Shown: positions 1 to 64,000 of the stretch, piece by piece | Layout: every line of letters begins with the position of its first letter | How positions within the stretch are numbered: the stretch's first letter is position 1 | Assembly (NCBI GenBank): GCA_043767805.1 | Contig: JAYUGC010000053.1 | Location: 15,064 to 79,063, forward strand | DNA length: 64,000 nucleotides | From: Pseudomonadota bacterium | GTDB taxonomy: Bacteria; Bdellovibrionota; FAC87; UBA2466 | Direction of reading: 5' to 3' | Notes under the pieces: generated by a model | Databases searched by the model: none | Seen by the model: the letters and a program-made list of their open reading frames with translations, nothing else | Told to the model about the DNA's origin: nothing | Position numbers and translations under genes: made by a program

Positions 1-35
1 ACGCCATTTCGCTCTACGAGCTCGCCTTCAGAAAA

Positions 36-902
36 ATGCGCCAGTTCGCCACCGGAGAGTTGCCGCACTTGAGAGAGGCCGAGATCCGTCGCGATCTAAA
101 AAAGATTTTGAGACAAGCAGGGCGCGCCGTAGGAACGGATCTTTCGCTATCTCAGCTTTTCGCTCTCGCTTTCGAAAGACTCGACGAGCTGGCCACCAGG
201 TTACTCGCTAAAACGTTTCCGCCCACGACGGGAGAAAAGCTCGGACCCTGGCGATCCCCGCCTCAGGAAACTTTTCCCGAAGAATCCGAGACAGGCGTCC
301 AGTGGTGGCTCGGTATCACCTGTGCGGTGAGAAAAAAAGGCAAGTTCAGCTGCGCCAGTGATTCCAGAAGGTTTCTCTGGGAGCCTTCAGCGCCAGCTTT
401 CACCAAGGATTTGTTCGAAGCGGTGAACAAGAGGTTCGATCGTTCTTTTTTCCCGCTCTCCGTCTTGTCTCCCGCCGCGGAAAAGTGCCGGCTCATGGGA
501 CTCACGTTAAATCTGGCGCTCCTTGGCATTCCGGACGTTCCCGAGAGCTGGCTGGAAGATCCCGAGCTCCACCCTCCGCTGCTTTCTTTCGTACGTGAGC
601 GCACGTACGAAATGGCGGTCATGCAATATTTCCTGATGCCGTTTCATCTCGTGGCGCTCAGTTACGATAGAACCCGGGAATGGCTGAAAGAGCTTTGCGC
701 TCGCACCATGATGCTGGAGACCGGTATTTTTTCGCACGGCTGGGGACCAGTCGAAAAATCCAAGCTATTCCATGCCCCCCATCTCTGGGAAAAAACCCAC
801 GACCTCACCTTCGACCCCCACGACCCACTCCACATGCCGCTCGTCTACCGAACGCTGTCCGAGATCAGGTCCGAGCTGACCCCGTTTGGCCGCGCTAGAT
901 AA
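36..902 (+). CDS. hypothetical protein (frame is open back to the window edge, may start upstream)
   Basis: 288-codon ORF with protein-like composition; no recognisable motif; no stop upstream in frame before nt 3. Confidence 0.4.
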   Translation: MRQFATGELPHLREAEIRRDLKKILRQAGRAVGTDLSLSQLFALAFERLDELATRLLAKTFPPTTGEKLGPWRSPPQETFPEESETGVQWWLGITCAVRKKGKFSCASDSRRFLWEPSAPAFTKDLFEAVNKRFDRSFFPLSVLSPAAEKCRLMGLTLNLALLGIPDVPESWLEDPELHPPLLSFVRERTYEMAVMQYFLMPFHLVALSYDRTREWLKELCARTMMLETGIFSHGWGPVEKSKLFHAPHLWEKTHDLTFDPHDPLHMPLVYRTLSEIRSELTPFGRAR

Positions 903-995
903 AGTCCGACTTCGCCCCAATATTTTTCGTCGAAGCGTCTTTAGGAGGGGCTTGCCGAGTCGTAGCCCAGCGGCCCTAAGGCCGCCAGCGAAGAA

Positions 996-1080
996 TGGTG
1001 CTCGATAGGAGATTCGAACTCCTACAGGTTTCCCTACACGGTCCTGAGCCGTGCGCGTCTACCAATTCCGCCAACCGAGC
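996..1080 (-). tRNA. tRNA-Leu (anticodon CAG)
   Basis: Reverse complement reads GCTCGGTTGGCGGAATTGGTAGACGCGCACGGCTCAGGACCGTG...GGAGTTCGAATCTCCTATCGAGCACCA. It has a 7-bp acceptor stem, a GGCGGAATTGGTAGAC D-arm typical of tRNA-Leu, an anticodon loop CT-CAG-GA, a long variable arm, a TTCGAAT T-loop and an encoded CCA. Confidence 0.85.
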
Positions 1081-1153
1081 AACACATCGGGGGCATATAA
1101 GAGATTGCCGGGCCCCCTCACAGGAACTAGGTATTTAACTGTTTCAAAAAGAT

Positions 1154-1873
1154 TTGTCCAGGATTGGGGCGGCGGCTGAAATAGTGAAACGACAGGGCTT
1201 TTTCATCTCTTTTGAAGGCGGGGAAGGGGCTGGAAAGTCCACTCAGCTTCGCCTTTTGACGGACTGGTTGCGAAAGAACGCTCAGGCTCCGATCCGCACT
1301 TTGGAACCGGGCGGCACGCCGATTGGCGAAAAAATCCGGGATCTTCTGCTCGATCCCGCCAACGGGAAGCTGTCTCCCCGAGCCGAGCTCCTCCTTTATG
1401 AGGCCGATCGCGCCCAGCACGTCCAAGAAATCATCCTTCCCAAGCTGAAGGAAGGCGCCATCCTGGTCTGCGATCGCTACGGCGATTCCTCCATGGTCTA
1501 TCAAGGGATCTGCAGGAAGCTCGGCGAGGCCCGGGTCGCCGACCTAAATCATTTCGCCACTCAAGGCATCAAGACCGATCTCACCATCGTCCTCGACCTC
1601 CCCGAAAAAGAAGGCTTGAAGCGCATCCGCCGCCGCCTCGAGGAAGACGGGGAGCTACACGGCATCCGCCGCCGGGTGAAGCTCGATCGCCTGGAGCGGG
1701 AGAAGGCCGATTTTCACCACCGGGTCCGGCTCGGATTTTTAAAGCTCGCCCGCCGCGAGCCGAAACGCATTCGCATCCTCGACGCGAGCCAAAGCGTCGA
1801 ACTAGTCTTCGAACAGGTCCGCGCGCTCGTATTGCCTGGGCTGAAAAGGAGGAAACTATGGAAAGGCGAGTAG
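1154..1873 (+). CDS. tmk: thymidylate (dTMP) kinase
   Basis: P-loop FISFEGGEGAGKST followed by a DRY motif (LVCDRYGDSS); a GTG at 1184 is an alternative start. Confidence 0.85.
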   Translation: MSRIGAAAEIVKRQGFFISFEGGEGAGKSTQLRLLTDWLRKNAQAPIRTLEPGGTPIGEKIRDLLLDPANGKLSPRAELLLYEADRAQHVQEIILPKLKEGAILVCDRYGDSSMVYQGICRKLGEARVADLNHFATQGIKTDLTIVLDLPEKEGLKRIRRRLEEDGELHGIRRRVKLDRLEREKADFHHRVRLGFLKLARREPKRIRILDASQSVELVFEQVRALVLPGLKRRKLWKGE

Positions 1874-2679
1874 GTTTGGGACTCTTGGGTCTCTCCGGTA
1901 ACGAAGGTTTGCAAAAGCGCCTCTCCAATTACCTCATGGGCGGCCGCATCCATCCCGCGCTCATACTGGCGGGTCCCGATCGCGAAGCGAAGTTCGCGCT
2001 CGCGCGCAATATCGCGAAGTTTCTCATTTGCCGGGAGCTTGGCGGCCGAGGTTTCTGCGAAACGTGCTCGGTGTGCCGCCGCATCGAGAAAGAGCTCCAT
2101 CCCGACGTGCTGACTCTGAAAGAAGAGCCGGACGAGCCCATCAAGATCGACACCATTCGCGAGATCATCCATCAGATGACGGTGAGCCCCATGGAGGCGA
2201 CCCACAAGATTTGTATTTTGGACGAGTGCCACCGCATGAACACGGCGGCGGCCAATGCCTTCTTGAAGACCCTCGAGGAACCGGGAGAGAACCGGCTCTT
2301 TCTGCTACTGACCTCTCAGCCCGGCTCGCTTTTGCCGACGATTACGTCGCGCTGTCTCGAGTTCTCCCTGAAGCCGCAAGCGATGGAAGCCGAGGTGGAG
2401 TTTCCTCCCGAGCAGGAGGCCCTGTATCGTCAGTTCCTGCAATCGGGTGACACCACGGAGCTTATCGCCGCGCTGAAAGAAAAGGAAGACGCCGTTCGCT
2501 TCGCGCGCTTTCTCCAAAAAGAATCGCGGGACGAAGCCAGTGGCGCCCAAGCCGCTCCCGATGTTTTCGATCGGTTCGAAGCGGCTCTCGAGCTCGAGGG
2601 CCGATTGCGTTCAAATGCCAACTACGGTTTAATGGTGGACGGCTTTCTCCGCTCTCATTATTTGCCTTCCGGGGTTTAA
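1858..2679 (+). CDS. holB: DNA polymerase III delta-prime subunit
   Basis: AAA-like clamp-loader motifs (ILAGPDREAKF, Zn-module CETCSVCRRI, ILDECHRMNTAAANAFLKTLEEP, TSRC sensor); overlaps the tmk stop; tmk-holB synteny. Confidence 0.8.
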   Translation: MERRVGLGLLGLSGNEGLQKRLSNYLMGGRIHPALILAGPDREAKFALARNIAKFLICRELGGRGFCETCSVCRRIEKELHPDVLTLKEEPDEPIKIDTIREIIHQMTVSPMEATHKICILDECHRMNTAAANAFLKTLEEPGENRLFLLLTSQPGSLLPTITSRCLEFSLKPQAMEAEVEFPPEQEALYRQFLQSGDTTELIAALKEKEDAVRFARFLQKESRDEASGAQAAPDVFDRFEAALELEGRLRSNANYGLMVDGFLRSHYLPSGV

Positions 2680-4227
2680 GTGGAACCTTACTACATCACG
2701 ACGCCCATCTATTACGTCACCGATGCCCCGCATATCGGCCATCTGTATTGCACCGTCGCGTGCGATATCATGGCGCGCTATCAGCGGCTTCGAGGCAAGG
2801 ACGTCTGGTTTCTCACCGGCACCGACGAGCACGGCCAGAAGATCGAAAAGAAGGCGAAAGAGAACAACGAAACACCTCGCGCTCTCGCCGATCGCGTCGT
2901 CGAGCGCTACCGCGAAGCTTGGAAAGTGTACGGGATCGAGAACGACGACTTCATTCGCACCAGCGAGCCCCGCCACATCGAAGTCGTGCAGGAGTACGTG
3001 TCTCGTCTGATGAAGACGGGCGACATTTATTTGGGCAGTTACGAAGGCTGGTACTGCGTCCCCGACGAGACGTATTGGACGGAAACCCAGCTCGTCGACG
3101 GCAAATGCCCCGACTGCGGCCGTCCCGTGGAGCGGCTGAAAGAAGAGAGCTACTTCTTCAAGATGTCGAAGTACGAAAAGGCCTTGCTCGAGCACATCGA
3201 GAAGAACCCGAGCTTCATCTTCCCCGAGTCCCGCAAGAACGAAGTCTTGGGCTTCATCAAACAAGGCTTAAAAGACATCAGCATCAGCCGCACCACCATC
3301 GAATGGGGCATTCCTATGCCGGCGGACGATAAAGCCACCAAGTCCCACAAGGTTTACGTTTGGTTCGACGCGCTTACCAACTACGTCTCTGCTTTGGCGC
3401 CTTTCGAGAAGGGCTCCAAGTTCGAAAAGTTTTGGCCGACCGCCGTGCATGTGGTGGGAAAAGACATCCTTCGCTTTCACGCGGTCTATTGGCCGACGTT
3501 CTTGATGGCCCTCGGCTTACCGTTGCCGAAGCAAATCGTCGCACACGGCTGGCTGACGCTCGCCAATAAGAAAATCGGCAAATCGCTCGGCAACGCGGTC
3601 AATCCGCTCGAGCTCGCACAAACCGTCGGCGTGGACGGCATGCGCTACTTCATGTTCCGCGAGTTCGTCTTCGGCCTCGACGGCGAATACTCCGAAGAGA
3701 CGCTCTATAACCGCGTGAACTCGGATCTCGCTAACGACTACGGCAACTGCGTGAGCCGCACCTGCGCGATGATCTTGAAATATTTCGGCGACGCGCCTTT
3801 GGACAGAACCGCGTCGCTTCAGGCGGACTCTCCGGTAAAGACCGCTGCGCTGGAAGCGCCCGCGAAATTCGTGGAATCCATGGATCAGTGGGCCTTTCAC
3901 AAAGCCCTCGAGTCCATTTGGAAGGTAGTTTCCGAAGTAAATAAGTTCATCGACGTCAGCGCGCCCTGGACGCTTGCGAAGTCGACGGCTACGGAGGACA
4001 AAGAAAAGCTCCGCATGGTCCTCGTCCATTGCCACGAAGCCTTGCGGATCGTTTCCGTCTGGTTGCACGCTTACCTTCCGGGCTCGACGACGAAGGCGCT
4101 GGAATCTCTCGGCAGCCCGCCGAGTGGCGACTGGTTGGCGAGCGGCCATTGGGGCAAGGGCCCCGCGACGGCGCAAGTTTTGAAAAGCACGCCCCTCTTT
4201 CCGCGGCTCGAATGGAAAAAAAGCTAA
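2680..4227 (+). CDS. metG: methionyl-tRNA synthetase
   Basis: Class I aaRS HIGH motif (APHIGHLY), Zn-knuckle CPDCG and KMSKS-like KIGKSLGN; GTG start directly after the holB stop. Confidence 0.9.
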   Translation: MEPYYITTPIYYVTDAPHIGHLYCTVACDIMARYQRLRGKDVWFLTGTDEHGQKIEKKAKENNETPRALADRVVERYREAWKVYGIENDDFIRTSEPRHIEVVQEYVSRLMKTGDIYLGSYEGWYCVPDETYWTETQLVDGKCPDCGRPVERLKEESYFFKMSKYEKALLEHIEKNPSFIFPESRKNEVLGFIKQGLKDISISRTTIEWGIPMPADDKATKSHKVYVWFDALTNYVSALAPFEKGSKFEKFWPTAVHVVGKDILRFHAVYWPTFLMALGLPLPKQIVAHGWLTLANKKIGKSLGNAVNPLELAQTVGVDGMRYFMFREFVFGLDGEYSEETLYNRVNSDLANDYGNCVSRTCAMILKYFGDAPLDRTASLQADSPVKTAALEAPAKFVESMDQWAFHKALESIWKVVSEVNKFIDVSAPWTLAKSTATEDKEKLRMVLVHCHEALRIVSVWLHAYLPGSTTKALESLGSPPSGDWLASGHWGKGPATAQVLKSTPLFPRLEWKKS

Positions 4228-5003
4228 ATTACGTCGACACGCATTCGCATCTGGCGCTGCTCGAGCACACGCTTCCCGAAGAGGCTCTCCTCCGTGCCCG
4301 CGCGGCGGGTGTCTCGAAGTTACTGACCGTTTCCACCAATGAGACCAGCTGGGAGCCCAATCGCCGGCTCGCCGAAGCGAACGACGGCGTGTACTACACC
4401 CTGGGCCTTCATCCCCATGACGCTCAAACTTGGACCGAGTGCGGCGGCAAGATGTTCGAGAGATTTTCGCCCTTTCCCACGGTACCCGCGAGATGTGTCG
4501 CCATCGGCGAGATGGGGCTCGATTTCCACTACGACTTTTGCCCGAAAGACATCCAGATCCACGCCTTTGAAAGTCAGCTTTCTTTCGCCGCTCAAGTAAA
4601 TCTTCCCATCATCATCCATTGCCGGGAGGCCTTCCCCGCGCTTTTCGACTCGATTCGCAACATTGGGCTGGGACCGCGATCGGGCGTGCTTCATTGTTTT
4701 ACCGGGACCGTCGCCGAGGCGAAAACCGCGCTAGATCTAGGCCTCAAGATCTCTTTCTCCGGAATTGTGACCTTCAAAACAGCCAACGAGCTGCGAGAGG
4801 CCGCGAAGATAGTGCCGCTCACCGAGATGTTCATCGAGACCGACTGCCCTTACCTCACGCCCATGCCTCACCGAGGCAAGCCAAACGAGCCCAGCTTTCT
4901 TCCTCTGACGGCCGCGCACCTCGCCGGCACCCTCGGGATACCGGTGGAAGAGATCGCTGAACAAACGACCACGAACGCGATAGAATTCTTCCAGCTCTCT
5001 TAA
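4212..5003 (+). CDS. tatD: TatD-family metal-dependent DNase/hydrolase
   Basis: Internal ATG at 4212 (MEKKLNYVDTHSHL) within the 4029 ORF; YVDTHSHL, GLHPHDA, EMGLDFHYD and IIHCREAF motifs; overlaps the metG end by 16 nt. Confidence 0.8.
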   Translation: MEKKLNYVDTHSHLALLEHTLPEEALLRARAAGVSKLLTVSTNETSWEPNRRLAEANDGVYYTLGLHPHDAQTWTECGGKMFERFSPFPTVPARCVAIGEMGLDFHYDFCPKDIQIHAFESQLSFAAQVNLPIIIHCREAFPALFDSIRNIGLGPRSGVLHCFTGTVAEAKTALDLGLKISFSGIVTFKTANELREAAKIVPLTEMFIETDCPYLTPMPHRGKPNEPSFLPLTAAHLAGTLGIPVEEIAEQTTTNAIEFFQLS

Positions 5004-5018
5004 AAGGTACCTTTTAAG
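4999..5018. repeat. perfect 20-nt palindrome CTTAAAAGGTACCTTTTAAG that includes the tatD stop codon (copy 1 of a recurrent motif)
   Basis: Read directly from the sequence; related copies occur at 37342-37367 and 60861-60887. Confidence 0.8.
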
Positions 5019-5029
5019 ATGACCTACGA

Positions 5030-5941
5030 ATGAAGAAAGTTCTCATCATCGGTGTCTCTAGTTTCGTTGGGTCAAACCTAGCGGTCGTCCTGCGCGATCA
5101 CTTTAGGATTTTCGGCACCTTTCAGCGGCACAAACCGAAGATCGACGGCGTGCCGTGCTTCTCCTATCCGATCCCGACTCAGCAAACCGTCGACGAGCTG
5201 CTGGAGCTCGTGAAGCCGGACGCGGTGATCTATTGCCCCGGCATGGCGGGCTTTCGTGAGTGCCAGGCCGATCCCTTGGGGGCGCTCCACTTGCACGCCG
5301 AGTTCCCCACTTCCATCGCCGCCCGCATGGAGGCGCGCAAGGGACAGTTCTTTTATTTTTCGACTTCCAAAGTTTTCGACGGCGAGTCGGGAACCTATCG
5401 CGAGGACGATCCGGTCAACCCTCGCACCGTGTACGGAAAAACGAAGGCGCGAGGCGAAGAGCTTTTGCAGCGCCACGCCGGAGCCGTAATTCTGCGTCTC
5501 GGTACCGTTTTCGGGCTGGGCTCTCTCGGACAGAACTCTATCTTGAACCGCACCTGGAAAGAGATCGCGACTGGAAAAGAACGCCGTTACATCTCAGACG
5601 AGTTGCGCAGCTTCTACAGCGTCGAGTATGTCGCCGCGGCCGTTCGCCACTTGCTCCAGCTCGGCCCTGAATATTCAGGCCTCTACCATTTGAGTCATTC
5701 GAAGCGGGAGAGCTATTACGGATTCGCAAAATCCCTCGCCGAGGTTTTCGGGTTACCGCAAACCAATCTCGTTCCCGTCACCGGACAGAGTTTTTCTTCC
5801 GCCACGGGAAGCGACGAAGCGCGCGGACGCGACTTGAGCCTTTCTGGGCTCACCTTCGAACGCCGTTTCGGTATCGCTTGCCCCACCCTCGAGGAGTCCC
5901 TGAGCTCCATCCGCACGAACCTTCGCCTGGGCGTCCAGTAG
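5030..5941 (+). CDS. NAD(P)-dependent epimerase/reductase, SDR family (RmlD-like)
   Basis: N-terminal Rossmann motif LIIGVSSFVGSNL; size and overall pattern of sugar-nucleotide reductases. Confidence 0.55.
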   Translation: MKKVLIIGVSSFVGSNLAVVLRDHFRIFGTFQRHKPKIDGVPCFSYPIPTQQTVDELLELVKPDAVIYCPGMAGFRECQADPLGALHLHAEFPTSIAARMEARKGQFFYFSTSKVFDGESGTYREDDPVNPRTVYGKTKARGEELLQRHAGAVILRLGTVFGLGSLGQNSILNRTWKEIATGKERRYISDELRSFYSVEYVAAAVRHLLQLGPEYSGLYHLSHSKRESYYGFAKSLAEVFGLPQTNLVPVTGQSFSSATGSDEARGRDLSLSGLTFERRFGIACPTLEESLSSIRTNLRLGVQ

Positions 5942-6062
5942 GCTGTCGCCCGTCCAAAATCTAGACGAACTTCCGTTCCTAAATGGTCAAAAAACCCTTT
6001 AGTTTCAATGGTTAACTTTGGTGCGCGGGTTGCATTGTAGGGGGGTACGAACTAACACAATT

Positions 6063-6899
6063 ATGAAATCTACTTTGAGAAACACCATGGACGCGCTTCG
6101 ATTGACCCTGATCGCCGCCCTTTTTCTCTCATTTTCCGCCCACGCTCAGCCTGAGGAAACCGCTAGAGCCATGGGCGACGTCGTGAAAATCGCCCACGCG
6201 ATTTCCATCGTTCAACCGAGCCTGGAAGAGCCTAAATACATCGAGTACGCGCTAGGCATCTACCGCGCCTCGAAAAAATACGATATTCGCCCGGGCCTCA
6301 TCATCGCGATCGCCCAGCAGGAATCGAGCTTTAAAGAGGCGCTCCCCGAAGGGAAAGCCGGAGAGCTCGGTATTACGCAGGTCTTGAAGAACTGGGCCAA
6401 TAACCCGAAATTTCGCCGCGAGTTCCCGAACGCGACCCAAAGCTCTTTCAAAAAACCCGCGGAAAGCTTCCTTTATACGGCTTGGATCTTAAGCGAGCTG
6501 AAAAAACACGAAGCTCCTGGCACTTTGCCGTTTTGGTCTTTCTACAACGCGCGCCAGTTCAAGCACCGGATCAAGTATTTCGTCCGCGTGAATAAGCACA
6601 TGGCGAAATTGAAACGTAACCTCTACCGGATCGAAGAAGCTTTGAATCCGGTCGCCGTCGCGCGGCGGGGGCAGCCCGTCCCGTCCGAGCGTACTCTCGC
6701 TTTTACTTCCAAGGCTCCGAAGGCTGCCACCAAGCCTAAATGGGTCTCAAAACCCGCGCCCTCCACCAAGATCGCGGAACAGAGACCGGTCTCGACTTAT
6801 CCCTGGCTGGCCGAAGTGCCTGCTCAAAAACCCAAGTCCAATACTTCTAAGCGCGATGCGCGCGACCTGCTCTTAAGATCTGCTTCCATGGGAGGCTGA
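6063..6899 (+). CDS. secreted lytic transglycosylase (SLT domain)
   Basis: Signal peptide (LTLIAALFLSFSAHA); SLT catalytic region AQQESSF...GELGITQV; start taken at the internal ATG at 6063. Confidence 0.6.
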   Translation: MKSTLRNTMDALRLTLIAALFLSFSAHAQPEETARAMGDVVKIAHAISIVQPSLEEPKYIEYALGIYRASKKYDIRPGLIIAIAQQESSFKEALPEGKAGELGITQVLKNWANNPKFRREFPNATQSSFKKPAESFLYTAWILSELKKHEAPGTLPFWSFYNARQFKHRIKYFVRVNKHMAKLKRNLYRIEEALNPVAVARRGQPVPSERTLAFTSKAPKAATKPKWVSKPAPSTKIAEQRPVSTYPWLAEVPAQKPKSNTSKRDARDLLLRSASMGG

Positions 6900-6903
6900 T
6901 TCC

Positions 6904-8274
6904 ATGAGAGCTCTGTTCGTCGGGATATTTCTATTTTTAACGGTGCCGGCGTTTGCCTGCCCCTTTGGGCGCCTAAGTAACTACGCCATAAATCTATTTC
7001 GAACCCTTTTTCCCGGCCCAGATCCCAACGCGCCTCAATCGGATCGCCAGTGGAACAGGCTCCGGGAAAACTGGACGAAACAAGTAAAAGAACGATTCAA
7101 GGACGTCATCCGCGATCCGAACTGGGGATATGAACGGAATCGGCGCACGGACATTCGTTTCCTCGAGGAAAACCTAGGGTTCGAGTACGACGCGGTTCAC
7201 GCCAAGATGATAGTGCCGCCTCGGGACGTTTTTCTGCGAAAGTACCGGGAGCTCATGGAACGGTACGTACGGGAAGGCATCGTCACCCCGGAAGAGGTCC
7301 TGATGCCGGGAAGTGTTTATGAATCCTTGAAAGGGGACGACGTCGGAAATCTTCATATCGTTCCCTCGGATAACCCGCCCAAGAACGGTTGGTCTCCCGT
7401 TTCCCCGTCCCCAAGCCCTCGTCTCTACACGCGCATGTTAAAAGAGGGGTTTCATCCTTTTGATGACGGCAGCTACCATGATTCGATTGGACATATGCTG
7501 GGCTTTGCCCGCTACCCGAGATACATGGCGGCGATGCGAAAGCTCGCCAGCAATGCTCCCGTCGGAGAAGGCAAACTGACTCGCGACGAGTGGACATTAC
7601 GTTACCTCTTTCTCCTCGAAGGATTTTCGTTGATGCCCGCGAGTTCGCGGCCGTTTTTGGAAACCACTTTGGCTCCCGTCTTCTCGCAGCGAAAGACGAC
7701 GGAAGTTTTCACTTTGGAAGTAGAAAATTACTACAAGGAAATGCCTGACTTCGTCGTCCGGGCACAGGCGAAAAAACTCATCTTGCTTTACGAAAAATAC
7801 GGCGAAAAGTATGCCGGGTCCGCTATGGAAATCGGAGGGATGGGGAATTACAGCGATCGAGCGGAAATGCGGCAGTCGCTCTACGGTCTCACTTCCACCG
7901 TCGCGCACTACAGCGGCCCGGAAGCTTCGAAAGACCCCAAACAGAAGGAACACTTGCTAAGAGCCATAGCCAACCTCGAAGTAGCGCTTTGGCGCTCGAG
8001 CTTCATCCCAATGGAAAAATTCGTCGAGGACTTCACCAGGCCCGATATTTCTCGCAGCAGCCCGGTCTTTGGTTATTTCGTTAGATCGGGCATTAGCCAT
8101 GACGTGCCCTTTTATTCGTACGAGCAGCAGAAGATCATCGAATCGTACGGCCTCGTCGCGCGTTCCCTTACGAAAACCACGGGACAGGAAGACATCGTGA
8201 AAGAGGCTTATTTCCAGGACTACGACAATCTCGGCCGGGATAAAAAGGGAAATATTCTCGAGGGCAGAAAATAG
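6904..8274 (+). CDS. secreted hypothetical protein
   Basis: 456-codon ORF with an N-terminal signal peptide (MRALFVGIFLFLTVPAFA); no recognised domain. Confidence 0.5.
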   Translation: MRALFVGIFLFLTVPAFACPFGRLSNYAINLFRTLFPGPDPNAPQSDRQWNRLRENWTKQVKERFKDVIRDPNWGYERNRRTDIRFLEENLGFEYDAVHAKMIVPPRDVFLRKYRELMERYVREGIVTPEEVLMPGSVYESLKGDDVGNLHIVPSDNPPKNGWSPVSPSPSPRLYTRMLKEGFHPFDDGSYHDSIGHMLGFARYPRYMAAMRKLASNAPVGEGKLTRDEWTLRYLFLLEGFSLMPASSRPFLETTLAPVFSQRKTTEVFTLEVENYYKEMPDFVVRAQAKKLILLYEKYGEKYAGSAMEIGGMGNYSDRAEMRQSLYGLTSTVAHYSGPEASKDPKQKEHLLRAIANLEVALWRSSFIPMEKFVEDFTRPDISRSSPVFGYFVRSGISHDVPFYSYEQQKIIESYGLVARSLTKTTGQEDIVKEAYFQDYDNLGRDKKGNILEGRK

Positions 8275-8362
8275 TTCTATTTCCTCGGCTCCCGCCGGAC
8301 CTACGGCGGAGCCAGGGCATAGCGCACCCGCTCACGCCAAGAGCGAAGGCCTCGCCACGCTT

Positions 8363-8968
8363 CTACCTATGTTGCGAGGGTGTGTTAAAGATTTTTTCAA
8401 AAGGCCCTAGGTTTCCGATGAGCTCCGTGTGCAGCCAAAATTGATAAAGCAGGTTCAGGCCAAACACCATACCAACGGCCCGCGGATCTATCCCGAGGCA
8501 GACGAACGGCACCAGCATCAACCACCCTCCGGTAATCCCCGCCGTCCAACCGAGGCGGTAGGCACCTGACAGCCGGAAATGCTCCGAGGAATGATGCACG
8601 AGATGACTCGCCCACGGCCAGCGCACCCTGTGCGAGAAGCGATGAACCCAGTAGTAGACGAAATCGACGGCGATAAAGAGCGCGATCCAATGCCATACCG
8701 AAATTAGCGAGAGAGTTTGCCATCGCCATTCGTAAAACCACAGTAGTTCTTGAGAAGTCATCGGCACGGTAAAAAGGTGAAAGCCTTTCCCCAAGATCGC
8801 CACGCCCAGCGTGCAAAGCGCCTCCCTGCCTCCGTAGGAAGCGCCACACACGAAAAGCAAAATCAAAGCCTCTGCCACTAGCCCAAACGTAAAGAACGGA
8901 AGCGCGTGAATGAGAACCGCGACGTTTTCCATACGTCTCACTTTAGCGAGCAATGCTGGCGGATGCAT
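8363..8968 (-). CDS. fatty acid hydroxylase / sterol desaturase family membrane protein, apparently C-terminally truncated
   Basis: His box 1 HRFSH and His box 2 HLVHH are present; the ORF stops at ...PSQHR, where the third His box (HRVHH-type) is expected, and no in-frame or frameshifted continuation exists in the 88 nt before the next gene. Confidence 0.5.
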   Translation of the reverse strand: MHPPALLAKVRRMENVAVLIHALPFFTFGLVAEALILLFVCGASYGGREALCTLGVAILGKGFHLFTVPMTSQELLWFYEWRWQTLSLISVWHWIALFIAVDFVYYWVHRFSHRVRWPWASHLVHHSSEHFRLSGAYRLGWTAGITGGWLMLVPFVCLGIDPRAVGMVFGLNLLYQFWLHTELIGNLGPFEKIFNTPSQHR

Positions 8969-9094
8969 TTCGACTGTAAGCCATTGTATTCATCTCGTTT
9001 AATACGGATTAGTGAGGGACAGATCCCGCAACAATTCGGAAAGCATTGGCCCGTAACGTAGAGGAAGTAACAACACCTAAGGAGGCAAAGTCGC

Positions 9095-9703
9095 ATGAAA
9101 CGAGTGATTTTAGTGGTTCAAGAGGACCCAGGCTTGGAGTCATTTTTGAGATCGCAACTGGACGAGGAACGCTACGTACTGAAAAGCGCCAGCTCGATTC
9201 TAGAAGCGCGCGCGCGTTTGAACGAAGCGCCGGTGGATTTGGTCTTTTCTAAAATGTCGTTTCCCGATGGAGATGCTTCCGCCTTGAGCGATTGCTTGCG
9301 AGGGGCGACGCTCATCCCGCTCGAAGGATCCGCGCACAGCCAGGAGATCGTCACGAAAGCCGTGGCCGCGCTCCGCCGCTTCTCCGATTTGTCAGTTGGA
9401 GACATCGTCGTCGATTTGAACCGCCGGGAAGTGAGAAACAACGACACGCCCATTCGCCTGCGGCGCCGTGAATTCGATATTTTTTCGATTCTCGTCCGCC
9501 GCCGCGAGGAAATAGTGACTCGCCGGGAAATTCTGAAAGAGCTGCAAGAGCCTCGCGAATTCTCCGTGAGAAACTTGGACAGTCACGTCAGCCGTATCCG
9601 CAATGCCCTTCGCAAAGCCGGAGCGGACGATCTCATCATCACCTCGGTCTACGGCATGGGCTATAAGGTCGAGCTTCTTCGCGAGAACGAGAGGGCCGGA
9701 TGA
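9095..9703 (+). CDS. OmpR/PhoB-type winged-helix transcriptional regulator with a degenerate receiver domain
   Basis: C-terminal wHTH (IVVDLNRREVR...IRLRRREFDIFSILV...SVYGMGYKVE); N-terminal receiver-like fold in which the phospho-acceptor position reads DLVFSKMSFPDGD (Ser where Asp is expected); strong RBS AGGAGG. Confidence 0.6.
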   Translation: MKRVILVVQEDPGLESFLRSQLDEERYVLKSASSILEARARLNEAPVDLVFSKMSFPDGDASALSDCLRGATLIPLEGSAHSQEIVTKAVAALRRFSDLSVGDIVVDLNRREVRNNDTPIRLRRREFDIFSILVRRREEIVTRREILKELQEPREFSVRNLDSHVSRIRNALRKAGADDLIITSVYGMGYKVELLRENERAG

Positions 9704-10164
9704 TTGTCGCCGAATCCTTGCCGCTTCTTTTCGGCCTCGAGGCCGATCGAGAAGCGTGATCGAAATGGACGCGTGACCAGTTCTTTTGCTCACAAAAAAG
9801 AAAGCGGCAAGTTTTTCGGGCCTACAAAAAATGGCACCGAGTCTGCAACTAAGTTCCACGACTCGTCACAATGACGAGCGGCAACTAGGAGGCATCGGTG
9901 ACTTTACCCAAAATGAAACAAATGGCTCTCTCTTTTGCCCTAGCGCTCGCGCTGACGGCTTGCGGCCGCCTTCCGGAAGTAGAGGGCTCGCTTTCAGAAG
10001 CAATGAGTGCGATGAAGGCGGAGCTCAAGAATCCCGCTAACGCAATGACTGGCGAGGCGTCTCTCGAGTCGGTCGCGTCCAAGAGGGCAGCAGTGGAAAT
10101 GCGGGCTACGTCTACTGCACGAGTGTCAGCTCGAAATGTAAAAACCAGAAAACTTGGTTACAGC

Positions 10165-11916
10165 TCAGGGCGGCCCGGACGATTCGGGCCGCTCCACCCC
10201 TGCCACGCGGAACTCTTGTCCGCCAAAGTGGTAGAGATGCAAACGGAGCGGAGGCGTTTCGGAAACCCCTTGAAGCCCCGCGGTCACGTCGAGCACGAGG
10301 TAAGCGGGCTTCTGCTTCGTGCCGCCCGCTTGCTTGGGCAGCTCGACACAAACGCGCTCCGATCCCGTGCGAGCGGTAACGCCGAGCCGGCCCCCGGAAG
10401 TAAACGGCTCTCCTTGCCAGAGCTCGGCCTTATAAACTCGCTTTGTCTGCGAAACGACTTTCGCGTAGACGGCGAGATCTCTAACACAGAGGCGTCCCTC
10501 GGAAGCTTCCACCGCTGGATGCGAAAGGGGCGAGAGCTTTCCCAGCCAGCGCGCCAGCACTTTGTCTCTGCGGCCGAGAATCGCTTTTCTCATCTCCCGG
10601 TCGAGGACTTTGTTTTGCAACTTCGCCTCGTCGATAATCGCGTTCATATGGGCGTCGGTCATCTCGGCAATGAGACGAGCCATCCAAGCATCGTCTTCTT
10701 CGCGGCGGTTGAGCATGCCCGTGAGCGGATAGCCAGCGTGCCATTCATCCGGCACGAAATTCTCCGCGTTGTAGTAGCCCAGGGAAGAGCCTGCGGGCCC
10801 GAACTTGGCTCTATCCCAGGGCCGCTCAATGACGCCTAGAGTGGCGAAATCGGCCAGCACGTGACCGGCCTTCAAGTAGTACGTCTGACCGTGACGGCGG
10901 GACATTTCGTCCTGGGCCCAGATGCTCCCGAAGCAATCTCCGAAATCGATGATGTTATGACGGACGTAGCCTTTTCCGTCCTTGTTCTCGTCAATCCACG
11001 TGGTCAGCGTGTTTTGATCGCGGGCATCGAAATGATTGGTCCAGGCATTGAGTACGTACCCGCCCCGGACTTCCCGGCGGTCCTCGTGATCGATGACGTC
11101 ATTGGGATCATCGCCACGTCTGCCCTCGTAGCGCCAAGGGCCGAGAGGCTTTCCGCTCAAGAACTCGCTCGCGAAGCCGCGGACTTTGCCTTCCGCATTG
11201 GGTTTTACCACCTGAAAGGCTTTGTTCACATCTTCCTGGGTCATGGCCACTTTCGTGCCATCCGCCTTTTTGATGGTGGCCTTGGGCGATAGCTTCAGCA
11301 CCTTGGGATTAAAATAGACGATCTGATTGCAAGGAGAAGGATAGCCGAGAAAATGCCAGATCTTCGAGCCGATGACGTCGGCCGCGGTAGCTCGCTCGGG
11401 CTGGTCCTCTCCGTCAAATTTGAAAAAGTACTTCTTCCCCGCGGCGGTCTTGACGAGAAAGCCGGGATTTAGCCCATCGGGCTTTCCGCCGATGACTTCG
11501 AACGGTCCATTGGGATCGAGAATGATGTCGCAGGCTCCGCGCGCGGCCTCGGTCGGCGTGGGCGGTTTCCCTTGGAGACGATTTGTAAACCAGGACGAAT
11601 CGGGAACCTCGTCCCAGGCGTTCACGTTCTTCGCCCGGCGCGTGACGTCGAACGCAAACAGATGGGGAATCGGCCGAAGCATAGTGCCGTCGAAGACTTC
11701 CCAGAAGGTCGCCGGCTCGTACTCTTCGGGCTCGGCCGCGAACTCACGGAAATCTCCGTCGTCCTTCCACATCGTATCCTTGAGCGGAAAACGGCGCGGG
11801 CTCGACGCACAAGAGATCAGTAATGCCGACAACACCGCGCTAAAAAGCGCGTGTGAGGCCGACGAGAAAACGAAACTCATCGAACTTACCCCCTTGATCG
11901 AAGGGCTTAGAGGCAA
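10165..11916 (-). CDS. secreted hypothetical protein (583 aa)
   Basis: Long ORF with protein-like composition and a signal/lipoprotein-like N-terminus (MSFVFSSASHALFSAVLSALLISCASS); no family recognised; true start may be the internal Met at 11880. Confidence 0.55.
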   Translation of the reverse strand: MPLSPSIKGVSSMSFVFSSASHALFSAVLSALLISCASSPRRFPLKDTMWKDDGDFREFAAEPEEYEPATFWEVFDGTMLRPIPHLFAFDVTRRAKNVNAWDEVPDSSWFTNRLQGKPPTPTEAARGACDIILDPNGPFEVIGGKPDGLNPGFLVKTAAGKKYFFKFDGEDQPERATAADVIGSKIWHFLGYPSPCNQIVYFNPKVLKLSPKATIKKADGTKVAMTQEDVNKAFQVVKPNAEGKVRGFASEFLSGKPLGPWRYEGRRGDDPNDVIDHEDRREVRGGYVLNAWTNHFDARDQNTLTTWIDENKDGKGYVRHNIIDFGDCFGSIWAQDEMSRRHGQTYYLKAGHVLADFATLGVIERPWDRAKFGPAGSSLGYYNAENFVPDEWHAGYPLTGMLNRREEDDAWMARLIAEMTDAHMNAIIDEAKLQNKVLDREMRKAILGRRDKVLARWLGKLSPLSHPAVEASEGRLCVRDLAVYAKVVSQTKRVYKAELWQGEPFTSGGRLGVTARTGSERVCVELPKQAGGTKQKPAYLVLDVTAGLQGVSETPPLRLHLYHFGGQEFRVAGVERPESSGPP

Positions 11917-13198
11917 AAGCTAAAGTCAGCGAGAACGTCTCGTCGGCATCGGTCGGAGCTTTCATGCCGATACCAAGACTCTTTCTCAAGCGATCGAACT
12001 TGAAGCCGCCGAGATCCCGCTGAAAGACGTTGCCCACTTCGAAATTGGTAAACCCATCCAGGAAAGACCAGATGGGCCAGCGGTACTCGAGCGTGGCGGC
12101 GACCGCGCTTTCATCGACTAAACGCGCCTGCCGGAAACCTAAAAGCGGGCGGCTACCGCCGAGCTGCATGAGCTCCGTGAACGGGACCGGGTTGGCTGAG
12201 CCACCCGTGGGCCGCACGAAGTGACCGTCGACGGTGAGACTGAGAACCCGAAACCGTCGGTTCAGAGCGGCAAAGCCGGTTAGACTTCCGCCGTAGGTGA
12301 TCCAGCCACTCCGGAACTTTCCCCGCAAAGAGAAGGCATGCTCAAAAAGCAGGCTCGCGCGCACTCCGAACATTTCGGAAGGCCGGGAGGGCCGATCTCC
12401 CCAGCCGACTTCGACCAATTGACGTAACGAGGTGTATCCCGAGCGAAAGCCGTTCGGGGTGGGAAATACACCCGCCGAGATTTTCGACTCGATGCCGGGA
12501 TCGTCGCAGCACGAGCCGTCTTGAAAGTCCGCCGATTTGAAACCGAGCTCCGCGCGGTACCAGCCCCGTTGTGGGATCTGATTCTTATAGCCAACGCTGA
12601 CTTCCGTCTTTCTTAGCTGAAAACGGGAACGATCGGCTTCAAGCGTATTCCAGCCGACGCCGTGAAAGATGAGATCCGGCCGCTGGTTCCATTGCACGGT
12701 GGTGATTAGCTGAGAGTGAGAATCGAGCTGAGCCCGATCTCTGACGCCAAGCCCGTAATAGCGCGAGCCTCCGTAAGCGATGTCGAACGCGAACTGATGC
12801 GATTCCCAGGGAAAACGCTTTCCTTTGAAATGAAGCCCGGCGCTGGGACGAAAACCGAAGTCGAGGAGAGCCGTCGGATACAGCGTGAACTGCTGCTCTT
12901 CTCCAAAAGAGAAAAGATCGACGAGCTGAGTGGGAAGCTTGTGCTTTTCGGCGTAGCGCCCGAAGGAGTTGATCGGCCAGCGGAAGCCGTACTCAGTGAC
13001 GAGATAGACCGGATAAAAAAGAACTCTCGGTATCCAAAGAAGTTTTTGCCCCGTGGTCTCGGGCGCTTCTCCCCGGCCATCGTAGTTGGGCAGAGGTCTT
13101 TCCTCGGCCGGCGGGGCCTCGACGGCACGAGCGAGCGCGGGAGCTCCCAGCAAGGCAAGAAAAACCAAGGCGCTCCCGATATTACGCATTCTTCTCAT
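11840..13198 (-). CDS. outer membrane beta-barrel protein, Omp85/surface-antigen-like short form
   Basis: Signal peptide; alternating beta-strand pattern; C-terminal aromatic residue (..GLTRAF); Gly/aromatic-rich barrel region. Confidence 0.5.
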   Translation of the reverse strand: MRRMRNIGSALVFLALLGAPALARAVEAPPAEERPLPNYDGRGEAPETTGQKLLWIPRVLFYPVYLVTEYGFRWPINSFGRYAEKHKLPTQLVDLFSFGEEQQFTLYPTALLDFGFRPSAGLHFKGKRFPWESHQFAFDIAYGGSRYYGLGVRDRAQLDSHSQLITTVQWNQRPDLIFHGVGWNTLEADRSRFQLRKTEVSVGYKNQIPQRGWYRAELGFKSADFQDGSCCDDPGIESKISAGVFPTPNGFRSGYTSLRQLVEVGWGDRPSRPSEMFGVRASLLFEHAFSLRGKFRSGWITYGGSLTGFAALNRRFRVLSLTVDGHFVRPTGGSANPVPFTELMQLGGSRPLLGFRQARLVDESAVAATLEYRWPIWSFLDGFTNFEVGNVFQRDLGGFKFDRLRKSLGIGMKAPTDADETFSLTLAFASKPFDQGGKFDEFRFLVGLTRAF

Positions 13199-13232
13199 TT
13201 TAGTGTGCGTCCGCTATTCTGGAAACTCTCTA

Positions 13233-14051
13233 ATGCCGTATTTTCACCGTCTGATCCGCCTTTTCCTCGTCGTCAACTTGAGCACCGCCGTGGCAAGCGC
13301 CGCCGTTCCCGAAAAAGAACGCTCGCTTCCTTTTAGTAACGTTCAATACGCCCTTTTGCCCGTGCTGCTCGTGGGCAATGTCTTCTTGGCCTATCAGGCC
13401 CCGTCCGAAAAGGCCGGCTGGAGTAGCCCCATCCTCTTCGACCAAGCGGCGAGATCGGCTTTGCGCGCCGAAACCTCCGAAGGCCGCGCCGTCGCGGCCA
13501 CGGTGAGCAATATCTTACTCTACTCTCTCGTTTCTTATCCTTATGTCGTCGACGTGGCCGCCGATGCCGGCATCGCTCAAGGGGATGGAAAGACCGCGGG
13601 CCGGTTAGCTCTGATTAACTCGCAAGCCTTCCTGGCGACCGGCGCCGTGGTTCAGATGGTGAAACTCCTTAGCGCGCGGCAGCGGCCCTTTCAGGGAGAG
13701 TGCGCGACGGACTCGAAATACGATCCAGGTTGCGACAGCCCCGATAGCCGGCTCAGTTTCTTCAGTGGTCACACGGCTTTTGCCTTCACGGCCGCAGGCC
13801 TTATCTGCGCACATCATAAGGCCCTCGATCTCGCGGGCGGCATGGCGCCTTGCTACGTCTCTTTAGGGCTCGCGCTCGCGACGGCAATGACGCGCGTAAT
13901 GGCCGATCGCCACTACGCCTCGGACGTCCTGGTGGGAACCGTGGTCGGCTTACTTTCCGGGTTCGTACTGACGCGCGCCACGCAAAGCGAGGGATCCTAC
14001 GTCGTCAATCGCTCGGCTCCTTTGAGCATGACCTTCGCCTTTGGACTGTAG
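13233..14051 (+). CDS. PAP2-family phosphatase (membrane)
   Basis: Three PAP2 motifs: KLLSARQRP, SFFSGHT and TRVMADRHYASDVLVG; start taken at the internal ATG at 13233 because the longer ORF overlaps the divergent OMP gene. Confidence 0.7.
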   Translation: MPYFHRLIRLFLVVNLSTAVASAAVPEKERSLPFSNVQYALLPVLLVGNVFLAYQAPSEKAGWSSPILFDQAARSALRAETSEGRAVAATVSNILLYSLVSYPYVVDVAADAGIAQGDGKTAGRLALINSQAFLATGAVVQMVKLLSARQRPFQGECATDSKYDPGCDSPDSRLSFFSGHTAFAFTAAGLICAHHKALDLAGGMAPCYVSLGLALATAMTRVMADRHYASDVLVGTVVGLLSGFVLTRATQSEGSYVVNRSAPLSMTFAFGL

Positions 14052-14093
14052 TCCAAAATCCGTTACAATAGAGAGAATCCCCCAGGAAAATTT

Positions 14094-15407
14094 ATGCCAC
14101 TCTCTACGATCCGCAGCCTGGATCGCGATTCCGCGAAAAAGGTTGGACTGCTCTTTCTTTTCTTCTTTTTGATTATCGCGGCCTTCTGGACGCTAAAGCC
14201 CATGAGGACGTCGAACGTTATCAAGGCCTTCGGACCCGATTACTACCCGCTCTTCAAGCAGGGGTTCATCTTCCTGGTGCCCCTCTTCATGGGGCTCTTC
14301 ACCTCGATGACCTGCTACCTGAACCGGGAACAGTTGGTCTACTTCTTCACCGGACTATTCCTCGCCACGAGCTGGGCCTTCTGGCTCGCCTTCGAAACGG
14401 TGGCCTCCCCCGCGGTGCAGATCCTCTTCTACTTCTATGTCGATGCCTACATCACCCTGATGGTGGTGCTCTTCTTCTCTTATCTGAGCGACATCTATAA
14501 GCCGGAAGAAGCCAAAAAGTATTACGGCATCATCGGGCTCGGCGGCCTGCTGGGTGGCATCGTCGGCTCGGCCGTCTCTGGCTGGGCGAGCGAGCTGCTC
14601 GGAAACCACATCATTCTCACCATCTCCTTCTTCCTCATTCCGATTTTCTTCATCGTGAATGCCCTGAAAGGCGTCGTTCCGCCTGCCAATACGTCGACAG
14701 TTTGCACGACGGAAGGAAAAACCGCCACGGGACGTTTCACCGAAGGTGTGACCCTCGTTTTCCGCTCTCGTTATCTACTCGCCATCGCGCTCATCGTCGG
14801 TCTTTACGAGATCATGAGCACGACCATCGATTACCAATACACGGCCATGGCGGATGCTCGTTACACGGATCGCGCGCAGATGGCCGCCTTCCAAGGGCAA
14901 GTCGCGTTCTGGTCGAGTGTGGCTTCCGTCTTCGTGCAGATGTTCCTCACCACCTGGATTTTGCGATCGAAGGGCGTTCTCGTCGCCTTGATGATCCTTC
15001 CCGTGCTCATGCTGAGCGGCTCTTCGATGTTTCTCATCTTCCCGATGCTCAGCGTGATTGCGTTTACGACTGGAGGAGACGCGGCGTTCTCGTACTCCAT
15101 CAATCAGATCTCGAAAGAAGTGCTCTACGTGCCGCTCGATAGCGTCGCACGCTTCAAGAGCAAAGCCTTCATCGACATGTTCGTGCAGCGGGGCGCGAAG
15201 GCCGCGGGCGGCCTCGTGCTCATGGCCTACACGCTTTATCTCCGTAAGCAGGGCTTCTCCACGAACTGGCTCATGGGCTTGAACATCGTTTGCGGCGTGG
15301 TTTGGGTCGGAGCCGTGCTCTACGCGAGCCGCGTCTTCAACGAGTACACCGCGGCGAAACCTGTCGAATCGCCGGTCGCGAAGTCGCAAATGAGCCAGGC
15401 GTCCTAA
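14094..15407 (+). CDS. multi-pass membrane transporter, TLC (ATP/ADP translocase-like) / MFS-related family
   Basis: About 12 predicted TM segments; the N-terminal pattern KKVGLLFLFFFLIIAAFWTLKPMRTSNVIK resembles the TLC/Npt N-terminus (KKxLPMFLMFFxIxFNYxxLRDxKDTL); family call is tentative. Confidence 0.45.
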   Translation: MPLSTIRSLDRDSAKKVGLLFLFFFLIIAAFWTLKPMRTSNVIKAFGPDYYPLFKQGFIFLVPLFMGLFTSMTCYLNREQLVYFFTGLFLATSWAFWLAFETVASPAVQILFYFYVDAYITLMVVLFFSYLSDIYKPEEAKKYYGIIGLGGLLGGIVGSAVSGWASELLGNHIILTISFFLIPIFFIVNALKGVVPPANTSTVCTTEGKTATGRFTEGVTLVFRSRYLLAIALIVGLYEIMSTTIDYQYTAMADARYTDRAQMAAFQGQVAFWSSVASVFVQMFLTTWILRSKGVLVALMILPVLMLSGSSMFLIFPMLSVIAFTTGGDAAFSYSINQISKEVLYVPLDSVARFKSKAFIDMFVQRGAKAAGGLVLMAYTLYLRKQGFSTNWLMGLNIVCGVVWVGAVLYASRVFNEYTAAKPVESPVAKSQMSQAS

Positions 15408-15431
15408 AGCTAATTTTCCGTTCCCCGGGGA

Positions 15432-15857
15432 ATGCGCTATTCTTTCCCCATGGAAAATTTTCTTCGTAGCTGCGCGCTCGCTTATTCCGCTGGCACTTTA
15501 GGCGGCATCGCCAACTTTCTCTTCGGCTTGGCCATGGGATCGCTTGGGGTGATGTCGGCCCTAGGGATTCATCTTCCCGCGGGTCCCTTTCCAGCCACCC
15601 TCTATAACAAGATGGTTTGGGGCGGAATCTGGGGAGCGATGCTCTTTGTCCCCATCAGCGGCGGCATTCTCTCTCGCGGTTTTTGGATTGGCCTCGCGCC
15701 GACGCTCATCGCGGGACTCGTGGTCTTTCCCATGAAGATGAACAAAGGGCCGTTCGGAATTCAGCTGAGCCCGCTTATGCCGATCGTCATTATTCTCTTC
15801 AACTGGATTTGGGGAATCGTGACCGTGTGGTCGGCGCGCGAAATGGGCCTACGTTAG
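15432..15857 (+). CDS. small integral membrane protein
   Basis: 141-codon ORF, 4 hydrophobic segments. Confidence 0.45.
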   Translation: MRYSFPMENFLRSCALAYSAGTLGGIANFLFGLAMGSLGVMSALGIHLPAGPFPATLYNKMVWGGIWGAMLFVPISGGILSRGFWIGLAPTLIAGLVVFPMKMNKGPFGIQLSPLMPIVIILFNWIWGIVTVWSAREMGLR

Positions 15858-16478
15858 AAACGGATTTTCCCGTTTTTCTTCGCCGATACGAGTCGTCGGG
15901 CCGTGGCCCGGGTACACCACGAGATCGTCTTCGAGGACGAATAGCCGTTCTTTAATGGAGCGGGCGAGCTGGCGTTCGTCGCCGCCCCAAAGATCCGCGC
16001 GGCCCACGCTGCGATAAAAAAGCGTGTCCCCCGAATAGACGTTCTCTTTTCCGTCCTTCAGCTTGAAGCAAATGCTGCCGGGGCTATGGCCTGGGGTGTG
16101 GATGACCTCGAGACTGTGATCGCCGAAAGTGACGAGCTCTCCGTCCTCGACGAATTTCTCGATGGCGGTCGGGTCCTGAAACTCGAAACCGAACATCTCG
16201 CCCTGCTTCTTCAAAGCATTCCACAGCATTTCGTCGGACTTGTGCAAGGCCACGACTCCGCCGTTCACGGCTTTTACCGCAGCGGTCGCACCGAAATGAT
16301 CGAAGTGCGCGTGGGTGTGAAGCAGGTACTTAATCTTGAGATTCGGCTGACCGAGCGCCTTTAAAATCTTTTGCGGCTCGTCGCCTGGATCGATGAGGAC
16401 GGCCTCACCCGTGCGCTCGCAGACGAGCAAGGTGCAGTTACACTGAAGCGGTCCCACCACGATGTTCGTCTGAATCAT
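15849..16478 (-). CDS. MBL-fold metallo-hydrolase (glyoxalase II-like)
   Basis: HTHAHFDH metal-binding motif and HTPGHSPGS. Confidence 0.7.
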   Translation of the reverse strand: MIQTNIVVGPLQCNCTLLVCERTGEAVLIDPGDEPQKILKALGQPNLKIKYLLHTHAHFDHFGATAAVKAVNGGVVALHKSDEMLWNALKKQGEMFGFEFQDPTAIEKFVEDGELVTFGDHSLEVIHTPGHSPGSICFKLKDGKENVYSGDTLFYRSVGRADLWGGDERQLARSIKERLFVLEDDLVVYPGHGPTTRIGEEKRENPFLT

Positions 16479-17500
16479 TAGCCGTGGCCTCCCATGAGAA
16501 AGGGCTGTCCGTCGTCCACTCGCGAGTGGGTCTGATAGCGATCGAAATAATCCTCGCAGAAGGTGCGAAGCTCGTCGACGTCCTCGGTCTCAAAGATCCG
16601 GCGGCGAAAATGAGAAGCGCCCGGATAGCCGGCGGCGTACCACGCCATGAATTTTTTCAGAGAAAGAAACGCGCGCTCCTTGCCCTTGTGCTCGATGGCC
16701 AAGTCGAAATGGCGGGTGACGAGCTTTCCGAAATTCTCCTGTTCCGCGTGGTCGTCGAGAATTTCCCGGAATACCCACGGATTTTTCAGCGCACCCCGGC
16801 CGATCATCACGCCATGGCAATAGCCTTCGTCGATGCGGCGGCGGGCTTGCGCGGCGGTCAAGATGTCGCCGTTACCTAGAATCGGAATCGGACTTTCCTG
16901 CGAAACCTCGCGAATGATGTCCCAATCCGCGAGACCGGCATAGCCTTGCGCGCGCGTTCTCCCGTGAATCGCGACCCAAGACACTCCGGCCTGAGCCGCG
17001 GCGAGCACGACTTCCTTCACGTTGATAGAGCTTTCGTCCCATCCGGTGCGGACCTTGATGGTAAGCGGAATGGAGAGCACGTCTTTGATTTGCTTTAGGA
17101 GCTCGCCCATCTTCTGTGGATCTTGGAGCCAGGCGGCGCCGCCGCCATCGCAGACGACTTTTTTCACGGGACAGCCGAAGTTGATGTCGACGAAATCCGC
17201 GCCCTTGTCTTCCACGATTTTCGCAGCGGAAACCAACGTCTCAATCTTCGAGCCGAAAAGCTGAATGCCCACCGGGCGCTCTTCGTCGCAAAACTTCATG
17301 AGATCGAGGGTCTTCTGCCCCCCCCGCACGAGGCCTTCGGAAGAAATGAGTTCGGATACGACGACCTGAGCCCCTAACCCGCGGATGAGCGTGCGAAAAG
17401 TTATGTCGGTGATACCGGCCATCGGCGCCATCACGTAGCGCAAATCACCGAAGCGCTCGCGGAATAAACCAATAGGGGGAAGGGCCGGCATGGGGCGCAC
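16478..17500 (-). CDS. tRNA-dihydrouridine synthase
   Basis: Dus family: MAPMAGITD, INFGCP, catalytic C in CPVKKV, RTGWD; overlaps the start of the downstream MBL gene by 1 nt. Confidence 0.8.
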   Translation of the reverse strand: MRPMPALPPIGLFRERFGDLRYVMAPMAGITDITFRTLIRGLGAQVVVSELISSEGLVRGGQKTLDLMKFCDEERPVGIQLFGSKIETLVSAAKIVEDKGADFVDINFGCPVKKVVCDGGGAAWLQDPQKMGELLKQIKDVLSIPLTIKVRTGWDESSINVKEVVLAAAQAGVSWVAIHGRTRAQGYAGLADWDIIREVSQESPIPILGNGDILTAAQARRRIDEGYCHGVMIGRGALKNPWVFREILDDHAEQENFGKLVTRHFDLAIEHKGKERAFLSLKKFMAWYAAGYPGASHFRRRIFETEDVDELRTFCEDYFDRYQTHSRVDDGQPFLMGGHG

Positions 17501-17580
17501 CCTATCACACTACTGCGAAACGAAAAAAGCCCCCGCGGCCCTGCTGGCGCACGGAGGCTTTTCTCTGGGATGTCTGTAAC

Positions 17581-18183
17581 TTACAGGGTCGGTGGGGGGC
17601 CGATCGGAATCATCTGAACCGTGGCCGCCTGACCCATCGGCGCCGGTTGCAACCTGATTTGGAAGATCTGACCGGCAACGCTCACATACTGAAAGAGCGC
17701 CGAGGGCATCGCCGGAGGCGACGGCGGCATCGCCGGAGGGGGGCGGAGCAGCTGATCTTCTTTAGAGAAGGTGACGGAAAGAGCAACCGACCGGCGCATT
17801 GGGATCGACATGCGATTACACATTGAGGGCTGACTCAACGCGATTCCTTTCACCTCGAAGTTTTTCACCACGAGCGATTGTTGAGTCGGAGTCGGATATC
17901 CCTGACCGGGGATCAGCGTAATGATGGACTCGGACGTTTCCTGAAAGTACGTCGCATTCATCATGCAGGAATCTTGAATGGCGATTTCCGCCTGGAAACT
18001 TACCTTCCACAAAACTCGGCCTCGGCCGCTCGGATCGATCACGACCGGAGCATTGCCCTGCTGAATCTGAGGATAAGGGGACAAGGCGCGCAAAAGACGG
18101 AGACTCTGCGCGTCCGATAAGGGGCTTTCCGCGAACGCGGACGTACTTACGAGAATGAGTATGGCAAGGGCTTTCAATTTCAT
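17581..18183 (-). CDS. secreted Pro-rich hypothetical protein
   Basis: Signal peptide MKLKALAILILVSTSAFA taken from the internal Met; Pro-rich C-terminus. Confidence 0.45.
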   Translation of the reverse strand: MKLKALAILILVSTSAFAESPLSDAQSLRLLRALSPYPQIQQGNAPVVIDPSGRGRVLWKVSFQAEIAIQDSCMMNATYFQETSESIITLIPGQGYPTPTQQSLVVKNFEVKGIALSQPSMCNRMSIPMRRSVALSVTFSKEDQLLRPPPAMPPSPPAMPSALFQYVSVAGQIFQIRLQPAPMGQAATVQMIPIGPPPTL

Positions 18184-18509
18184 GGGGAAGCTCCGGGGGT
18201 TTAAGGGGTGGAGTGGGTGTGCTTTAGGTTGCGAGAGTGAATTGCAAAGCGAAGACCAACCTAAATACACGAATGAAACAGTTGGAAAGAAAGGTGACAG
18301 ATGCCGAACTTTTCGGCAAGCGCGCGGCGAGCGGAGCCCATACTGTCGGGTTACGGTGAGTTAGCCTGTCCAAATCTTGGACGCCCCTAAGGTCAGCGGG
18401 CCGATGCCCGGAAATTTCCCCGGCCCCCCTAAGAGTTAGCGGAAGGTGACCAAGAAGGGATGCTAAAAAGGTGGCGCCACGATGGCCTGGTCCAAGCCTA
18501 GGATTAGGC

Positions 18510-19508
18510 CTAAGCTTCCTTCTGCCGTCGTCTACGCTCTTTGGGATGGGCCTTCTCGTAAGATTTCTTGAGCCGCTGCAAATCGACCTGGGTGTACTTT
18601 TGCGTAGTTACCAAAGACTGATGACCGAGGAGCTCTTGAATCTCACGGAGCCCGGCGCCGCCCGAAAGCAAATGAGTCGCGCAAGAATGGCGTAGCGTGT
18701 GCGGCGTCACCTTCGCGCCGGCGGGTCCCAAGATTTCGATCGAGAAACGGCGGAGGGTTCGCTGCGTGCTCCGCACCGTGAACGCACCGCCACGGCCGTT
18801 CAAAAACAAGGGAGTATCCAATCCCTTTTTTTGAAAGGTCGGCACGGAATCGATGTAATCGCGGATCGCGTTCTGGCAATGACGGCCGAGCGGAACGACC
18901 CGTTCTTTGCTTCCCTTACCCAAAACGCGGATAAAGCCGCCGCGAAGATCGATCGCCTCGTATCTCAGGCCGATGAGTTCCGAAACGCGGATGCCGGTGG
19001 AATAAAGTAGCTCCACGATGGCCCGCATGCGTTTGTCGGGCAGGCGATCGGTCGGAATATTCTCGATGAGCTGCAAAACTTGCTCGGGCTTTAAAACGAC
19101 GGGAAGCTTCTCATGCGCTTTAGGAAGCGAGATGAGCTTCGCCACGTTCTTTTTGATGTACTCTTCCCGGTGCAGAAATTTCAAAAACCCTTTGATGACC
19201 GAAAGGCGGCGCGACACCGTGGTGCGCTCATACTGCTTCATCTCGGCGGAGACGAACTCACGAAGGAGCTTCAAATCAGTCATGCGATCCAAGATCGGCG
19301 CGCTCGTCGTCTGCGAGAAGAGGAACTTCAGCCAGCGGCGCAGATCGATCTGATAGTTAACGAGGGTATGCTTGCTGGAACGACGCTCGCCTTCCAGATA
19401 CGACAGATAGTCCTTAACCATCGCCGGAACGGGGACGGAAGGTTCTTTGGAGAAGAGATCTCGTTCAGCCATCGGCTTCATCTTGGTGGTCTTTTTCGGA
19501 AATAGCAA
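18510..19508 (-). CDS. tyrosine site-specific recombinase, XerC/XerD family
   Basis: C-terminal catalytic motifs R..(ELLYSTGIRVSEL), HTLRHSCATHLL, LGHQSLVTTQKYT (catalytic Tyr); N-terminal SAM-like domain. Confidence 0.8.
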   Translation of the reverse strand: MLFPKKTTKMKPMAERDLFSKEPSVPVPAMVKDYLSYLEGERRSSKHTLVNYQIDLRRWLKFLFSQTTSAPILDRMTDLKLLREFVSAEMKQYERTTVSRRLSVIKGFLKFLHREEYIKKNVAKLISLPKAHEKLPVVLKPEQVLQLIENIPTDRLPDKRMRAIVELLYSTGIRVSELIGLRYEAIDLRGGFIRVLGKGSKERVVPLGRHCQNAIRDYIDSVPTFQKKGLDTPLFLNGRGGAFTVRSTQRTLRRFSIEILGPAGAKVTPHTLRHSCATHLLSGGAGLREIQELLGHQSLVTTQKYTQVDLQRLKKSYEKAHPKERRRRQKEA

Positions 19509-19538
19509 TCCAGGGGGAATCCGGGATAGAATTTCGCC

Positions 19539-20273
19539 ATGAGTCGTCCGGTAAAAACTTTGGTTGGTCTCTTGGCCTTGTGGCTCGCAAGCCCCTTGCC
19601 CGCGAGCACCCTGCCCGGCGCGCTTGGTCCTTCCGACGTGGGCCGCATCGTCGAGATCATCGGTATCCCCGCCGTCGCCCGGCCCTTGCGCTCGGCGGAG
19701 GCGTATGCGACCTGGCCGGGCCTGAAACTCGGCTTCGAAGTTTTAGCCATCGGAGAACGAGGGCTAAACCTTTTGGGAAATGGAACTGGTACCCTCCCCA
19801 ATTTAAGTCCGGTGCCTCGTCTGTATCTCTCCAAGGGCCTTTTTTACGATTCCGAGATCACCATCAGCTTCTTCCCGACGAGCGAAGTCAATCCGGTGGC
19901 GACTCTCGGTGTCATCTTCAAATACTGTTTTTATCAGGAACAGGCGGATTGGCTGAGCATCGCGGGTTACCTCGGCTTCACGGACGTCGAAGCGTTTCGA
20001 TCGCAGTACCACGGTACCGACATCGAAGTCGGCGTCATCTTGAGTAAGGACTACGTTCGCATGAAGCCTTACCTTGGTCTCGCCATTCTCGTGGCCCGGG
20101 GAGAAGTGGACCGGGCGCTGCTGGCTTCCCGAGTTACCGACAACGACGCGTGGCAATCGACGTTGCACGCCTTTCTCGGCACCGAGTTCGAGCTCCCGCT
20201 CACCTTCGGCGCTCAAGTGGATCTCTTCAACTTATCCTTAGGGGCGAGCTTCTTCGTCGGGAAGAAGTTTTAA
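19539..20273 (+). CDS. secreted hypothetical protein, probable small outer-membrane beta-barrel
   Basis: Signal peptide; amphipathic beta pattern; C-terminal Phe (..FFVGKKF). Confidence 0.45.
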   Translation: MSRPVKTLVGLLALWLASPLPASTLPGALGPSDVGRIVEIIGIPAVARPLRSAEAYATWPGLKLGFEVLAIGERGLNLLGNGTGTLPNLSPVPRLYLSKGLFYDSEITISFFPTSEVNPVATLGVIFKYCFYQEQADWLSIAGYLGFTDVEAFRSQYHGTDIEVGVILSKDYVRMKPYLGLAILVARGEVDRALLASRVTDNDAWQSTLHAFLGTEFELPLTFGAQVDLFNLSLGASFFVGKKF

Positions 20274-20732
20274 GCGCTCGATGAGGCTCGTGGTGGAGAA
20301 CCCGGGCACTAAAGAGAGCACCCGCACTTCGCCGCCGCCCGCTTCGACGACCAGACGCTCGGGCAAATCTTCCACGCGATAATCGCCGCCTTTTACGTGG
20401 ATGCCGGGCTTGACCATTTCCAGAAACGCTTCGGGCGTCGCCTCTTCGAAAATGACGACGTAATCCACGCACTCGAGGGAAGCGATCTGGCGGGCACGCA
20501 CGAGCTCCGGATTGAGCGGCCGGGACGGGCCTTTCAATCGCTTCACGGAGGCGTCGCTATTTAAGCCCACGAGTAAAAGGTCGCCCAAGGCCTTTGCCTC
20601 GGTCAGGTATTGGATGTGGCCCCAGTGCAGAAGATCGAAGCAACCGTTAGTCGTAACCAACCGTTTCCCTTGGTCTTTCACCAATTTGGAAAGCGTCGGC
20701 AGCGTTGTGAAGGAAACGATCTTCTGGTCCAC
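20238..20732 (-). CDS. stand-alone cytidylyltransferase-like domain (HldE/RfaE domain II: heptose 1-phosphate adenylyltransferase)
   Basis: TNGCFDLLHWGHIQYL, LNSDASVKRLKG and KGGDY match the C-terminal domain of E. coli HldE. Confidence 0.75.
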   Translation of the reverse strand: MDQKIVSFTTLPTLSKLVKDQGKRLVTTNGCFDLLHWGHIQYLTEAKALGDLLLVGLNSDASVKRLKGPSRPLNPELVRARQIASLECVDYVVIFEEATPEAFLEMVKPGIHVKGGDYRVEDLPERLVVEAGGGEVRVLSLVPGFSTTSLIERLKLLPDEEARP

Positions 20733-20751
20733 GGCGCGAGCTTAGCCCGGA

Positions 20752-21705
20752 TCAGGCGGTGCGGCAAAGGTAGGAGCCCGAGAGCCAGTCCACCAGGTTC
20801 CGCCCCTTGACGCGAATGACGAGCAGCACGCTCGGAACTAAGAGCGCTTCGAAAACGAAGCTGGTCAAAACGCGCATGAGCTTTCGGGCGAAATGACTGT
20901 CTCCGGACTGGGTCGTGTAGCTGATGCGAAGTCCCCAAACCCACATGCCGAAAGTCATGTCTAGGATGCCGACGCCGAGCACGAGGTAACTCATCCAAAG
21001 CGTGGCAAATCCTAAAATGGCGAACCGAAGGTAAGCCGGGTGCTTCATATTCGTAATCAAGCCTTGAGACAGCACGCCCCCTTCTTTGGAAAGAACGGCC
21101 GAGGTAATGAGAAGCACGACGGCGAGCAGGGTCAAAACGAACGCCTGGTCGATCATGCCCGCGAGCAGGCGGCGAAAGAAGGACGCTTGCGGCACGGGAG
21201 GAGGCAACGCCTTGGTCTCTTCCTGGGTTTCCTGAAGCGCGCGCTCCACATCGGCCGCGCGATCGGCTTTGCGTTCCGCGAAAACGGAACGTTGTGGAAT
21301 CTCCTTGATGACCGGAGCCGGGTTCATGACGGGTACGGGCTTCGGCACCACTTCTTCCCGGCGCGCTTCCACGCGCGGACGCTCGGGAACGAGCGGCGGG
21401 GAATTTTCCGTCGGAAAGGAATCAAAAAATTTGGTGGCGTCCGGAACGGGCACGCGGCCCGCAGCGCGCGCCGCGAGAGTAGCGGGTTTAGGGGCGGGAG
21501 CTTTGGGAGCGGGAGCTTCTTTCTTGGGAGGATTTCCCGCAAGGCCCAAGCCGTCGGTGAGCGGGCGAAATGCGCGGCCGAAGTGAGATTCTCCGCCGGC
21601 TTCTTCGAGCTCGTCGGCTAAAAACTTTTGAAGCTCGACTAGGCTCATCAGCCCAGTCTCTTCGGGAAATGGCTCGTTCCGGTGTTTGTCTCTTGGCGTT
21701 TCCAC
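20752..21705 (-). CDS. RDD-family membrane protein with a Pro/Ala-rich N-terminal region
   Basis: C-terminal RDD-like region (RRLLAGMIDQAFVLTLLAV...) with 3 TM segments; low-complexity PAPKAPAPKPA linker. Confidence 0.5.
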   Translation of the reverse strand: METPRDKHRNEPFPEETGLMSLVELQKFLADELEEAGGESHFGRAFRPLTDGLGLAGNPPKKEAPAPKAPAPKPATLAARAAGRVPVPDATKFFDSFPTENSPPLVPERPRVEARREEVVPKPVPVMNPAPVIKEIPQRSVFAERKADRAADVERALQETQEETKALPPPVPQASFFRRLLAGMIDQAFVLTLLAVVLLITSAVLSKEGGVLSQGLITNMKHPAYLRFAILGFATLWMSYLVLGVGILDMTFGMWVWGLRISYTTQSGDSHFARKLMRVLTSFVFEALLVPSVLLVIRVKGRNLVDWLSGSYLCRTA

Positions 21706-21809
21706 GAAGCTCCGACTTTCAGGGGATATCCCTATTAAGCCAAAGGCCGCGAATTAAGTAAACGACCTGGACGCCGACACGGCGAGCCATTTCCCTCGAG
21801 AGCCTTAAA

Positions 21810-22328
21810 TTACATCGCGAAGATGACGCCGAGCTGGGGCTGGAACACGCCCGTGCCCCCGATGACGCCGAAACGCGCTTCCGCGTTCAACGCGACCGAT
21901 TTGCCGAGCTCCACGTTCACGCCCGGGCGAAAGAGAAGACCAAACTCAGCCGAGGAGCCGGGGCCCGTCGAGAACACGGGTCCAATCATCGCCCCAATAA
22001 GCGGGTGAACGGCGGAGTCGATCTCGAACAAATAATACGCCTGGGCGAGAAGTGGAATCGTGACCGAGGAAGGCGTGCTGTTGAAGTAAACGCCGACTTC
22101 GCCGCCGTAGTAGAGGGGGGTGTCCGCGTTATGACGCCAGCTCATGCCCGCGGTGACTCCAGGAGACGTCACGCCGCTGCTGGAAAGCAATGCGGCGTCG
22201 ACCGTGACCGTGCGGCCGCTCGTATCGGGGCCGCCCGTCGTTTCCGAGACGCCGCCTCTGGCGGCCTGAACGGAAACCGAGAGAAAACTGAAACCCAGTA
22301 AAGCTAACATCAAAATTCGCTGCTTCAT
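21810..22328 (-). CDS. small secreted beta-barrel outer membrane protein (OmpW/OmpA-like)
   Basis: Signal peptide MKQRILMLALLGFSFLSVSVQA; alternating pattern; C-terminal F-x-M. Confidence 0.45.
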   Translation of the reverse strand: MKQRILMLALLGFSFLSVSVQAARGGVSETTGGPDTSGRTVTVDAALLSSSGVTSPGVTAGMSWRHNADTPLYYGGEVGVYFNSTPSSVTIPLLAQAYYLFEIDSAVHPLIGAMIGPVFSTGPGSSAEFGLLFRPGVNVELGKSVALNAEARFGVIGGTGVFQPQLGVIFAM

Positions 22329-22491
22329 CGACGCATCCTTTTGGTTGGGAACGCGGAAAAACCGCGTCCACGTTTTGCCAAAGGCGGAGCAAAAGTCAGG
22401 CCAGCTCTTTTAGCCAGGCCCCTGTCTCATCCTAGATACGACTGCAGCGGAACCGTCTCCAAAAAGAATCAGCACTCGCCGCCACACAAGT

Positions 22492-23211
22492 GTGTTGAAT
22501 TTGGAACGCGCCTTGCACCACGCGGAAATCATGATGGGCCATTTACACCTTCCCCAAAAAGAATCTCGAAAATTTCCTGAAACCCGCGTTCCTCCCTCGC
22601 TGCATTTTCCGCGGCGGCCGTGGACCGTACCGCCCACGGAGATCGCGCCTCGCTCAGGCGTGGCTTTCGTCATGAAGGCGGGGCAGAAGCTCAAAGTAGT
22701 CGACGTGCTCGGCGAGCAAGTTGCCGACCTCATCTGCTTCAACGCCACCGAGATTCAAGAAGTCCTCTCGTCGGGACGAACCATCGATTACAACGGCACC
22801 CTTTATCCGAAGCAGGGCGATAAGTTTTATTCCAACCGCAGCCGCCCGATGTTCACGCTCACCGAAGATACGGTGGGCCGTCATGATTTTCTTTTCACGC
22901 CTTGCAGCTCCGATACGTTTCGCATCCTCTACGGCCACGAGCACCCTCATCAAGGATGCGAGGGCAATCTCGCGGGAGTGCTCGCAAAATACGGTATTCG
23001 GCCCGACGCGATTCCAACCACCTTCAACGTTTTCATGAACGTGGATTTGGAGCCCGACACGGGAAAGCTGACGGTGAAGCCGCCCAAAAGCCGCGCGGGC
23101 GATTACATCGTCATCGAGAGCCACATGGATCTCATCGTTGGCCTCACCGCCTGCTCGGCAGAGCAGTCCAATAACTATTCCTTCAAGCCGATTCAGTACG
23201 AGATCTTTTAA
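22492..23211 (+). CDS. conserved hypothetical protein (possibly DUF1989-like)
   Basis: 239-codon ORF; start uncertain (internal Mets at 22531 and 22672). Confidence 0.35.
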   Translation: MLNLERALHHAEIMMGHLHLPQKESRKFPETRVPPSLHFPRRPWTVPPTEIAPRSGVAFVMKAGQKLKVVDVLGEQVADLICFNATEIQEVLSSGRTIDYNGTLYPKQGDKFYSNRSRPMFTLTEDTVGRHDFLFTPCSSDTFRILYGHEHPHQGCEGNLAGVLAKYGIRPDAIPTTFNVFMNVDLEPDTGKLTVKPPKSRAGDYIVIESHMDLIVGLTACSAEQSNNYSFKPIQYEIF

Positions 23212-24032
23212 GTCTCGGTCCAGGGAAAGAGATCGAAGTTTACCTGGAAGGCTTGCTCGGGCGGCGCCTTTTCAATCCAAGGATCGATCTCTCTTAGAAA
23301 CTCGAGAAACCTCGACTGCACTTTCTTGTAAGTTTCCTGATTGGCCGAGAATGCCATGGAAAACCCGTACGCCTTCTCACGCGGCAAAGCTTGCAGCCTT
23401 TGCAGGGCGAGAAGCCGCACTTGGTTTCTCCACGCGACATAGGCAGCCGAATCCCGAGGCAGGTGAATATTTCTCACCTGCACCCGCATCTTCTCGCCTT
23501 CTCGTTTCACGAGCCCCATGCGCTCCAAGTTATCGAGCACCGGCAAAAGCATCTGCGGATGCAGCCCCAATTCAGTGGCGAGCAAAGTAGGATTCGCGCG
23601 ATAGCGATCGATGGAGAGGCAAATATGAACGACCTGATGAATCGGCTGTAGGTAATACTCGATAATGCCTTCTTCGGTCGCGAGCACCGGCCGATTGGCG
23701 AGGGACTTCTCCGATTTGAGATTAGCCTCCTGAATCGCACTCACCGCCTTCTGCAATTTCTTGCGTCGATCGGGCAACCCCGTGCGAGCGAGCTCGAGCA
23801 GCAGGTCTAGGTAGTGCGTCTCTTCTTCCGTCAAACCTAGAGCACGCGCTGCCATAAAGAGCTGGTCGGTGCTCAAGTGAGCGTCCCCTTTGAGTACCTT
23901 CGAGAGGTACGGCTTCTGGACGTGAATCTCCTCGGCAAGCCGCTGGAAGGTGTAGGAGCGATCGATACGTTTTCGTTCCTCAACAGTTTCCTTCAATATT
24001 TCTCGATAATTAGAGCTACTAAAAACATTCAT
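23208..24032 (-). CDS. HTH-containing hypothetical protein, TIGR02147/DUF4423-like
   Basis: N-terminal HTH-like SYTFQRLAEEIHVQKPYLSKVLKG; the family is recalled from Bdellovibrio/Fibrobacter paralogous families (memory-based). Confidence 0.4.
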   Translation of the reverse strand: MNVFSSSNYREILKETVEERKRIDRSYTFQRLAEEIHVQKPYLSKVLKGDAHLSTDQLFMAARALGLTEEETHYLDLLLELARTGLPDRRKKLQKAVSAIQEANLKSEKSLANRPVLATEEGIIEYYLQPIHQVVHICLSIDRYRANPTLLATELGLHPQMLLPVLDNLERMGLVKREGEKMRVQVRNIHLPRDSAAYVAWRNQVRLLALQRLQALPREKAYGFSMAFSANQETYKKVQSRFLEFLREIDPWIEKAPPEQAFQVNFDLFPWTET

Positions 24033-24171
24033 GTCTTGGTTTCCAATCAGGAAACTTATAGCACATTATGAATTACTTTTTAATATACCTGGGCCTCTGA
24101 AAACCCCTATATCTCCTCCCACGATTTGGCCCTGGAATCGGAAAACTCGAATCTCTATAAAGGAGCGAATT

Positions 24172-25080
24172 ATGAAACGTGTCATCTTACTCAGCTGCTT
24201 CACTGCCCTCTCGGCCATGGCCACCACCGGCGATAAATCCTCGGGCGGCGGAGACCCTTTACGCTTCGATTTCGAACAGGGAAAGGACCAGGCCATCTTC
24301 ATCTTGGACAACCTTTCCGAAGCGTCTTTCGACAAAGCCTCCGTCGAAGTGCGCAAGTACCTGCTCGAGTACCGCGGTAAATTATCCGGCGACTTGAAGA
24401 AGGCGCCTCTCGATTGGGATGCCCCGCAGTCTCAGAAGACCTGCGCGCATACCGACTTTCGCGAAAACGCCAAGATCGAGCTCTCGTTCGATAAATGCCG
24501 CGGGCGCATTTACTCGAAAGAAGACGCGGCCAAAACGCTCATTCACGAAGCCAGTCATCATTGGGGCGTGACGGACGAAACTTTCGCCGACCAGGTGGCC
24601 CTCGCGGCGTACGCGGCTTGGGAATCGAAGAAACTCGCCTCCATCCCGACCTGCCAAGGCCACGAGCTCATCGCCGAAGCGCTTCCCGGAGAGTGGCAAG
24701 TCAACAACGGCATCAGCCGGCTCTTGCCTGGTGGCGTACCCACGAAGTTCCAGACTCTTAAGTTAACGAACGATCCGACGGCGATTGCGAAAATTCCTGG
24801 CGTCGGCCTCTGTTCTTTCGTCTCGGGGGTTATGACGTTCGAGGAAAACGGAAAGGCCGTTTATGGCCCTCTTCCGTACATGCTGACCGAAGCGCACGGA
24901 AAACTCTTCCTAATGTCGTTCAAGGACGGCGGCGATGGCACCTTCAACTCCGAAGCGAACATGGTCACCTACTTCACGGAACGTGCGAAAGCGCCCCGAG
25001 GTGTGCTTTTCGTGGGCGGAGATCATGACGACGAGTCCGTCACCGCGTATGAGAAAAAGGCGCCGCTGAAAAAGCCCTAG
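24172..25080 (+). CDS. secreted hypothetical protein with an HExxH-like motif
   Basis: RBS AAGGAG; signal peptide MKRVILLSCFTALSAMA; LIHEASHHWG motif; start taken at the internal ATG at 24172. Confidence 0.5.
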   Translation: MKRVILLSCFTALSAMATTGDKSSGGGDPLRFDFEQGKDQAIFILDNLSEASFDKASVEVRKYLLEYRGKLSGDLKKAPLDWDAPQSQKTCAHTDFRENAKIELSFDKCRGRIYSKEDAAKTLIHEASHHWGVTDETFADQVALAAYAAWESKKLASIPTCQGHELIAEALPGEWQVNNGISRLLPGGVPTKFQTLKLTNDPTAIAKIPGVGLCSFVSGVMTFEENGKAVYGPLPYMLTEAHGKLFLMSFKDGGDGTFNSEANMVTYFTERAKAPRGVLFVGGDHDDESVTAYEKKAPLKKP

Positions 25081-28000
25081 CCGAAATCAAAGCCCAAGAG
25101 GCCGCACACGCGCTGGATCTCTCTCAACTGTGAGCTCCACGACGTGTCGGCCGCTTCGAAGACCAGCTTCTGATCGGGCGTGACGGAGAACTTCTTCGAC
25201 TTGTCCGACACGAGTTTCACGATGCTCTCGGGCGTCACTGGTGTTGTCGAGGCGAACTGTAACGAGGTTCGCTTCGGCCCAACCCCCATCCGCACGACAT
25301 GGAGGCGCTTCAGATAGAGCTTAATCCGCATTAACCCGAGGAGGTTAGCCACTTCCTCGGGCGGCGGACCAAACCGGTCACGCACTTCCCGCTCGGTCTC
25401 CGCCACTTGCCCTTCCTGCTCCACGCTCGACAATCGACGATATAAGTTGATGCGCTCGGTGATGTCCGGAATATAGTACTCGGGAAAGAAGGCCGGGATA
25501 CGAAGGTTGATCTCGGGCTCCACTTCGATTCGCCGCTCCTGCCCGCGTAGCTCACGCATGGAGTCTTCCAAAAGCTCGAAGTAGTAGTCGACGCCGATGG
25601 CGGTGAGATAGCCCGACTGGTCGGAGCCCAAAAGATCGCCCGCGCCTCTTAGCTCTAGATCGTGGCTCGCCACCTGAAAGCCCGCGCCCAGATCGGTGTA
25701 GCGCTGGAGAACTTGAAGACGCTCTTTGGCGTCTTCCGTGATCTGGGCCTCGTCGTGAACGAGCAGATAGCAATAAGCCCGGCGCTCCGATCGGCCGACT
25801 CGCCCCCGCAGCTGATAGAGCTGGGCCAAACCGAAATGATCCGCGCGGTCGATGAGGATAGTGTTGGCGCGGGAGATATCGAGTCCCGACTCGATGATGG
25901 CGGTGGAAAGCAAAATCTTCGCGTCTCCCTGATAGAACGCGAGCATTCGCTTCTCGAGCACATCCGCATCCATCTGGCCATGGACGACCTCGATGCGAAC
26001 GCGCGGTAAGAGCTTTTGCAGCTCTTGGGCGACCTTTGCTTGAGTCTCGATGCGGTTATGGACGAAAAAGACCTGCCCGTCGCGGGCAAGCTCGTTACTG
26101 ACCGCTTCGGCGATGAGCTCGTCCGTGCGGCGAGCGACGAAGGTACGAACCGATAGCCGGTCGGGGGGAGGCGTCGTGATGATGGAGATATCCTTGATTC
26201 CGCTCATGGCCATGTTGAGCGTGCGCGGTATGGGGGTAGCCGTCATGGTCAGGTAATGTACGGACTCCGAAATCTTCTTAAGCCGCTCTTTGTGAATGAC
26301 ACCAAAACGATGTTCCTCGTCAACAATCACCAGGCCCAGGGCCTTGAACTCGACGTCGGTCGAAAGGATGCGGTGCGTGCCGATGATGATGTCGATGCTG
26401 CCCTCTTTGAGGTGCTGCAAGGTGAGCTTTGTTTCGCTATTGGTGCGCAGGCGGCTGATCATCTCGACTTTGGCGCCGCTGGGCAAAAACCGCTTCTTGA
26501 AGTTCTCGAAATGCTGAAAGGCGAGCACGGTCGTGGGAACGAGAATCGCGACTTGTTTACCGTCGTTGATGGCGCGGAAGGTGGCACGCATGGCGACTTC
26601 CGTCTTGCCGTAGCCCACGTCGCCGCAAATGAGCCGATCCATGGGGTGTGATTTTCCCAAATCCGCCATTACGTCGTTGATGGCCTTCATCTGATCGGGA
26701 GTCTCGTCGAAAGCGAACTCCATCTCGAACTGCGCGTACTCTTTGCCGGTGGGCGGGAAAGCGTGCGCGGGGATGAGCCGGCGCTTCGCCTGCATTTTCA
26801 AGAACTCGGCGGCGAGTAGCGCCACCGCTTTCTGCGCTTTTCGTTTAGCTTTCGTCCAGCGCTCTCCGCCAAGCTTATCGACCGAAAGAGAGCCCGCCCC
26901 CTCGCCGCCGACGTACTTCTGCAAAACGTTCAAGCGGTAGATGGGGACGTAGAGCTTGTCGCCGTCCTTATATTCGAGCACGACGAAATCGTTCGGCACT
27001 TCCTGAACGAGCATGGATTTCAGGCCCATGTATTTGCCGATGCCATGCTCCTTATGCACGACGAGGTCGCCTGTCTTCAGATCGCGAAAGGATTGCAGCA
27101 GGCGAGCCGGGTCCGCTTTCGAAGTCCAGGACGCGGCCTTCGCGGGACGCTTCTTCTGGCCGAAAACTTCTTCCTCACTGAGAACGACTAGTTTCAGCTC
27201 CGGGTACACCTGGCTGTGGGATACAAACCCCTGCCAAAGATGCACGTCACCGAAATCTTCCTCGAGCATCTCGTCGAGCGGAGCCTCCTCGCTTAGGTGA
27301 TGCGTGCAAGAAATGTCGTAAGGCTCAATGAGCATCTGAAACCGCTCGGCGTGCGTGCGCGTGTGGCAGACGAGATTTACTCGGTAACCCAGATCCATCC
27401 ATTCTTTGATTTTCTGAGAGGCCCCGAAAAGCAAAGCCTGGGAGCCCTTGCCGGGATTTGAGCTCTGAAGACGCGCTTCGCTCCGCTTAATCGGTATTTC
27501 AGAGGCATGTCCCGAGGCAAAGGTTTCGAAGCTCGCATTCGAGCGCTCGGCAATGAGCGCCTTGTACTCGGCGAGCGTGACGAAAAGCTCGTTCTTCTTC
27601 GCAATCGGGATGGGCTCTTTTTCGTAGAGCTCGTAGTTCTTATCGAGGGCGGGAATCTCGGTGTCTTCGGCAATGGATGCCGATTGCGCGAATCCATCCC
27701 AGAGTAGAAAGGTATCCTTCGGAAAATATTCGAGTGGGCTCGCCGATCCTTTAGAGAGCAGTGGAAAGAGAAGGCCCAGCTCCGGAAAACTCTGGTGATT
27801 GGCGATCTTCTCTAAAATCTCCTCGCGGCGGTGTTTCGCTACCCCCAGGTTGTCGAGCCGCTCTTTGATGCGAAGAGACGCGTCTTGAAAGGCCTCTCCG
27901 TGAGGCAGGAGTGTTTGCCCGACGGGAACAACGAGCGCCGTTTCCACCTTTTCGGCGGAAAGCTGACTCTGCGGATCGAAGAAGCGAATCTCTTCGACGA

Positions 28001-28595
28001 GATCGCCGAAGAACTCCAAACGAAACGGCTTGGGATAGAGCGGGCAAAAAATATCGATGACGCCGCCGCGAATCGCAAAGACACCGGGGTCATAGGCGGA
28101 CGGCTGATTTTGATAGCCCGCTTCGTGGAGTGAAAGAATGAACTTATCGCGGTCGAGCTCTTCGTTACTTCTCAACGTCACTACCGAGCGGCGAAACTCC
28201 TCGCGAGGCACGACTTTCTGCAAAACCGAACGGACCGTCGTGAAAAAGACCCGGCCCTCGGGGTCGGTCATCGCATGGTAGAGCGAAACATTTCGCTCAA
28301 ATAGCGTTTCGGGATTGGGAAGTAACCCCCGGTAGAAATCGAAATCGACGCAAGGCAGGTAGTGCGCGTGCTTGCCGCTTCTTCCGCCCGCGAAAAAACA
28401 GAAGTTGTCGAGCGCGTTGCGGGCCGCTGAGCGCGACGGCAACACGACGACGATAGGCCGGCGGATTCTCTGGGCAAGCGCGGATACCGCCAAAGCCTTT
28501 GAGAGCTCGTCGAATCCGGCGAAGCGGGAACCCGCCTTCGGCGCTCCTTCGCCTTCCATCAACCATTTTTCAAAGGTGAGATCGCCGGAAGCCAC
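25077..28595 (-). CDS. mfd: transcription-repair coupling factor
   Basis: 1172 aa; UvrB-homology N-terminus; superfamily-2 helicase motifs ([26 protein letters not shown]); TRCF C-terminal domain. Confidence 0.9.
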
Positions 28596-29594
28596 TTACG
28601 CCCATTCGTGTTTGAGATCGCGGCTCATGAGCTCGGAGACCGCTCTTTGAGGCGTGCTGCCTTCGTACAGAATTCGATATACCTGATCCATGATCGGCAT
28701 GTCGATGCCCCGGCTCGCGGCAAGTTCGTGCGCCGACTGCGCGGTGTAATAACCTTCGGCGACACCGCCCAAAGCTTTCTGCGCTTCTTCCAGACGTTTC
28801 CCCTCGGCAAGTAAAACGCCGAGCTTCCGGTTACGACTCAAAGGACCCGTGCAGGTCAAAACTAAATCGCCCATCCCGGCGAGTCCCAGGAAAGTGCGCG
28901 GATCGGCGCCGAGTTGTTTTCCGGCGCGCGCCATCTCGGCGATGCCGCGGTTGATGATCGCGGCTTGTGCGTTGTAGCCAAGCTGAAGGCCGCTCACCAT
29001 GCCGGACGCAATCGCAATCACGTTCTTCAAAGCGCCCGCGAGCTCAACCCCGATGACGTCCTGGCTCCAGTAAGCGCGAAAGTAAGGCGTCGCCATCATC
29101 TTCTGCAAATCACCCGCGAGTTTTTCATCGCGGCACGCGACGGTGACCGCGGTGGGAAGCCGCTTCACGGTTTCCAAAGCAAAGCTAGGTCCGGAGACGA
29201 TGAGATATTTCGCTTCCGGAATGATCTCCGTGAAAATCTCGCTTACCCGCTTGTGAGTTGCGATCTCGATGCCCTTACAAGTATTGACGATGTTTTTACC
29301 CGAGACCTGGGCCGCGATGGGCCCAAACACGTTTCGGATTTGCTGAGTGGGAATCGCGCAGACGATCCAAGAGGTCGTGGCAATGAGCGCGTTGAGATCC
29401 GTCGACGCTTTCAGCGTTTCATTGAGCCGGAGGCCCGCGAGGTATTTCGGATTTTCGTGGCGCTCATGGATCGAGCGGGCAAGTTCCGCGTCCCGGCTCC
29501 AGAGCGTTACCGGGTGACCCGCGTCGGCGAAAACATTCGCCATCGCCGTTCCCCACGCTCCTGCTCCGACGACAACGACTGGCTGCTTATCCAT
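28596..29594 (-). CDS. gpsA: NAD(P)H-dependent glycerol-3-phosphate dehydrogenase
   Basis: VVVVGAGAWGTA Rossmann motif; KGIE and GPSFA motifs. Confidence 0.85.
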   Translation of the reverse strand: MDKQPVVVVGAGAWGTAMANVFADAGHPVTLWSRDAELARSIHERHENPKYLAGLRLNETLKASTDLNALIATTSWIVCAIPTQQIRNVFGPIAAQVSGKNIVNTCKGIEIATHKRVSEIFTEIIPEAKYLIVSGPSFALETVKRLPTAVTVACRDEKLAGDLQKMMATPYFRAYWSQDVIGVELAGALKNVIAIASGMVSGLQLGYNAQAAIINRGIAEMARAGKQLGADPRTFLGLAGMGDLVLTCTGPLSRNRKLGVLLAEGKRLEEAQKALGGVAEGYYTAQSAHELAASRGIDMPIMDQVYRILYEGSTPQRAVSELMSRDLKHEWA

Positions 29595-29786
29595 TTATGC
29601 GCCTCCCAAGAGATCGAATGTGAAGATTAGCCTACGCATCTGGGGGTGGGCAAAGTCATCTTTCGAACGGGCGGAATCCTGCCGTAAAAAGCCCAGAAGC
29701 CGGGGTCCGGGAAAACCTGGGCCCCGGCATTCCCCATTCCTCGTCGACACATCACGGCAAACCCGCGAAAACACAGCATCTCAGGC

Positions 29787-29816
29787 TTGACAATAACCTT
29801 AACCGGACGATAAGGT
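29787..29816 (+). promoter_or_regulatory. candidate sigma70-type promoter upstream of nuoA (TTGACA-18 nt-TAAGGT)
   Basis: -35 box TTGACA at 29787-29792, 18-nt spacer, -10-like TAAGGT at 29811-29816, about 50 nt before the nuoA TTG start. Confidence 0.3.
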
Positions 29817-29866
29817 CTCGTCGTTAATTTTTAATTTCAACTACTTAGCCGCGGAGCTGTCACCTG

Positions 29867-30271
29867 TTGGAAACTGGATACATCACGGTCTTCTGGTTCG
29901 TGGTTTTCTCCTGTTTGACCGTTCCTTTGATGTTGGGAATCGGCTGGATCCTACGGCCGAAGCACACGCCCAAGGGTAAAGAAGCGCTTCCCTACGAGTG
30001 CGGCGAAGAGCCGACCGGTCCCGCCTGGGTACAGTTCAACATTCGCTTTTACGTGGTCGCCATCGTCTTCCTCATTTTCGACGTGGAGCTCGTGGCCCTT
30101 TATCCGGCGGCCGTTCTCTATAAGGACGCTATCAATAACGGCACCGGGGCTTTGGTTTTCGCAGAGATTTTCCTGTTCGTGGGGCTCCTCCTTGTGGGCC
30201 TCCTCTATTGTTGGGTTCGTGGAGACTTGGAGTGGGTTAAGGGCATCATCAAGATCGCCCCCCAGAAATAA
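29867..30271 (+). CDS. nuoA: NADH-quinone oxidoreductase subunit A (TTG start)
   Basis: 3 TM helices; ECGEEP and FDVEL motifs. Confidence 0.85.
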   Translation: METGYITVFWFVVFSCLTVPLMLGIGWILRPKHTPKGKEALPYECGEEPTGPAWVQFNIRFYVVAIVFLIFDVELVALYPAAVLYKDAINNGTGALVFAEIFLFVGLLLVGLLYCWVRGDLEWVKGIIKIAPQK

Positions 30272-30274
30272 CCA

Positions 30275-31420
30275 ATGGTACAAAGCGCAGCCTTTGCACA
30301 GTCCCTGCAGACCTGGGTGGGCCTCGGCCCCCTGTGGATGTGGGCCGCCCTTTCGGCCTTACTGATCATCTATCTCTTGGCTCTGCCGTTCGGCGGTTTG
30401 GCCACGTACGTAGAGCGTAAGGTTTCGGCCGACATGCAGGACCGCATCGGTCCGAACCGGGTCGGTCCCCTCGGCATCCTGCAGTTTCTCGCCGACGCCG
30501 TGAAAATGATTTCGAAGCAGGATTTCGTTCCGCCCGACGGCGATCGCTTCCTGTACGGCCTCGCCCCCATTCTGGTGGTCGGCGGCGTTTGCTCGGCCTT
30601 CGCCGTGCTTCCCCTCAGCCAGTACTTGATGGGCGCGGATATCGACATTGGCGTCTTCTACATGTTCGCCTGCAGCACCATCGTGGCGCCCGGCATCTTG
30701 CTCGGCTCCTGGTCGTCTGCGAACAAGTGGTCGCTTCTCGGAGGCCTTCGCGCCGCCGCTCAAATCGTCAGCTACGAAATCCCGGTGGCGCTTGCCATCG
30801 CGCCCATCATCTTGATCTCGGGCTCTCTTCGGGTCGGCAGCATCGTCGAGCAGCAAGGCTGGATTTGGTCGGGCGAAAACCCGTTGAACGCCCACTTCTG
30901 GAACGTGTTTCACAACCCGTTCTGCTTCGTGGCCTTCTTCCTCCTTTTCATCTCAGGCCTCGCCGAAACGAACCGCATTCCCTTCGACTTACCGGAAGCG
31001 GAATCGGAGCTCGTCTCCGGCTTCAACACGGAATTCTCCGGCATGCGCTTCGGCCTCTATGCCTTGGGCGAGTTCTGCGAAGTGTTCGTGATGTGCGCCC
31101 TAGCCGTCGCGCTTTATCTCGGCGGCTGGCATCTGCCCTTCTTAAATCTCGATGCCCTCTGGATCAAGCTCCCCACGGGACTCATCGCGCTCATTCAGTT
31201 CACGGTTTTCATGGCCAAGGTGCTCTTCCTGGTTTTCGTGGTCATGTGGTTGCGCTGGACTTTGCCCCGCCTTCGGGTCGACCAGCTCATGGGTTTCTGC
31301 TGGAAGGGTCTCGTGCCCTTGTCTCTCATCAACCTGCTCGGCACCGCGGTTTGGATGTGGGTGTTTCACAACAAATCGCTTATCCAGCTCGTTCTCGGCG
31401 CTGGCGGCGGGGGACACTGA
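30275..31420 (+). CDS. nuoH: NADH-quinone oxidoreductase subunit H
   Basis: YVERKVSADMQDRIGPNRVGP, GWSSANKWSLLGGLRAAAQ and ETNRIPFDLPEAESELV motifs. Confidence 0.9.
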   Translation: MVQSAAFAQSLQTWVGLGPLWMWAALSALLIIYLLALPFGGLATYVERKVSADMQDRIGPNRVGPLGILQFLADAVKMISKQDFVPPDGDRFLYGLAPILVVGGVCSAFAVLPLSQYLMGADIDIGVFYMFACSTIVAPGILLGSWSSANKWSLLGGLRAAAQIVSYEIPVALAIAPIILISGSLRVGSIVEQQGWIWSGENPLNAHFWNVFHNPFCFVAFFLLFISGLAETNRIPFDLPEAESELVSGFNTEFSGMRFGLYALGEFCEVFVMCALAVALYLGGWHLPFLNLDALWIKLPTGLIALIQFTVFMAKVLFLVFVVMWLRWTLPRLRVDQLMGFCWKGLVPLSLINLLGTAVWMWVFHNKSLIQLVLGAGGGGH

Positions 31421-31423
31421 TTT

Positions 31424-31942
31424 ATGTCGGATTCGGCAAAGCTTATCCTGCTCTTCGGGCAAATTCTGACCGTCGGCTCGGCGATCGTGGTGGCCATCCA
31501 CCCGAATATCCTCTACGCGGCGGTGGCGTTACTCTCGACGTTTCTGGGCGTGGCCATTCTCTTCTTGTTTAGTGGCGCGGACTTCGTGGCGGGCGCTCAA
31601 GTGGTGGTCTATGCGGGCGGTATCACCATCCTCATCCTCTTCGCCATTATGCTCACGCAGTGGCTCTATAAAGTTAAGCTGCGCGATTACGGCGCCAGGC
31701 TTCTGGTCCCAGCCGTAGTGGCTCTCGGCGTCTTTCTCGTCGTCTACCGCTCCACCGCGGAGCTCGGTAACTGGGCGCTAAAAAACGCGCCCACTGAAGC
31801 GGTCGACAAGTTCGCCTTCCTCCCGAAAACGGCCCTCATCGGTCAGGCGTTTCTCGGCCCGTACCTTTTAGCCTTTGAAGCGGTAACCATTCTCTTATTG
31901 GGCGCGCTCGTCGGAGCGGTCTGGCTGGCGAGGCCTAAATGA
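31424..31942 (+). CDS. nuoJ: NADH-quinone oxidoreductase subunit J
   Basis: 172 aa, 5 TM helices, NuoJ-like (VVYAGGITILILF). Confidence 0.8.
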   Translation: MSDSAKLILLFGQILTVGSAIVVAIHPNILYAAVALLSTFLGVAILFLFSGADFVAGAQVVVYAGGITILILFAIMLTQWLYKVKLRDYGARLLVPAVVALGVFLVVYRSTAELGNWALKNAPTEAVDKFAFLPKTALIGQAFLGPYLLAFEAVTILLLGALVGAVWLARPK

Positions 31943-32262
31943 ATCTTTTGAACTGGGCCACGGGCCTGCACGGCTACCTCTGGGTCAGCACGGCGCTCTT
32001 CGCGCTGGGCGTCCTCACCGTTTTGTCCCGCAAGAACGCCATCGGAATCCTGCTCGGCGTCGAATTGATTTTGAACGCGGCGGCCATCAACTTCGTGGCC
32101 TTCAGCCGTTTTCGCACCGGCGCCGTCGACGGACACATGGTGGCTCTTTTCATCATTTTGGTGGCGGCCGCTGAAGCTGCGGTCGCGCTCGCGATTATCT
32201 TGAGGCTCTACCGCCTCCGTCAGACGGTCGATACCGACGAGGCGACCCTCTTAAGGAACTAA
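31939..32262 (+). CDS. nuoK: NADH-quinone oxidoreductase subunit K
   Basis: 107 aa; conserved Glu in GVELILNA and in AAAEAAV. Confidence 0.85.
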   Translation: MNLLNWATGLHGYLWVSTALFALGVLTVLSRKNAIGILLGVELILNAAAINFVAFSRFRTGAVDGHMVALFIILVAAAEAAVALAIILRLYRLRQTVDTDEATLLRN

Positions 32263-32264
32263 CC

Positions 32265-34322
32265 ATGGCGCAAACTTGTCTGCTCATCGTGCTGCTTCCG
32301 CTCACCGCCTTCGTAGTGCAGGTGTTCTTCGGTAAGCGCTTGCCCCGCCAAGGAGACTGGGTCTCCATCCTGGCCATCGCCGGTTCGCTCTTTCTCGCTT
32401 TCCCGATTTTCACGGCTTTCCTCAGCACGGGTAACCTGCACGACACCTTGCAGACCACCTGGATGTCCCTGCCCATTCAGGTCTCCGGACACGGCGGCAT
32501 GTCGTCTTTCGACATCGTCATCGGCACGCTGGTCAATAACCTGACCGCCATCATGCTGTTTATGGTCACGCTCTGCGCGACCCTCATTCATATTTTCGCA
32601 AGCTCCTACATGCACGGCGAGCCCCGCTACCACCTTTTCTTCGCGTACATTTCGCTCTTCTCGGCGGCAATGCTGGGCTTGGTCGTCTCGGACAACCTGC
32701 TCACCTTCTTCATCTGCTGGGAGATCATGGGCCTTTGCTCCTACTCCCTCATCGGCTTCTACTACGAGAAGCCGTCCGCGAACGTGGCGAGCCTCAAAGC
32801 GTTCATGACCACTCGCGTGGGTGATTGCTGCTTCTTCCTCGGTATCTGCGGCTTGTACTTCCTGTTCGGCACTTCGAACTTCGAGCAGATTTATCAAAAC
32901 CTCGCGATGCCCGAGCTCGCGGGACGCACCATCTTAGGGATGCCGGCCTTGGCCTTCATCGGCTTTATGCTGATGATGGGCACCATCGGTAAATCGGCGC
33001 AGTTCCCGCTCCACATCTGGTTGCCGGACGCGATGGAAGGCCCGACACCCGTCTCGGCCCTCATCCACGCGGCCACCATGGTGGCCGCCGGCGTGTTCCT
33101 GCTCATTCGCACCTTCCCGCTGCTTCAAGCCGCGGAAATCGTGCTTCCGGTCATCGCCTACATCGGCGCGTTCACGGCGCTCTTTGCGGCGACGATTGCC
33201 CTGGTGCAGGTCGACATCAAGAAGGTGCTCGCCTACTCGACGATTTCTCAGCTCGGCTTCATGGTGTTCGGTGTCGGCGTCGGCGCTTTCGCGGCGGCTT
33301 TCCTCCACCTTCTCACCCACGCCGTTTTCAAAGCTTGTTTGTTCCTCGGCTCGGGTAGCGTCATCCACTCCGTTCACACGAACGACATGCGCGAAATGGG
33401 CGGCCTGCGCACCAAGATGCCTTGGACGTTCCGCACGATGCTGATTTCCACTTTCGCCATCAGCGGCTTGCCCTTCTTTTCGGGCTTCGTCTCGAAAGAC
33501 CGGATTCTCGCCGGCGCACTTGCTTACGGCATGGAACATCCGCAACACATGCTCGTGCCCATCTTCGGATTCACGGCGGCGGGCCTCACGGCGTTTTACA
33601 TGTTCCGCCTGATCTACCTGACGTTCTTCGGCCACGCGCGGGACGAGCACAAGCACCACCACGCGCACGAGTCGAGCCCGGTCATGACGGTGCCGCTCAT
33701 GATCCTAGCCACCCTCTCGTTTGCGATTTGGTACGCGGGCCCCACGGGCATCGAGTTTATCGATCACATCCTTCCGGTCCGCTGGTACGACATCGGCATC
33801 GCGAACGTCATGGAGTCGATGCACATTCACGCCGCCCACGGCGACGAGCACATCCATCACCTCGCCCACAACCTGGCGCTCATTTTGTCGCTCTCCATCG
33901 CGGGCGCGGGCATCCTGCTCTCGACTTTGATGTACCTGAAAAAGGTAATCTCGCCGGACGCTATCCAAAAGCGTCTTTCGGCCGTGCACAAAGTGCTTTG
34001 GAACAAGTATTACGTCGACGAGCTCTTCATCGGCATCGGGATTAAGAAGGGTCTTTTGACCTTCAACAACCTGCTCGCCCGCTTCGACGACTTGGTCGTG
34101 GACCGGATTTTCGTCGACGGCTGGAAAGATATCGCCATGGCCGTTAAGTCTGCGGTGAACCAGTTCGACAATATCGTCGTCGATAAGGGCCTCGTGGATG
34201 GAACCGCGTACGCGGTTTCCGCCGGCGGTTGGATGATCCGTCAGTTTCAGACCGGTCAGGTGCAGACGTACCTCGTTTGGACCTTGGTCGCTCTTGGCAT
34301 CTATTTGGTACGCGTTTTTTAA
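32265..34322 (+). CDS. nuoL: NADH-quinone oxidoreductase subunit L
   Basis: 685 aa; GKSAQFPLHIWLPDAMEGPTPVSALIHAATMVAAGVFLLIR; C-terminal long-helix region WNKYYVDELF. Confidence 0.9.
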   Translation: MAQTCLLIVLLPLTAFVVQVFFGKRLPRQGDWVSILAIAGSLFLAFPIFTAFLSTGNLHDTLQTTWMSLPIQVSGHGGMSSFDIVIGTLVNNLTAIMLFMVTLCATLIHIFASSYMHGEPRYHLFFAYISLFSAAMLGLVVSDNLLTFFICWEIMGLCSYSLIGFYYEKPSANVASLKAFMTTRVGDCCFFLGICGLYFLFGTSNFEQIYQNLAMPELAGRTILGMPALAFIGFMLMMGTIGKSAQFPLHIWLPDAMEGPTPVSALIHAATMVAAGVFLLIRTFPLLQAAEIVLPVIAYIGAFTALFAATIALVQVDIKKVLAYSTISQLGFMVFGVGVGAFAAAFLHLLTHAVFKACLFLGSGSVIHSVHTNDMREMGGLRTKMPWTFRTMLISTFAISGLPFFSGFVSKDRILAGALAYGMEHPQHMLVPIFGFTAAGLTAFYMFRLIYLTFFGHARDEHKHHHAHESSPVMTVPLMILATLSFAIWYAGPTGIEFIDHILPVRWYDIGIANVMESMHIHAAHGDEHIHHLAHNLALILSLSIAGAGILLSTLMYLKKVISPDAIQKRLSAVHKVLWNKYYVDELFIGIGIKKGLLTFNNLLARFDDLVVDRIFVDGWKDIAMAVKSAVNQFDNIVVDKGLVDGTAYAVSAGGWMIRQFQTGQVQTYLVWTLVALGIYLVRVF

Positions 34323-34339
34323 GGTGATGTGAGGAAACT

Positions 34340-35842
34340 ATGCTTAGTTGGATGACCTTTACCCCCCTTCTGGGGATGGCCGTCGTTCTTGCTCTCCCCA
34401 AGGAGAAGCACAATTTAATCCGCTGGACGGCACTCGTGACGTCCTTGATACCGCTCGGCTTCGCCGCGGTCCTTTTCATGCACTTCGACCGCACGACGGC
34501 GGCGATTCAGTTCGTGGAACGGGTTTCGTGGATTAAACCCTTTAACATCGAATACTACATGGGCGTCGACGGCCTGAGCATTCCGATGATTCTGCTGACC
34601 GCCCTACTCACCGTCATCTGCATCATCGCCTCGTGGACCATCGACTACGCGGTCAAAGGCTACTTCGCCATGTTCCTGATGCTGGAATGCGCCATGCTCG
34701 GCGTGTTCATGGCTTTGGACTTCTTCCTCTTCTTCATCTTCTGGGAAGCGATGCTGCTCCCGATGTACTTCCTAGTCGGTATCTGGGGAGGCCAGAACAA
34801 GGTCTATGCGGCCATCAAGTTCTTCCTCTACACGCTGTTCGGCTCCGTCTTGATGCTGATCGCGATGCTGGGCTTTTATTACTACGGCGGCCAGAGCTTC
34901 GATCTCATCAAACTCGCGGCGACGCATCCGTTCGCGGGTCAGACGATTGCCCTCTTCGGCTGTCAGATGCCTCTCGATAAGTTCTTCTGGGTGATGCTCT
35001 TTATCGGCTTCGCCATCAAGGTTCCCGTGTGGCCTTTCCACACCTGGTTGCCTTGGGCGCACGTCGAAGCCCCGACGGCGGTCTCGGTCATTCTGGCCGG
35101 CGTGCTGCTTAAGATGGGAACGTACGGCATCCTGCGCATGAACTTCCCGATCCTTCCCGAAGCGACCATGTGGGCCTCGAACGCCATGATGATCTTGGGC
35201 GTGATCAACATTCTCTACGGAGCCTTCTGCGCGATGGCGCAGAAGGATCTGAAAAAGCTCGTCGCTTACTCCTCCGTTTCCCACATGGGTTACGTGATGA
35301 TGGGCATGGCGACCTTTACGGTGGCCGGCGTGAACGGCGCCGTTCTCCAGATGTTCAACCACGGTACGTCGACGGCCATGCTCTTCCTCTTGGTCGGCGT
35401 GATCTACGACCGCGCTCATCACCGCTGGATCGTGCGCCCCGACGGCTCGCGCGGCTTCGGCGGTATCGCCGCGGTCGCTCCCGTGTACACGGCGATTTTC
35501 GCGGTGGCGCTGTTTGCGTCCCTCGGTCTTCCGGGCTTGTCCGGGTTCATCAGCGAAGCGCTGATCTTCCTCGGCGCCTTCTCGGTTCCGAAGTACCAGA
35601 CGCTCACCGTATTCGGCGCATTCGGCATCTTACTCGGCGCCGCGTACCTCCTCTGGATGTTCATGCGGGTGTTCTTAGGTCCCTTGAATCCCGAGTACGC
35701 GAACTTGGAAGACATGAACTGGCGTGAGCGAGGCATGCTCATTCCGCTTTGCATTCTCGTCGTGCTTTTCGGCGTCTATCCCATGCCGGTATTGAACTTG
35801 ATGGGAGCGACGGTCGCAAAGCTCCTGACTTACTTTTCGTGA
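34340..35842 (+). CDS. nuoM: NADH-quinone oxidoreductase subunit M
   Basis: FWEAMLLPMYFLVGIWGG, AIKVPVWPFHTWLPWAHVEAPT and GVLLKMGTYG motifs. Confidence 0.9.
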   Translation: MLSWMTFTPLLGMAVVLALPKEKHNLIRWTALVTSLIPLGFAAVLFMHFDRTTAAIQFVERVSWIKPFNIEYYMGVDGLSIPMILLTALLTVICIIASWTIDYAVKGYFAMFLMLECAMLGVFMALDFFLFFIFWEAMLLPMYFLVGIWGGQNKVYAAIKFFLYTLFGSVLMLIAMLGFYYYGGQSFDLIKLAATHPFAGQTIALFGCQMPLDKFFWVMLFIGFAIKVPVWPFHTWLPWAHVEAPTAVSVILAGVLLKMGTYGILRMNFPILPEATMWASNAMMILGVINILYGAFCAMAQKDLKKLVAYSSVSHMGYVMMGMATFTVAGVNGAVLQMFNHGTSTAMLFLLVGVIYDRAHHRWIVRPDGSRGFGGIAAVAPVYTAIFAVALFASLGLPGLSGFISEALIFLGAFSVPKYQTLTVFGAFGILLGAAYLLWMFMRVFLGPLNPEYANLEDMNWRERGMLIPLCILVVLFGVYPMPVLNLMGATVAKLLTYFS

Positions 35843-35850
35843 GATGATGC

Positions 35851-37338
35851 ATGGCTAATCTGCTGTTGAACTTGAAGCTCTTTGGACCCGAAGCGACCCT
35901 GGTGGGTCTCTTGGTCATCCTCTTTCTGGTGGACGGCTTTCTGCCGAAATCCCGGGAGAGCTTCTTGCCGCTCTGCCTGGTCGCCTTGGCTTCGGCCTTC
36001 GCGGCCTACATCACCTGTCAGCTGAACGTCGCCCCGGCGACCTTCTTCACGGGTCTTGTGGCGAACGACGGGTTCTCGGCTTTTTTCCGCTACATCTTCT
36101 TGTTCACGCTCGTTGCGGGACTCTATTTGGCCTATGGCTCCAAAGAAGTGCCCAAAGACGCCCGCATCGAGATGTCGCTGCTCCTCGTTTGCGTGACTTT
36201 CGGCATGAGCCTCATGGCCATTGCCTCGAACCTCTTGATGCTTTGGCTCGGCGTCGAAACGGTGAGTATCGTGTCCTTCGTGCTGGCGGGTTTTCGCCGG
36301 GACAACCTTCGCTCGAACGAAGCGTCCTTCAAGTACTTGGTCTACGGAAGCTTGGCTTCCGGACTCATGCTCTACGGCATGAGCCTCATCTATGGATTCG
36401 CGGGAAGCCTCTACTACGCCGACCTCAGCAAGTACTTCATGCTGCATTCGGGTGAGCTTCCCTACACTTTGGCGCTCTCCCTCCTTTTGGTGTTCGCGGG
36501 TCTCGCGTACAAAGTGTCGGCATTCCCGATGCACTTCTGGACCCCGGACGTTTACGAAGGCGCCCCCACTCCGGTGGCGGCGTTTTTCTCGGTAGGTCCC
36601 AAGGCGGCGGGATTTGCGGCCCTCATGCGCATCTTCCTCGACGTCTTTTCGTTCAAGACGGGGCCGCTTCAGTGGCATTCCGTCGAAGGCATCGCGATTC
36701 CCCACGGCTTGGCCATCATCGCGGCGCTCACCATGATCGTCGGTAACCTTTCCGCGCTCGGACAGACCAACGTGAAACGCATGCTCGCCTACTCGAGCAT
36801 CGCCCACGTCGGTTACATGCTGGCGGGTCTCGTGGCCTTAAATAGCGCGGGCATCACGGCGGTTCTCTTCTACATCGTCGCTTATTGCGGCATGAACCTC
36901 GGCGCTTTCTGGGTAGTGAGCGTCGTCACCGATCGGCGCGGCAACGAAGATCTCGAGGCTTTCCGCGGCATCGGCGCGAAGACGCCGCTGCTCGGCATCT
37001 GCATGGCGGTCTTTCTCTTTTCGCTGACCGGTTTGCCCCTTTTCTCCGGCTTCATTGGAAAGTTCCTGCTTTTTGGCGCCATTTTGCAGACTCCGGGCTT
37101 CCTATGGCTTGCGCTCATCGGCGTCTTGAACAGCGTCGTTTCGCTCTTTTATTACGTCCGGGTGCTGAAATCCATGTGGCTGGATAGTCCCGCGGCCGGA
37201 GACACCGGAGCGGTCGCGCTTCCGCTCTACCATGCGATTCCGCTCCTGGGCCTCGCAATCCCAACCATCATTCTCGGCCTCTTTTTCACGCCCATTTTCG
37301 AGTTCGCGCAGCGCTCGGTCGCCGCCTTCCTCAACTAG
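35851..37338 (+). CDS. nuoN: NADH-quinone oxidoreductase subunit N
   Basis: LWLGVETVS, AYKVSAFPMHFWTPDVYEGAPTP and KRMLAYSSIAHVGYML motifs. Confidence 0.9.
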   Translation: MANLLLNLKLFGPEATLVGLLVILFLVDGFLPKSRESFLPLCLVALASAFAAYITCQLNVAPATFFTGLVANDGFSAFFRYIFLFTLVAGLYLAYGSKEVPKDARIEMSLLLVCVTFGMSLMAIASNLLMLWLGVETVSIVSFVLAGFRRDNLRSNEASFKYLVYGSLASGLMLYGMSLIYGFAGSLYYADLSKYFMLHSGELPYTLALSLLLVFAGLAYKVSAFPMHFWTPDVYEGAPTPVAAFFSVGPKAAGFAALMRIFLDVFSFKTGPLQWHSVEGIAIPHGLAIIAALTMIVGNLSALGQTNVKRMLAYSSIAHVGYMLAGLVALNSAGITAVLFYIVAYCGMNLGAFWVVSVVTDRRGNEDLEAFRGIGAKTPLLGICMAVFLFSLTGLPLFSGFIGKFLLFGAILQTPGFLWLALIGVLNSVVSLFYYVRVLKSMWLDSPAAGDTGAVALPLYHAIPLLGLAIPTIILGLFFTPIFEFAQRSVAAFLN

Positions 37339-37341
37339 CCT

Positions 37342-37367
37342 CTTAAAAGATACGCCGTACCTTTTAG
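37342..37367. repeat. imperfect palindrome CTTAAAAGATACG/CCGTACCTTTTAG 4 nt after the nuoN stop (copy 2 of the recurrent motif)
   Basis: Read directly; shares the CTTAAAAG(G/A)TAC core with 4999-5018 and 60861-60887. Confidence 0.7.
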
Positions 37368-37406
37368 GACGACGGGGAATGGGTCCGACCGTATAATTCG
37401 GGAACT

Positions 37407-38045
37407 TTGAGCTCCTATTTTTCTATCGGACTCTCGGCCTTGTCTATCGCCGGAGGCGCCGTGGTTTTACTCAGTCATGGCGGGCGTATGCTCGCGGGCG
37501 GCTGGGCACTCACCTGCTTCTCGCTCTCGATCCTCGCGCTACTGCAACCCGGGCCGCCTTGGCTCTTGGCTCTCTTAATCGCCGGGCTCGCCGTCAGTCT
37601 CGGCCTGTCGCTTGCGGTGCTCGCTTCGGAATCGCTTCCCGGGTTCTTGGACGGAAACGTTCGCAAAATTCTCGCGGTATTCGCGGTCTGGGCAATCAGC
37701 CTCTTCATCCTTCGCTCGTCCCATGCCTCGCACCTCCATGGCGCGGCCGAGACCTATTGGTCGCTCTATAGTACGGCCGCCCTTTTCGGGCTGGGGTTAC
37801 TCACCCTCATCCTAAAGCGAGACGCCGTGCAAGTATGGAGCGGGGTGGGCCTTTTACTTTTAAGTCCCTTACCCACTTCGCTCGCTTCGGCCGCGGGGCT
37901 GCAATCGGGAGACGGCTGGCTACTATCGCTACTTTGTGGCGCGCTTTGCGCCGTGCACGGCGCATTCGCGATAGTGGTACTCGGACGCGTCAGCCGCCGG
38001 GAAGGCTCTCTCGACGTCAAAACTTGGGAGGAGCTTCAAGGGTGA
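37407..38045 (+). CDS. degenerate NuoJ'/NuoK'-like fused membrane protein (TTG start)
   Basis: The C-terminal half aligns to the adjacent NuoK (STAALFGLGLLTLILKRDAV vs STALFALGVLTVLSRKNAI), but the conserved Glu of GVELILN reads GVGLLLL. The N-terminal half has a weak NuoJ-like pattern (GGAVVLLSHGG vs GSAIVVAIHPN). About 6 TM helices. Confidence 0.55.
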   Translation: MSSYFSIGLSALSIAGGAVVLLSHGGRMLAGGWALTCFSLSILALLQPGPPWLLALLIAGLAVSLGLSLAVLASESLPGFLDGNVRKILAVFAVWAISLFILRSSHASHLHGAAETYWSLYSTAALFGLGLLTLILKRDAVQVWSGVGLLLLSPLPTSLASAAGLQSGDGWLLSLLCGALCAVHGAFAIVVLGRVSRREGSLDVKTWEELQG

Positions 38046-38992
38046 TTGGCTTTCAACACACTTGGTGGCGCATCGCGAGCTTCGACATCCTCTGTAGCTG
38101 GTACGCCGATAAATTTGATCTAGCCGCGCTCTTTGCCGTCTTCGCGCTGACCGTGCTGTGGGCGGCTCGCCAGCCTCGGGCCACGTGGGCCGCGGTAGTG
38201 TGGTTTCTGGCGACGGGCGCGCTTTGCGGCGCGGGAAACGCCTTCACGCTCATCTCCGCCTGGATGCTGGGAACCGTCGCGACCCTCGTCCTCTTTCACG
38301 CAAGCAGCGAGGGAAATCAACGCGGGCTATATACGTTCGCCCTGGCCGGTGCGCTTGCCGACGTTTTGCTTTTCTTGGGCTACCTGCTCTACGGCGGCAC
38401 TTACCGAGACAGCTTTCTTCCTACCGAAGAACAATTTTTAGAAGCGTCCGTGGCTTTGACGACGTTTCCTGCAAAGGCCTTTGCCCTAAGCGCGCTACTC
38501 GCCGTCTTAGCACGCCTCGTTATCGGCGCGGGAAGTCTTTGGCTTCCCGGCGAGCCGCAACTTCAAGCAAGAGAGTTCTTGGCGCAAAGACTCGCCGTAC
38601 TGCTCTTACCCTGCGTGATGCTACTCGATAAGCTCAGCTTTCTTAAAGCGGACGCCTCGGAAGGGGCGGTTCTCACCGTGCTAGTTCTTTCGATCCCCGC
38701 CATCTTGGGCGGTGCTTTTCACGCCATGAACCGGCCTTTCCCTTGGTTTCTCAATCCGGCCAAATGGTTCGACGAGCTCGTGCAAAAACCGTTGCGCTCT
38801 CTCATCGGCTTCTTCGACCGCAGGCTCGAAGCCCGCACCTTCGATGCCATTTTGATTCTGCCCACCCGGCTCGCGCGGGCGGGAGGCGTTTGGATTTCGC
38901 TCGTTCAGTCGGGTTCGCTCGCCTCTTACCTTACGTTTTCCGTACTGGGAATGGCGGCGCTTTTTGCCTGGGCACTGTGGGGAGGCAAATGA
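38042..38992 (+). CDS. degenerate NuoL'-like protein retaining N-terminal TM helices and the C-terminal long-helix region but lacking the antiporter core
   Basis: GTG start overlapping the upstream stop (GTGA). N-terminus has LVLFHASSEGNQRG, compared with LIHIFASSYMHGEPRY in NuoL. C-terminus has WFDELV...FFDRRLEARTFDAILI, compared with YYVDELF...RFDDLVVDRIFVDG in NuoL. Length is 316 aa against 685 aa for NuoL. Confidence 0.55.
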   Translation: MIGFQHTWWRIASFDILCSWYADKFDLAALFAVFALTVLWAARQPRATWAAVVWFLATGALCGAGNAFTLISAWMLGTVATLVLFHASSEGNQRGLYTFALAGALADVLLFLGYLLYGGTYRDSFLPTEEQFLEASVALTTFPAKAFALSALLAVLARLVIGAGSLWLPGEPQLQAREFLAQRLAVLLLPCVMLLDKLSFLKADASEGAVLTVLVLSIPAILGGAFHAMNRPFPWFLNPAKWFDELVQKPLRSLIGFFDRRLEARTFDAILILPTRLARAGGVWISLVQSGSLASYLTFSVLGMAALFAWALWGGK

Positions 38993-40506
38993 GTTACCTG
39001 CTTCCCTGGTTCTTTTATCTTCCGCTCATCGCCTTTGGCGCGGCGCTGCCTTTCTCGCTCGCTCTCTCCCGGCGAGTGGCCGGGGCGCTTGCGATCGTGA
39101 ACTTCCTTGCTCCGCTGACGTTTTATACCTTAGGCGACTCCGTGTGGCTCCAGACCCTGACAGGAATCACTTTCCAAAGCGGTCCCTTGCAACTTCAGCT
39201 CGATGCCTGGACGCTTCCCTTTCTGCTTCTCATCAAGCTCGCGGCCTTACTCGCCTTGAAACAACCTTCGGTCCGGCTGGGACGCACTCAGCTTGCCTGT
39301 CTTTTCGGAGCCGACTTTGCGCTTTCCGGGGCGCTATTTTCCACCGATGTTTTTGCCATCGTATTTTTCTCGCAGCTCGCCCTTGTTCCCCTTTCGCTGC
39401 TCATCGTGATCTGGGGCGGGCACGACCGGCTCTTCGCTTCGCGGAAGTTCTTTTTGTCTCAAACCGCGGGCTGCCTGCTTTGGCTCGTCGCCTTGGCGAT
39501 TCGCGCTTCCACTCACGAGTCTCAGTTCGGATATCCGAGCGGGCTCCCCGCGGATCTCGCCAAAGCCCTGGGACCGGCCGAGCTGACCGCTTTCGTCTGT
39601 TTTCTCCTGGGCTGTTTCCTTCGCTCCGCCGTGTTTCCGCTTCATAGCTGGCTGCCCGATACGCTGGCTCAAGCTCCCCTTTCGGCGAGTCTCCTTATCG
39701 TCGGTGGGCTGCTTCCTTCCGGCATTCTCCTGCTTCAGCGCGTGGGCCTTTCCGTTTTCCCGGCGGGCTTTGAGCGCGCGCAAAACCTGGGAACGGCCCT
39801 CGCGGTGTTCGGAGCGATTTACTCAGGGCTACTCGCCTGGCGGCAAAACGATAGCCGCCGCTACCTCGCCTTCGCGGCCAGTCTACTCATGTCGTTCGTT
39901 CTGGGAGGCGTGCTCATGGCGGGTCCGCTCACTTGGACGGCCAGCGCCTTTCTCCTCTGCGCGGGCTCACTCGCGAGTCTTGGCGTTTTGATTCTTTTCG
40001 AGTGGGCTTTTGAGCGCCAGAATAGCCGTCAGCTACCGGATTGGGCGGGGCTCGGGCAACAGAGCCCGCTCTTCCGCGGTTTTCTCGTATTCCTCACCCT
40101 GAGCGCGCTCACGCTTCCGGGCACCGCGGCCTTTCCTGGAACCTTCGCGCTTTTGACCGCCGCCATAAACCGCAACTTCATCTGGTGTGTAGGCTGGCTT
40201 GCCTCACTTTTCCTTTTGATGGCAAGTGCCGTGCGCCTGCTCGGTACGATTTCCTTCGGCACGCCTCGCCGCGGCCCGCTAGTCGCTGGATCCGATCTGT
40301 CGACGAGTGAGTCGTTGAGACTCTTGGCCCTTTCTCTGCTTCTTTTGGCTTTGGGCTGCGCTCCCGGTGGGTTTCTGGCTTCTTTAGAGCGGCCCATCGA
40401 GTCTTTCTGGGAAGCGAGTCCCGCGAAGGAGCGGTTCGTCTTTCCCGGAGACGAAGGCAAGAGCACCTTGCCAAGAGTCTTTCACCGGGATGAGGTTCCG
40501 CAATGA
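38991..40506 (+). CDS. degenerate NuoM'-like antiporter-family subunit
   Basis: ATG overlapping the upstream stop (ATGA); FAIVFFSQLALVPLSLLIVIWGGHDRLFASRKFFL aligns to [33 protein letters not shown] of NuoM; FPLHSWLPDTLAQAP aligns to WPFHTWLPWAHVEAP. Confidence 0.65.
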
Positions 40507-41891
40507 ATCCTTCTTCCGCGACTTTCTACGTCGTGGGCTTTCTCTTCGCGAGCGCGGTGCTAGCCGCGGCGGTTGCGCACTCACGGCGGCTTTCTCTTTA
40601 CCTTTCCGTTTTCGCTTTTGGGACGGCCGAGCTTGCGCTCGGCTGGCTCGCCGCTGGCAGAGTTGGCAACTGGCTTCCGCCCGTCGACTCCCGCTTTCTG
40701 ACCCTCTCGGGTTACCGCTTGGATGCGGCTTCGCTCCTTCTGCTTTTTTGTGCGGCTTCTTATTTACTGGTCCACGCGTTTGCCGAAGATGAGGTGAAAC
40801 GCGGAAGCTTGGGGCCGCTCTTCCTGCTTGCGGCGGCCGCGGGAATTTTATGCGCCGCCAGTGAGAACCTCTTAGTCACTTGCTTTGGCCTGGAGCTCGG
40901 CGCGCTTGCCGCCCACGGCATCACCGCCTTTCCCTCGCTCACCCGAGATCGGTTTGAAGCCCTCTGGAAACAGTATGCGTTCCATGGCCTGGGCACGGCT
41001 TGCCTACTTTTGGGCAGCGCTCTGTTTTACTCTCAGCTTGGCACTCTCGCTCTTACCGAAATTAGAGACACCCTTGCCGCCCAGCCGCCTTCGCCTTTCG
41101 TCACCGTGGCGTGTGTCTTATTGCTACTGGGCATCGCGGAGAGGCTCGGCGCGTTTCCCTTTCTCTCTTGGCCCGCCGACGTGACCGAAGGATCGCCATG
41201 GGGCGGGGTGTTTCTCGAAACGGCGGGACGCTTTATTTCGATCTGTGCCCTACTGCCGCTTTTCCTCGAAGCTCTGCTTCCGCTTCGGTCCGCTTGGGTG
41301 GGCCCGCTCTTCGTCATTGGCGGAGTCACTCTCGCGTGGGGCGCGCTAGGTGCGATCACGCAAACGAATCTGAAACGCTTACTCGCCTATTTAGGACAGG
41401 CGCACGTCGGGTGGCTACTTCTTTTTGCGGCGGCTTCCAGCGAACGAGGCAGCCTTGCCGGTCACTTTCTACCTTCAGCTCTCATCTTCGCCCTGGTCGC
41501 CCTCGGACTTCGCGCCGGTGTCTGTCTTTTGGAGCGCGAGGCAAATGACTGCGATATTTATCAGCTCTCGGGACTAGGAGAAACCCATCCCGTGCTCGCT
41601 CTGTGGTGGACGTTACTTTGCCTGGCCGGCGCGGGATTTCCACCGACCTCCGGGTTTGCCGCGCAAACGGCTTTCTTCCTGGAGCTCGGCTCGACCGGCC
41701 ACGTACTGCGCCTAATCGCCATCGGCGTGGGTTTATTGGCCGTGGCCTATTCTTACTTGAGAATGGTCGCTTACCTCTACGGCCGGGAATGCCGGGAGAC
41801 CATCGCGTTGACCCACCGGGCGGCGCTTCCCATCGCCTGCGCCTCGGCGTGCGCGATACTGGCGGTAGTGCTCCTCTTTTTCTGGCGCTAA
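40503..41891 (+). CDS. degenerate NuoN'-like antiporter-family subunit
   Basis: Overlaps the upstream stop; NLLVTCFGLELGA aligns to NLLMLWLGVETVS; AFPFLSWPADVTEG aligns to AFPMHFWTPDVYEG; KRLLAYLGQAHVGWLL aligns to KRMLAYSSIAHVGYML. Confidence 0.65.
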   Translation: MNPSSATFYVVGFLFASAVLAAAVAHSRRLSLYLSVFAFGTAELALGWLAAGRVGNWLPPVDSRFLTLSGYRLDAASLLLLFCAASYLLVHAFAEDEVKRGSLGPLFLLAAAAGILCAASENLLVTCFGLELGALAAHGITAFPSLTRDRFEALWKQYAFHGLGTACLLLGSALFYSQLGTLALTEIRDTLAAQPPSPFVTVACVLLLLGIAERLGAFPFLSWPADVTEGSPWGGVFLETAGRFISICALLPLFLEALLPLRSAWVGPLFVIGGVTLAWGALGAITQTNLKRLLAYLGQAHVGWLLLFAAASSERGSLAGHFLPSALIFALVALGLRAGVCLLEREANDCDIYQLSGLGETHPVLALWWTLLCLAGAGFPPTSGFAAQTAFFLELGSTGHVLRLIAIGVGLLAVAYSYLRMVAYLYGRECRETIALTHRAALPIACASACAILAVVLLFFWR

Positions 41892-42313
41892 CGAAAGTCA
41901 GAAGGAAGCTTTCCAGTCACTTTGCGAAACGCGTGAATGAATTGGGAGAGTGAGGAGTGGCCCACTTCGAGCGCCACGTCCGTCACGGAAGTGTCCCGCT
42001 TGTTTAAAAGACGTTTCGCCTTTTCCATCCGGCAGAAGAGCACCATCTGCTTCGGAGAAAAAGAAAGCTCGTCCAAACAAATCCGGTTGAGGCTTCTGAG
42101 GGAGAGGCCAGAGTGCTTCGCGATTTCTTCGACCGACAAAGGCTCTTTGAAGTTCGCTTCGATATAATCGACCGCGCGAGTGACACGAGCATCTTTGGCG
42201 AGCTCATGAAGTCGAAATGCTTTGCTCTCGCTCTCCTTGCTACCACGGCCTGCGCGGCCCAAAAGCCCGCGGTCTACACGTTCGAATCGGACAGGGGGTG
42301 GCTTTAACACCAA
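41888..42313 (-). CDS. AraC-family transcriptional regulator (HTH domain)
   Basis: LSVEEIAKHSGLSLRSLNR...DVALEVGHSSLSQFIHAFRKVTGKLPSDFR is the AraC C-terminal dual HTH; the N-terminal ligand domain appears short or absent. Confidence 0.65.
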   Translation of the reverse strand: MVLKPPPVRFERVDRGLLGRAGRGSKESESKAFRLHELAKDARVTRAVDYIEANFKEPLSVEEIAKHSGLSLRSLNRICLDELSFSPKQMVLFCRMEKAKRLLNKRDTSVTDVALEVGHSSLSQFIHAFRKVTGKLPSDFR

Positions 42314-42410
42314 AAACTATTTCTACGATAACGGAGAAGAAGTGGTGGCGTTCGATACGCAGTTCACGCCCGAGCTCGCGCGACAATCGATCAAGGTGAG
42401 TGCCCTTTTT

Positions 42411-43394
42411 CTATTCGGAGAAAAGCGCAGTATGGATTTTGCCGTCTTGGGTTACATACCCGCGGGGCATACCCGCCACGTTTCGGCTAAACGCCAAGTT
42501 ACCCTTCGGATCGAGAACGATCGCGCCGCCGTGGCCGTCCACGGGTTTGAGCTTTTGGAGTATCACGTCGTCGGCAGCCCGCGCGCCCGACCAATGTTTA
42601 TATTTCATCTGAGCACACACATCGTAAGCGGCCACGAACCGAATGAAGAATTCCCCGTGTCCGGTTGTCGAGATGGCGCATAAACCGTTTTCCGCGTATG
42701 TGCTGGCTCCGATGATGGGCGTATCGCCAACACGGCCATGCTTCTTGTTGACCCGTCCTCCCGTCGAAGTCGCCACGGCGAGATTGCCTTTTGCGTCCAA
42801 AGCCACGGCGCCGACCGTGCCTTTCGCGTCTTCAAGAAGCTTTCCCTCGGCCTCGCCCTGCTTTTTTTGAACTCGCTTTAACTCGTCCAGGCGCCACTGT
42901 GTCGAAAAATAGGAAGGCTCCACCAAAGTGAGGCCGACTTCTTTGGCTAGCTTTTCCACGGCGTCTCCGGCGAGAAAGGCATGGGAAGTGTGTTCCATTA
43001 CCGCGCGCGCCGCCGAAATGGGATTTTTCACGGCGGTCACTCCAGCCACCGAGCCAGAATTTCTCGTCCTGCCATCCATGATGGAAGCTTCTAACTCGTT
43101 CTTTCCTTCTTCCGTAAAAACGGCTCCCTTACCGGCGTTAAACAGAGGATTGTTCTCCATTACGATCACGGCCGCTTCGACCGCGTCCAGGCTTGAGCCC
43201 TTGGCTTTGAGCACGGCGTAACCCGCCGCTAGCGCCTCTGACAGACCTTGGTGATAGATCTTTTCTTTTTCCGGCGGAATTTTCTGATGATCGGCGGTGC
43301 CGCCATGGATGGCCAAAATCACCCGGGCCGCCGAATCCGCGCCGAAGCTGGAGAAGGTGAAGGTTAAAGCCGCGAGGAGAATCTTGGTTGCCAT
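42411..43394 (-). CDS. isoaspartyl peptidase / L-asparaginase (Ntn-hydrolase), secreted
   Basis: Signal peptide; Ntn-hydrolase motifs including the autoproteolytic GTVGAVALD site, HGG and GMPRG. Confidence 0.75.
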   Translation of the reverse strand: MATKILLAALTFTFSSFGADSAARVILAIHGGTADHQKIPPEKEKIYHQGLSEALAAGYAVLKAKGSSLDAVEAAVIVMENNPLFNAGKGAVFTEEGKNELEASIMDGRTRNSGSVAGVTAVKNPISAARAVMEHTSHAFLAGDAVEKLAKEVGLTLVEPSYFSTQWRLDELKRVQKKQGEAEGKLLEDAKGTVGAVALDAKGNLAVATSTGGRVNKKHGRVGDTPIIGASTYAENGLCAISTTGHGEFFIRFVAAYDVCAQMKYKHWSGARAADDVILQKLKPVDGHGGAIVLDPKGNLAFSRNVAGMPRGYVTQDGKIHTALFSE

Positions 43395-43487
43395 GCCCTA
43401 GGGATACTTTATTGTCGGCGGTAAGGAAAGAACCGGGGGGAGGTTGTCCTGAAGAGCGCGCGTTTCTTATTCACCGCGATATGGTTC

Positions 43488-45155
43488 GTGTCGGCAGCGG
43501 CGTGGGCCAATGCGGATAGCGATCTCAAATTCACGAAATTTATCGACGCCTACTACGACGCGTACTTCCATTGGAACCCGTCTTATGCAACGTGGGCCGG
43601 GTTTCATGCTTATGACGGCGAAATGTCGGACTGTAGTAGGAGCGGGGTAACCCGGCGCGTCCGCGCCTTGAACGGATTTCTTGCCCAGCTAAAAGGTTTT
43701 GACGAAGCCACTTTGTCTAAAGACAACTCGCTGGATCGGCGGCTGCTCGTGTCGGAGATACACGCGGAAAAGCTAAGCCTCGAAACGCTTAGATACTGGC
43801 AAACCGATCCCGACGGTTACTCGAGTGAGGTCAACCACGCCGTCTATTTGCTCATCAATCGCGATTTCTCCCCCATCGAAGCTCGTTTGCGCTCGATCGT
43901 TTCAGTGGAAAAAAAGGCGCTTCGGCAATTTTCTTGCGCCCGTGCCAATCTCAAGAACCCGCCCAAGATTTTCACTGAAATAGCCATCGAGCAGATACCT
44001 AGCATCGTCCGCTTTTTCGAGAGAGACGTCCCCTTGGCCGTTTCGGGGTCAAAGGACCAGAAACTCAATACGGAGTTCAAACGCGCGAACCAAGCCGTCA
44101 TCGGAGCACTTCAGCGCTACCAAATCTTTTTGAAAAATGAGGTGCTACCAAGATCTAAAGGCGACTATCGGCTAGGCGAAAAGAACCTCCGCGCTAAACT
44201 GAAATTTCAAGATATGATCGAGACACCGCTAGATGAGCTCTTAAAAATTGGCATGGAGGACTTAAGAAAAAATCAGACGGAATTCGCCGCGGTCGGCAAA
44301 AGAATCGACCCCACAAAGTCCACCGCGGAAATTCTGGAGTCCTTGGAATCCGATCATCCGACGTCGGAAAAGCTTTTGGACAGCGTCCGCTTGGTTTTGG
44401 GCGACATCCGAAAGTTTATATTGAGCCACGACATCATCACGCTTCCCTCGGACAAAGATCCCATCGTGCAGGAAACCCCGCCTTTCAAGCGAGCTTCCAC
44501 GTTTGCCTCCATGAACACGCCCGGCCCCTTCGAAACCCACGGCACCGAGGCGTATTATAACGTGACTCTCCCCGACCCCTCCTGGACGAAAGAGCATACG
44601 GAGCAGCATCTCAGGGGCTTTAACCGTGGCACCATCGTCAGCACCTCGATTCACGAGGCGCTTCCTGGCCATTACACGCAGTTTCTTTGGTTCAAGAAGG
44701 CGCCGAGCAAAGTAAGGAAGTTCTTTGGAGCGAAATCCAACAAGGAGGGCTGGGCTCATTACACCGAAGAAATGATGCTCGACGAAGGATTCGGTAACGG
44801 CGATCTCCAATTGAAATTGGGCCAGCTTCAGGACGCCCTTCTTAGAAACGCTCGTTTCATCGTCGCCATTCAGCTGCATACCGGCAAGATGACTTTCGAG
44901 GAAAGCGTTCGCTTCTTTGAGCAGGAGGGGTATCAGACCCGCGCCAATGCCGAGCTCGAGGTAAAGCGCGGAACCTCGGACGCAACCTATCTCGTCTACA
45001 CCTTGGGGAAGCTTCAGGTGAAAGAGTTGAAGGAAGCCTATAAACGCGCCAAAGGCAGGCATTTCCGCCTGAAGAGTTTTCACGACGAGTTCGTGAAACA
45101 GGGCGCGATTCCGATTCCGATGATTCGAGAGATTATGCTTTCAGGCAGCCACTAG
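43488..45155 (+). CDS. DUF885-family protein (putative periplasmic metallopeptidase-like)
   Basis: Family-level resemblance across the length (YYDAYFHWNP..., HEALPGHYTQF); GTG start at 43488, but a signal-peptide-like in-frame stretch lies upstream without a canonical start codon. Confidence 0.5.
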   Translation: MSAAAWANADSDLKFTKFIDAYYDAYFHWNPSYATWAGFHAYDGEMSDCSRSGVTRRVRALNGFLAQLKGFDEATLSKDNSLDRRLLVSEIHAEKLSLETLRYWQTDPDGYSSEVNHAVYLLINRDFSPIEARLRSIVSVEKKALRQFSCARANLKNPPKIFTEIAIEQIPSIVRFFERDVPLAVSGSKDQKLNTEFKRANQAVIGALQRYQIFLKNEVLPRSKGDYRLGEKNLRAKLKFQDMIETPLDELLKIGMEDLRKNQTEFAAVGKRIDPTKSTAEILESLESDHPTSEKLLDSVRLVLGDIRKFILSHDIITLPSDKDPIVQETPPFKRASTFASMNTPGPFETHGTEAYYNVTLPDPSWTKEHTEQHLRGFNRGTIVSTSIHEALPGHYTQFLWFKKAPSKVRKFFGAKSNKEGWAHYTEEMMLDEGFGNGDLQLKLGQLQDALLRNARFIVAIQLHTGKMTFEESVRFFEQEGYQTRANAELEVKRGTSDATYLVYTLGKLQVKELKEAYKRAKGRHFRLKSFHDEFVKQGAIPIPMIREIMLSGSH

Positions 45156-45794
45156 GCTCATCTTCTCGGCGAGGCCGGCGCGATAGAAGTGCCGGATGCG
45201 GCGGAGCGCTTCCGCGCGCGTCTCGGGACGGCAGAGGTCTTCGCGGAGCTTCTTCAGGAACTGGCGAGCGGATTGATTGGCCTCGCGGTAGCGGTCCTGC
45301 TCATGGGAGTCCAATCCTTCGACCAAACGGAACGCCTCGAACGCCTGACGAAACGCCAGATCGAAAGCCTCTATCTCCCGGCCTTTGCCGGTCGAGGCGA
45401 AGAAGGCGAGAAGAAACGCGTCCACTTCTCCTTGTAGTTCCATTTCGAACCGGGAAATTTCACGCCCGGAATGCACGTTGCGAAGGAGGTAATTGAAGTG
45501 GCTAACTTCTTCGGAAGCCACGGCGAACGCTTGCTTCTGAGGCAAAGTGAGTCTCTCCATTTCCCAGCGGCGAAACGAGCCGAGCTCGCGCGCGACCTTG
45601 GGATGAAAGTAGATGCCGACCGCCACCCCTTCGCTTTGCGCGTCTCGTTCCTCACGTACGTAAAGCGCGCCAGCCGGGTCGGGCTGACCCACCGGCTCAG
45701 GCTCGCGGACGATGAAGTCCTCGGCCTTATGATCGTGCTCGACGTTGTTTAACGTCTTGATCGCCCGATCGATGCGGCGGATGGCCGTCTTCAC
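45141..45794 (-). CDS. hypothetical protein
   Basis: 217-codon ORF with protein-like composition. Confidence 0.4.
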   Translation of the reverse strand: MKTAIRRIDRAIKTLNNVEHDHKAEDFIVREPEPVGQPDPAGALYVREERDAQSEGVAVGIYFHPKVARELGSFRRWEMERLTLPQKQAFAVASEEVSHFNYLLRNVHSGREISRFEMELQGEVDAFLLAFFASTGKGREIEAFDLAFRQAFEAFRLVEGLDSHEQDRYREANQSARQFLKKLREDLCRPETRAEALRRIRHFYRAGLAEKMSLVAA

Positions 45795-45801
45795 GTTTAC
45801 C

Positions 45802-46407
45802 TCATTGGGAAATTTTGAACACTTTGCCGTCGGTGGCGAGAATGCCTTTTTCCACCAGACGCGCTTTCAAGCGATCGTCTCCCGTGGTGAGCCAACGCTC
45901 GTAGAGCTGCAAGAGATCCGTGTTTCTTTGCAACCCGTGCGCATCGCTCAGCTCGGACAAGATGTTCGAGTAGTCTTTGAATTTCGTCGCAAGCTCCGAG
46001 AAAAGAGTCTTGGCGATTTTCGAAAACTGCATGGAAGAGAGTGTGCTGTAAGCCGCGCCTCCCATTCCGAAGTAGTACTCAGTTCCGACGAGTTTCTTCC
46101 GTAAGCTTTCCGGAAACACGCCGGTAATGAGCAGGCAGATGTCGCCCAGGCGTTTTAAGGCGAAGTGCCGGGTCTCGCTATCGCCTTCCAGGTACTTGGC
46201 GTACAAGGTGGCCAGAACGTTGTCTTGCAACTTTCCGTCGGGAGTTTGTTCGAAGAAATTATCGGAGCGCATGTAGCGGACGAGGAGGTCCACCAGGTAA
46301 TCAAAGGATTGATCCGCGCTTACCTTGCGTTTGGAAAGAACCGAACGCAGCTCAGCCGCGAAGTAATCGCGAGCATCAGAGACCGAACTCGACCTGACTC
46401 GGAGCAT
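45802..46407 (-). CDS. hypothetical protein
   Basis: 201-codon ORF with protein-like composition. Confidence 0.4.
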   Translation of the reverse strand: MLRVRSSSVSDARDYFAAELRSVLSKRKVSADQSFDYLVDLLVRYMRSDNFFEQTPDGKLQDNVLATLYAKYLEGDSETRHFALKRLGDICLLITGVFPESLRKKLVGTEYYFGMGGAAYSTLSSMQFSKIAKTLFSELATKFKDYSNILSELSDAHGLQRNTDLLQLYERWLTTGDDRLKARLVEKGILATDGKVFKISQ

Positions 46408-46479
46408 ATAACCTCCATTAAAAACCGGGTGGTTACGAGCTACGGCAATTCGCTTCAGCTACTACTTTAGGGCCCCCTA

Positions 46480-46665
46480 CCTCTACGTTGGGCTAGGGTG
46501 GTGAAAACCACCCCCTACATCTACATTTTACCCTATTTTTATGGGGTCCTGCCTAGTGTGTATCGGCGAGCTTGACACAAAGCTTCAAGGAATTCGACGC
46601 TTTGAGTTAACGCCTTGAAATCTAAAGAGCATTTTGGGGTTGTTGCCAACCACTGGGTAGGGTAT
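46480..46665 (+). promoter_or_regulatory. candidate cobalamin (B12) riboswitch in the leader of the btuF-like ABC operon
   Basis: A 265-nt leader with no credible ORF; AGGGTGGTGAAAACCACC is similar to the AGGGAA..GGTGAAA.TCC core; a CCACTGGG B12-box-like element lies about 35 nt before the start codon and RBS; the downstream genes are a periplasmic binding protein, a FecCD permease and an ATPase. Confidence 0.4.
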
Positions 46666-46674
46666 AGGTCGCCC

Positions 46675-47496
46675 ATGCGCCGTGCGTTTTGGGCCTTTTT
46701 GCTGGTTTTGAGTGCCCCCTCGGCGCATGCCCTAAAAGTAGCTTCCACAAGCCCCCAGGTCACCGAGCTCATCTTTGACTTGGATAAAGGGAGCGATTTG
46801 GTCGCGGTCAGCGCCTTTAGTCAGTACCCGAAAGAAGCGGCCGCGTTGCCCGTCTTGGGAAGCCTGTTTTTTCCGAGCATCGAGCGCGCCGTGCAACTCG
46901 GCGCCGAGATCGTCGCCTTCGATGAGATGAACGCGAGCTCTAGTTTCTCCCAAGCGGTCGAAGCCATGGGCATGAAACGGTTCGAGTTTGAAATGACCGG
47001 CGTGGAAGCCCTCGTCACCGATTCGCGGCGCTTTCTTCAAGGTGCTTACGGGCAAGCAAGCCACCCACGCGTGGACAAAGTGTTTCCCTGCGTCACCGCG
47101 TATCATCCCAAACGTTCTTTTCGGTTTCTCGCGCTCACTTGGTTTCAGCCTCCCATTGCGTTCGGAGAAAAAACGTTTCTTTCCGATGTCCTCACTCGTC
47201 TTGGAGGCACCAATCTCTTGGCCAATTTGAGCCGCGCTCAGTTTCCGCGCCTTTCCTTGGAATGGATCCTCAATCAAAAAGTGGATTACGTTTTCTTCCT
47301 GACTCAATTTCCGGAAACGCTGAAAGAAGCGCACTCGGCGGTCTCGCACTGGTGGCCCACGCAAACGCCCCTGCTCGTTGCGCTAAACGCCGACGATTTT
47401 GCTCGAGGCGGCTTCACGCCGCTTCGCCAGGCAGACACCTTGCCCATGGTGGAGCCGAAAACCGGGTGGAAGGAATGCCTTGAAAGCGGACAGTAA
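46675..47496 (+). CDS. ABC transporter periplasmic substrate-binding protein, BtuF/iron-siderophore type
   Basis: Signal peptide MRRAFWAFLLVLSAPSAHA; periplasmic-binding-protein fold pattern; operon context with a FecCD permease and ATPase; start taken at the internal ATG at 46675. Confidence 0.65.
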   Translation: MRRAFWAFLLVLSAPSAHALKVASTSPQVTELIFDLDKGSDLVAVSAFSQYPKEAAALPVLGSLFFPSIERAVQLGAEIVAFDEMNASSSFSQAVEAMGMKRFEFEMTGVEALVTDSRRFLQGAYGQASHPRVDKVFPCVTAYHPKRSFRFLALTWFQPPIAFGEKTFLSDVLTRLGGTNLLANLSRAQFPRLSLEWILNQKVDYVFFLTQFPETLKEAHSAVSHWWPTQTPLLVALNADDFARGGFTPLRQADTLPMVEPKTGWKECLESGQ

Positions 47497-48439
47497 ATTT
47501 TGGTTCGTCGTTGGCTGCGTGGGCGTTTTGCTCGCGGCTCCTTTCTTTGGCTCGGACGCTTTGTCACTCTCGTCCGTATTGGATCCCGCGAGCACCGCGC
47601 ACCGGATTTTCTTCGAGCTACGGCTACCTCGGCTTCTCGCGGTGATCACCGCGGGAGCCGCGCTCTCCGTCCTTGGAGGCACCTACCAGACGCTCTTTCA
47701 TAATCCTCTCGCCGAGCCTTATCTATTGGGCGTTTCCAACGCCGTGACCCTCGGTCTTGCGGGCGCCGAAATTCTCTTCGGCTTTGGGCCGCAATCTTTC
47801 GCGAGCCACCTCGCCGGCTTTCTGGGAGCCGCTCTGGTCACCGGAATCATCTTGCTGCTCCATCGCTACCGCCCCAAAGCGGAGATCATTCTCTTTGGCA
47901 TGGGAACGCAGTTCGTTCTCTCCTCGGTTTTGTTTCTGATCCTCTCATTCCATTCGCAAACCGCGGGGGGCGGAAGCCTGCGCTGGCTCTTCGGACAAAT
48001 TCCCTGGCCTTCTTTGACGGAATCGCTTCTTTTTGCTGGCGTGAGCGCGGTCTTACTTCTTGGTTTAATCGTCGGCGGCCGTTCCCTCGATGCGCTCTCC
48101 TTGGGAGACTCGGTAGCGCGCACCCTCGGCGTATCACCAGAGAAATCTAGATCTCGGCTGCTTCTGCTATCTTCCGCGCTCATCGCCGTGGTCGTTTCTT
48201 TTGGCGGCGCCATTGGTTTTGTGGGACTCGTCGTTCCTCACGTCGTGCGCCTGGTGCTTCGCCCGGACAGCACGCGAAAATTATTTCTCGCGTCCGCCCT
48301 TCTCGGCGGATCGTTTCTCGCGCTTTCCGACGTCTTCTCGCGCGCCCTGCTTCCGCCCATGGAGTTTCCCATTGGCGTCATCACGACCGTCATCGGTGGT
48401 CCCCTCTTCTTGGTTCTCCTGGGAAGGAGGAGCGCGTGA
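47480..48439 (+). CDS. ABC transporter permease, FecCD/BtuC family
   Basis: About 9 TM helices; FecCD-like motifs (LPRLLAVITAGAALSVLGGTYQ, GVITTVIGGPLFLVLL); start uncertain, either TTG at 47480 with an upstream GGAAGGA or ATG at 47399 inside the upstream gene. Confidence 0.65.
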   Translation: MKADSKFWFVVGCVGVLLAAPFFGSDALSLSSVLDPASTAHRIFFELRLPRLLAVITAGAALSVLGGTYQTLFHNPLAEPYLLGVSNAVTLGLAGAEILFGFGPQSFASHLAGFLGAALVTGIILLLHRYRPKAEIILFGMGTQFVLSSVLFLILSFHSQTAGGGSLRWLFGQIPWPSLTESLLFAGVSAVLLLGLIVGGRSLDALSLGDSVARTLGVSPEKSRSRLLLLSSALIAVVVSFGGAIGFVGLVVPHVVRLVLRPDSTRKLFLASALLGGSFLALSDVFSRALLPPMEFPIGVITTVIGGPLFLVLLGRRSA

Positions 48440-49164
48440 GCCATTTTTCCGAAGCCAAATCACTCAGGCTCGGCGCGGGAGACTGGCGGCTCACGCCGGA
48501 GCCTCTTTCCTTTCAGTTACCCACTGGAAAAATTACGGCGCTCGTCGGTAGAAACGGCGCCGGTAAGACGACGCTACTCAAAGCCTTGCTCGGAGAGCCC
48601 GTCATTCAGTCCGGCTACTTAAGTCTTGCCGGACTCGATGCCAAAACCGCCTCTTATGCGGATAGAGCCCGCACCATCGCCTTTGTCCCGCAGGAGCACG
48701 AGTTTCCCGGACAAGCCACAGTCTACACCATCTTGAAAATCGCTTTCCTTCCGCGCATGGGCCTCTGGGGAAAGTTACCCGAAGGCGCGGGGTCCGAAAT
48801 CGAGCGCGCCTTGGACGCTTTCGGTCTTTCCTCCCTCAAAGAGCGACGTCTCAGCAGTTTAAGCACCGGCGAAAGGCAGCGCGCCTTCCTCGCGAGAGCC
48901 TTATTGCAGAAACCAAAGGTCCTCATTCTCGATGAGCCTACCAATCATCTCGATCCGGCCGCCGTGCGGGCGTTCTGGAAGACGCTCCTCTCGGAAGCCC
49001 GGGACCGTCGTCTCGAGTTACTGGTAAGTACCCACGACCTTGATTTTCTTCGCCGGCAGTGCGATTTCGTATTAGCCCTGGATTGCGGTAAGAAGGTCTT
49101 TGAAGGCACCCGGGAGGATTTCCTATCGTCCGGAATGGAAGCCCGTTTGTTTGGAGAGAACTAA
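48436..49164 (+). CDS. ABC transporter ATP-binding protein
   Basis: Walker A GRNGAGKTT, signature LSTGERQR, Walker B LILDEPTNHLD; GTG start overlapping the permease stop. Confidence 0.8.
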   Translation: MSHFSEAKSLRLGAGDWRLTPEPLSFQLPTGKITALVGRNGAGKTTLLKALLGEPVIQSGYLSLAGLDAKTASYADRARTIAFVPQEHEFPGQATVYTILKIAFLPRMGLWGKLPEGAGSEIERALDAFGLSSLKERRLSSLSTGERQRAFLARALLQKPKVLILDEPTNHLDPAAVRAFWKTLLSEARDRRLELLVSTHDLDFLRRQCDFVLALDCGKKVFEGTREDFLSSGMEARLFGEN

Positions 49165-49559
49165 TGATTGTCGGCGTCGTCCATACTGCCCTCTTGGTGA
49201 AAGACTACGAAGAGGCGCGGGCTTTTTACTGCGATAAGCTCGGCTTCGTCCTGACCGAAGATACCGACTTGGGCAAAGGTAAGCGCTGGGTGCGCCTTCA
49301 GGCGCCCGGCAAAGGCGGGGCGGAAATCCTGCTCTCCCGCGCCATCGACAACCGGCAAAGAGCCGCGGTGGGAAATCAAACCGGCGGACGGGTGCTCTTT
49401 TTTCTCCATACGGACAACTTTGACGCGGACTACGCCCATTTCCGCGAGAAAGGCGTCGAGTTCGTGGAAGGCCCGTTCGAAGCGCCATACGGTAAAGTGG
49501 GCGTCTTCAAAGATCTCTACGGTAACCGGATAGACCTCATCGGACCTCGCGCTAATTGA
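49164..49559 (+). CDS. VOC (glyoxalase/bleomycin-resistance) family protein
   Basis: 131 aa; VHTALLVKDYEEARAFYCDKLGF beta-alpha-beta-beta-beta module. Confidence 0.6.
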   Translation: MIVGVVHTALLVKDYEEARAFYCDKLGFVLTEDTDLGKGKRWVRLQAPGKGGAEILLSRAIDNRQRAAVGNQTGGRVLFFLHTDNFDADYAHFREKGVEFVEGPFEAPYGKVGVFKDLYGNRIDLIGPRAN

Positions 49560-50679
49560 GCGAGGCGACCTGATTCATCAAAGGCTGATCCCGCTCGGTG
49601 ACGAAATTGATGACCAAGCCCGAGCGTCCCGCACGCGCCGTTCTGCCGACGCGGTGGATGTAGTTCTCAATCTCCCGGGGGAGATGATAGTTGATGACCC
49701 GGCCGACATGCTCGACATCCAAGCCGCGTCCAGCGAGATCGGTCGAGACCAGGAGCTTCACTTCCGCCTTGCGGAAGGAGCGCAAATTAGTCCGCCGCTT
49801 TATTTTGTCCATCTCGCCCCGATAGATGAGGCATTCGTGACCGGCGTCGCGTAATTCCGCGGCGACATTGTCGCATTGCTCGCGGGTGTTCGTGAAAATC
49901 AAAGTGCCGCCGTCGTACCGTTTGGCCAGCACGTCTTGGAGGTGGGGGAATCGCTTTCCGTCTCGGATCAACCGATTCTGGGTGGTCAGCGTGGGAACGA
50001 GCTTGTGGCTCCCTTGACTGCGAAAGACTTCCACTCCGGAGAAAAGCCCGTTCATCAAGCCTTGCACCGCGGGAGAGACCGTTGCCGAGAAAAGCGCGAG
50101 CTGACGTTCGGCGGGACAGGCGGCGACGATTTGGTTCGCGTTGGGCAAAAATCCATGGTCCAGCATCTGATCGGCTTCGTCGAAGACGAGAACGCGGACA
50201 TCGCAGAGCTTCACGTGCTTGAGATCGAGGAGCTGCACGAGCCGCCCTGGAGTCGCCACCAGTACTTCGAACGTTCCTGAGACGTTTTTTCTCGAGACAG
50301 GAAATGCGGTCCCGCCCAAAACAGTGCGTACTCGGAGACGGGTATTGTGCGTGAACTGTTTGAAGGCTTTCGCGACTTGCTCGCCGAGCTCGCGGGTCGG
50401 AACGATGACCGCCGCGCGCGGCTGTTGCTCCACGGTAACCGCTTGGCCTTCGATTTCGAGCCGTTTCAAAAGGTGCAGGATGGGCAAGGCATACGCGAGA
50501 GTCTTACCGCTTCCGGTCTCGGCGACGCCGACGAGCGATTTTCCGCCTAGCAAGACGGGCAGAGCTAGGCTCTGAATCTGCGTCGGTTCCCGAAAGCCTT
50601 TCTCCGTAAGCGTCGCTTGCAGAGAGGGCAGAAAGGTAAAGTCCTTGAATGAAGCCATAGAAGGGGCCCTTCTTACCAC
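49552..50679 (-). CDS. DEAD-box ATP-dependent RNA helicase
   Basis: Q-motif TQIQ, AETGSGKT, PTRELG, DEAD-like FDEADQM, SAT, HRVGRTARAGRSG; start possibly the internal Met at 50658. Confidence 0.85.
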   Translation of the reverse strand: MVRRAPSMASFKDFTFLPSLQATLTEKGFREPTQIQSLALPVLLGGKSLVGVAETGSGKTLAYALPILHLLKRLEIEGQAVTVEQQPRAAVIVPTRELGEQVAKAFKQFTHNTRLRVRTVLGGTAFPVSRKNVSGTFEVLVATPGRLVQLLDLKHVKLCDVRVLVFDEADQMLDHGFLPNANQIVAACPAERQLALFSATVSPAVQGLMNGLFSGVEVFRSQGSHKLVPTLTTQNRLIRDGKRFPHLQDVLAKRYDGGTLIFTNTREQCDNVAAELRDAGHECLIYRGEMDKIKRRTNLRSFRKAEVKLLVSTDLAGRGLDVEHVGRVINYHLPREIENYIHRVGRTARAGRSGLVINFVTERDQPLMNQVASLN

Positions 50680-50748
50680 GTCTCTAGGAGCTCCCTCCAG
50701 TGACCATTTTGGGCAAGCGAAACTAGGCTTACTCGTCGAATAGTATGC

Positions 50749-50961
50749 CTAAGGAACGGAGTGGGCTCTTTTTTCTTTCAGGCAATGCCCCGCCGTCAGC
50801 ACCGCTCTGGGGCTGACCCAGACCCCCGAACAATAACCTCCGCGCGGCTGAATGATTTGAGCGGCGTACTGATTTGCCTTCGCGACGGGACTACTGGCCT
50901 GATTCAAAGTCTTGGAACAACCCACGAGAAAAACACAGGCTGCCAGCAAATACTTTGTCAT
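50749..50961 (-). pseudogene. N-terminal remnant of a trypsin-like (S1) serine protease lipoprotein
   Basis: Lipoprotein signal MTKYLLAACVFLVGCS and the His active-site motif VLTAGHC, but the ORF terminates about 70 codons after the start, 70 nt before the next gene. Confidence 0.5.
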
Positions 50962-51114
50962 TTCGTTTCCCCGTCCATGTAGGAAACCGCGTCGTTTATT
51001 TTGAAAAGATGGCGGAAGGCCGGCTTCTCCTCGCCCCTTACATAAGCCATGACTTTGGCACATCCATAGCCGCAAACCTATCAAACCCAACCCATTTATG
51101 GCTATAAGTGAGGC

Positions 51115-51618
51115 GTGTTCGGACTGTTTCTATTCGTAAGCGCCGCCGTTGCCGCCCCGAGCTCGGGAGGATGCGGTTTCTATCTGGATCTCGAGAAACG
51201 GCTTCACTGCGCCGAGAAGACTAATTACCTCACGTCGTACGGCTATCCTTATTGTGAGAAATTCCAGAGCAATATGAAACACTGGACCTCGGGGCCGCTC
51301 AAGCGCTGGGTTCCGAAGACGTCGCATTGTTTGCAGGAATCCTTGAATGAAACCCCGTGCGACTCTCTTGCCGCGCGGGCGCTGCAAACGCATTCCACCT
51401 GTTACGCGCAAGGCGGCTTTTGCCGCTTGGGCTACCGCGATCGCCAAAGAATTCTCAACGTGATTTCGTGGATGGACGTAACCAAAGCCGCCGAGCAGGT
51501 TTTCAAATTGAAGTCGACGTGTGGCATCGGACTTTCGTCCACGGCCGTTCATCTTTTTGATTCCATGTTTGGCGTGACGCGGGCGCTGGATTTCGCGAAG
51601 ACGAAACTAGGGAGGTGA
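51115..51618 (+). CDS. secreted Cys-rich small protein
   Basis: Signal peptide MFGLFLFVSAAVAAPS; 10 Cys in 167 aa. Confidence 0.45.
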   Translation: MFGLFLFVSAAVAAPSSGGCGFYLDLEKRLHCAEKTNYLTSYGYPYCEKFQSNMKHWTSGPLKRWVPKTSHCLQESLNETPCDSLAARALQTHSTCYAQGGFCRLGYRDRQRILNVISWMDVTKAAEQVFKLKSTCGIGLSSTAVHLFDSMFGVTRALDFAKTKLGR

Positions 51619-51636
51619 GCGCTCTAACTCCGTCCT

Positions 51637-53070
51637 CTACCTCAGAGCCTTCGCCGTAAGCTGAGTGGGCGACTGCTCTAGGTTCAAGCCAGGATCGGAC
51701 TTATCCGTGCGATCGGCGCGAGGATGGCCGGTGCCCTTCAATTCGTTTCTCATCTCGGGCGTGAGATCGTTGATGCGGACCGCGTTCATGGAACCGGGCT
51801 TGATGCGGAACTTCAAAAACTCTTTGCTATTGTCGCGCACGAAATCCGCGCGGGTCGCGACTTCCGCCATGCCCTTCGCCGCGTCTTCGAGCGCGCGGTT
51901 GTAGCCTTCAATCTGCTGACGGTTCGTGCGACGCACTTTCTTATAAGTGAGGCCGCCGACGTTATACTCCTTCAATTCAGTCGTGATGTCGTCCTGACGG
52001 ATTTTACCGAAACCAGGGCGAGGCATCTTGGTCACATCAGCGCCGGCGAAATCGATGGCGGCGATGTTGAGACGCATCTTCCACTGATCGATTTGCTCTT
52101 CGTTGCCCGCGCCTTTGGTGACCTGGTCGCCTTCGGCTTTGGGATTGATGGCGAAAACGGAAGTCGCTTTGAGCGCGCGGCACGCGGCCACCCGCTGATC
52201 CATGGACTGCGCCTGGGTCTCGGGCTGAAGCCCGGGCTGCGCTTGAACGCGCTCCTGGATGCCGGTCGCTTCCTGATCGTTTTGCACGGCGGTCGCGTAC
52301 GCATCGCAATCAGGTACGTCTTCACCGAGCGCAGCTTCCACGCCGGGTTGCATCGCGCGCGATTCCCCCAGCGAAGCGACCATGCGGTTGCGGTACATCT
52401 TCGTCCAGCGGCTCGCCATGAGACGTAAGGACTCGATGTTGGGCATGGTGTTCTCGCCCTTACCGGTGCTGTCATCGTAAGTGAGAGAAATCTGGCGGAC
52501 GGCCGTATCGAGACCGACTTTTTCCACGTCCTGACGAACGTCGCCCAAGAGACGGAAATCAGCGAGCCCTTTCAAATCGAATTTGCCGTCGGCGTCCAAG
52601 TTGCTGCCGCCGTCCGGGCGATCCACTTCCCAAATCGTGTGCACGGGCCCGACGGAATCGCCTTGGGTTTTTCTCGCGGCCCAAGCCGCGGCAACCACGC
52701 CTTCGAGAGGCGACTTATCGCCGCCGAATCCGTGCGGCGATACGAAAGGATCGAGCCAGCTATTACAAAATTGTCCGCCCACCCATTCGAGGCACCGGCT
52801 CCAGACGTTGGAGTGGTAGGTGGTATTGGAGGTGAAGGAGTTGCCATCGTTTTTGTTGAAGCTCTGGCCTCCCGTGCCCGCGCTTTCCGGGTAGCTCGCT
52901 TCCTTCATATCCAAGGATTTGCCGAGTTTGAGGAGCTTCTCCGCAAGCCGGCGGCGCGCTTCTTTGTCGCCGCCCGTTTCGAGCTCGGCGAACCCGGAGC
53001 TGGAGAGAAGGAGTGCGCCCAAAAGGCACCCCAGCCAGATCCTAAAAGCTTTTCCCCCTATGCGAATCAT
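51637..53070 (-). CDS. secreted hypothetical protein (477 aa)
   Basis: Signal peptide; hydrophilic Asp/Gly-rich body. Confidence 0.5.
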   Translation of the reverse strand: MIRIGGKAFRIWLGCLLGALLLSSSGFAELETGGDKEARRRLAEKLLKLGKSLDMKEASYPESAGTGGQSFNKNDGNSFTSNTTYHSNVWSRCLEWVGGQFCNSWLDPFVSPHGFGGDKSPLEGVVAAAWAARKTQGDSVGPVHTIWEVDRPDGGSNLDADGKFDLKGLADFRLLGDVRQDVEKVGLDTAVRQISLTYDDSTGKGENTMPNIESLRLMASRWTKMYRNRMVASLGESRAMQPGVEAALGEDVPDCDAYATAVQNDQEATGIQERVQAQPGLQPETQAQSMDQRVAACRALKATSVFAINPKAEGDQVTKGAGNEEQIDQWKMRLNIAAIDFAGADVTKMPRPGFGKIRQDDITTELKEYNVGGLTYKKVRRTNRQQIEGYNRALEDAAKGMAEVATRADFVRDNSKEFLKFRIKPGSMNAVRINDLTPEMRNELKGTGHPRADRTDKSDPGLNLEQSPTQLTAKALR

Positions 53071-53429
53071 ACTCCCCCTGACCTTTGACTAAAGCAACCC
53101 CGATACCAAACTAAACCATTGAATTCAGGCGGTTTTCTAAACGGACTTTGACGGGGTCCCGAACGGTCGGGCGAGTCTTCGGCAAAACCCTTGAGCTTTC
53201 AACCCCTTCCCGCGCCCAAGCTTTGGACGGTGGACAGGAAACGGGCATTCTTTGAGCACACGAAGGCCGCGACTTCGCAGGCATACGCGCCCAACTGCGG
53301 AAATCGCTACGTATTCTGCCGGTGTTCACTACCGCGATAATGCGGGGCGTTAGCTTTTCTGAAGCCCGAAATCACTGGCCGCATGCCACTTGTCTACAAC
53401 CTGTGCCTCTTGGTAAGGCTCTTGGGCAC

Positions 53430-55898
53430 ATGGGCGAAATCACATCCGCACCGACGACTCCAATGTTCACGCAGTATCTTTCCATCAAGAAAGAGCATGC
53501 GGACTCCATCCTCTTTTTCCGGATGGGCGACTTTTACGAAATGTTTTTGGAAGACGCGGTCCTGGCGGCTCCCATCATGGAAGTGCAGCTCACTTCCCGC
53601 GATAAGAATTCCCCGAATCCCATTCCCATGTGCGGCATCCCGCACCACTCGGCGATGGGTTATGTGCAAAAACTTCTAGCGCGCGGTCACAAGGTCGCGC
53701 TTTGCGAACAAGTGGAAGATCCCGCGACGACCAAAGGCCTCGTGAAACGTGCGGTGGTGCGCATTCTGACGCCGTCTCTCATCGGCGATCCGGATCTCGT
53801 ACCCTTAGAGACCACGAACGTGCTCGCGGTCCTCGAAGACTTGGGTGAAGGCCGCGTGGAAGTTTGCCTCTTTGATTTGCTCGGCGGCACCACTCGGCAC
53901 GGCATCGTCCCGAGTCTCGCTTCGCTCATCGATCTCTTTGCCCGCGGCACGCCCCGGGAAGTGCTTTTGTCCGAGCGCACCCGCGATCTCAAATGGTTTG
54001 GGGATTTGCTCGGTGTCTTTCCAAGTCTCGTGACGAGCTGCCGTACGGCGTACTTCGAAGTGGAAGAAACGCCTACGCTCAAAGCTTTAGAGAGTTATTT
54101 GAGAGAGACCCAGAAGCAAGAAAAGCTGGGATTCCTAAGCGCGCCTCTTCCTTTAGAAGGCGATCACGCGATGGCCATCGACTCGGTGACCTTGCGCTCG
54201 CTCGAAATCTTAAAGAGCCAAACCCTGGACTCGGAAGGCCACAGCCTTTTCGAAGTACTCGACTTCACAAGCACGCCTATGGGCCGGCGCACGTTGCGCG
54301 AATGGCTCGGCCGCCCGCTGCTCTCTCGCCCGCGCATCGAAGAACGTCTCGATGCCGTGGAAGAACTTACGTCGAAGCCCGATCTCGCCGACTCGCCGAA
54401 GCGCTCACTTAAAGACGTGCGCGATTTAGAGCGACTCACCATGAAGACGGCGCTAGGGCTAGCGATGCCCAGAGACATCGTCGCCATCCGTGAGATTTTG
54501 AAAGTCGTTCCGCTCTTGAAGGATTCGCTGACCCGCGCGAAAGCGCCCCGGCTCATCGCTCTCCGCGAAGAGCTGAACTCTCTCTCGGATTTGACGGAGC
54601 TTCTGCAGCACGCGCTCGAAGATTGTCCGCCGGCGATTCTTTCCGAAGGCGGCATTTTCAGAGACGGGTACCACAACGAGCTCAAAGATTTACGCGTCAT
54701 GGCCCATAGCGCGAAGAGCATGATCGCCGCCATGGAAACGGCCGAGCGCACGACCACCGGCATTTCGAGTCTGAAGGTAAAGTACAGCCGCGTGTTTGGC
54801 TACACCATCGAAGTCACTAAAGCGCAGCTCTCCAAAGTTCCGCCGTACTACCAGAGAAAACAGACCATCGCGAACGGCGAGCGTTTCGTTACCGACGATT
54901 TACGGGAGTTCGAGCAGAAGGTGGTCACCGCCGAGCACCGCATGCGCGGCCTCGAGGAGGCGCTTTTCAACGACATTCGCCAAAAAGTTTGCGCGCACAC
55001 CACCGCTCTTCTCGCTAACGCTCATCTCATCGGCGAGCTAGACGTGCTGCTCGGTTTTTCGGAGGCCGCGCGCACGCGAGGCTACGTTCGTCCCGAAATG
55101 TCGGAAGACGATCTCCTGGACATCGAGGATGGCCGGCATCCGGTTATAGAAGCCTTACTGCCGCCTGGGCAATTCGTTCCGAACTCGCTCGCCTTTTCAG
55201 ACGCGGTCGCCCGCACCTGGATCATCACGGGTCCCAACATGGCCGGTAAGTCGACCATCATGCGGCAGATAGCGCTCATCTCCGTGATGGCTCACACGGG
55301 TTGCTTCGTTCCCGCGACGCGCGCTCGCGTGCCGCTCATCGATGCGGTCTTCACGCGCATCGGAAGCTCCGATGATTTGGCGCGCGGCCGTTCCACTTTC
55401 ATGGTGGAGATGACGGAAGTGGCCCGCATTTTGAAACAAGCGACACCTCGCAGTCTGATTCTCATTGATGAGATTGGGCGCGGCACGAGCACGTACGATG
55501 GCTTGAGTCTCGCCTGGTCGCTGCTCGAGCATTTGCACACGGACGTGCGCGCGAAAGTTTTGTTCGCCACTCACTTTCACGAAATCACCGCGCTGGAAAG
55601 TTCCCTGCCTGGCGTCATGAACACCAGCGTGCTTGTGGAAAAGTGGAACGACGAGATCGTTTTCCTCCACAAGCTGCGTCCGGGGATCTGCAACCGAAGC
55701 TACGGAATCGAGGTCGCGGCCCTCGCCGGGCTCCCTCCGAAAGTCTTATCCAGAGCGCGTGACATCCAGGGCCTCCTGGAAAGCCACGCCCACCGGGGCA
55801 GTCGGACGAGAAGCCGGGCGTTAGACATCCACGACAACCAAATGGCTTTTTTCGATACTCCAAAACCCTCGGAAAGCCGCGCCCCGCTTGAGTCTTAA
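53430..55898 (+). CDS. mutS: DNA mismatch repair protein MutS
   Basis: Mismatch-binding FTQYLSIKKEHADSILFFRMGDFYEMF; ATPase ITGPNMAGKST, DEIGRGTSTYDG, THFHE; start taken at the internal ATG at 53430. Confidence 0.9.
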   Translation: MGEITSAPTTPMFTQYLSIKKEHADSILFFRMGDFYEMFLEDAVLAAPIMEVQLTSRDKNSPNPIPMCGIPHHSAMGYVQKLLARGHKVALCEQVEDPATTKGLVKRAVVRILTPSLIGDPDLVPLETTNVLAVLEDLGEGRVEVCLFDLLGGTTRHGIVPSLASLIDLFARGTPREVLLSERTRDLKWFGDLLGVFPSLVTSCRTAYFEVEETPTLKALESYLRETQKQEKLGFLSAPLPLEGDHAMAIDSVTLRSLEILKSQTLDSEGHSLFEVLDFTSTPMGRRTLREWLGRPLLSRPRIEERLDAVEELTSKPDLADSPKRSLKDVRDLERLTMKTALGLAMPRDIVAIREILKVVPLLKDSLTRAKAPRLIALREELNSLSDLTELLQHALEDCPPAILSEGGIFRDGYHNELKDLRVMAHSAKSMIAAMETAERTTTGISSLKVKYSRVFGYTIEVTKAQLSKVPPYYQRKQTIANGERFVTDDLREFEQKVVTAEHRMRGLEEALFNDIRQKVCAHTTALLANAHLIGELDVLLGFSEAARTRGYVRPEMSEDDLLDIEDGRHPVIEALLPPGQFVPNSLAFSDAVARTWIITGPNMAGKSTIMRQIALISVMAHTGCFVPATRARVPLIDAVFTRIGSSDDLARGRSTFMVEMTEVARILKQATPRSLILIDEIGRGTSTYDGLSLAWSLLEHLHTDVRAKVLFATHFHEITALESSLPGVMNTSVLVEKWNDEIVFLHKLRPGICNRSYGIEVAALAGLPPKVLSRARDIQGLLESHAHRGSRTRSRALDIHDNQMAFFDTPKPSESRAPLES

Positions 55899-56026
55899 AG
55901 ATTGCGTAGAAACCGCATTGACAACACTTGAGCCCGAAAATATCCATATCAATTCGTTGGTAGTTTCAGCAGGTTAGGCTTTACTCCCACCTGTCGGATG
56001 CCACAGTGACAAGCTGTCCCCAAGAG

Positions 56027-56047
56027 TTATCCACAGCCTGTGGATAA
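56027..56047. promoter_or_regulatory. inverted pair of perfect DnaA boxes (TTATCCACA-GCC-TGTGGATAA) within a 275-nt AT-rich intergenic region
   Basis: Exact consensus 9-mers read from the sequence; the surrounding region 55899-56173 is visibly more AT-rich than the flanks. Confidence 0.55.
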
Positions 56048-56173
56048 TTCTGGAATTCCCTCTTCGCTCTACTCATAGCGTCATAAACTCTCTTGGAGAT
56101 TTTTTCGTTCTAAGATAGTACTTTCATTTAAGAATCCTTTCTGCGACCTAGTGAGTCGGGAAAAATTTTTTGT

Positions 56174-57013
56174 ATGGCAAACCCCTACAAGGTCTTCCAC
56201 AGCTCCCATCCAGACCTACGAAAGTCGGTCCATGTCGTGCTCGTCCGTCCGGAGGTTCCCGGCAACGTAGGATCGGTCGCGCGAAGCCTCGCCAACATGG
56301 GTATCGAGGGCACTTTCACCATCGTCGGAAGCCCCGACATCATCAGTGGCGACGCTTTAAAACTCGCCAAACACGCCGCGTCTCGATTTGAAACCGTCCG
56401 CCATGCCGCCACTCTCGCGGAAGCTCTCGCGGGGAAGACTCCTCTGGCGCTTACGATCGCCGCCACGGCTCGTGTCGGATCGCCCAACCGCCCCCATCCC
56501 TTACGGGTGCGAGAGGCCATGGAGAAGGCGGTGGAGAAGCTGACGACCGGCCAACAAGACTCCCTCTACCTGGTTTTCGGGCCCGAGAGTGACGGACTCC
56601 TCAATGAGGAAATCGACCTCTGCGATTGGGTCGTTACAATTCCTTCGTCTCCGGGCTATCGGTCCTTGAACTTAGCGCAGTCGGTCTTACTCTTTAGTTA
56701 TGAGGTTCGTTTGAACCTTTTAAAGGAATGGACGGACTTCGAGGCTCCCAAGCTGTCTCAGAAAGATCGGTTGATCCAACATCTGATCAAGGCGGCGGAA
56801 ACGGTGGGCTTCGTATTACCCGGGGATCCCATGAAGATGCGCCCCAGGCTGGAGGAGATCTTCTCCCTCTTGCCAAACCATATTAAAGACGTGAAAACGC
56901 TCCATGGCCTGATCGATCAGATCATCCGTTCCGTGCAAAAGGGAGAAGCCGACTTCAAAGGTAGATACCGGCACGTGGTGGAAAGCCGGAGCGAAGGGAA
57001 TCAGGTGCCATGA
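56174..57013 (+). CDS. trmJ: tRNA 2'-O-methyltransferase, SpoU/TrmH family (TrmJ-like)
   Basis: VVLVRPEVPGNVGSVARSLANMG, LVFGPESDGL and SLNLAQSV motifs. Confidence 0.6.
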   Translation: MANPYKVFHSSHPDLRKSVHVVLVRPEVPGNVGSVARSLANMGIEGTFTIVGSPDIISGDALKLAKHAASRFETVRHAATLAEALAGKTPLALTIAATARVGSPNRPHPLRVREAMEKAVEKLTTGQQDSLYLVFGPESDGLLNEEIDLCDWVVTIPSSPGYRSLNLAQSVLLFSYEVRLNLLKEWTDFEAPKLSQKDRLIQHLIKAAETVGFVLPGDPMKMRPRLEEIFSLLPNHIKDVKTLHGLIDQIIRSVQKGEADFKGRYRHVVESRSEGNQVP

Positions 57014-57582
57014 CCATGGAAGACAATAAAAACTCAAACGAGCCGGCGGAAGATCCGAAAGAGGCGCCCGCGAACGGCGCGGAAAAATCCGCGGCCGCCG
57101 AGCCGACTCCAATCACCAAGCCCGCGGAAGAAACCGCCGAGCGCCGCCTCCTTTATATGGCGGCCGAGTTCGAGAACACCAAGAAACGCCTCCTCCGGGA
57201 CAGCGAAAACTCGGTGAAGTTCGCCAACGAACGGCTCGTGCGCGATTTGCTTCCCATCGTCAGCCTTTTCGATAGAGCACTCTCCGCCGCCGACATCGCC
57301 AAGAAGAATCCCGAGACGAAACCCGACGTGCAGAATTTCATCACGGGTGTCGAGATGACCCACCGGGAACTCACTCTCACCCTCGAGCGCTTCGGTGTAG
57401 AATGGATTGGCAAAAAAGGGGAAAAGTTCAACCCGGAGCGCCACGAGGCGATCTCCCAGATTGAGGCTCCCGACGCGGAACCTGAATCGGTTGTCCAGGT
57501 CTTGGATCGAGGCTGCTTAATGAGCGGTCGCTTGATTCAGCCCGCCAAAGTCGTCGTAGCCAAAGCCAAACAGGAAGCCTAA
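57010..57582 (+). CDS. grpE: nucleotide exchange factor GrpE
   Basis: [12 protein letters not shown] coiled-coil start, FNPERHEA and [21 protein letters not shown]. Confidence 0.85.
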
Positions 57583-57590
57583 GTCGGTCT

Positions 57591-58715
57591 ATGAGCGCCA
57601 AACGAGATTATTACGAGATCCTCGTGGTGGCGCGTACCGCCACGGACGACGAGCTGAAAAAAGCCTACCGCAAGCTCGCCATCCAGTATCACCCGGACCG
57701 AAATCCGAACGACAAGGTCGCGGAAGATAAGTTCAAAGAGGTGAACGAGGCGTATCAGATCTTGAGCGACCCCCAGAAACGCGCGGCCTACGATCGTTTC
57801 GGTCATGCGGGCGTCAATCAAGGTGGCGGATTCGGAGGAGGCTTCGATCCTTCCGGATTCGGCGGCGGTTCTTTCACCGATATCTTCGACAATATTTTCG
57901 GCGATATTTTTGGCGGCGGCGGCGGACAGTCGCAAGCTTCCGCGGGCGTCGATCTCCGCTACCACATGGAAATTTCCTTCGTGGAAGCGGCGTTTGGGTG
58001 CGAAAAGGAAATCTCCTTCGAAAAAGAATCGGCCTGCGACAACTGCCAAGGCACGGGCGCGCGGCCCGGCAGCAAACCGAATCAATGCCCGACTTGTAAC
58101 GGCGCCGGCCAAGTTCGTTTGAGCCAGGGTTTTTTCACGCTGACCCGCACCTGCCCTCGCTGCTCGGGACGCGGATCGATCATCACGGATCCTTGCGGCA
58201 CTTGCCGCGGCGCGGGACGAGTCAAGAAACCGCATTCCGTTTCGGTGAAGATTCCGGCCGGTATCGATAAGGATCAAAGAATCCGGTTACGCGGCCAAGG
58301 GGAAGCCTCGGAAGCCGGCGGGCGCTTGGGCGATCTCTATGTCATCGTCGACGTGACGCCCCACCCGCTATTCACTCGTGAAAGCGAGCACGTCCTTTTG
58401 GAAATGCCGATCACTTTCGTTCAGGCGACCTTGGGCGGCGACATCGAAGTGCCCACGCTCGAAGGCCCGGCCATCATCAAGATTCCGCCGGGCACCCAGT
58501 CCGGCACGGTGAAGCGTCTCAAAGGTAAAGGCATCCGCCGCTTGAACGGCACGGGCACCGGCGATCAAATGGTGCGCCTTACCATCGAGACACCCGCGAG
58601 CCTGACCTCCAAGCAGAAGGATCTGCTCAAACAATTCGAGAAAGAAGGCACCCGGGAGTGCCAGCCCGGCATCACGGCCTTCCTTAAGAAGTTCAAGGAA
58701 CTTTTTAATGATTAA
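57591..58715 (+). CDS. dnaJ: molecular chaperone DnaJ
   Basis: J domain with HPD (YHPDRN); G/F-rich linker; four CxxCxGxG zinc-finger repeats. Confidence 0.9.
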
Positions 58716-60687
58716 CCCGTCCGCTCTGGTATCTTTACGAGCTATGATTCGCCGCGCGTCGCTTCTCTTAATCTCGGCGCTATTTCTCTGGGGTTGCGCT
58801 TCTTCCAATCAGGTTCGCCCCGATCAACTGAAAGGCCCCGATCCGGTTGCCTCTAATAAGGTAGAGCCGCAGGCTCGCACGCTTTTCTTTCAGGCCGAGC
58901 GCGCCTTTCTCGGCAAAGACTACGAGAAGGCCATCCGCGGCTTTCAAGCCGTGCGCACGAAGTTTCCGAACGCACGCAATGCTTCGCTCGTTTCGAGCTA
59001 TCGGCTCGGCACGATCTATTACTACCAGGAAGAGTACTCGGCCGCCGCGCGCGAGTTCGATGCTTTCTTGCAACGTTACCCGCAAAGCGAGCTCGGTTTC
59101 GACGTTCGCTATAACCTCGCCGCCTGCGAGTACCAACTGGGCAACTACGAGCGCGCTTACCGCACGCTCTCGGGCTTCAAGCTTCCCGAGATCCGCGCGC
59201 AGGGAACGCGGCGCGCTGAAGTCGTTTATCAGTTGGCGGCGCTTTCCGCCGAAGCCATCGGCAACCATACCGCGGCCGTCGCGGCTTACGCCGCCGAAGC
59301 TCAGCTTCCCATCGACGAGAGAAAGCGCGAAACGCTGCTCGGCAATGTCGACCAGCATTTAGCCCAAATCACCACGTCTTCGGCCTTGGATCGCCTGCTC
59401 AGTGAAATTACCGAGCCCGTGGTGCGGGGAAAAATCACTCAGCGCATGAATCAGCTGGCGACCGCCGCCGCTCCAGTACAAAGCGCGCCCGTGGCTAGCG
59501 GAGGCGAAACGACCGCGGGCCTTCCGCTTTCGGGCAGCAGCCGTTCCGATCGCCTGAACATCGGCGTCATCCTTCCGCTCACGGGCAATATGGCTCGTTA
59601 CGGAGAGCGCGCCTTAGAGGGCATCTTGCTCGCCGCCGGGACTTTCCAAAGTAGCCGCGAGCACGACTTCAAGCTTTTCATCGAAGACAGTCAGTCCAAC
59701 CCGGAAATCGCCAAGCGCGCCGTGGACAATTTGTACAACCGCGACAACGTCGTCGCGATCCTCGGGCCTTTGAGCTGGAACGAATCGGTGGCCGTGGCCG
59801 ATCGCGCTCAACAACTCGGCATTCTGAACCTTTCCCTCACGGGTAAGGAAGGGGTCTCGAGCCGGGGCGCGTACCTTTTCCAAAACGCCCTGACGCCCCG
59901 GGTGCAGCTCGAGTCCCTCGTGAACCACACGATGAAGGAAAAGAACTTCAAGCGCTTTGCCATCCTCGCGCCGAACAATCCTTTCGGCAAAGACATGGCG
60001 GCCGAGTTCTGGGATCTCGTCGAAAAAAACGGCGGCCACATCGTGGGCTATCGTCTCTATCCGCCCGACGAGAAGGACTTCCAAGAGTACGTGCAACGCC
60101 TAGTGGGCCTCTCTAATCCGAAGTTCCGGACTCTCGAAATGACCCGGCTCGCGGAATATAAGAAGGAAGCGAAAGAGAAGACGGGTCGTGAGCCGAAGGC
60201 GGATATTCCGCCGATTATCGATTTTGACGCGATCTTCCTGCCGGATAGCCCCTCTACCGTGTCTCAGATTGCGGCGAGTCTCGCGTATTACGACGTGACC
60301 AACGTGCCCATGCTCGGGACGACGGAGTGGAACTCGGATCAGCTCTACAAGCGTGGCGGCCGGTATGTGGAAGGCGCATTGTTCCCAGGTGGTTTGAGCT
60401 CGGCGAGTAAGAACGAGACGCAGAAGAACTTCATTCGGCAGTTTGCGGCGGCTTACGGCGGCGCGCCGGACTTACTCGCGACCCAAGCGTATGAGGCGAT
60501 GTTCATCTTGTCGGGGGCGTTGAAAGAGACGTCGTCTTCGGATCGCAATGACGTGGTGAAAGAGATGAGCAAGATGAGCGGGTTTTTGACGCCGCTGGGC
60601 TCGTTGTCGTTCGACGCCACTCGCATCGCGCGGCGGAAGCTCTCCGTGTACAAGCTCGAAATGGGCGGGAACATCGTAGAACAATGA
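58708..60687 (+). CDS. TPR plus type-I periplasmic-binding-fold lipoprotein (LpoA-like)
   Basis: Lipobox LFLWGC; N-terminal TPR repeats; C-terminal Peripla_BP_6-like region. Confidence 0.5.
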
Positions 60688-60782
60688 GCACCCAGCCTTA
60701 CCAAACGGGTTCGTGATTCTCGGATCGCCTGGCTGAGTGACAAGGCGAACGAACAGTTCAGCCGCAAGAAAAGACACTAGAC

Positions 60783-60965
60783 GCCGCGGACAGTCAGGCT
60801 GAACCGGCTAGGTAAATAGCGCTGAGGCGCACAACGTGCCCGAATCCCCTTCCGAGCCATCTTAAAAGGTAGGCCCTACCTTTTAAGATGCGAACAGCCG
60901 CCGGGCACGTCTTGCGACCTCTCGCCATTCACCTACCCGGTTCAGCCTATTTGTCCGCGGCACTT
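60783..60965. repeat. roughly 183-nt imperfect palindrome (arms about 80% complementary) centred on the 27-nt hairpin CTTAAAAGGTAGG-C-CCTACCTTTTAAG (60861-60887); repeated GGCTGAA/TTCAGCC heptamers continue to about 61055
   Basis: Manual alignment of 60781-60860 against the reverse complement of 60888-60965; the heptamer GGCTGAA or its complement occurs at about 60797, 60941, 60983, 61010 and 61049. Confidence 0.6.
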
Positions 60966-61257
60966 TGATTTCTTCCGAGGGGCTGAACTGCACGCGCATC
61001 CTTCTCATTCAGCCAGGGCTATCCGCGAGTTTCCAAACAGGTCTTCGAGGCTGAATAGCGCTCTTCATTTTTCTTAAGCAACGGACTCTCCCTCTATTGT
61101 TTCCCCAATTGCTCGATGCTAAAATCATCTCCAGATAAGCAGTCTTTCCTAATCTTTCGACCCAAAATTGACACACTGACACCGACGAGCTGAGTCACTA
61201 AACCCGACTCAGGTCTTGCGTCTAGGCGCACTTCGCGCCACGCCAAGGAGCCATATC

Positions 61258-61620
61258 GTGAAAAAGAAAGATCTCGAACGCTTTGCCGCTCTTCTGCGTG
61301 ATGAAAAAGAGAAACTGCTTAACCATACTGTGAAGAACAAAGAAGCTGAGCTCACGCTCAGCCACGACGATCTCTCTGATGAAGTCGATCAGGCCTCCGC
61401 GGAGCTGGATCAAAACGTTGCTCTGCGTCTACGCGATCGCGAACGGCATCTCTTGATGAAGATCGAGATCGCCCTCAATAAGATCGAAGAAGGCACCTTC
61501 GGCACATGCGAATTGTGCGAAGAACCCATCGAAATGAAGCGTCTCGATGCACGTCCCGTGGCCGATCTTTGCATCCGCTGCAAAGAAGCCCAAGAGCGCG
61601 AAGAAAAGATTTACGCTTAA
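61258..61620 (+). CDS. dksA: DksA/TraR-family C4 zinc-finger protein
   Basis: CxxC...CxxC (CELCEEP...CIRCK); coiled-coil with the acidic DxxDxA tip region; GTG start 6 nt after AAGGAG. Confidence 0.7.
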   Translation: MKKKDLERFAALLRDEKEKLLNHTVKNKEAELTLSHDDLSDEVDQASAELDQNVALRLRDRERHLLMKIEIALNKIEEGTFGTCELCEEPIEMKRLDARPVADLCIRCKEAQEREEKIYA

Positions 61621-61815
61621 TTCCGCGCAAATCCCTTAAGTCCCCTCCGCTAAATAGCTGAAAATACGACGGCTCCCCGCCGCTCGTGTCGCCGTGCGCC
61701 GTAGACCCGCGACATATAAAGAGAATCTTTAATCCTCCCTCAAGGCCTTTCCACCTTCCGCCGATCAATTAAGTGAAGATGACTTCACAATTACACCCTA
61801 TCCAGAAGGTGCCAC

Positions 61816-64000
61816 ATGCCTAACGAGTTCTCCGAGAACGAAGAACTTGTCATCCCTGACGAGCTGCCGTTACTCCCCATTCGCGATGTCGTCGTTTACC
61901 CCTACATGATTCTTCCGCTGTTCGTAGGGCGTGAGCCGTCCATCCGGGCGGTGAACGAAGCACTCGCGAAAGATCGGCTGATCTTTCTAGCCGCCCAGAA
62001 AGAGATCACCGACGAGAATCCCTCGCCGGACACGATCTACTCGGTGGGAACGATCGCCATGATCATGCGCATGAGAAAGCTGCCTGACGGACGGGTGAAA
62101 ATCCTGGTTCAAGGCCTCATGAAAGGAACGGCGACGGACTTCACCCAAGAGAAGCCGTTCTTTACCGCGAAGGTGAAGCAGATCAAAGAGCGCGCCGCTA
62201 CCCGCGAGAACGTCGAAGTCGAGGCGATGATGCGGACGGTGAAGGAACAGCTGGAGAAGGTTATCTCCCTGGGCCGGATGCTCTCCCCCGATATTCTGAT
62301 GGTTGTCGACGATATCACGGACGCGGGAAGACTCGCGGACCTCGTCGCCTCCAACCTCGGTCTCAAAGTAAACGAGGCTCAAGACATCCTGGAGCTCTTC
62401 GATCCCGTCGAGCGCCTGAAGAAGGTCAACGAGATCCTCGTGAAAGAGCTCGAGATCCTCGCGATGCAGGCTCGCATCCGTTCCCAAGCCCGGGACGAGA
62501 TGACCAAGAGCCAGCGGGAATACTTCCTCCGGGAACAAATCCGCGCCATCAAGACGGAGCTCGGCGACACCGAATCAAAGAGCGAAGAAATCCAAGAGCT
62601 CAGAAACAAGATAGAAGCCGCGCAGATGCCGGACGAAATCCGCGAAGAAGCCATCAAGCAGTGCTCGCGCCTCGAGCGCATGCACCAGGATGCTTCGGAA
62701 GCGACCATCGTCCGCACCTACCTGGACTGGCTGGTCGAGATTCCGTGGAGCAAAGCCACGGAAGACCGCATCGACTTGAACAAAGCTCAAAAGATTCTGG
62801 ACGAAGATCATTTCGATCTTAAAAAGATCAAGGAACGCATTCTCGAGTTCCTTGCCGTCCGCAAGCTCAAGAAGGCCATGAAGGGACCCATCCTTTGCTT
62901 CGTCGGGCCTCCCGGCGTCGGCAAAACGTCCCTCGGTAAATCCATCGCTCGCGCCATGGGCCGCAAGTTCGTGCGAATTTCCCTCGGCGGTATCCGTGAC
63001 GAAGCCGACATCCGCGGCCACCGCCGTACGTATGTAGGCGCGATGCCCGGCCGTATCATCCAAGGGTTGAAGCAAGCGGGATCCAACAATCCCATCTTCG
63101 TGCTCGACGAGATCGACAAGCTCGGTGCCGACTTCCGGGGTGACCCGGCCAGCGCCCTGCTCGAAGTCTTGGACCCCGAGCAGAACTTCAGCTTCCGCGA
63201 TCATTACCTGAACCTTCCCTACGACTTGTCCAACGTGATGTTCCTTGCGACCGCGAACTTGATGGACACCGTGCCCAGCGCTCTGCGCGACCGCATGGAA
63301 GTCATCCAGCTCTCCGGCTACAGCCAGGAAGAAAAGGTTCAAATCGCCAAGCAGTTCATCGTCCAAAAGCAGATCGCCGAGAACGGCCTCAAACCTGAAG
63401 AGATCGACGTCACCGACGGCGCCCTGGAGCGCATCGTGATGGAGTACACTCAGGAAGCCGGCCTGCGTAATCTCGAGCGGCATGTCGCCGCCATCTGCCG
63501 CAAAGTAGCTCGCAAGGTCGCCCAGAACGAAGAAGGCGAAAAATCCGAGCGCATCGAAATTACTAACGCCTCCGTCCCGAAATACCTCGGACCTCCGAAG
63601 TGGCTCGGTGAAGAAGAGCGCGAGTACGACGAGATCGGCGTTTGCACCGGGCTTGCTTGGACGCAATTCGGCGGTGAGATCCTCAATATCGAAGTCACCA
63701 TGATGCACAAGCGCGGCGGGGGACTCATCCTCACCGGTTCGCTCGGGGACGTGATGAAGGAATCCGCGATGGCGGCCTTGAGCTTCGCCAGAAGCCACGC
63801 TGCCCAGCTCGGAATCGACGAGCGCGTGTTCAGCAACTACGAGATCCACATCCACGTGCCGCAAGGCGCGACCCCGAAGGACGGCCCCTCGGCCGGTGTC
63901 ACTCTCGCCACCGCGATCATCTCTCTTCTGACCGGAAACCCGGTCCGTAAAGATGTCGCGATGACCGGTGAGCTCACCCTCAGAGGCAAAGTGCTCCCCA
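61816..64000 (+). CDS. lon: ATP-dependent Lon protease (3' end beyond the window)
   Basis: Lon N-domain LPLLPIRDVVVYPYMILPLFVGR; AAA+ motifs GPPGVGKTS, VLDEIDK; no stop codon in frame before the window end. Confidence 0.9.
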   Translation, partial: MPNEFSENEELVIPDELPLLPIRDVVVYPYMILPLFVGREPSIRAVNEALAKDRLIFLAAQKEITDENPSPDTIYSVGTIAMIMRMRKLPDGRVKILVQGLMKGTATDFTQEKPFFTAKVKQIKERAATRENVEVEAMMRTVKEQLEKVISLGRMLSPDILMVVDDITDAGRLADLVASNLGLKVNEAQDILELFDPVERLKKVNEILVKELEILAMQARIRSQARDEMTKSQREYFLREQIRAIKTELGDTESKSEEIQELRNKIEAAQMPDEIREEAIKQCSRLERMHQDASEATIVRTYLDWLVEIPWSKATEDRIDLNKAQKILDEDHFDLKKIKERILEFLAVRKLKKAMKGPILCFVGPPGVGKTSLGKSIARAMGRKFVRISLGGIRDEADIRGHRRTYVGAMPGRIIQGLKQAGSNNPIFVLDEIDKLGADFRGDPASALLEVLDPEQNFSFRDHYLNLPYDLSNVMFLATANLMDTVPSALRDRMEVIQLSGYSQEEKVQIAKQFIVQKQIAENGLKPEEIDVTDGALERIVMEYTQEAGLRNLERHVAAICRKVARKVAQNEEGEKSERIEITNASVPKYLGPPKWLGEEEREYDEIGVCTGLAWTQFGGEILNIEVTMMHKRGGGLILTGSLGDVMKESAMAALSFARSHAAQLGIDERVFSNYEIHIHVPQGATPKDGPSAGVTLATAIISLLTGNPVRKDVAMTGELTLRGKVLP

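Follow-up and report, generated by a model that had tools for sequence, protein, structure and literature searches.

A putatively autonomous operon of diverged NuoK-, NuoL-, NuoM- and NuoN-like proteins lacking most canonical relay residues downstream of a nuoA-N operon

Results

Four overlapping genes downstream of nuoN

In the 64,000-nucleotide stretch of DNA analysed here (the window), a canonical nuo operon is followed on the same strand by four further ORFs, designated X1 to X4 (Table 1). A first-pass annotation had described them as a degenerate, translationally coupled duplicate of the J-K-L-M-N membrane-arm genes.

All four ORFs were confirmed on the plus strand with the positions and lengths first given for them. 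The three junctions between them are all 4-nt start/stop overlaps (GTGA at 38042-38045, ATGA at 38989-38992 and ATGA at 40503-40506), the second of which had earlier been placed 2 nt away, at 38991. The same overlaps occur in the orthologous loci L002, L003 and L006, and they support the proposal that X1 to X4 are co-translated as a unit. The Ala/Leu-rich composition noted before was also found, with Ala plus Leu making up 34-36% of X1-X4 as compared with 23-29% of NuoL, NuoM and NuoN. The GC3 of the X genes (0.66-0.69) is similar to that of the neighbouring genes, indicating a native composition.

Table 1. Positions of the nuo genes, the X genes and associated elements in the window
Feature	Position	Strand	Description
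nuoA-H-J-K-L-M-N	29867-37338	+	Canonical operon; strong Pfam matches, catalytic residues intact; nuoH, nuoJ, nuoK, nuoL and nuoM lie between nuoA and nuoN
nuoA	29867-30271	+	Canonical
NuoL tandem duplication	34119-34202	+	28 aa in the lateral helix of canonical NuoL, aa 619-646; FDDLVVDRIFVDG... / FDNIVVDKGLVDG...
nuoN	35851-37338	+	Canonical; stop codon TAG at 37336-37338
Hairpin	37341-37369	+	Just 3' of the nuoN stop codon
TATAATTC box	37392-37399	+	9 nt before the X1 start codon
X1	37407-38045	+	212 aa; TTG start; seven predicted TM helices
X2	38042-38992	+	316 aa; GTG start; truncated NuoL-like protein
X3	38989-40506	+	505 aa; NuoM-like; 14 TM helices
X4	40503-41891	+	462 aa; NuoN-like

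Relationship of X1-X4 to complex I subunits

Family and profile matches supported the view that NuoK, NuoL, NuoM and NuoN each have a diverged homologue in the module, arranged in the order of the canonical genes. The best family matches were to Nuo and not to Mrp proteins (the NuoM and NuoN TIGRFAMs, NuoK/FpoK, and the C-terminus of NuoL). Among the Pfam models that had been proposed for comparison, PF00361 matched X3 and X4 significantly, PF00420 matched X1 below its cutoff, and X2 had no match.

The assignments of X3 and X4 were the clearest. Both matched PF00361 over the TM4-TM13 core, X3 with an E-value of 9.5e-29 (101 bits) and X4 with an E-value of 1.1e-34 (120 bits), against a cutoff of 21.5 bits. 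X3 also matched the NuoM model TIGR01972 (E 3e-50) and X4 the NuoN model TIGR01770 (E 2e-47), but the scores of 171 and 162 bits were below the respective cutoffs of 264 and 333. Matches to structures in the PDB were obtained for X3 (8qby_M, E 4e-31) and, with an alignment, for X4 (8e9g_N, E 4e-33), and X3 was aligned residue by residue to E. coli NuoM. At its C-terminus X3 bears a conserved hydrophilic tail (aa ~470-505) with no counterpart in NuoM.

In its C-terminal half (aa ~120-212), X1 appears to contain an entire NuoK-like domain of three TM helices. Residues 120-211 cover positions 3-94 of the 95 in PF00420, with an E-value of 1e-3 and 19 bits against a cutoff of 26; the NCBIfam NuoK model gave an E-value of 3e-4, and a profile of four X1 orthologues matched residues 9-100 of E. 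coli NuoK with an E-value of 1e-4. Conservation extends to the very N-terminus, beginning at the TTG start codon. A NuoJ counterpart, which the first-pass annotation had included in the module, was not recovered, since the N-terminal half of X1 showed no detectable similarity to NuoJ, NuoK or NuoA, including NuoJ of the window (Smith-Waterman z ≤ 1), and resembles NuoJ only in the spacing of four TM helices. Residues 1-112 had no Pfam, NCBIfam or PDB match, and NuoJ ancestry for this half was therefore not supported, PF00499 included. An AlphaFold2 model of X1, built from four sequences, had a pLDDT of 47, too poor for a fold search.

X2 could be related to NuoL by profile methods, although as a half-subunit, and its pairwise alignment to the adjacent NuoL was not significant. 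The NuoL lateral helix HL and TM16 have their counterparts in residues 241-316, and a counterpart of TM9-15 is absent. An exhaustive HMMER search matched residues 241-308 to the C-terminus (541-608) of the 617-aa NuoL P0135, and hhalign matched the C-terminal part to residues 647-681 of the window NuoL (E 1e-4). The lateral helix, from NPAKWFDE to QSGS, is about 52 aa long, as in the 617-aa NuoL. These matches argue strongly, at the level of sequence, that X2 has retained the NuoL lateral helix and last TM helix. Residues ~3-230 are colinear with NuoL TM2/3-TM8 (GNAFTLISAWM with DNLLTFFICWE; LWLPGEP with IWLPDAM), and an enlarged X2 profile aligned residues 3-304 to NuoL 61-356 (P 4.4e-4; 1.8e-5 for the C-terminal part), the former value being the one profile-profile P-value on which homology of the N-terminal half rests. 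This alignment hints that X2 may be half of a NuoL, comprising roughly TM1-8. Smith-Waterman comparisons of the N-terminal part with NuoL, NuoM and NuoN were not significant, with the exception of one sequence against NuoM (z = 3.4), and hhalign of X2 with NuoN alone gave an E-value of 0.23. No Pfam match (neither PF00361 nor PF00662) was found, nor any match of the X2 profile to PDB sequences, and scans of GTDB genome contigs and JGI metagenome contigs with X2 alignments found no relatives. An AlphaFold2 model from three sequences (pLDDT 42) was too poor for a fold search. By sequence, X1 and X2 belong to no Pfam family.

Loss of nearly all relay residues

In X3 all canonical relay residues are replaced: TM5 Glu by Q129, TM7 Lys by R212, TM8 Lys by P243, TM11 His by L300 and TM12 Glu by T385. 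X4 retains the TM5 Glu (E131) and the TM11 His (H301) and has R214, R243 and Q388 in place of the TM7, TM8 and TM12 Lys residues, respectively. Among 113 ordinary NuoN homologues, the corresponding residues are Glu at TM5 in 112 and Lys at TM7, TM8 and TM12 in 112, 113 and 111, that is, in at least 98% of the sequences at each position. The TM5 Glu, TM7 Lys and TM8 His/Lys of NuoL correspond to M75, R158 and R183 in X2, and both membrane glutamates of NuoK are gone in X1 (E. coli E36 to G148 and E72 to H184).

The loss is conserved across orthologues; in the distant locus L005 the TM5 Glu of X3 is Ala and the position of E72 in X1 is Val. Relay residues were mostly changed from Lys to Arg, a pattern that could be partly compositional rather than site-specific, as the X proteins are poor in Lys and rich in Arg throughout. 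The module has thus lost nearly all of the canonical pumping residues, in agreement with its earlier description as apparently non-pumping. The TM5 Glu and TM11 His kept in X4 may allow some residual ion chemistry.

A conserved promoter-like box and varying genomic context

The spacer between nuoN and X1 is 68 nt long and contains a hairpin and a conserved -10-like box. The TATAATTC box and the TTG start codon, separated by 8-9 nt, are invariant in the window, L006, L003 and L004, despite different upstream genes, and in L003 the arrangement GTGACA-17 nt-TATAAT precedes the X operon. The TATAATTC box probably serves as the -10 element of a promoter belonging to the module itself, in which case the leader would be very short or absent. 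A consensus promoter scan did not call the TATAAT box in the window, owing to a poor -35 region, and a generic scan did not exceed shuffled sequence for promoter-like (2 versus a mean of 3.4) or terminator-like elements (22 versus 21.7). The hairpin in the window (-14.3 kcal/mol) is no better than in shuffled sequences and has no clear T-run, and its equivalent in L006 has an energy of -21.1 kcal/mol (z = -4.8). It may act as a terminator or processing structure that parts nuoN from the X operon.

In both the window and L006, X1 is the next gene after nuoN. In three related loci, including L003, the gene upstream of the X operon is on the opposite strand, and in two further contigs a same-strand gene lies 39-60 nt upstream; adjacency to nuo was found in two, possibly four, of the seven informative loci. 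The upstream gene in L003 encodes a glycosyltransferase for which no counterpart was found in the window, and a simple local inversion therefore does not explain the L003 arrangement. In L002 a convergent gene for an AraC-type regulator with a cupin sensor domain adjoins X4. Since in three relatives the X operon is not behind a same-strand gene, it was considered an autonomous unit. The earlier notion of a module simply attached to nuo was abandoned in view of these opposite-strand neighbours and of the spacer with its hairpin and -10-like box.

Distribution and selection

The X family comprises about eight loci among billions of proteins. Its relatives come from uncultured metagenomes and MAGs, such as GCA_964653655.1 (L006), and the orthologues in other assemblies are 49-79% identical to the window proteins, L003 being the closest (77-79%). 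The ORFs are intact in every locus, and dN/dS was 0.11-0.27 for all four X genes and 0.15 for a neighbouring asparaginase gene, bearing out the suggestion that the module is retained under selection. The X genes evolve three to four times faster than the neighbouring nuo genes, with dN of 0.31-0.43 versus 0.085-0.17 for the same genome pair; the nuo operon of L006 is 75-89% identical to that of the window at the amino acid level.

A 28-aa duplication in canonical NuoL

Comparison with the 617-aa NuoL P0135 revealed a 28-aa tandem duplication in the lateral helix of the canonical NuoL of the window, which is also present in NuoL of L006. An insertion of similar size (26 aa) and position is described for NuoL of the Nitrospira 2M complex I (PMC9040806, citing Chadwick et al. 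2018). The window nuo operon carries a single nuoM, and a connection of the NuoL duplication to the X module is possible.

Comparison with known systems

The statement that the module corresponds to no standard Nuo, Mrp, Mbh or Fpo arrangement was upheld. It resembles the complex I P-module (NuoK/L/M/N) in folds, family matches and K-L-M-N order, in the NuoL lateral helix and TM16 of X2, and in that X3 is closest to NuoM and X4 to NuoN. In contrast to the P-module, the X scores all fall short of the curated family cutoffs, the relay Glu, Lys and His residues are replaced, X2 lacks TM9-15, the K-like domain of X1 is fused behind four extra TM helices, and the operon has no A, H or J partners and appears to be transcribed separately.

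In the alternative distal modules of cyanobacterial NDH-1 (ndhF3-ndhD3-cupA-cupS and similar), paralogous antiporter-like subunits from a separate operon attach to a common core and thereby change the function of the enzyme. They offer the best functional analogy for an alternative arm. However, NdhD3 and NdhF3 keep the relay residues and are accompanied by the carbonic-anhydrase-like partners CupA/S, whereas the X operon has no CupA/S-like partner and its K and N equivalents are duplicated as well. The Mrp (CPA3) antiporter likewise is a stand-alone operon of complex-I-like subunits, with the K-like MrpC, the L-like MrpA carrying a lateral helix, and the M/N-like MrpD. The X proteins differ from it in scoring better against Nuo models and in having lost functional residues, and no Pfam families of MrpB/E/F/G-type small subunits were found in the four X genes or their flanking genes. 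In the membrane-bound hydrogenase, the lateral helix belongs to MbhI, a small subunit with its own gene in the hydrogenase operon, separate from that of the antiporter-like core. This sets a precedent for a clamp helix on a protein other than a complete antiporter-like subunit; X2, unlike MbhI, retains half of such a core, and no hydrogenase-like genes are near the X operon.

Nitrospira 2M and the five-pump Complex_I_3 of Ca. Manganitrophaceae also have antiporter-like genes in addition to those of a normal complex I arm, next to it. Their additional NuoM/MrpD copies are catalytically intact and inside the nuo operon (PMC9040806, citing Chadwick et al. 2018). The 28-aa NuoL insertion of the window resembles the 26-aa one described there, but the X copies are degenerate, include K-like and half-L subunits of their own and are located in a separate operon.

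Discussion

The interpretation that we favour, with a probability of roughly 0.55, is that X1-X4 form an autonomous, translationally coupled operon derived from an ancient duplication of nuoK-L-M-N, and that its products are likely to be a non-pumping accessory or alternative distal module working with complex I. The canonical nuoA-N operon would be the presumed ancestral template and possibly the partner. The four proteins could come together in the manner of the complex I distal P-module, arranged as X1(K')-X4(N')-X3(M')-X2(L' half), with X3 and X4 clamped by the lateral helix of X2, which has the normal length (~52 aa). The resulting subcomplex, with roughly 45 TM helices, would be unable to pump protons by the canonical mechanism: Arg would keep the buried positive charges, and hence the fold and electrostatics, yet could not shuttle protons. 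The module would then extend or replace part of the complex I arm rather than act as an independent ion pump. Several observations speak against this reading: in three relatives, among them the closest (L003), the operon persists behind an opposite-strand gene; the Lys-to-Arg pattern may be partly compositional; X4 retains its TM5 Glu and TM11 His; and homology of the N-terminal half of X2 depends on a single profile-profile P-value. A more specific and rather speculative version is that the subcomplex docks onto the canonical distal arm or swaps with it, giving either a very long arm, whose subunits would be proton-dead though electrostatically intact, or a switchable "low-gear" arm that lowers H+/e-, with the 28-aa extension of NuoL accommodating an X subunit. 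If this were true, it would represent a natural Lys-to-Arg "mutant arm" maintained by selection.

An autonomous membrane transporter with altered chemistry, providing an Arg-lined path for some ion or substrate independently of complex I, was judged improbable, although it is the strongest of the competing explanations. It would fit the module's own conserved -10 box and the opposite-strand, non-nuo genes upstream in three lineages, the purifying selection on all four genes, the AraC-type regulator with a cupin sensor domain beside X4 in L002, and a set of buried Arg and Glu positions that do not vary (R158, E171, R177/E178 and R183 in X2; E131, R214 and R243 in X4). However, no relay position of X3 is still occupied by a titratable residue, X2 is missing all of the second five-helix repeat, from which the P-side half-channel of this fold is built, and the operon contains no MrpE/F/G-like or other partner genes. 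To our knowledge, there is no precedent for an autonomous transporter of this type.

That the module is the remnant of a second nuo operon in decay, with open but non-functional or nearly neutral ORFs, seems very unlikely. The absence of catalytic residues, the accelerated evolution relative to nuo, the very narrow distribution and the scores under the family cutoffs are what such a relic might show, but the ORFs are intact even in loci at 49-53% identity, dN/dS is similar to that of the neighbouring asparaginase gene, the overlapping start and stop codons and the promoter box are both conserved, and the operon was kept after relocation in L003.

There is slightly less reason still to regard X3 and X4 as extra pumping subunits that raise the H+/e- of complex I, like those of the Nitrospira 2M or Manganitrophus five-pump complexes. 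The 2M-type lateral-helix insertion in NuoL despite a single nuoM, and the NuoM-like X3 encoded shortly downstream, would agree with this explanation. It is opposed by Q/R/P/L/T at TM5/7/8/11/12 of X3 and R/R/Q at TM7/8/12 of X4, positions that are near-invariant in functional subunits, by scores far under the NuoM and NuoN cutoffs, and by the K-like and L-like parts of the module, which 2M complexes do not have.

Finally, an assembly or annotation artefact, such as a collapsed or duplicated nuo region, was practically excluded; the first-pass annotation had named an assembly duplication as a point to check. Nothing was found in its favour, no repeat at the DNA level was found between nuo and X1-X4, the X proteins share only 23-29% identity with the canonical subunits, and the nuoN-X1 and X4/AraC junctions were reproduced in independent assemblies (L006, GCA_964653655.1, and L001, respectively).

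No description of a degenerate K-L-M-N operon was found in the literature searched. The charge relay along the antiporter-like subunits and the role of the lateral helix are still debated for complex I. The X genes present a selected copy of K-L-M-N in which buried Lys residues have become Arg, half of L has been deleted and the lateral helix has been kept, a pattern indicating that the architecture and its clamp have a value separable from proton pumping. Should the X module bind complex I, it would provide a novel means by which the enzyme is tuned or extended; should it stand alone, it would represent a novel class of membrane scaffold, a pseudo-enzyme with its origin in a respiratory pump.

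Gene layout of the window

The four ORFs X1 to X4 lie downstream of nuoA-H-J-K-L-M-N, with a gap of 68 nt between nuoN and X1. Re-reading of the window reproduced the ORF coordinates reported in the first-pass annotation, as well as the Ala/Leu-rich composition of X1-X4 (Ala plus Leu 34-36% versus 23-29% in NuoL, NuoM and NuoN). The start/stop overlaps that it had described are present at all three junctions (X1/X2, X2/X3 and X3/X4), each as a 4-nt GTGA or ATGA, but the second begins at 38989 rather than 38991; this translational coupling is conserved. The nuo operon (29867-37338) contains membrane subunits only, with 3 nt between nuoA and nuoH, which nuoJ then follows. The genes nuoB, C, D, E, F, G and I are absent from the 64-kb window, and an identical layout is found in the nuo operon of L006, the X locus of GCA_964653655.1.

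Coordinates of features in the window
Feature	Position	Strand	Remarks
tRNA-Leu(CAG) gene	996-1080
Long ORF	6904-8274		no Pfam match, E <= 1e-5
Long ORF	10165-11916	-	no Pfam match, E <= 1e-5
Long ORF	11840-13198	-	no Pfam match, E <= 1e-5
TLC gene	14094-15407	+	ATP/ADP-transporter domain, PF03219, E 2e-19
XerC/D-type tyrosine recombinase	18510-19508	-	upstream of mfd-gpsA
DUF4423/HTH regulator	23208-24032	-	upstream of mfd-gpsA
Long ORF	24031-25080		no Pfam match, E <= 1e-3
nuoA	29867-30271	+	strong Pfam match
nuoH	30275-31420	+	strong Pfam match
nuoJ	31424-31942	+	strong Pfam match
nuoK	31939-32262	+	strong Pfam match
nuoL	32265-34322	+	strong Pfam match
NuoL tandem duplication	34119-34202		aa 619-646
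nuoM	34340-35842	+	strong Pfam match
nuoN	35851-37338	+	strong Pfam match
X1	37407-38045	+	212 aa, TTG start
X2	38042-38992	+	316 aa, GTG start
X3	38989-40506	+	505 aa, ATG start
X3 hydrophilic tail	40396-40503		aa ~470-505
X4	40503-41891	+	462 aa, ATG start
AraC-family gene	41888-42313	-	141 aa, HTH part only
Long ORF	51637-53070	-	no Pfam match, E <= 1e-5
Long ORF	62575-63864	-	no Pfam match, E <= 1e-5

The six long ORFs encode 349-583 aa; some of the calls in the overlapping minus-strand pair at 10165-13198 may be spurious. TLC ATP/ADP transporters are characteristic of bacteria that live as energy parasites or predators, and the TLC gene therefore hints at the lifestyle of the host.

Homology of the X proteins to complex I subunits

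Both X3 and X4 carry PF00361 domains (E 9.5e-29 and 1.1e-34) and matched best to NuoM (TIGR01972, E 3e-50; structure 8qby_M, E 4e-31) and NuoN (TIGR01770, E 2e-47; structure 8e9g_N, E 4e-33), respectively, with lower scores against Mrp and hydrogenase models. Their scores fall well under the curated NuoM/NuoN family cutoffs, and their identity to the adjacent NuoM (23%) and NuoN (28%) is very low, as had been claimed. The conserved hydrophilic tail of X3 (RF..PGDEG..TLP.VF), also seen in the X3 of another locus (L002), has no counterpart in canonical NuoM and might serve to dock a soluble partner.

No match to X2 was found in Pfam, NCBIfam or PDB. When 1.84 billion representative proteins were searched exhaustively with HMMER, a single family representative (P0131) and a distant 247-aa relative (P0134) were returned. 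By HMMER, X2 residues 241-308 also weakly match the final 68 residues of a 617-aa NuoL (P0135), and hhalign comparison with the C-terminus of the window NuoL gave E 1e-4, or 1.8e-5 with more sequences; judged by the E. coli and T. thermophilus structures, the shared region corresponds to the last part of lateral helix HL together with TM16. Profile-profile alignment of an eight-sequence X2 profile with a broad antiporter-like alignment placed X2 3-304 colinear with NuoL 61-356 (P 4.4e-4), pairing motifs in TM4-5 (GNAFTLISAWM with DNLLTFFICWE), TM6 (ALADVLLFLG with RVGDCCFFLG) and TM7 (LWLPGEP with IWLPDAM). Because simple pairwise tests of the N-terminal part were not significant, its homology to NuoL is considered moderately supported. 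The X2 stretch from NPAKWFDE to QSGS (~52 aa) has the same length as in the 617-aa NuoL. The alignments to parts of NuoL indicate that X2 is a NuoL without about TM9-15 that has kept the clamp helix.

Recognisable homology in X1 is confined to the C-terminal half, where residues ~120-212 span the whole NuoK profile (PF00420 positions 3-94/95, E 1e-3; four-sequence X1 profile versus E. coli NuoK 9-100, E 1e-4). Four TM helices are predicted in the N-terminal half, with the spacing of NuoJ TM1-4. No sequence similarity of this half to NuoJ, NuoK or NuoA was found; its resemblance to NuoJ is one of TM spacing only, and the earlier proposal of a NuoJ counterpart is not supported. The resulting four-TM plus three-TM fusion would, we infer, be topologically compatible with NuoK.

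The gene order of X1-X4 is that of nuoK-L-M-N, which, together with better matches to Nuo than to Mrp, points to duplication of the nuoK-L-M-N segment of a nuo operon as the probable origin. The first-pass annotation had described a duplicate of J-K-L-M-N; homologues of K, L, M and N are indeed present in order, the NuoJ part is not supported and L is only partial.

Loss of relay residues

Relay residues (TM5 Glu, TM7 Lys, TM8 Lys/His, TM11 His and TM12 Lys/Glu of antiporter-like subunits) form a lateral proton-transfer chain in the structures of complex I, Mrp and Mbh. The expected residues are found in the canonical NuoM (E136, K227, K258, H315, E406), NuoN (E136, K221, K251, H319, K404), NuoL (E153, K243, H268, K411) and NuoK (E42, E79) of the window. 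Among 113 ordinary NuoN that are the nearest database neighbours of X4, four relay positions were E (112/113), K (112/113), K (113/113) and K (111/113).

The X proteins have lost most of this chain. X3 has Q129, R212, P243, L300 and T385 at the TM5, TM7, TM8, TM11 and TM12 positions; X4 has kept E131 (TM5) and H301 (TM11), with R214, R243 and Q388 at TM7, TM8 and TM12; X2 has M75, R158 and R183 at TM5, TM7 and TM8, TM11 and TM12 being absent; and X1 has G148 and H184 at the NuoK glutamate positions. These replacements are common to the alignable X orthologues (alignments A2 and A6), and at the distant locus L005 X3 is without the TM5 Glu (FFWALAP) and X1 without the equivalent of NuoK E72. Arginine keeps the charge but is no practical proton carrier; the overall Lys-poor, Arg-rich composition of the X proteins is a caveat on the Lys-to-Arg replacements.

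Conservation and selection

The X family is extremely small. Two orthologues of X4 (74% and 64% identity, the next matches being ordinary NuoN at 33%), three to four of X2 and three of X1 were identified, and two scans of genome collections and two of metagenomes revealed no further family members. The distant module at L005 (1-1296), whose overlapping genes encode the C-terminus of an X1-like protein (...RWEELRG), a shorter X2-like protein of 247 aa and the N-terminus of an X3-like protein, extends the X family beyond close relatives.

All X copies seen are intact and under purifying selection, as first argued, with dN/dS of 0.11-0.23 for X1, 0.12-0.27 for X2, 0.17-0.19 for X3 and 0.16 for X4. 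Between the window and GCA_964653655.1, X1-X4 are 53-62% identical (dN 0.31-0.43), versus 75-89% for canonical nuo (dN 0.085-0.17, dN/dS 0.09-0.18); the neighbouring asparaginase gave dN 0.27 and dN/dS 0.15. Taken with the intact copies, these values indicate that the X genes are real and under selection, and less constrained than the pump.

The GC3 of X1-X4 (0.66-0.69) is that of ordinary neighbouring genes versus 0.79-0.82 in canonical nuo, which argues for native, modestly expressed genes and against recent import. Across the window, GC3 is 0.78-0.82 in canonical nuo, metG and the TLC gene, suggesting codon optimisation of highly expressed genes, and 0.61-0.73 in most neighbours and X1-X4.

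Transcription unit

A TATAATTC box is located 8-9 nt upstream of the X1 TTG start, and neither box nor start varies between the window, L006, L003 (the closest relative) and L004; in the window, TATAAT occupies 37392-37397. A promoter-like arrangement (GTGACA-17 nt-TATAAT) is present in L003. In L006 the nuoN stop is followed by a strong hairpin (-21 kcal/mol, z = -4.8), of which the window has a weak version. The X operon probably has its own promoter, and its leader would be very short or absent.

The gene upstream of the operon differs between loci. Directly before X1 lies nuoN in the window and L006, and two further contigs have a same-strand partial gene 39-60 nt upstream of the X operon. 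In L003, L004 and the contig of P0126 (a protein from the database searches) the preceding gene has the opposite orientation; in L003 it encodes a glycosyltransferase.

Immediately downstream of X4 in the window, in L001 and in L002 is a convergent AraC-family gene. The window copy overlaps the X4 stop by 4 nt; its L002 orthologue (259 aa) has a cupin/AraC ligand-binding domain, indicating that the window copy was N-terminally truncated by a rearrangement beside the asparaginase gene.

Proposed assembly and alternatives

By fold, the X module is a member of the complex I/Mrp superfamily. As first proposed, it fits no standard arrangement: the X proteins fail the family cutoffs and residue tests for functional NuoK/L/M/N, the operon is without the B/E/F/G subunits of Mrp, and the context is without the intact second NuoM of the 2M complex. 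Cyanobacterial NDH-1 offers the closest functional analogy in its alternative distal modules with NdhD/NdhF, which, unlike the X module, keep the relay residues and bring Cup proteins. No description of an operon of this kind was found in the literature searched.

The reading that we find most likely, with a probability of about 0.55 as a whole, is that X1-X4 constitute an accessory or alternative distal module that acts together with complex I and does not pump. The four proteins would assemble like the P module, in the order X1(K')-X4(N')-X3(M')-X2(half L'). The lateral helix of X2, which is of normal length, would pass over X3 and X4 and anchor near X4/X1, as NuoL does over NuoM/NuoN. Such an assembly would contain ~45 TM helices and lack an intact relay, so that canonical proton pumping is not expected of it.

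Alternatively, X1-X4 might be an autonomous transporter with new chemistry, which seems unlikely. A decaying relic is improbable for genes retained intact by selection.

Given the relay replacements, it is very improbable that the X proteins add pumping subunits as in 2M complexes. An assembly artefact was ruled out, since the X3-X4-AraC arrangement was recovered in an independent assembly (L001) and nuoN-X1-X2 in a second genome (L006), and no DNA-level repeat between the nuo genes and X1-X4 was found.

The lateral helix of the canonical NuoL (685 aa) contains a tandem duplication of 28 aa (FDDLVVDRIFVDG... / FDNIVVDKGLVDG...), also found in the L006 NuoL. It resembles a similarly placed insertion of 26 aa in the NuoL of Nitrospira 2M complex I, which has been interpreted as providing space for a fourth antiporter-like subunit; comparable insertions also occur in operons without an extra subunit (PMC9040806). 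The window operon has one nuoM, X3 being the sole other M-like gene nearby, and the longer helix might accommodate an X subunit.

The X module is very rare, and the organisms that carry it are uncultured. That it exists and is maintained by selection is well supported, whereas the function given here is a proposal; the module should intrigue complex I specialists.

Follow-up and report, generated by a model that had tools for sequence, protein, structure and literature searches.

Genes at the locus

The window analyzed here is a 64,000-nucleotide stretch of DNA from a member of the Bdellovibrionota (Pseudobdellovibrionaceae-like). It carries a partial nuo operon with the gene order nuoA-H-J-K-L-M-N, followed by a four-gene cassette, J'K'-L'-M'-N' (Table 1). 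The gene L', our focus, occupies the position between homologs of nuoK and nuoM both here and in relatives, with overlapping stop and start codons. Specifically, L' starts with GTG, which shares the sequence GTGA with the TGA stop of the upstream gene, and at the other end the TGA stop of L' overlaps the start codon (ATG) of M'. A gap of 68 bp separates the canonical nuo operon from J'K', and a promoter/terminator scan around this gap gave no signal above background. The short gap makes it probable that nuoAHJKLMN and the cassette share a transcript here. An ORF check agreed with the original prediction on both the position of L' and its size relative to canonical NuoL.

Table 1. Cassette genes, their upstream neighbors, and the segments of L'
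Feature	Position	Strand	Length	Description
Canonical partial operon nuoA-H-J-K-L-M-N	29867..37338	+		Directly 5' of J'K'; context
Canonical NuoL (NuoL1)	32265-34322		685 aa	
J'K'	37407..38045	+	212 aa	PF00420 E 1.1e-3, NCBIfam NuoK E 3e-4
L'	38042..38992	+	316 aa	Putative reduced NuoL2 paralog
L' aa 2-125	38045..38416	+		Apparent degenerate NuoL TM2/3 loop to TM6 (hhalign, hmmsearch, MAFFT)
L' aa 126-240	38417..38761	+		Three to four helices, origin uncertain
L' aa 241-316	38762..38989	+		Distal lateral helix HL and TM16 anchor (hhalign E 2.3e-7)
M'	38989..40506	+	505 aa	PF00361 E 9.5e-29; divergent NuoM2-type antiporter-like subunit
N'	40503..41891	+	462 aa	PF00361 E 1.1e-34; divergent NuoN2-type subunit

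The lateral helix and anchor of L'

At the level of sequence, the similarity between the C-terminus of L' and NuoL2, the NuoL of a second membrane gene set found in relatives, is solid. When the L' and NuoL2 families are compared by hhalign, L' 241-308 pairs with L2 554-625 (probability 93.5%, E 2.3e-7). A profile built from three L' sequences and searched against 1.84e9 representative proteins matches the C-terminus of a 617-aa NuoL over L' 241-313 (E 9e-4), and it also matches an 81-aa protein, P0006, that resembles a NuoL C-terminus (E 3e-4). Residues ~229-282 are amphipathic (hydrophobic moment 0.46-0.59), and a hydrophobic TM follows. The motif W-F-D-E-L opens the HL part, the TM16 anchor carries Q289-x-G291...Y296, and the HL/TM16 region is 35% identical to that of NuoL2. 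By profile match and hydrophobic moment, the amphipathic HL and TM16 anchor characteristic of NuoL are present in L'. The assignment of the C-terminus (WFDELV...) to the horizontal-helix and last-TM region of NuoL, proposed earlier, is thereby confirmed.

A probable degenerate NuoL block at the N-terminus

The NuoL similarity of the N-terminal part appears real but weak, and L' 24-125 would correspond to TM3-TM6. L' 2-116 aligns with NuoL 60-196 of the L1 family at an hhalign score of 34.7; the L2 family gives 33.6, and the sub-profile of L' 1-125 alone scores 32.5 (E 7.6e-4). The hhalign probability of the match is just 17-25%, with E ~1e-3. By comparison, reversed controls give 12-15, and the mean over 40 local column shuffles, which preserve composition, is 16 (sd 2.4, maximum 24), so the real scores stand 7-8 sd above the shuffles. 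The N-terminal part also scores higher against the NuoL families than against the M and N families. Its register is the same against both NuoL families in hhalign, is reproduced by MAFFT, and is consistent across 84 NuoLs in hmmsearch. In this register, W74 preserves the TM5 landmark, D107 is the invariant TM6 Asp, and Met75 lies opposite the TM5 Glu of NuoL (hhalign and MAFFT). MAFFT finds no variation in the landmark residues among L' family members and NuoLs. In profile-profile alignment, L' 2-63 falls on the NuoL counterpart of the Proton_antipo_N region.

The original prediction was right that the N-terminus is NuoL-like, but not in the helices that it paired. Its match of LVLFHASSEGNQRG with LIHIFASSYMHGEPRY, meaning TM3-4, corresponds to a lone, non-significant BLASTP segment (E 0.83). 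Profile methods instead assign LVLFHASS to the final part of TM5 and align LTVLWAARQPRA with the TM3-4 loop, so the earlier register was off by about two helices.

Searches with whole L' return little. Pfam reports neither PF00361, whose absence had been anticipated, nor PF00662, even at E<=1. NCBIfam gives no NuoL match (TIGR01974) at E<=0.1; its sole line for L', SigC (E 1.5e-3, far under the cut-off), was taken as noise. A PDB sequence search was empty, and BLASTP between L' and the NuoL of the same operon was not significant (best E 0.59). Word-indexed homolog searches recover three to four proteins, the query included, and scans of GTDB species genomes and JGI metagenomes with L' alignment patterns found no relatives. 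The L' family numbers about six sequences among the billions of proteins searched. AF2 from three L' sequences alone yields an unusable model (pLDDT 42), and AF2 with a NuoL-containing alignment reaches pLDDT 77.6 but is circular, so that helix boundaries and nothing else were taken from that model. Its Foldseek matches to NuoL chains are weak (E at least 0.08).

The middle of L' and the extent of the loss

As a profile by itself, L' 126-240 produces no significant NuoL signal. The collinear hhalign extension of the N-terminal match runs to L2 298. MAFFT aligns W167-L-P with the TM7 WLP landmark and scatters residues 173-228. MAFFT alone aligns Arg158 with the TM7 Lys, whereas hhalign puts Leu159 there; position 158 is Lys solely in P0007 among the L' family. 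The segment probably comprises TM7 (R158, W167-L-P) and two more TMs. The deletion junction would lie somewhere within it, its exact boundaries being uncertain.

NuoL residues ~300-550 have no counterpart in the L' alignments. The 14-helix antiporter core, with its two inverted five-helix repeats (TM4-8 and TM9-13), is not complete in L', for which about seven core helices are predicted. The canonical proton-transfer set (TM5 Glu, TM7 Lys, TM11/TM12 Lys) is missing, and the TM11/12 region is absent altogether. Relative to a NuoL2 of ~633 aa, the net loss would amount to TM1-2 plus about six helices between TM8 and TM15, a stretch that would include the second half-channel with the TM11/TM12 lysines. 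A degenerate, charge-stripped TM3-TM6 block appears to survive, probably together with TM7; most of HL is kept as well, with the TM16 anchor.

The idea that L' is an internal-deletion derivative retaining both ends of NuoL holds for the N-terminal helices, for HL/TM16, and for a large internal loss, but TM1-2 are gone too. Nor has the transporter core been lost wholly, as had been claimed, given the remaining TM3-6 and probable TM7. The estimate of about 370 residues lost is correct arithmetic against NuoL1, but the parental type seems to be the shorter NuoL2.

Probable origin from a second membrane gene set

Four relatives (L003, L005, L006, and L008) carry nuoA2H2J2K2L2M2N2 after nuoN, in the slot that the cassette occupies here. 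NuoL2 of L003, for example, spans positions 15338-17239 and has 633 aa. M' gives bit scores of 167-168 against M2 and 84-96 against M1; likewise, N' gives 149-166 against N2 and 87-94 against N1. The cassette would therefore be a reduced derivative of the second set (A2H2J2K2L2M2N2), and not of the adjoining 685-aa NuoL. The parent of L' is most plausibly NuoL2, because the C-terminal match, the roughly twofold higher scores of M' and N', the K2-like end of K', and the shared slot all point to it. Comparison with the L-like proteins of related genomes likewise identified the 316-aa L' in four relatives, and NuoL2 as the closest protein. A search of the window for A2 or H2 remnants found none, set-1 genes being the only matches. 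Bdellovibrionota commonly possess second membrane-arm gene sets in tandem, and the cassette indicates that they may be remodeled and not just lost.

The neighbors of L' appear to have the same origin: J'K', M', and N' would stem from the second set, with nearly all central-axis residues lost. Residues 120-212 of J'K' are NuoK-like, cover the NuoK profile wholly, and end in ..WEELQG as K2 does. The N-terminal ~105 aa weakly resemble NuoJ2 (1-103 against J2 1-107, hhalign score 24.2, E 0.006). In alignment with K1/K2, both NuoK glutamates are gone from J'K' (E36 to G, E72 to H). The best NCBIfam families of M' and N' are NuoM and NuoN, respectively, both under the cut-off. Full-length M' and N' come from the window alone, and their residue losses describe these single copies. 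In M', all six of the canonical charged/His positions checked are replaced. N' has replacements at three of its four key Glu/Lys positions, with Arg for the TM7 Lys, Gln for the TM12 Lys, and the TM8 Lys lost; the TM5 Glu and the TM10 His remain. Thus, the continuous protonatable axis through K-, N-, M-, and L-type subunits is broken in the cassette, whereas the second-set proteins of relatives retain the protonatable axis residues.

Selection and conservation

L' recurs at 316 aa, with intact ORFs, in four sequenced relatives. The L'-bearing genomes are 50-77% identical, and the start/stop overlaps are conserved among them. A distant 247-aa member, 28% identical, is flanked by K'-like and M'-like genes. 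The L001 cassette is separated from nuoN, a location that suggests a self-contained unit.

The dN/dS of L' is 0.10-0.13 in each third against L001, with 0.10 in the third that holds HL/TM16, and 0.24 against L002; J'K' gives 0.11 and 0.24, and canonical NuoL, NuoM, and NuoN give 0.12-0.15, all of these ratios being approximate because dS is 1.0-1.9, near saturation. For L', pN is 0.15 and pS is 0.63. Signs of decay (dN/dS near 1, frameshifts, variable truncation) were sought in the L' relatives and were absent. Because dN/dS lies at 0.10-0.24 and the 316-aa length recurs, L' is not a pseudogene.

A proposed role for L' and its alternatives

We think it probable that L' is a drastically reduced paralog of NuoL2, translated and maintained by selection, that acts as a clamp in a module that does not pump canonically. 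The conserved synteny and translational coupling suggest that the cassette proteins assemble into a single complex. Specifically, the four proteins, in the order J'K'-N'-M'-L', would build a membrane arm resembling those of complex I and Mrp. L' would cap the end of this arm, its lateral helix extending back across M' and N' and its final helix acting as the anchor of the assembly. L' would thereby serve as a structural clamp, and the module would no longer pump protons by the canonical route. The original prediction had assumed a coupling rod. Canonical proton-transfer residues have been lost from all four cassette proteins, so nothing obvious would be left to couple, and a structural clamp fits L' better. 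Given its retention under selection, the cassette appears to do something, and this could be an unconventional transport function.

A bolder reading, which we offer tentatively, is that J'K'-L'-M'-N' is a natural charge-stripped "pseudo-enzyme" arm, selected for a non-pumping job, in which the HL of L' is a purely mechanical clamp. Candidate jobs may include that of a scaffold, of an assembly or regulatory partner, or of an addition to canonical complex I with its long HL. If so, nature would have separated the structural role of HL from any role in proton pumping.

It is unlikely, in our view, that the cassette instead gives extra or alternative subunits to canonical complex I. The probable co-transcription with nuoAHJKLMN would suit such an arrangement, as would the 26-aa tandem-duplicated HL insertion in NuoL1 and the presence of only one NuoM in set 1. 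However, every set-1 NuoL that could be measured (40 of 73, those in which both landmark motifs were found) has a long HL, including NuoLs at loci with no second set within 10 kb. Moreover, the L001 cassette is not beside nuoN, and the kept J'K' argues for a self-contained arm. Two variants of subunit supply can be imagined: the cassette proteins could fill the space of the NuoL1 HL insertion, or they could replace N, M, and L to yield a weakly pumping or non-pumping enzyme.

There is little to recommend L' as a plain N-terminal truncation of NuoL2 that runs from about TM11/12 to TM16 and has no internal deletion. The lengths agree (316 aa against 633-320), and one gapped BLASTP alignment joins L' 82-314 to L003 L2 401-630 (E 8e-15), but its score stems from residues 241-314, and L' 82-240 alone matches nothing. 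As a profile, L' 82-240 scores 27.6 against L2 60-320 and 10.9, or noise, against L2 380-552, so the BLASTP placement of the L' middle on TM13-15 was rejected. The landing of the N-terminal part on TM3-7 by hhalign, hmmsearch, and MAFFT likewise disfavors truncation.

We also doubt strongly that just the C-terminal ~75 aa derive from NuoL, with the first 240 aa unrelated or diverged beyond recognition and their NuoL likeness an artifact of TM composition. The silence of Pfam and NCBIfam, the low hhalign probability, and the empty PDB search are what such a protein would give. Against this stand the margin over shuffled and reversed controls, the single register in two NuoL families that outscore NuoM and NuoN, the invariant landmarks in MAFFT, and the gene's place in the L position of the K-L-M-N order.

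Finally, that the cassette is a decaying, functionless remnant, made of pseudogenes in the making, is highly improbable: A2 and H2 are lost, L is truncated, nearly all catalytic residues are gone, dN is about threefold above that of the canonical subunits, and the family is extremely rare, but the ORFs are intact, the 316-aa length is identical, the translational-coupling overlaps are conserved, all three thirds of L' are under purifying selection, and a distant, 28%-identical member keeps the gene order.

We return to the preferred reading, of L' as a reduced NuoL2 and structural clamp. The role of the NuoL lateral helix is debated, with a moving coupling rod and a static clamp as the opposing views. 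In L', about half of the NuoL core and the canonical proton-transfer residues are gone, yet the HL and anchor are under purifying selection. If the cassette proteins truly assemble, they would support a structural role for HL, and they would constitute a rare multi-subunit membrane pseudo-enzyme of complex I origin. The literature searched contains no description of a truncated NuoL paralog, or of a truncated L together with charge-stripped K, M, and N.

Comparison with known systems

L' shares several features with NuoL/ND5/Nqo12, the distal antiporter-like subunit of complex I. These are the K-like and M-like flanks, the (F/Y/W)-x-D-E-L and Q-x-G...Y motifs of HL/TM16, and the TM5 Trp, TM6 Asp, and probably TM7 WLP landmarks. 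In contrast to that subunit, L' has half the length, no PF00361 or PF00662 match, and neither TM1-2 nor about six further helices, and it has Met for the TM5 Glu and Arg for the TM7 Lys (the latter by MAFFT). The closest sequence relative, NuoL2 of related Bdellovibrionota, occupies the same slot and has M2/N2-type neighbors. NuoL2, however, is full-length, possesses all catalytic residues, and has A2, H2, J2, and K2 alongside it; in the cassette, these four are missing or fused.

Mrp antiporter and MBH modules contain two antiporter-like subunits, NuoK-like and NuoJ-like subunits, and a subunit that bears a lateral helix. The cassette comprises comparable parts, namely a J/K-like piece, a pair of antiporter-like subunits, and a lateral helix that ends in an anchor helix. 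The charged axis persists in Mrp and MBH but not in the cassette, and in NCBIfam no Mrp or Mbh family matches the cassette better than the Nuo families do.

According to PMC9040806 (citing Chadwick 2018), "2M" complex I has a 26-aa HL insertion in NuoL and a fourth pumping subunit. There, too, both the length of HL and the count of antiporter-like subunits differ from the usual, and NuoL1 of the window has such an insertion. The "2M" enzyme so described adds a pumping subunit, whereas L' has been reduced and its HL falls slightly short of the canonical length. Finally, partial nuoAHJKLMN clusters are known from Bdellovibrionota (PMC13147790) and from marine actinomycetes (PMC6676996). The upstream operon of the window is one such membrane-arm-only, extra-copy set. 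Those described in the literature are complete and seem functional; in the cassette, by contrast, L is truncated and K, M, and N are charge-stripped.

Organization and ancestry of the cassette

The cassette genes for J'K', L', M', and N' begin 68 bp after nuoN, and start and stop codons overlap between neighbors. L' has no Pfam match, the absence of PF00361 having been correctly anticipated; NCBIfam likewise returns zero matches. Going by the family matches of J'K', M', and N', the genes therefore run (J)K-L-M-N, and L' fills the L slot. In the canonical operon (29867-37338), nuoA is followed directly by nuoH, and nuoB, C, D, E, F, G, and I are missing; the peripheral-arm genes must be located outside the window. 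It is the membrane-only nuoAHJKLMN cluster that all Bdellovibrionota are reported to share (PMC13147790), and partial or duplicated nuo membrane clusters were already known (PMC13147790, PMC6676996). Upstream of nuoA lie minus-strand gpsA-like and mfd/TRCF genes. AT skew is -0.20 to -0.34 over the nuo/cassette block (30001-42000) and roughly ±0.1 elsewhere in the window, as expected where a run of genes on one strand abounds in hydrophobic codons with T in second position.

Genes of the nuo/cassette block and its downstream flank, with the second membrane set of a related locus (window coordinates unless a locus is named)
Feature	Position	Strand	Remarks
nuoA	29867-30271	+	Pfam/NCBIfam
nuoH	30275-31420	+	Pfam/NCBIfam
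nuoJ	31424-31942	+	Pfam/NCBIfam
nuoK	31939-32262	+	Pfam/NCBIfam
nuoL, 685 aa	32265-34322	+	Pfam/NCBIfam
nuoM	34340-35842	+	Pfam/NCBIfam
nuoN	35851-37338	+	Pfam/NCBIfam
J'K', 212 aa	37407-38045	+	C-terminal half covers whole NuoK profile, E 3e-4
L', 316 aa	38042-38992	+	GTG start inside GTGA; NuoL slot
M', 505 aa	38989-40506	+	divergent NuoM-like; PF00361 E 1e-28; best family NuoM, far below cut-off
N', 462 aa	40503-41891	+	divergent NuoN-like; PF00361 E 1e-34; best family NuoN, far below cut-off
AraC-family HTH regulator	41888-42313	-	converges on N', 4-bp tail-to-tail overlap
isoaspartyl peptidase/asparaginase gene	42411-43394	-	beyond AraC-family gene
DUF885 gene	43488-45155	+	after isoaspartyl peptidase/asparaginase gene
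nuoA2H2J2K2L2M2N2	L003 13014-20318		tandem after first set

A scan of species-representative genomes using the canonical NuoM assigns the window to Bdellovibrionota. The nearest locus, L002, is an uncultured Pseudobdellovibrionaceae MAG (NuoM 89% identical) in which a K'-L' pair also follows nuoN, the contig ending inside L'. Four loci with NuoM 73-77% identical (L003, L005, L006, and L008) carry nuoAHJKLMN and then a complete nuoA2-H2-J2-K2-L2-M2-N2, with full-length NuoL2 (623-637 aa). This tandem second set also occurs in many Bacteriovoracaceae loci, and its start in two Marinimicrobia loci. Many Bdellovibrionota have it. Besides L003, it is listed for L005, L006, L008, L019, L023, L028, L035, L041, L066, L062, and L079, mostly complete; it is partial in L027 and L060 and frameshifted in L004. 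Specifically, L004 has the L003-type layout with nuoH, nuoN, and nuoL2 split into multiple frames (L004 5885-16865); because genes of both sets are hit, sequencing or assembly error is more likely than pseudogenization. Beyond the phylum, the nearest relatives of NuoL2 include Bacteroidota (Pontibacter, ~50% identity).

The scores of M' and N' against M2/N2 are approximately double those against M1/N1, and the K' C-terminus reads ..LQG, as in K2. On these affinities, the cassette descends from the second set in reduced form. J'K' is apparently a truncated NuoJ2 (aa 1-~105, on weak evidence: aa 1-103 align with J2 1-107, E 0.006) fused to NuoK2 (aa 120-212), L is reduced to half the length of NuoL2, and A2 and H2 are lost, with no remnant of either found in the window.

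One alternative, that the cassette proteins are extra subunits for the canonical complex, has the cassette's position 68 bp behind nuoN on its side, and we consider it unlikely. In locus L001 (L' 77% identical), a glycosyltransferase-family-2-like gene (minus strand, L001 1-738), not nuoN, precedes the cassette. Thus, the cassette can sit apart from the canonical operon, a placement that suggests an autonomous unit.

Anatomy of L'

L' appears to be a NuoL2 paralogue with an internal deletion, a shortened N-terminus, and its catalytic residues stripped away. The original prediction, a NuoL keeping its N-terminal helices and C-terminal long helix after loss of ~370 aa of core, stands in part, as to an internally deleted derivative and its C-terminus, with NuoL2 as the probable parent. 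It paired LVLFHASSEGNQRG with the TM3-4 loop, approximately two helices off: LVLFHASSEGNQRG lies at the end of TM5.

The C-terminal resemblance is firm. A profile of three L' sequences, run with full HMMER against 1.84 billion representative proteins, recovers two L' relatives, one close and the other distant. Otherwise it matches only C-termini, at L' 241-313: those of a NuoL (617 aa) and of P0006, an 81-aa protein that resembles a NuoL C-terminus. Aligning the L' family with eleven NuoL2 sequences plus the 617-aa NuoL (P0008), hhalign matches 241-308 to 554-625 (93.5% probability, E 2.3e-7), from the W-F-D-E-L motif of the amphipathic lateral helix (HL), via Q-x-G...Y, into its anchor helix, TM16. 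A hydrophobic-moment scan finds residues ~229-282 strongly amphipathic, followed by a plain hydrophobic helix. The HMMER search also matched P0005 (3390 aa) to L' 182-260 in 12 stretches (E 2.4e-5), probably a repetitive or compositional match. The L' family, about six sequences, is extremely rare in databases.

BLASTP of L' finds nothing significant in the neighboring 685-aa NuoL (best E 0.59). Against L003 NuoL2 it returns one long gapped alignment (L' 82-314 to L2 401-630, E 8e-15), which would make a plain N-terminal truncation of L'. The last 75 residues account for that score, however; L' 82-240 alone retrieves nothing by BLASTP, and its profile scores 10.9 against L2 380-552 and 27.6 against L2 60-320. 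We regard plain truncation of NuoL2 as quite improbable.

We hold it just as improbable that the N-terminal domain is unrelated to NuoL. With an L' 1-240 profile, hhalign aligns 2-116 to NuoL1 60-196 (score 34.7) and 64-226 to NuoL2 132-298 (33.6), versus 12-15 for reversed profiles, 16 ± 2.4 (maximum 24) for forty local column shuffles, and 14-24 for the M and N families. An hmmsearch with the L' profile reproduces this register on dozens of NuoLs. In two independent MAFFT runs, W74 falls on the TM5 Trp, D107 on the TM6 Asp, R158 on the TM7 Lys, and W167-L-P on the TM7 WLP motif; W74, D107, L168, and P169 are invariant in 90 aligned sequences.

L' 2-125 gives a significant signal alone (score 32.5, E 7.6e-4) and 126-240 alone none, which places the deletion junction, probably, somewhere in ~170-235. 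Each candidate junction removes six helices, so topology would be preserved, with the N-terminus outside and the arginine-rich HL inside. A structure predicted from L' sequences alone is poor (pLDDT 42). A second model (pLDDT 77.6), whose alignment included NuoL and which is thus not independent, has a 51-residue helix (239-289) and then a TM helix (293-312); Foldseek matches it weakly to NuoL chains.

Residue losses under constraint

In L', Met occupies the TM5 Glu position, MAFFT sets Arg158 opposite the TM7 Lys, and the TM11/12 region is entirely missing. K' has both NuoK glutamates replaced; M' lacks the TM5 Glu, TM7 Lys, TM8 Lys, TM10/11 His, and TM12 Glu; N' retains only the TM5 Glu and TM10 His among checked residues. 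M2, N2, and K2 of relatives keep all checked residues. Such losses would abolish the canonical proton path across the cassette.

The cassette genes are under constraint despite these losses. With dS near saturation throughout, dN/dS against L001 is 0.11 in K', 0.125 in L' (0.10-0.13 per third), and 0.19 in the first part of M'; against L002 it is 0.24 for L' and 0.12-0.15 for canonical NuoL, NuoM, and NuoN. Comparison with related genomes finds L' also 316 aa long in four relatives (50-77% identical), with the same neighbors on all three readable contigs. A 28%-identical, 247-aa member is flanked on one side by a K'-like end and on the other by an M'-like gene that likewise lacks the TM5 Glu. 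That the cassette is a pseudogene remnant, as its lost residues might suggest, is highly improbable.

L' retains the contact parts of NuoL, namely the face of TM5 and TM6 that carries the invariant Asp, HL, and the anchor helix. In the best-supported mechanism, J'K', N', M', and L' would still build a membrane-arm-like assembly, which L' would cap and clamp and which would not pump protons by the canonical route.

Comparison with known complexes

The literature searched contains no half-size NuoL in a uniformly charge-stripped yet selected K-L-M-N cassette. Variation in HL length was already known (PMC9040806). Between the DEL and QxG motifs, L' has 48 residues, NuoL2 has 52, and NuoL1 has 77-80; the long spacing occurs in all set-1 NuoLs with both landmark motifs findable (40 of 73). 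Relative to 85 NuoL2-type sequences, NuoL1 carries a 26-residue HL insertion (aa 608-633, window 34086-34163), a tandem duplication (FDDLVVDRIFVDG... / FDNIVVDKGLVDG...). The passage of PMC9040806 that cites Chadwick 2018 reports a 26-aa HL insertion as a hallmark of complex I with a fourth pumping subunit. NuoL1 shares the insertion with that enzyme, whereas the window operon has only one NuoM.

Follow-up and report, generated by a model that had tools for sequence, protein, structure and literature searches.

Antiporter-like subunits are normally defined by a relay of Lys and Glu residues. The 64-kb stretch of DNA analyzed here (the window) encodes, next to a canonical set of membrane-arm genes (set 1), an additional NuoM-like protein (NuoM'), raising the question of whether this protein can still take part in proton pumping and, if not, why it is kept. 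A preliminary description of this locus had proposed that NuoM' has lost the charged residues needed for proton translocation and has a structural or regulatory role, or an altered ion specificity, rather than canonical antiport. Our analysis indicates that NuoM' and its three neighbors are very probably a conserved, non-pumping leftover of a second complex I membrane arm.

Organization of the NuoM' module

NuoM' is the third gene in a translationally coupled module of four genes, p3-p4-NuoM'-NuoN' (Table 1). Its ATG overlaps the stop codon of p4 (ATGA) and is preceded by a strong Shine-Dalgarno sequence (GGAGG). The gene had been described as starting at 38991, which is the third base of the start codon; the coding sequence begins at 38989.

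Table 1. Coordinates of the module, the NuoM' key codons and the set-1 operon in the window
Feature	Position	Strand	Remarks
p3	37407..38045	+	212 aa; NuoK-like fusion; module gene 1
p4	38042..38992	+	316 aa; GTG start overlaps p3 stop; module gene 2
NuoM'	38989..40506	+	505 aa; ATG 38989-38991, stop 40504-40506; subject of this analysis
NuoM' codon Q129	39373-39375	+	
NuoM' codon R212	39622-39624	+	
NuoM' codon P243	39715-39717	+	
NuoM' codon L300	39886-39888	+	
NuoM' codon G326	39964-39966	+	
NuoM' codon T385	40141-40143	+	
NuoN'	40503..41891	+	462 aa; start overlaps NuoM' stop; module gene 4
Set-1 membrane-arm operon	29867..37338	+	canonical; ORFs and Pfam
nuoA (set 1)	29867-30271	+	
nuoH (set 1)	30275-31420	+	
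nuoJ (set 1)	31424-31942	+	
nuoK (set 1)	31939-32262	+	
nuoL (set 1)	32265-34322	+	
nuoM (set 1)	34340-35842	+	
nuoN (set 1)	35851-37338	+	

Set 1 has intact relay residues. Its operon and the module are on the same strand, separated by 68 bp, with the module downstream. A promoter and terminator scan of positions 29400-42500 found no terminator-like site between the two (37339-37406); the scan performed at chance level overall and is thus uninformative on separate transcription of the module. The genes flanking the module encode an AraC-type regulator, an asparaginase and a DUF885 protein. No further PF00361, NuoK-like or NuoJ-like sequence was detected in the 64-kb window by tblastn, and no second nuoA or nuoH is present among the ORFs listed for it. 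Within the window, the module does not form a complete complex I membrane arm, having no NuoA, NuoH, NuoJ or full-length NuoL of its own.

Loss of relay residues and retention of the fold

The residues of NuoM' were mapped by HMMER against the solved NuoM of E. coli (3rko_M) and P. denitrificans (8qby_M), and by a MAFFT alignment that included 49 canonical NuoM and the NuoM of the window. Three independent alignments agree. The E. coli NuoM relay consists of E144, K234, K265, H322, H348 and E407 (PMC9271201), in agreement with the numbering and roles that the preliminary description had given. In NuoM', K234 corresponds to Arg212 and K265 to Pro243 in all three alignments, as had been read by eye. 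The TM5 carboxylate E144 is also lost as described, but its replacement is Gln129 (FFSQ aligned to FFWE) and not Ser, the earlier reading being one residue off. Beyond the sites considered earlier, the H241 equivalent is Leu226, H322 is Leu300, H348 is Gly326, and E407 is Thr385. None of the E. coli NuoM relay residues is kept, which bears out the claimed loss of conserved charges. In the predicted helices of NuoM', the surroundings of these positions contain no Lys, Glu or Asp that could take over. The only titratable residues left at mid-membrane depth are Arg212, Asp109 and Lys83.

Among the 183 NuoM-like proteins closest to NuoM', 161 have the pattern E/D-K-K-E at the four relay positions, and all four residues are absent only from three NuoM' family members and the unrelated P0042. 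As judged from these alignments, the relay loss in NuoM' is not a matter of chance. The relay residues are also missing in the NuoM' orthologues with 62 and 37% identity. Family members have Thr or Ala in place of the TM12 Glu, and the helix interiors are hydrophobic. A functional NuoM carries Glu or Asp in TM5, Lys in both TM7 and TM8, the bridging His and Glu in TM12; this set is lost in NuoM' as in all three family members. The changes extend beyond the relay: canonical NuoM has 87 alignment columns with at least 85% conservation, and all three NuoM' sequences agree with it in only 26 of them.

The overall fold is retained. The AF2 model of NuoM' (pLDDT 89.2, pTM 0.91) predicts a 14-TM antiporter-like fold with discontinuous TM7 (break at 213–220) and TM12 (374–381), and Foldseek aligns it with NuoM/ND4 chains (8qby_M, 3rko and 9q8i_M) with TM-scores of 0.85–0.87. 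The fold-determining Gly, Pro, His and Trp residues in the motifs PxHxWLPD and LPGxxxFxG are kept. Both NuoM' (101 bits) and NuoN' (120.4 bits) score well above the gathering cut-off of Proton_antipo_M (PF00361; 21.5), and their best family matches are NuoM and NuoN, respectively. NuoM' reaches only 171.3 bits against the NuoM family TIGR01972 (cut-off 263.8), which the window's NuoM (581.4 bits) and a second-set NuoM from the related assembly L014 (566.5 bits) pass. NuoN' likewise stays below the cut-off of the NuoN family TIGR01770 (162.2 against 332.6 bits). With the protonatable relay residues gone, orthologues down to 37% identity alike, and NuoM and NuoN scores under the cut-offs, the proposal that NuoM' is not a canonical antiporter is well supported.

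NuoN' was mapped by HMMER to 8e9g_N, 8qby_N and 3rko_N and by alignment with the orthologue in L011 and canonical NuoN of both sets. The TM5 Glu (Glu131) is kept and K217 in TM7 is Arg214, both as previously noted. In addition, K247 is Arg243, K395 is Gln388, and H224 is Leu221. NuoN' thus has E131/R214/R243/Q388 in place of the E133/K217 pair, K247 and K395 of functional NuoN; it retains His301 in this genome. The TM7 Arg is invariant in NuoM' and NuoN', and the TM8 Arg in NuoN'.

The C-terminal part of p3 (residues 120–212) is NuoK-like (K'), as an hhalign comparison with aligned NuoK sequences supports (probability 93%, E = 3.8e-7), though its match to Pfam PF00420 falls under the cut-off. 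NuoK Glu36 is replaced by Gly148, and Glu72 by His184, which is invariant. The N-terminal ~119 residues contain about four hydrophobic helices and show no similarity to NuoJ profiles. The TTG start and N-terminus of p3 are conserved in L010, and a C-terminal ELQG is shared with the second-set NuoK of related genomes.

The p4 protein represents the C-terminal ~45% of a NuoL subunit of the second-set type (NuoL2), comprising roughly TM11/12 to TM15, the lateral helix (HL) and TM16, without the antiporter core of TM1–10. By hhalign, p4 residues 27–316 align with NuoL2 341–631 (probability 96%, E = 5.9e-9), and a stricter profile alignment spans 99–314 (probability 94%). This alignment rules out an assignment of p4 to TM4–7 plus HL of NuoL, made by eye from AWMLG and CWEIMG. 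The motif P[ST]RLARAGG is common to p4 and NuoL2, and HL is of normal length, with 46 residues from WFDE to QSG compared with 50 in NuoL2. No match to p4 was found in Pfam, NCBIfam or PDB, including a profile search of PDB, and its BLASTP match to the window's own NuoL is not significant (E = 3.4); the relation is visible only via set-2 NuoL and profiles. All three full-length homologues of p4 that were found are 316 aa long. The geometry of the putative clamp is predicted from sequence alone because the AF2 model of p4, built on a three-sequence alignment, is unusable (pLDDT 42).

Origin from a second nuo gene set and selection on the module

In the related assemblies L014/L015, L025 and L026, nuoA1 to nuoN1 are followed directly after nuoN by a tandem nuoA2H2J2K2L2M2N2 (set 2), in which A2 of L025 is uncalled yet readable. 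Their set-1 NuoL shares 65–68% identity with that in the window. The gene order mfd-gpsA-nuoAHJKLMN is common to the window, L008, L012, L014 and L026; in L025 other genes precede the shared nuoAHJKLMN operon. Each module protein has its set-2 counterpart as best match, and the gene order is the same. NuoM' scores 166–182 bits against M2 versus 80–98 bits against M1, and NuoN' 102–123 bits against N2 versus 83–89 bits against N1. The p4 protein matches L2 with E = 5e-10 (residues 237–297 with L2 548–612 by BLASTP, 41.5% identity) and L1 with 0.04–0.08, and p3 matches K2 with E~1e-7 (6e-8 to 5e-7 by BLASTP) versus 9e-3 for K1, the window's own NuoK included. In a search of 1.84 billion representatives, M2 outscores every protein outside the NuoM' family among the best 150 listed. 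Lys83 is common to M2 and NuoM', and a 6-aa insert of M1 is absent from both.

NuoM' had been taken for a paralogue of the adjacent NuoM; the best matches and the synteny instead indicate that it derives from M2, within a four-gene remnant that no longer has NuoA2, NuoH2 or the NuoL2 core. In a neighbor-joining tree (100 bootstraps), the NuoM' clade forms a long branch basal to all NuoM and is not placed beside M2, a position probably resulting from long-branch attraction. Because this tree puts NuoM' outside all NuoM, the set-2 origin rests on best hits and synteny.

Two nuo clusters with 37.5–41.5% identity between them have been reported in the phylum Bdellovibrionota (PMC13147790). Set 2 of Bdellovibrionota resembles the module in chromosomal position and gene order. 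It is complete, and M2, N2, K2 and L2 keep the canonical residues, whereas the module lacks A2, H2 and the relay residues. Unlike in set 2, the J region in the module is unrecognizable and fused to K', and L2 is reduced to its C-terminal clamp. In L012, a close relative, set 2 is absent at this site.

The module genes evolve under purifying selection. Between the window and L010, dN/dS is 0.11 for p3, 0.13 for p4 and 0.19 for NuoM', ranging up to 0.23 over the module compared with 0.05–0.15 for canonical genes; the dN/dS values are rough because dS is near saturation (1.0–1.4). The corresponding pN is 0.14–0.17 and pS 0.56–0.64. Wherever more than one complete orthologue is available, lengths are steady (NuoM' 504–507 aa, p4 316 aa, NuoN' 462–463 aa), and the 4-nt start/stop overlaps at p3/p4 and p4/NuoM' occur throughout. 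The overlap at the NuoM'/NuoN' junction is 4 nt here and 1 nt in two orthologues, whereas another orthologue has 22 nt between the two genes. The module ORFs are intact in six independent assemblies, down to 37–44% identity. These data show that the fold of NuoM' has been kept by selection without its proton-relay residues. An assembly artefact was ruled out by an identical contig in an independent Logan assembly and by orthologous modules in five other assemblies. Samples in which the module occurs are SRR23617225, ERR12037361, ERR15009264, SRR22388239 and JGI 3300071358.

The module evolves 2–3 times faster than canonical NuoM and NuoN. In the same genome pair, p3 and p4 share 52 and 57% identity, compared with 89% for NuoM and 78% for NuoN. 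NuoM' and M2 share 26–30% identity, while M2 proteins share 56–59% and M1 proteins 74–79% with one another in genomes whose M1 are about equally diverged. The NuoM' family is very rare, with 2 clusters among 1.84 billion representatives, and searches for NuoM' patterns in GTDB species genomes and JGI metagenomes retrieved only canonical NuoM at about 30% identity. The module also follows nuoN in L008 and in a contig of ERR12037361. In L010 it follows a glycosyltransferase gene, indicating that linkage to complex I is not obligatory.

Possible roles of the module and comparison with known systems

We consider it fairly likely that the module is a set-2 remnant assembled as a non-transporting, structurally maintained unit. 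A tandem nuoA2H2J2K2L2M2N2 after nuoN would have given rise to the four-gene remnant. In this lineage, the subunits through which a membrane arm reaches the quinone site (A2, H2 and a recognizable J2) are absent, as is the NuoL2 antiporter core. In place of the Lys/Glu/His relay, K', NuoM' and most of NuoN' have Arg, Pro, Gln, Thr, Leu, Gly or His. The architecture is retained: two 14-TM antiporter-like folds in which TM7 and TM12 are still broken, the three helices of a NuoK-like unit, and, in p4, a TM16-anchored lateral helix of normal length. We infer that the subunits assemble in the order K'-N'-M' and are bound by the p4 clamp as NuoL HL holds NuoM and NuoN. Such an assembly would be unable to relay protons via the complex I/Mrp mechanism, and selection would maintain it because of a structural, non-catalytic role in the membrane. 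Co-expression with the canonical set-1 arm is probable in this genome. The module may still have some charge-dependent function because of Glu131/Arg214, Arg243 and His301 in NuoN' and His184 in p3. The module is a natural experiment: purifying selection has preserved two full antiporter-like folds together with a NuoK-like unit and an HL clamp that stands alone, after near-total loss of the relay and the quinone link. It bears on what in antiporter-like subunits is purely structural, such as the broken helices and the HL clamp, and on whether complex I modules can find a new use as membrane scaffolds or regulators without catalysis. Within one phylum, it also documents an evolutionary path from a tandem second arm to a truncated dead arm and finally to loss.

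Three other explanations were weighed. The module could dock on the set-1 arm or partly replace it, modulating or lowering the H+/e- stoichiometry or filling a fourth antiporter-like slot as a "gear" or spacer, which we regard as unlikely. That K'-L'(clamp)-M'-N' is the physiological partner of set-1 complex I, with the module or M' alone in an extra position or replacing the pumping distal arm, is quite unlikely. If it were so, complex I would be naturally "down-geared" or under regulation, with non-pumping subunits as spacers or brakes. The same-strand position close to nuoN without an intervening terminator-like site, which recurs in L008 and the ERR12037361 contig, would fit such a partnership, as would a set-1 cluster with only one nuoM and the absence of A2 and H2, exactly what set 1 could provide. 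The HL of set-1 NuoL also has a 27-residue tandem repeat, with 78 residues from DE to QxG compared with 46–50. This extension, however, is found in all five set-1 NuoL examined, including L012/L013 without a second set after nuoN, which rules out that it is specific to NuoM' genomes; the listed homologues of set-1-type NuoL are mostly long (about 650–730 aa), whereas NuoM' has been seen in only six assemblies. The module brings its own p4 clamp and a K'-like unit with an extra N-terminal domain, so an autonomous assembly is more economical. In L010 the module is away from nuoN. Point mutations of these residues, as outlined in PMC9802314, impede complex I catalysis and do not uncouple it.

It is very unlikely that the module is a transporter with an altered mechanism or substrate, i.e., for another ion or a small molecule or as a passive channel. 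The Arg-for-Lys swaps, the invariant TM7 and TM8 Arg, the Glu131/Arg214 pair in NuoN', and polar residues that are new and family-invariant (Glu338, which is Gly in canonical NuoM; Arg285 in AWRQND; His184 in p3) could point to such transport, and PF00361 proteins have been adopted for different chemistry elsewhere, e.g., DabB. But Arg is effectively non-titratable, the TM8 Lys of NuoM' is Pro and its TM12 Glu Thr/Ala, both bridging His are gone, and the interiors are hydrophobic. The shift from Lys to Arg is proteome-style across the module proteins and not channel-specific (6 Lys and 25 Arg in NuoM'; 15 Lys and 11 Arg in NuoM), and partners such as DabA/CupA or MrpB/E/F/G are not encoded nearby. 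Altered ion specificity is the least supported of the roles proposed earlier, since the residue loss is global (26 of 87 columns) and not targeted. An equally slim chance is given to a decaying relic, in which the four genes would be functionless leftovers heading to pseudogenes. In its favor, A2, H2 and most of L2 are gone, NuoM' is strongly accelerated (about 56–59% identity to M2 would be expected), orthologues diverge faster than canonical genes, the family is extremely rare, and L012 has no set 2 here. Against this, pN is far below pS, the ORFs have zero frameshifts or stops in six assemblies down to 37% amino acid identity, and lengths, most overlapping junctions, the GGAGG before NuoM' and the fold motifs are all kept. 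The low dN/dS and intact ORFs argue against pseudogenes, and the selection data largely refute decay.

The set-2 remnant shares features with several known systems. Partial nuoAHJKLMN operons in marine actinomycetes (Salinispora, Streptomyces and Kocuria) are, like the module, membrane-arm-only without adjacent peripheral-arm genes; they are described as complete seven-gene sets, and relay loss or truncation is not reported (PMC6676996). Like the predicted module assembly, the Mrp antiporter stands alone in the membrane, combining NuoL/M/N-like with NuoK-like subunits and a lateral helix while lacking a redox arm, and solved MrpD chains match the NuoM' model with a TM-score of 0.82. It differs in that the module has no detected MrpB/E/F/G, its L-like subunit is coreless, and the shared Lys and Glu are absent. 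In Pfam and NCBIfam, p3 and p4 give only a weak NuoK match, and the flanking genes are non-Mrp. No DabA (PF10070) or CupA/CupB of the DAB/CupA-type systems was found in p3, p4 or the neighboring genes scanned with Pfam.

More than three PF00361 genes with one nuo cluster also occur in Nitrospira 2M complex I and Complex_I_3 of "Ca. Manganitrophaceae," as described in PMC9040806 and PMC6606698. There, a 26-residue insertion in the NuoL HL of Nitrospira 2M is taken as room for one more antiporter-like subunit; the extension in set-1 NuoL here is about 27 residues. In those systems, the extra subunits are canonical and thought to raise the pumping stoichiometry, whereas the pump residues are absent here and the module has its own clamp. 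Apart from set-1 nuoM, the 64-kb window has only the degenerate NuoM' as a NuoM-like gene, and the set-1 operon encodes no fourth pump subunit to match the NuoL extension. NuoM/ND4 and NuoN/ND2 share with NuoM' and NuoN' the fold, the K-L-M-N order and both sequence motifs; they have the relay residues, of which NuoM' lacks all and NuoN' three of four, and the module is without a NuoA/NuoH partner from its own set. Metabolic reconstructions should leave the module genes out of the count of pump subunits. In one source, NuoM'-type genes carry the label "NADH-quinone oxidoreductase subunit M."

Gene organization of the module

A four-gene module, p3-p4-NuoM'-NuoN', lies 68 bp 3' of the canonical nuoAHJKLMN cluster (set 1). 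It encodes a NuoK-like fusion protein (p3, with K' as its C-terminal part), a NuoL C-terminal clamp with lateral helix HL and TM16 (p4), and NuoM- and NuoN-like proteins. Each of the four ORFs shares 4 nt with the next, a sign of translational coupling, and GGAGG lies 4 nt 5' of the NuoM' ATG. The preliminary description had placed NuoM' at 38991-40506; the ORF is confirmed, but 38991 is the third base of its ATG.

Genes of set 1, the module and two other genes in the window
Feature	Position	Strand	Product	Remarks
TLC-family gene	14094-15407	+	437 aa	PF03219, E=2e-19
set-1 cluster	29867-37338	+		membrane subunits only
nuoA	29867-30271	+	134 aa	
nuoH	30275-31420	+	381 aa	
nuoJ	31424-31942	+	172 aa	
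nuoK	31939-32262	+	107 aa	
nuoL	32265-34322	+	685 aa	
nuoM	34340-35842	+	500 aa	
nuoN	35851-37338	+	495 aa	
p3	37407-38045	+	212 aa	Pfam NuoK match in C-terminus, sub-threshold
p4	38042-38992	+	316 aa	GTG start; no Pfam match
NuoM'	38989-40506	+	505 aa	PF00361, 101 bits
NuoN'	40503-41891	+	462 aa	PF00361, 120 bits
AraC-type HTH regulator	41888-42313	-	141 aa	overlaps final 4 nt of NuoN'

A tblastn search of the whole 64-kb window found no other NuoL/M/N-, NuoK- or NuoJ-like sequence, and no nuoB, C, D, E, F, G or I was identified among the larger window ORFs scanned against Pfam. Set 1 also consists only of nuoAHJKLMN in four relatives (contigs L012, L014, L025 and L026). The AraC-type regulator converges on NuoN', a layout shared by contig L001. 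The window also encodes a member of the TLC ATP/ADP-transporter family, which is typical of bacteria taking nucleotides from host or prey.

Residue states and fold

In NuoM, E144 and K234 form an ion pair, K265 is central, H322 bridging and E407 distal; the NuoN counterparts are E133/K217, K247 and K395 (PMC9271201). NuoM' was aligned by HMMER to the solved NuoM of P. denitrificans (8qby_M, E=3.8e-31) and E. coli (3rko_M, E=8.7e-24), and the same mapping was obtained by MAFFT with the window NuoM, relatives' set-2 NuoM and 49 canonical NuoM. The E. coli residues E144, K234, K265, H322, H348 and E407 correspond to Gln129, Arg212, Pro243, Leu300, Gly326 and Thr385 in NuoM'. Both alignments bear out the TM7 Lys-to-Arg and TM8 Lys-to-Pro replacements previously read by eye. 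The loss of the TM5 Glu also holds, but the substitute is Gln rather than Ser, since FFSQ aligns to FFWE and the earlier reading was one residue off. In NuoN', the TM5 Glu is retained as Glu131 and Arg214 occupies the K217 position, both as first described; Leu221, Arg243 and Gln388 are also present. In p3, Gly148 and His184 occupy the sites of the two Glu of NuoK. The module proteins (37407-41891) are Lys-poor and Arg-rich, with 6 Lys and 25 Arg in NuoM' and 3 and 22 in NuoN', compared to 15 and 11 in NuoM and 13 and 13 in NuoN of the same genome (34340-37338). The orthologues in L011 show the same shift at similar GC content.

In 161 of the 183 NuoM-like proteins closest to NuoM', the four main positions read E/D-K-K-E; all four residues are missing only from NuoM', the two other family members and an unrelated protein. 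By automatic alignment, approximately 17 of these 183 representatives (among P0061-P0208) differ at one to three positions, for example P0179 (E-R-P-V), P0162 (E-R-T-N) and P0193 (I-M-K-Q). Partial degeneration of NuoM-like proteins may be commoner than assumed.

The AlphaFold2 (AF2) model of NuoM', built from a 47-sequence alignment, has a pLDDT of 89.2 and a pTM of 0.91. It contains two discontinuous helices with breaks at 213-220 and 374-381, and Arg212 is at the end of TM7a. Foldseek retrieved NuoM/ND4/NdhD chains as top matches (TM-score 0.85-0.87). Canonical NuoM has 87 columns with conservation of 85% or more, and all three NuoM' sequences retain 26 of them, including PxHxWLPD, LPGxxxFxG and several loop Asp/Arg, while all central-axis residues are lost. 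This pattern indicates that the predicted fold is preserved without the pump chemistry, and that degeneration is broad rather than surgical. In NCBIfam, NuoM' and NuoN' are nearest to NuoM and NuoN, both below the curated cut-offs. NuoM' is a PF00361 superfamily member with a NuoM fold that lies outside NuoM by sequence score and by its functional residues. It is not an Mrp or DAB subunit, and probably not a 2M-type extra pump subunit.

Distribution and origin

A word-indexed search with NuoM' retrieved one relative (P0002, 62% identity; next match 31%). HMMER run exhaustively against 1.84 billion representatives added just one cluster (P0060, 322 bits), followed by canonical NuoM at ≤157 bits. 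No further orthologues were found in the GTDB genomes or JGI metagenome contigs scanned. The TM7 Arg and TM8 Pro are invariant in all three members; TM5 is Q/Q/F and TM12 T/A/T. The gene order is repeated on every contig with a family member (proteins by name or length: p3-316-506-N' in JGI 3300071358, nuoN-220-316-507-463 in ERR12037361, 211-316-M' in L010, p4-504-462 in L011 and nuoA-N-187-p4... in L008). Judged from these sequences, NuoM' represents a small conserved family and not a one-off. In L010 (Logan ERR15009264; region 1-1374), a divergently oriented family-2 glycosyltransferase gene, not nuoN, precedes p3-p4-M', so the module is separable from the set-1 operon.

The closest named NuoL homologues are from MAGs of 'Deltaproteobacteria', Bdellovibrionaceae and Bdellovibrionales. 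All Bdellovibrionota studied carry nuoAHJKLMN at one shared chromosomal site, and the predatory ones possess another nuo set that shares 37.5-41.5% identity with this cluster (PMC13147790). Three relatives (L014/L015, L025 and L026), with 65-68% identity to the window in set-1 NuoL, carry a complete set 2 (A2H2J2K2L2M2N2) with all canonical residues directly 3' of set 1; A2 of L025 lacks a gene call but can be read in the sequence. A fourth relative (L012/L013, 73%) has no second set after its set-1 operon. The module proteins score higher against set 2 than against set 1: NuoM' 166-182 vs 80-98 bits, NuoN' 102-123 vs 83-89 bits, p4 E=5e-10 vs 0.04-0.08, and p3 E~1e-7 vs 9e-3. In the exhaustive search, M2 scores exceed those of all non-family proteins among the best 150 listed. 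p4 aligned to NuoL2 341-631 (profile-profile, probability 96%), a stretch that runs from approximately TM11/12 to TM16 and takes in the lateral helix. The WFDE-to-QSG spacing is 46 aa in p4 and 50 in NuoL2. The neighbor-joining tree left the long NuoM' branch unplaced, so the case for the origin is built on best hits, gene order and position, together with indels and motifs in common. These point to the module being derived from set 2 by truncation and rapid evolution.

Selection and possible role

Between the window and L008, NuoM and NuoN are 89% and 78% identical vs 52% for p3 and 57% for p4, indicating faster evolution in the module than in the canonical genes. NuoM' shares 26-30% identity with M2, while M2 proteins share 56-59% among genomes with roughly equal divergence in M1. 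Comparison with L010 gave dN/dS values of 0.11 (p3), 0.13 (p4) and 0.19 (N-terminus of NuoM'), which are rough ratios, as dS is near saturation; canonical nuo genes in comparable pairs give 0.05-0.15. Because pN (0.14-0.17) is far below pS (0.56-0.64) in these three regions and the module ORFs are intact at 37-44% amino acid identity, the substitution pattern argues that neutral decay is excluded, and we regard a functionless relic as very improbable. A transporter with altered chemistry is likewise highly unlikely: the affected NuoM' helices contain no substitute acidic or Lys residue, and only Lys83, Asp109 and Arg212 are charged residues well within predicted helices.

K', NuoN', NuoM' and the p4 clamp would assemble like the distal part of complex I or of an Mrp membrane domain. 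Since such an assembly would have no quinone-module interface, L-type pump unit or protonatable relay, the most economical reading is a non-pumping structural unit maintained by selection. The sequence analyses show the anatomy of the module, its residue states, its descent, the selection on it and its fold; the order of assembly, the lack of transport and the structural role are inferred. The module might instead be a partner or 'gear' of the set-1 enzyme. The HL of set-1 NuoL (aa 583-664) contains a 27-residue tandem repeat, FDDLVVDRIFVDG at aa 607 and FDNIVVDKGLVDG at aa 634. A similar 26-aa HL insertion in Nitrospira 2M complex I is linked to a fourth pump subunit (PMC9040806 and PMC6606698), yet set 1 contains a single nuoM. 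All set-1 NuoL examined have the extension, the one from a genome lacking a second set after nuoN among them, but NuoM' has been seen in six assemblies only, and a partner role seems rather unlikely. From DE to Q[ST]G, the window's set-1 NuoL spans 78 aa, compared to 50 in set-2 NuoL and 46 in p4. Among the set-1 NuoL of L012, L014, L025 and L026, three also have 78 aa where the motif could be located, and the fourth has the same 27-residue repeat. As a non-pumping structural unit, the module would be a clean example, from uncultured organisms, of a pseudo-antiporter that selection maintains in nature.

No description of a degenerate module of this kind was found in the literature searched. 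P0042, a 470-aa PF00361 protein from an unrelated high-GC organism, is overlapped by a 580-aa membrane protein without Pfam match (L016:6545-9692 and L017:1-2275; Logan SRR30894616 and SRR30894615). The pair lies apart from any nuo operon. None of the four key NuoM positions carries a relay residue in P0042: TM5 has Leu, TM7 Arg and TM12 Thr, and TM8 has Ala in one alignment and Gln in another. P0042 is apparently an antiporter-like protein that is 'dead' independently, and this orphan pair suggests that dead PF00361 proteins are not unique to the lineage of the window.
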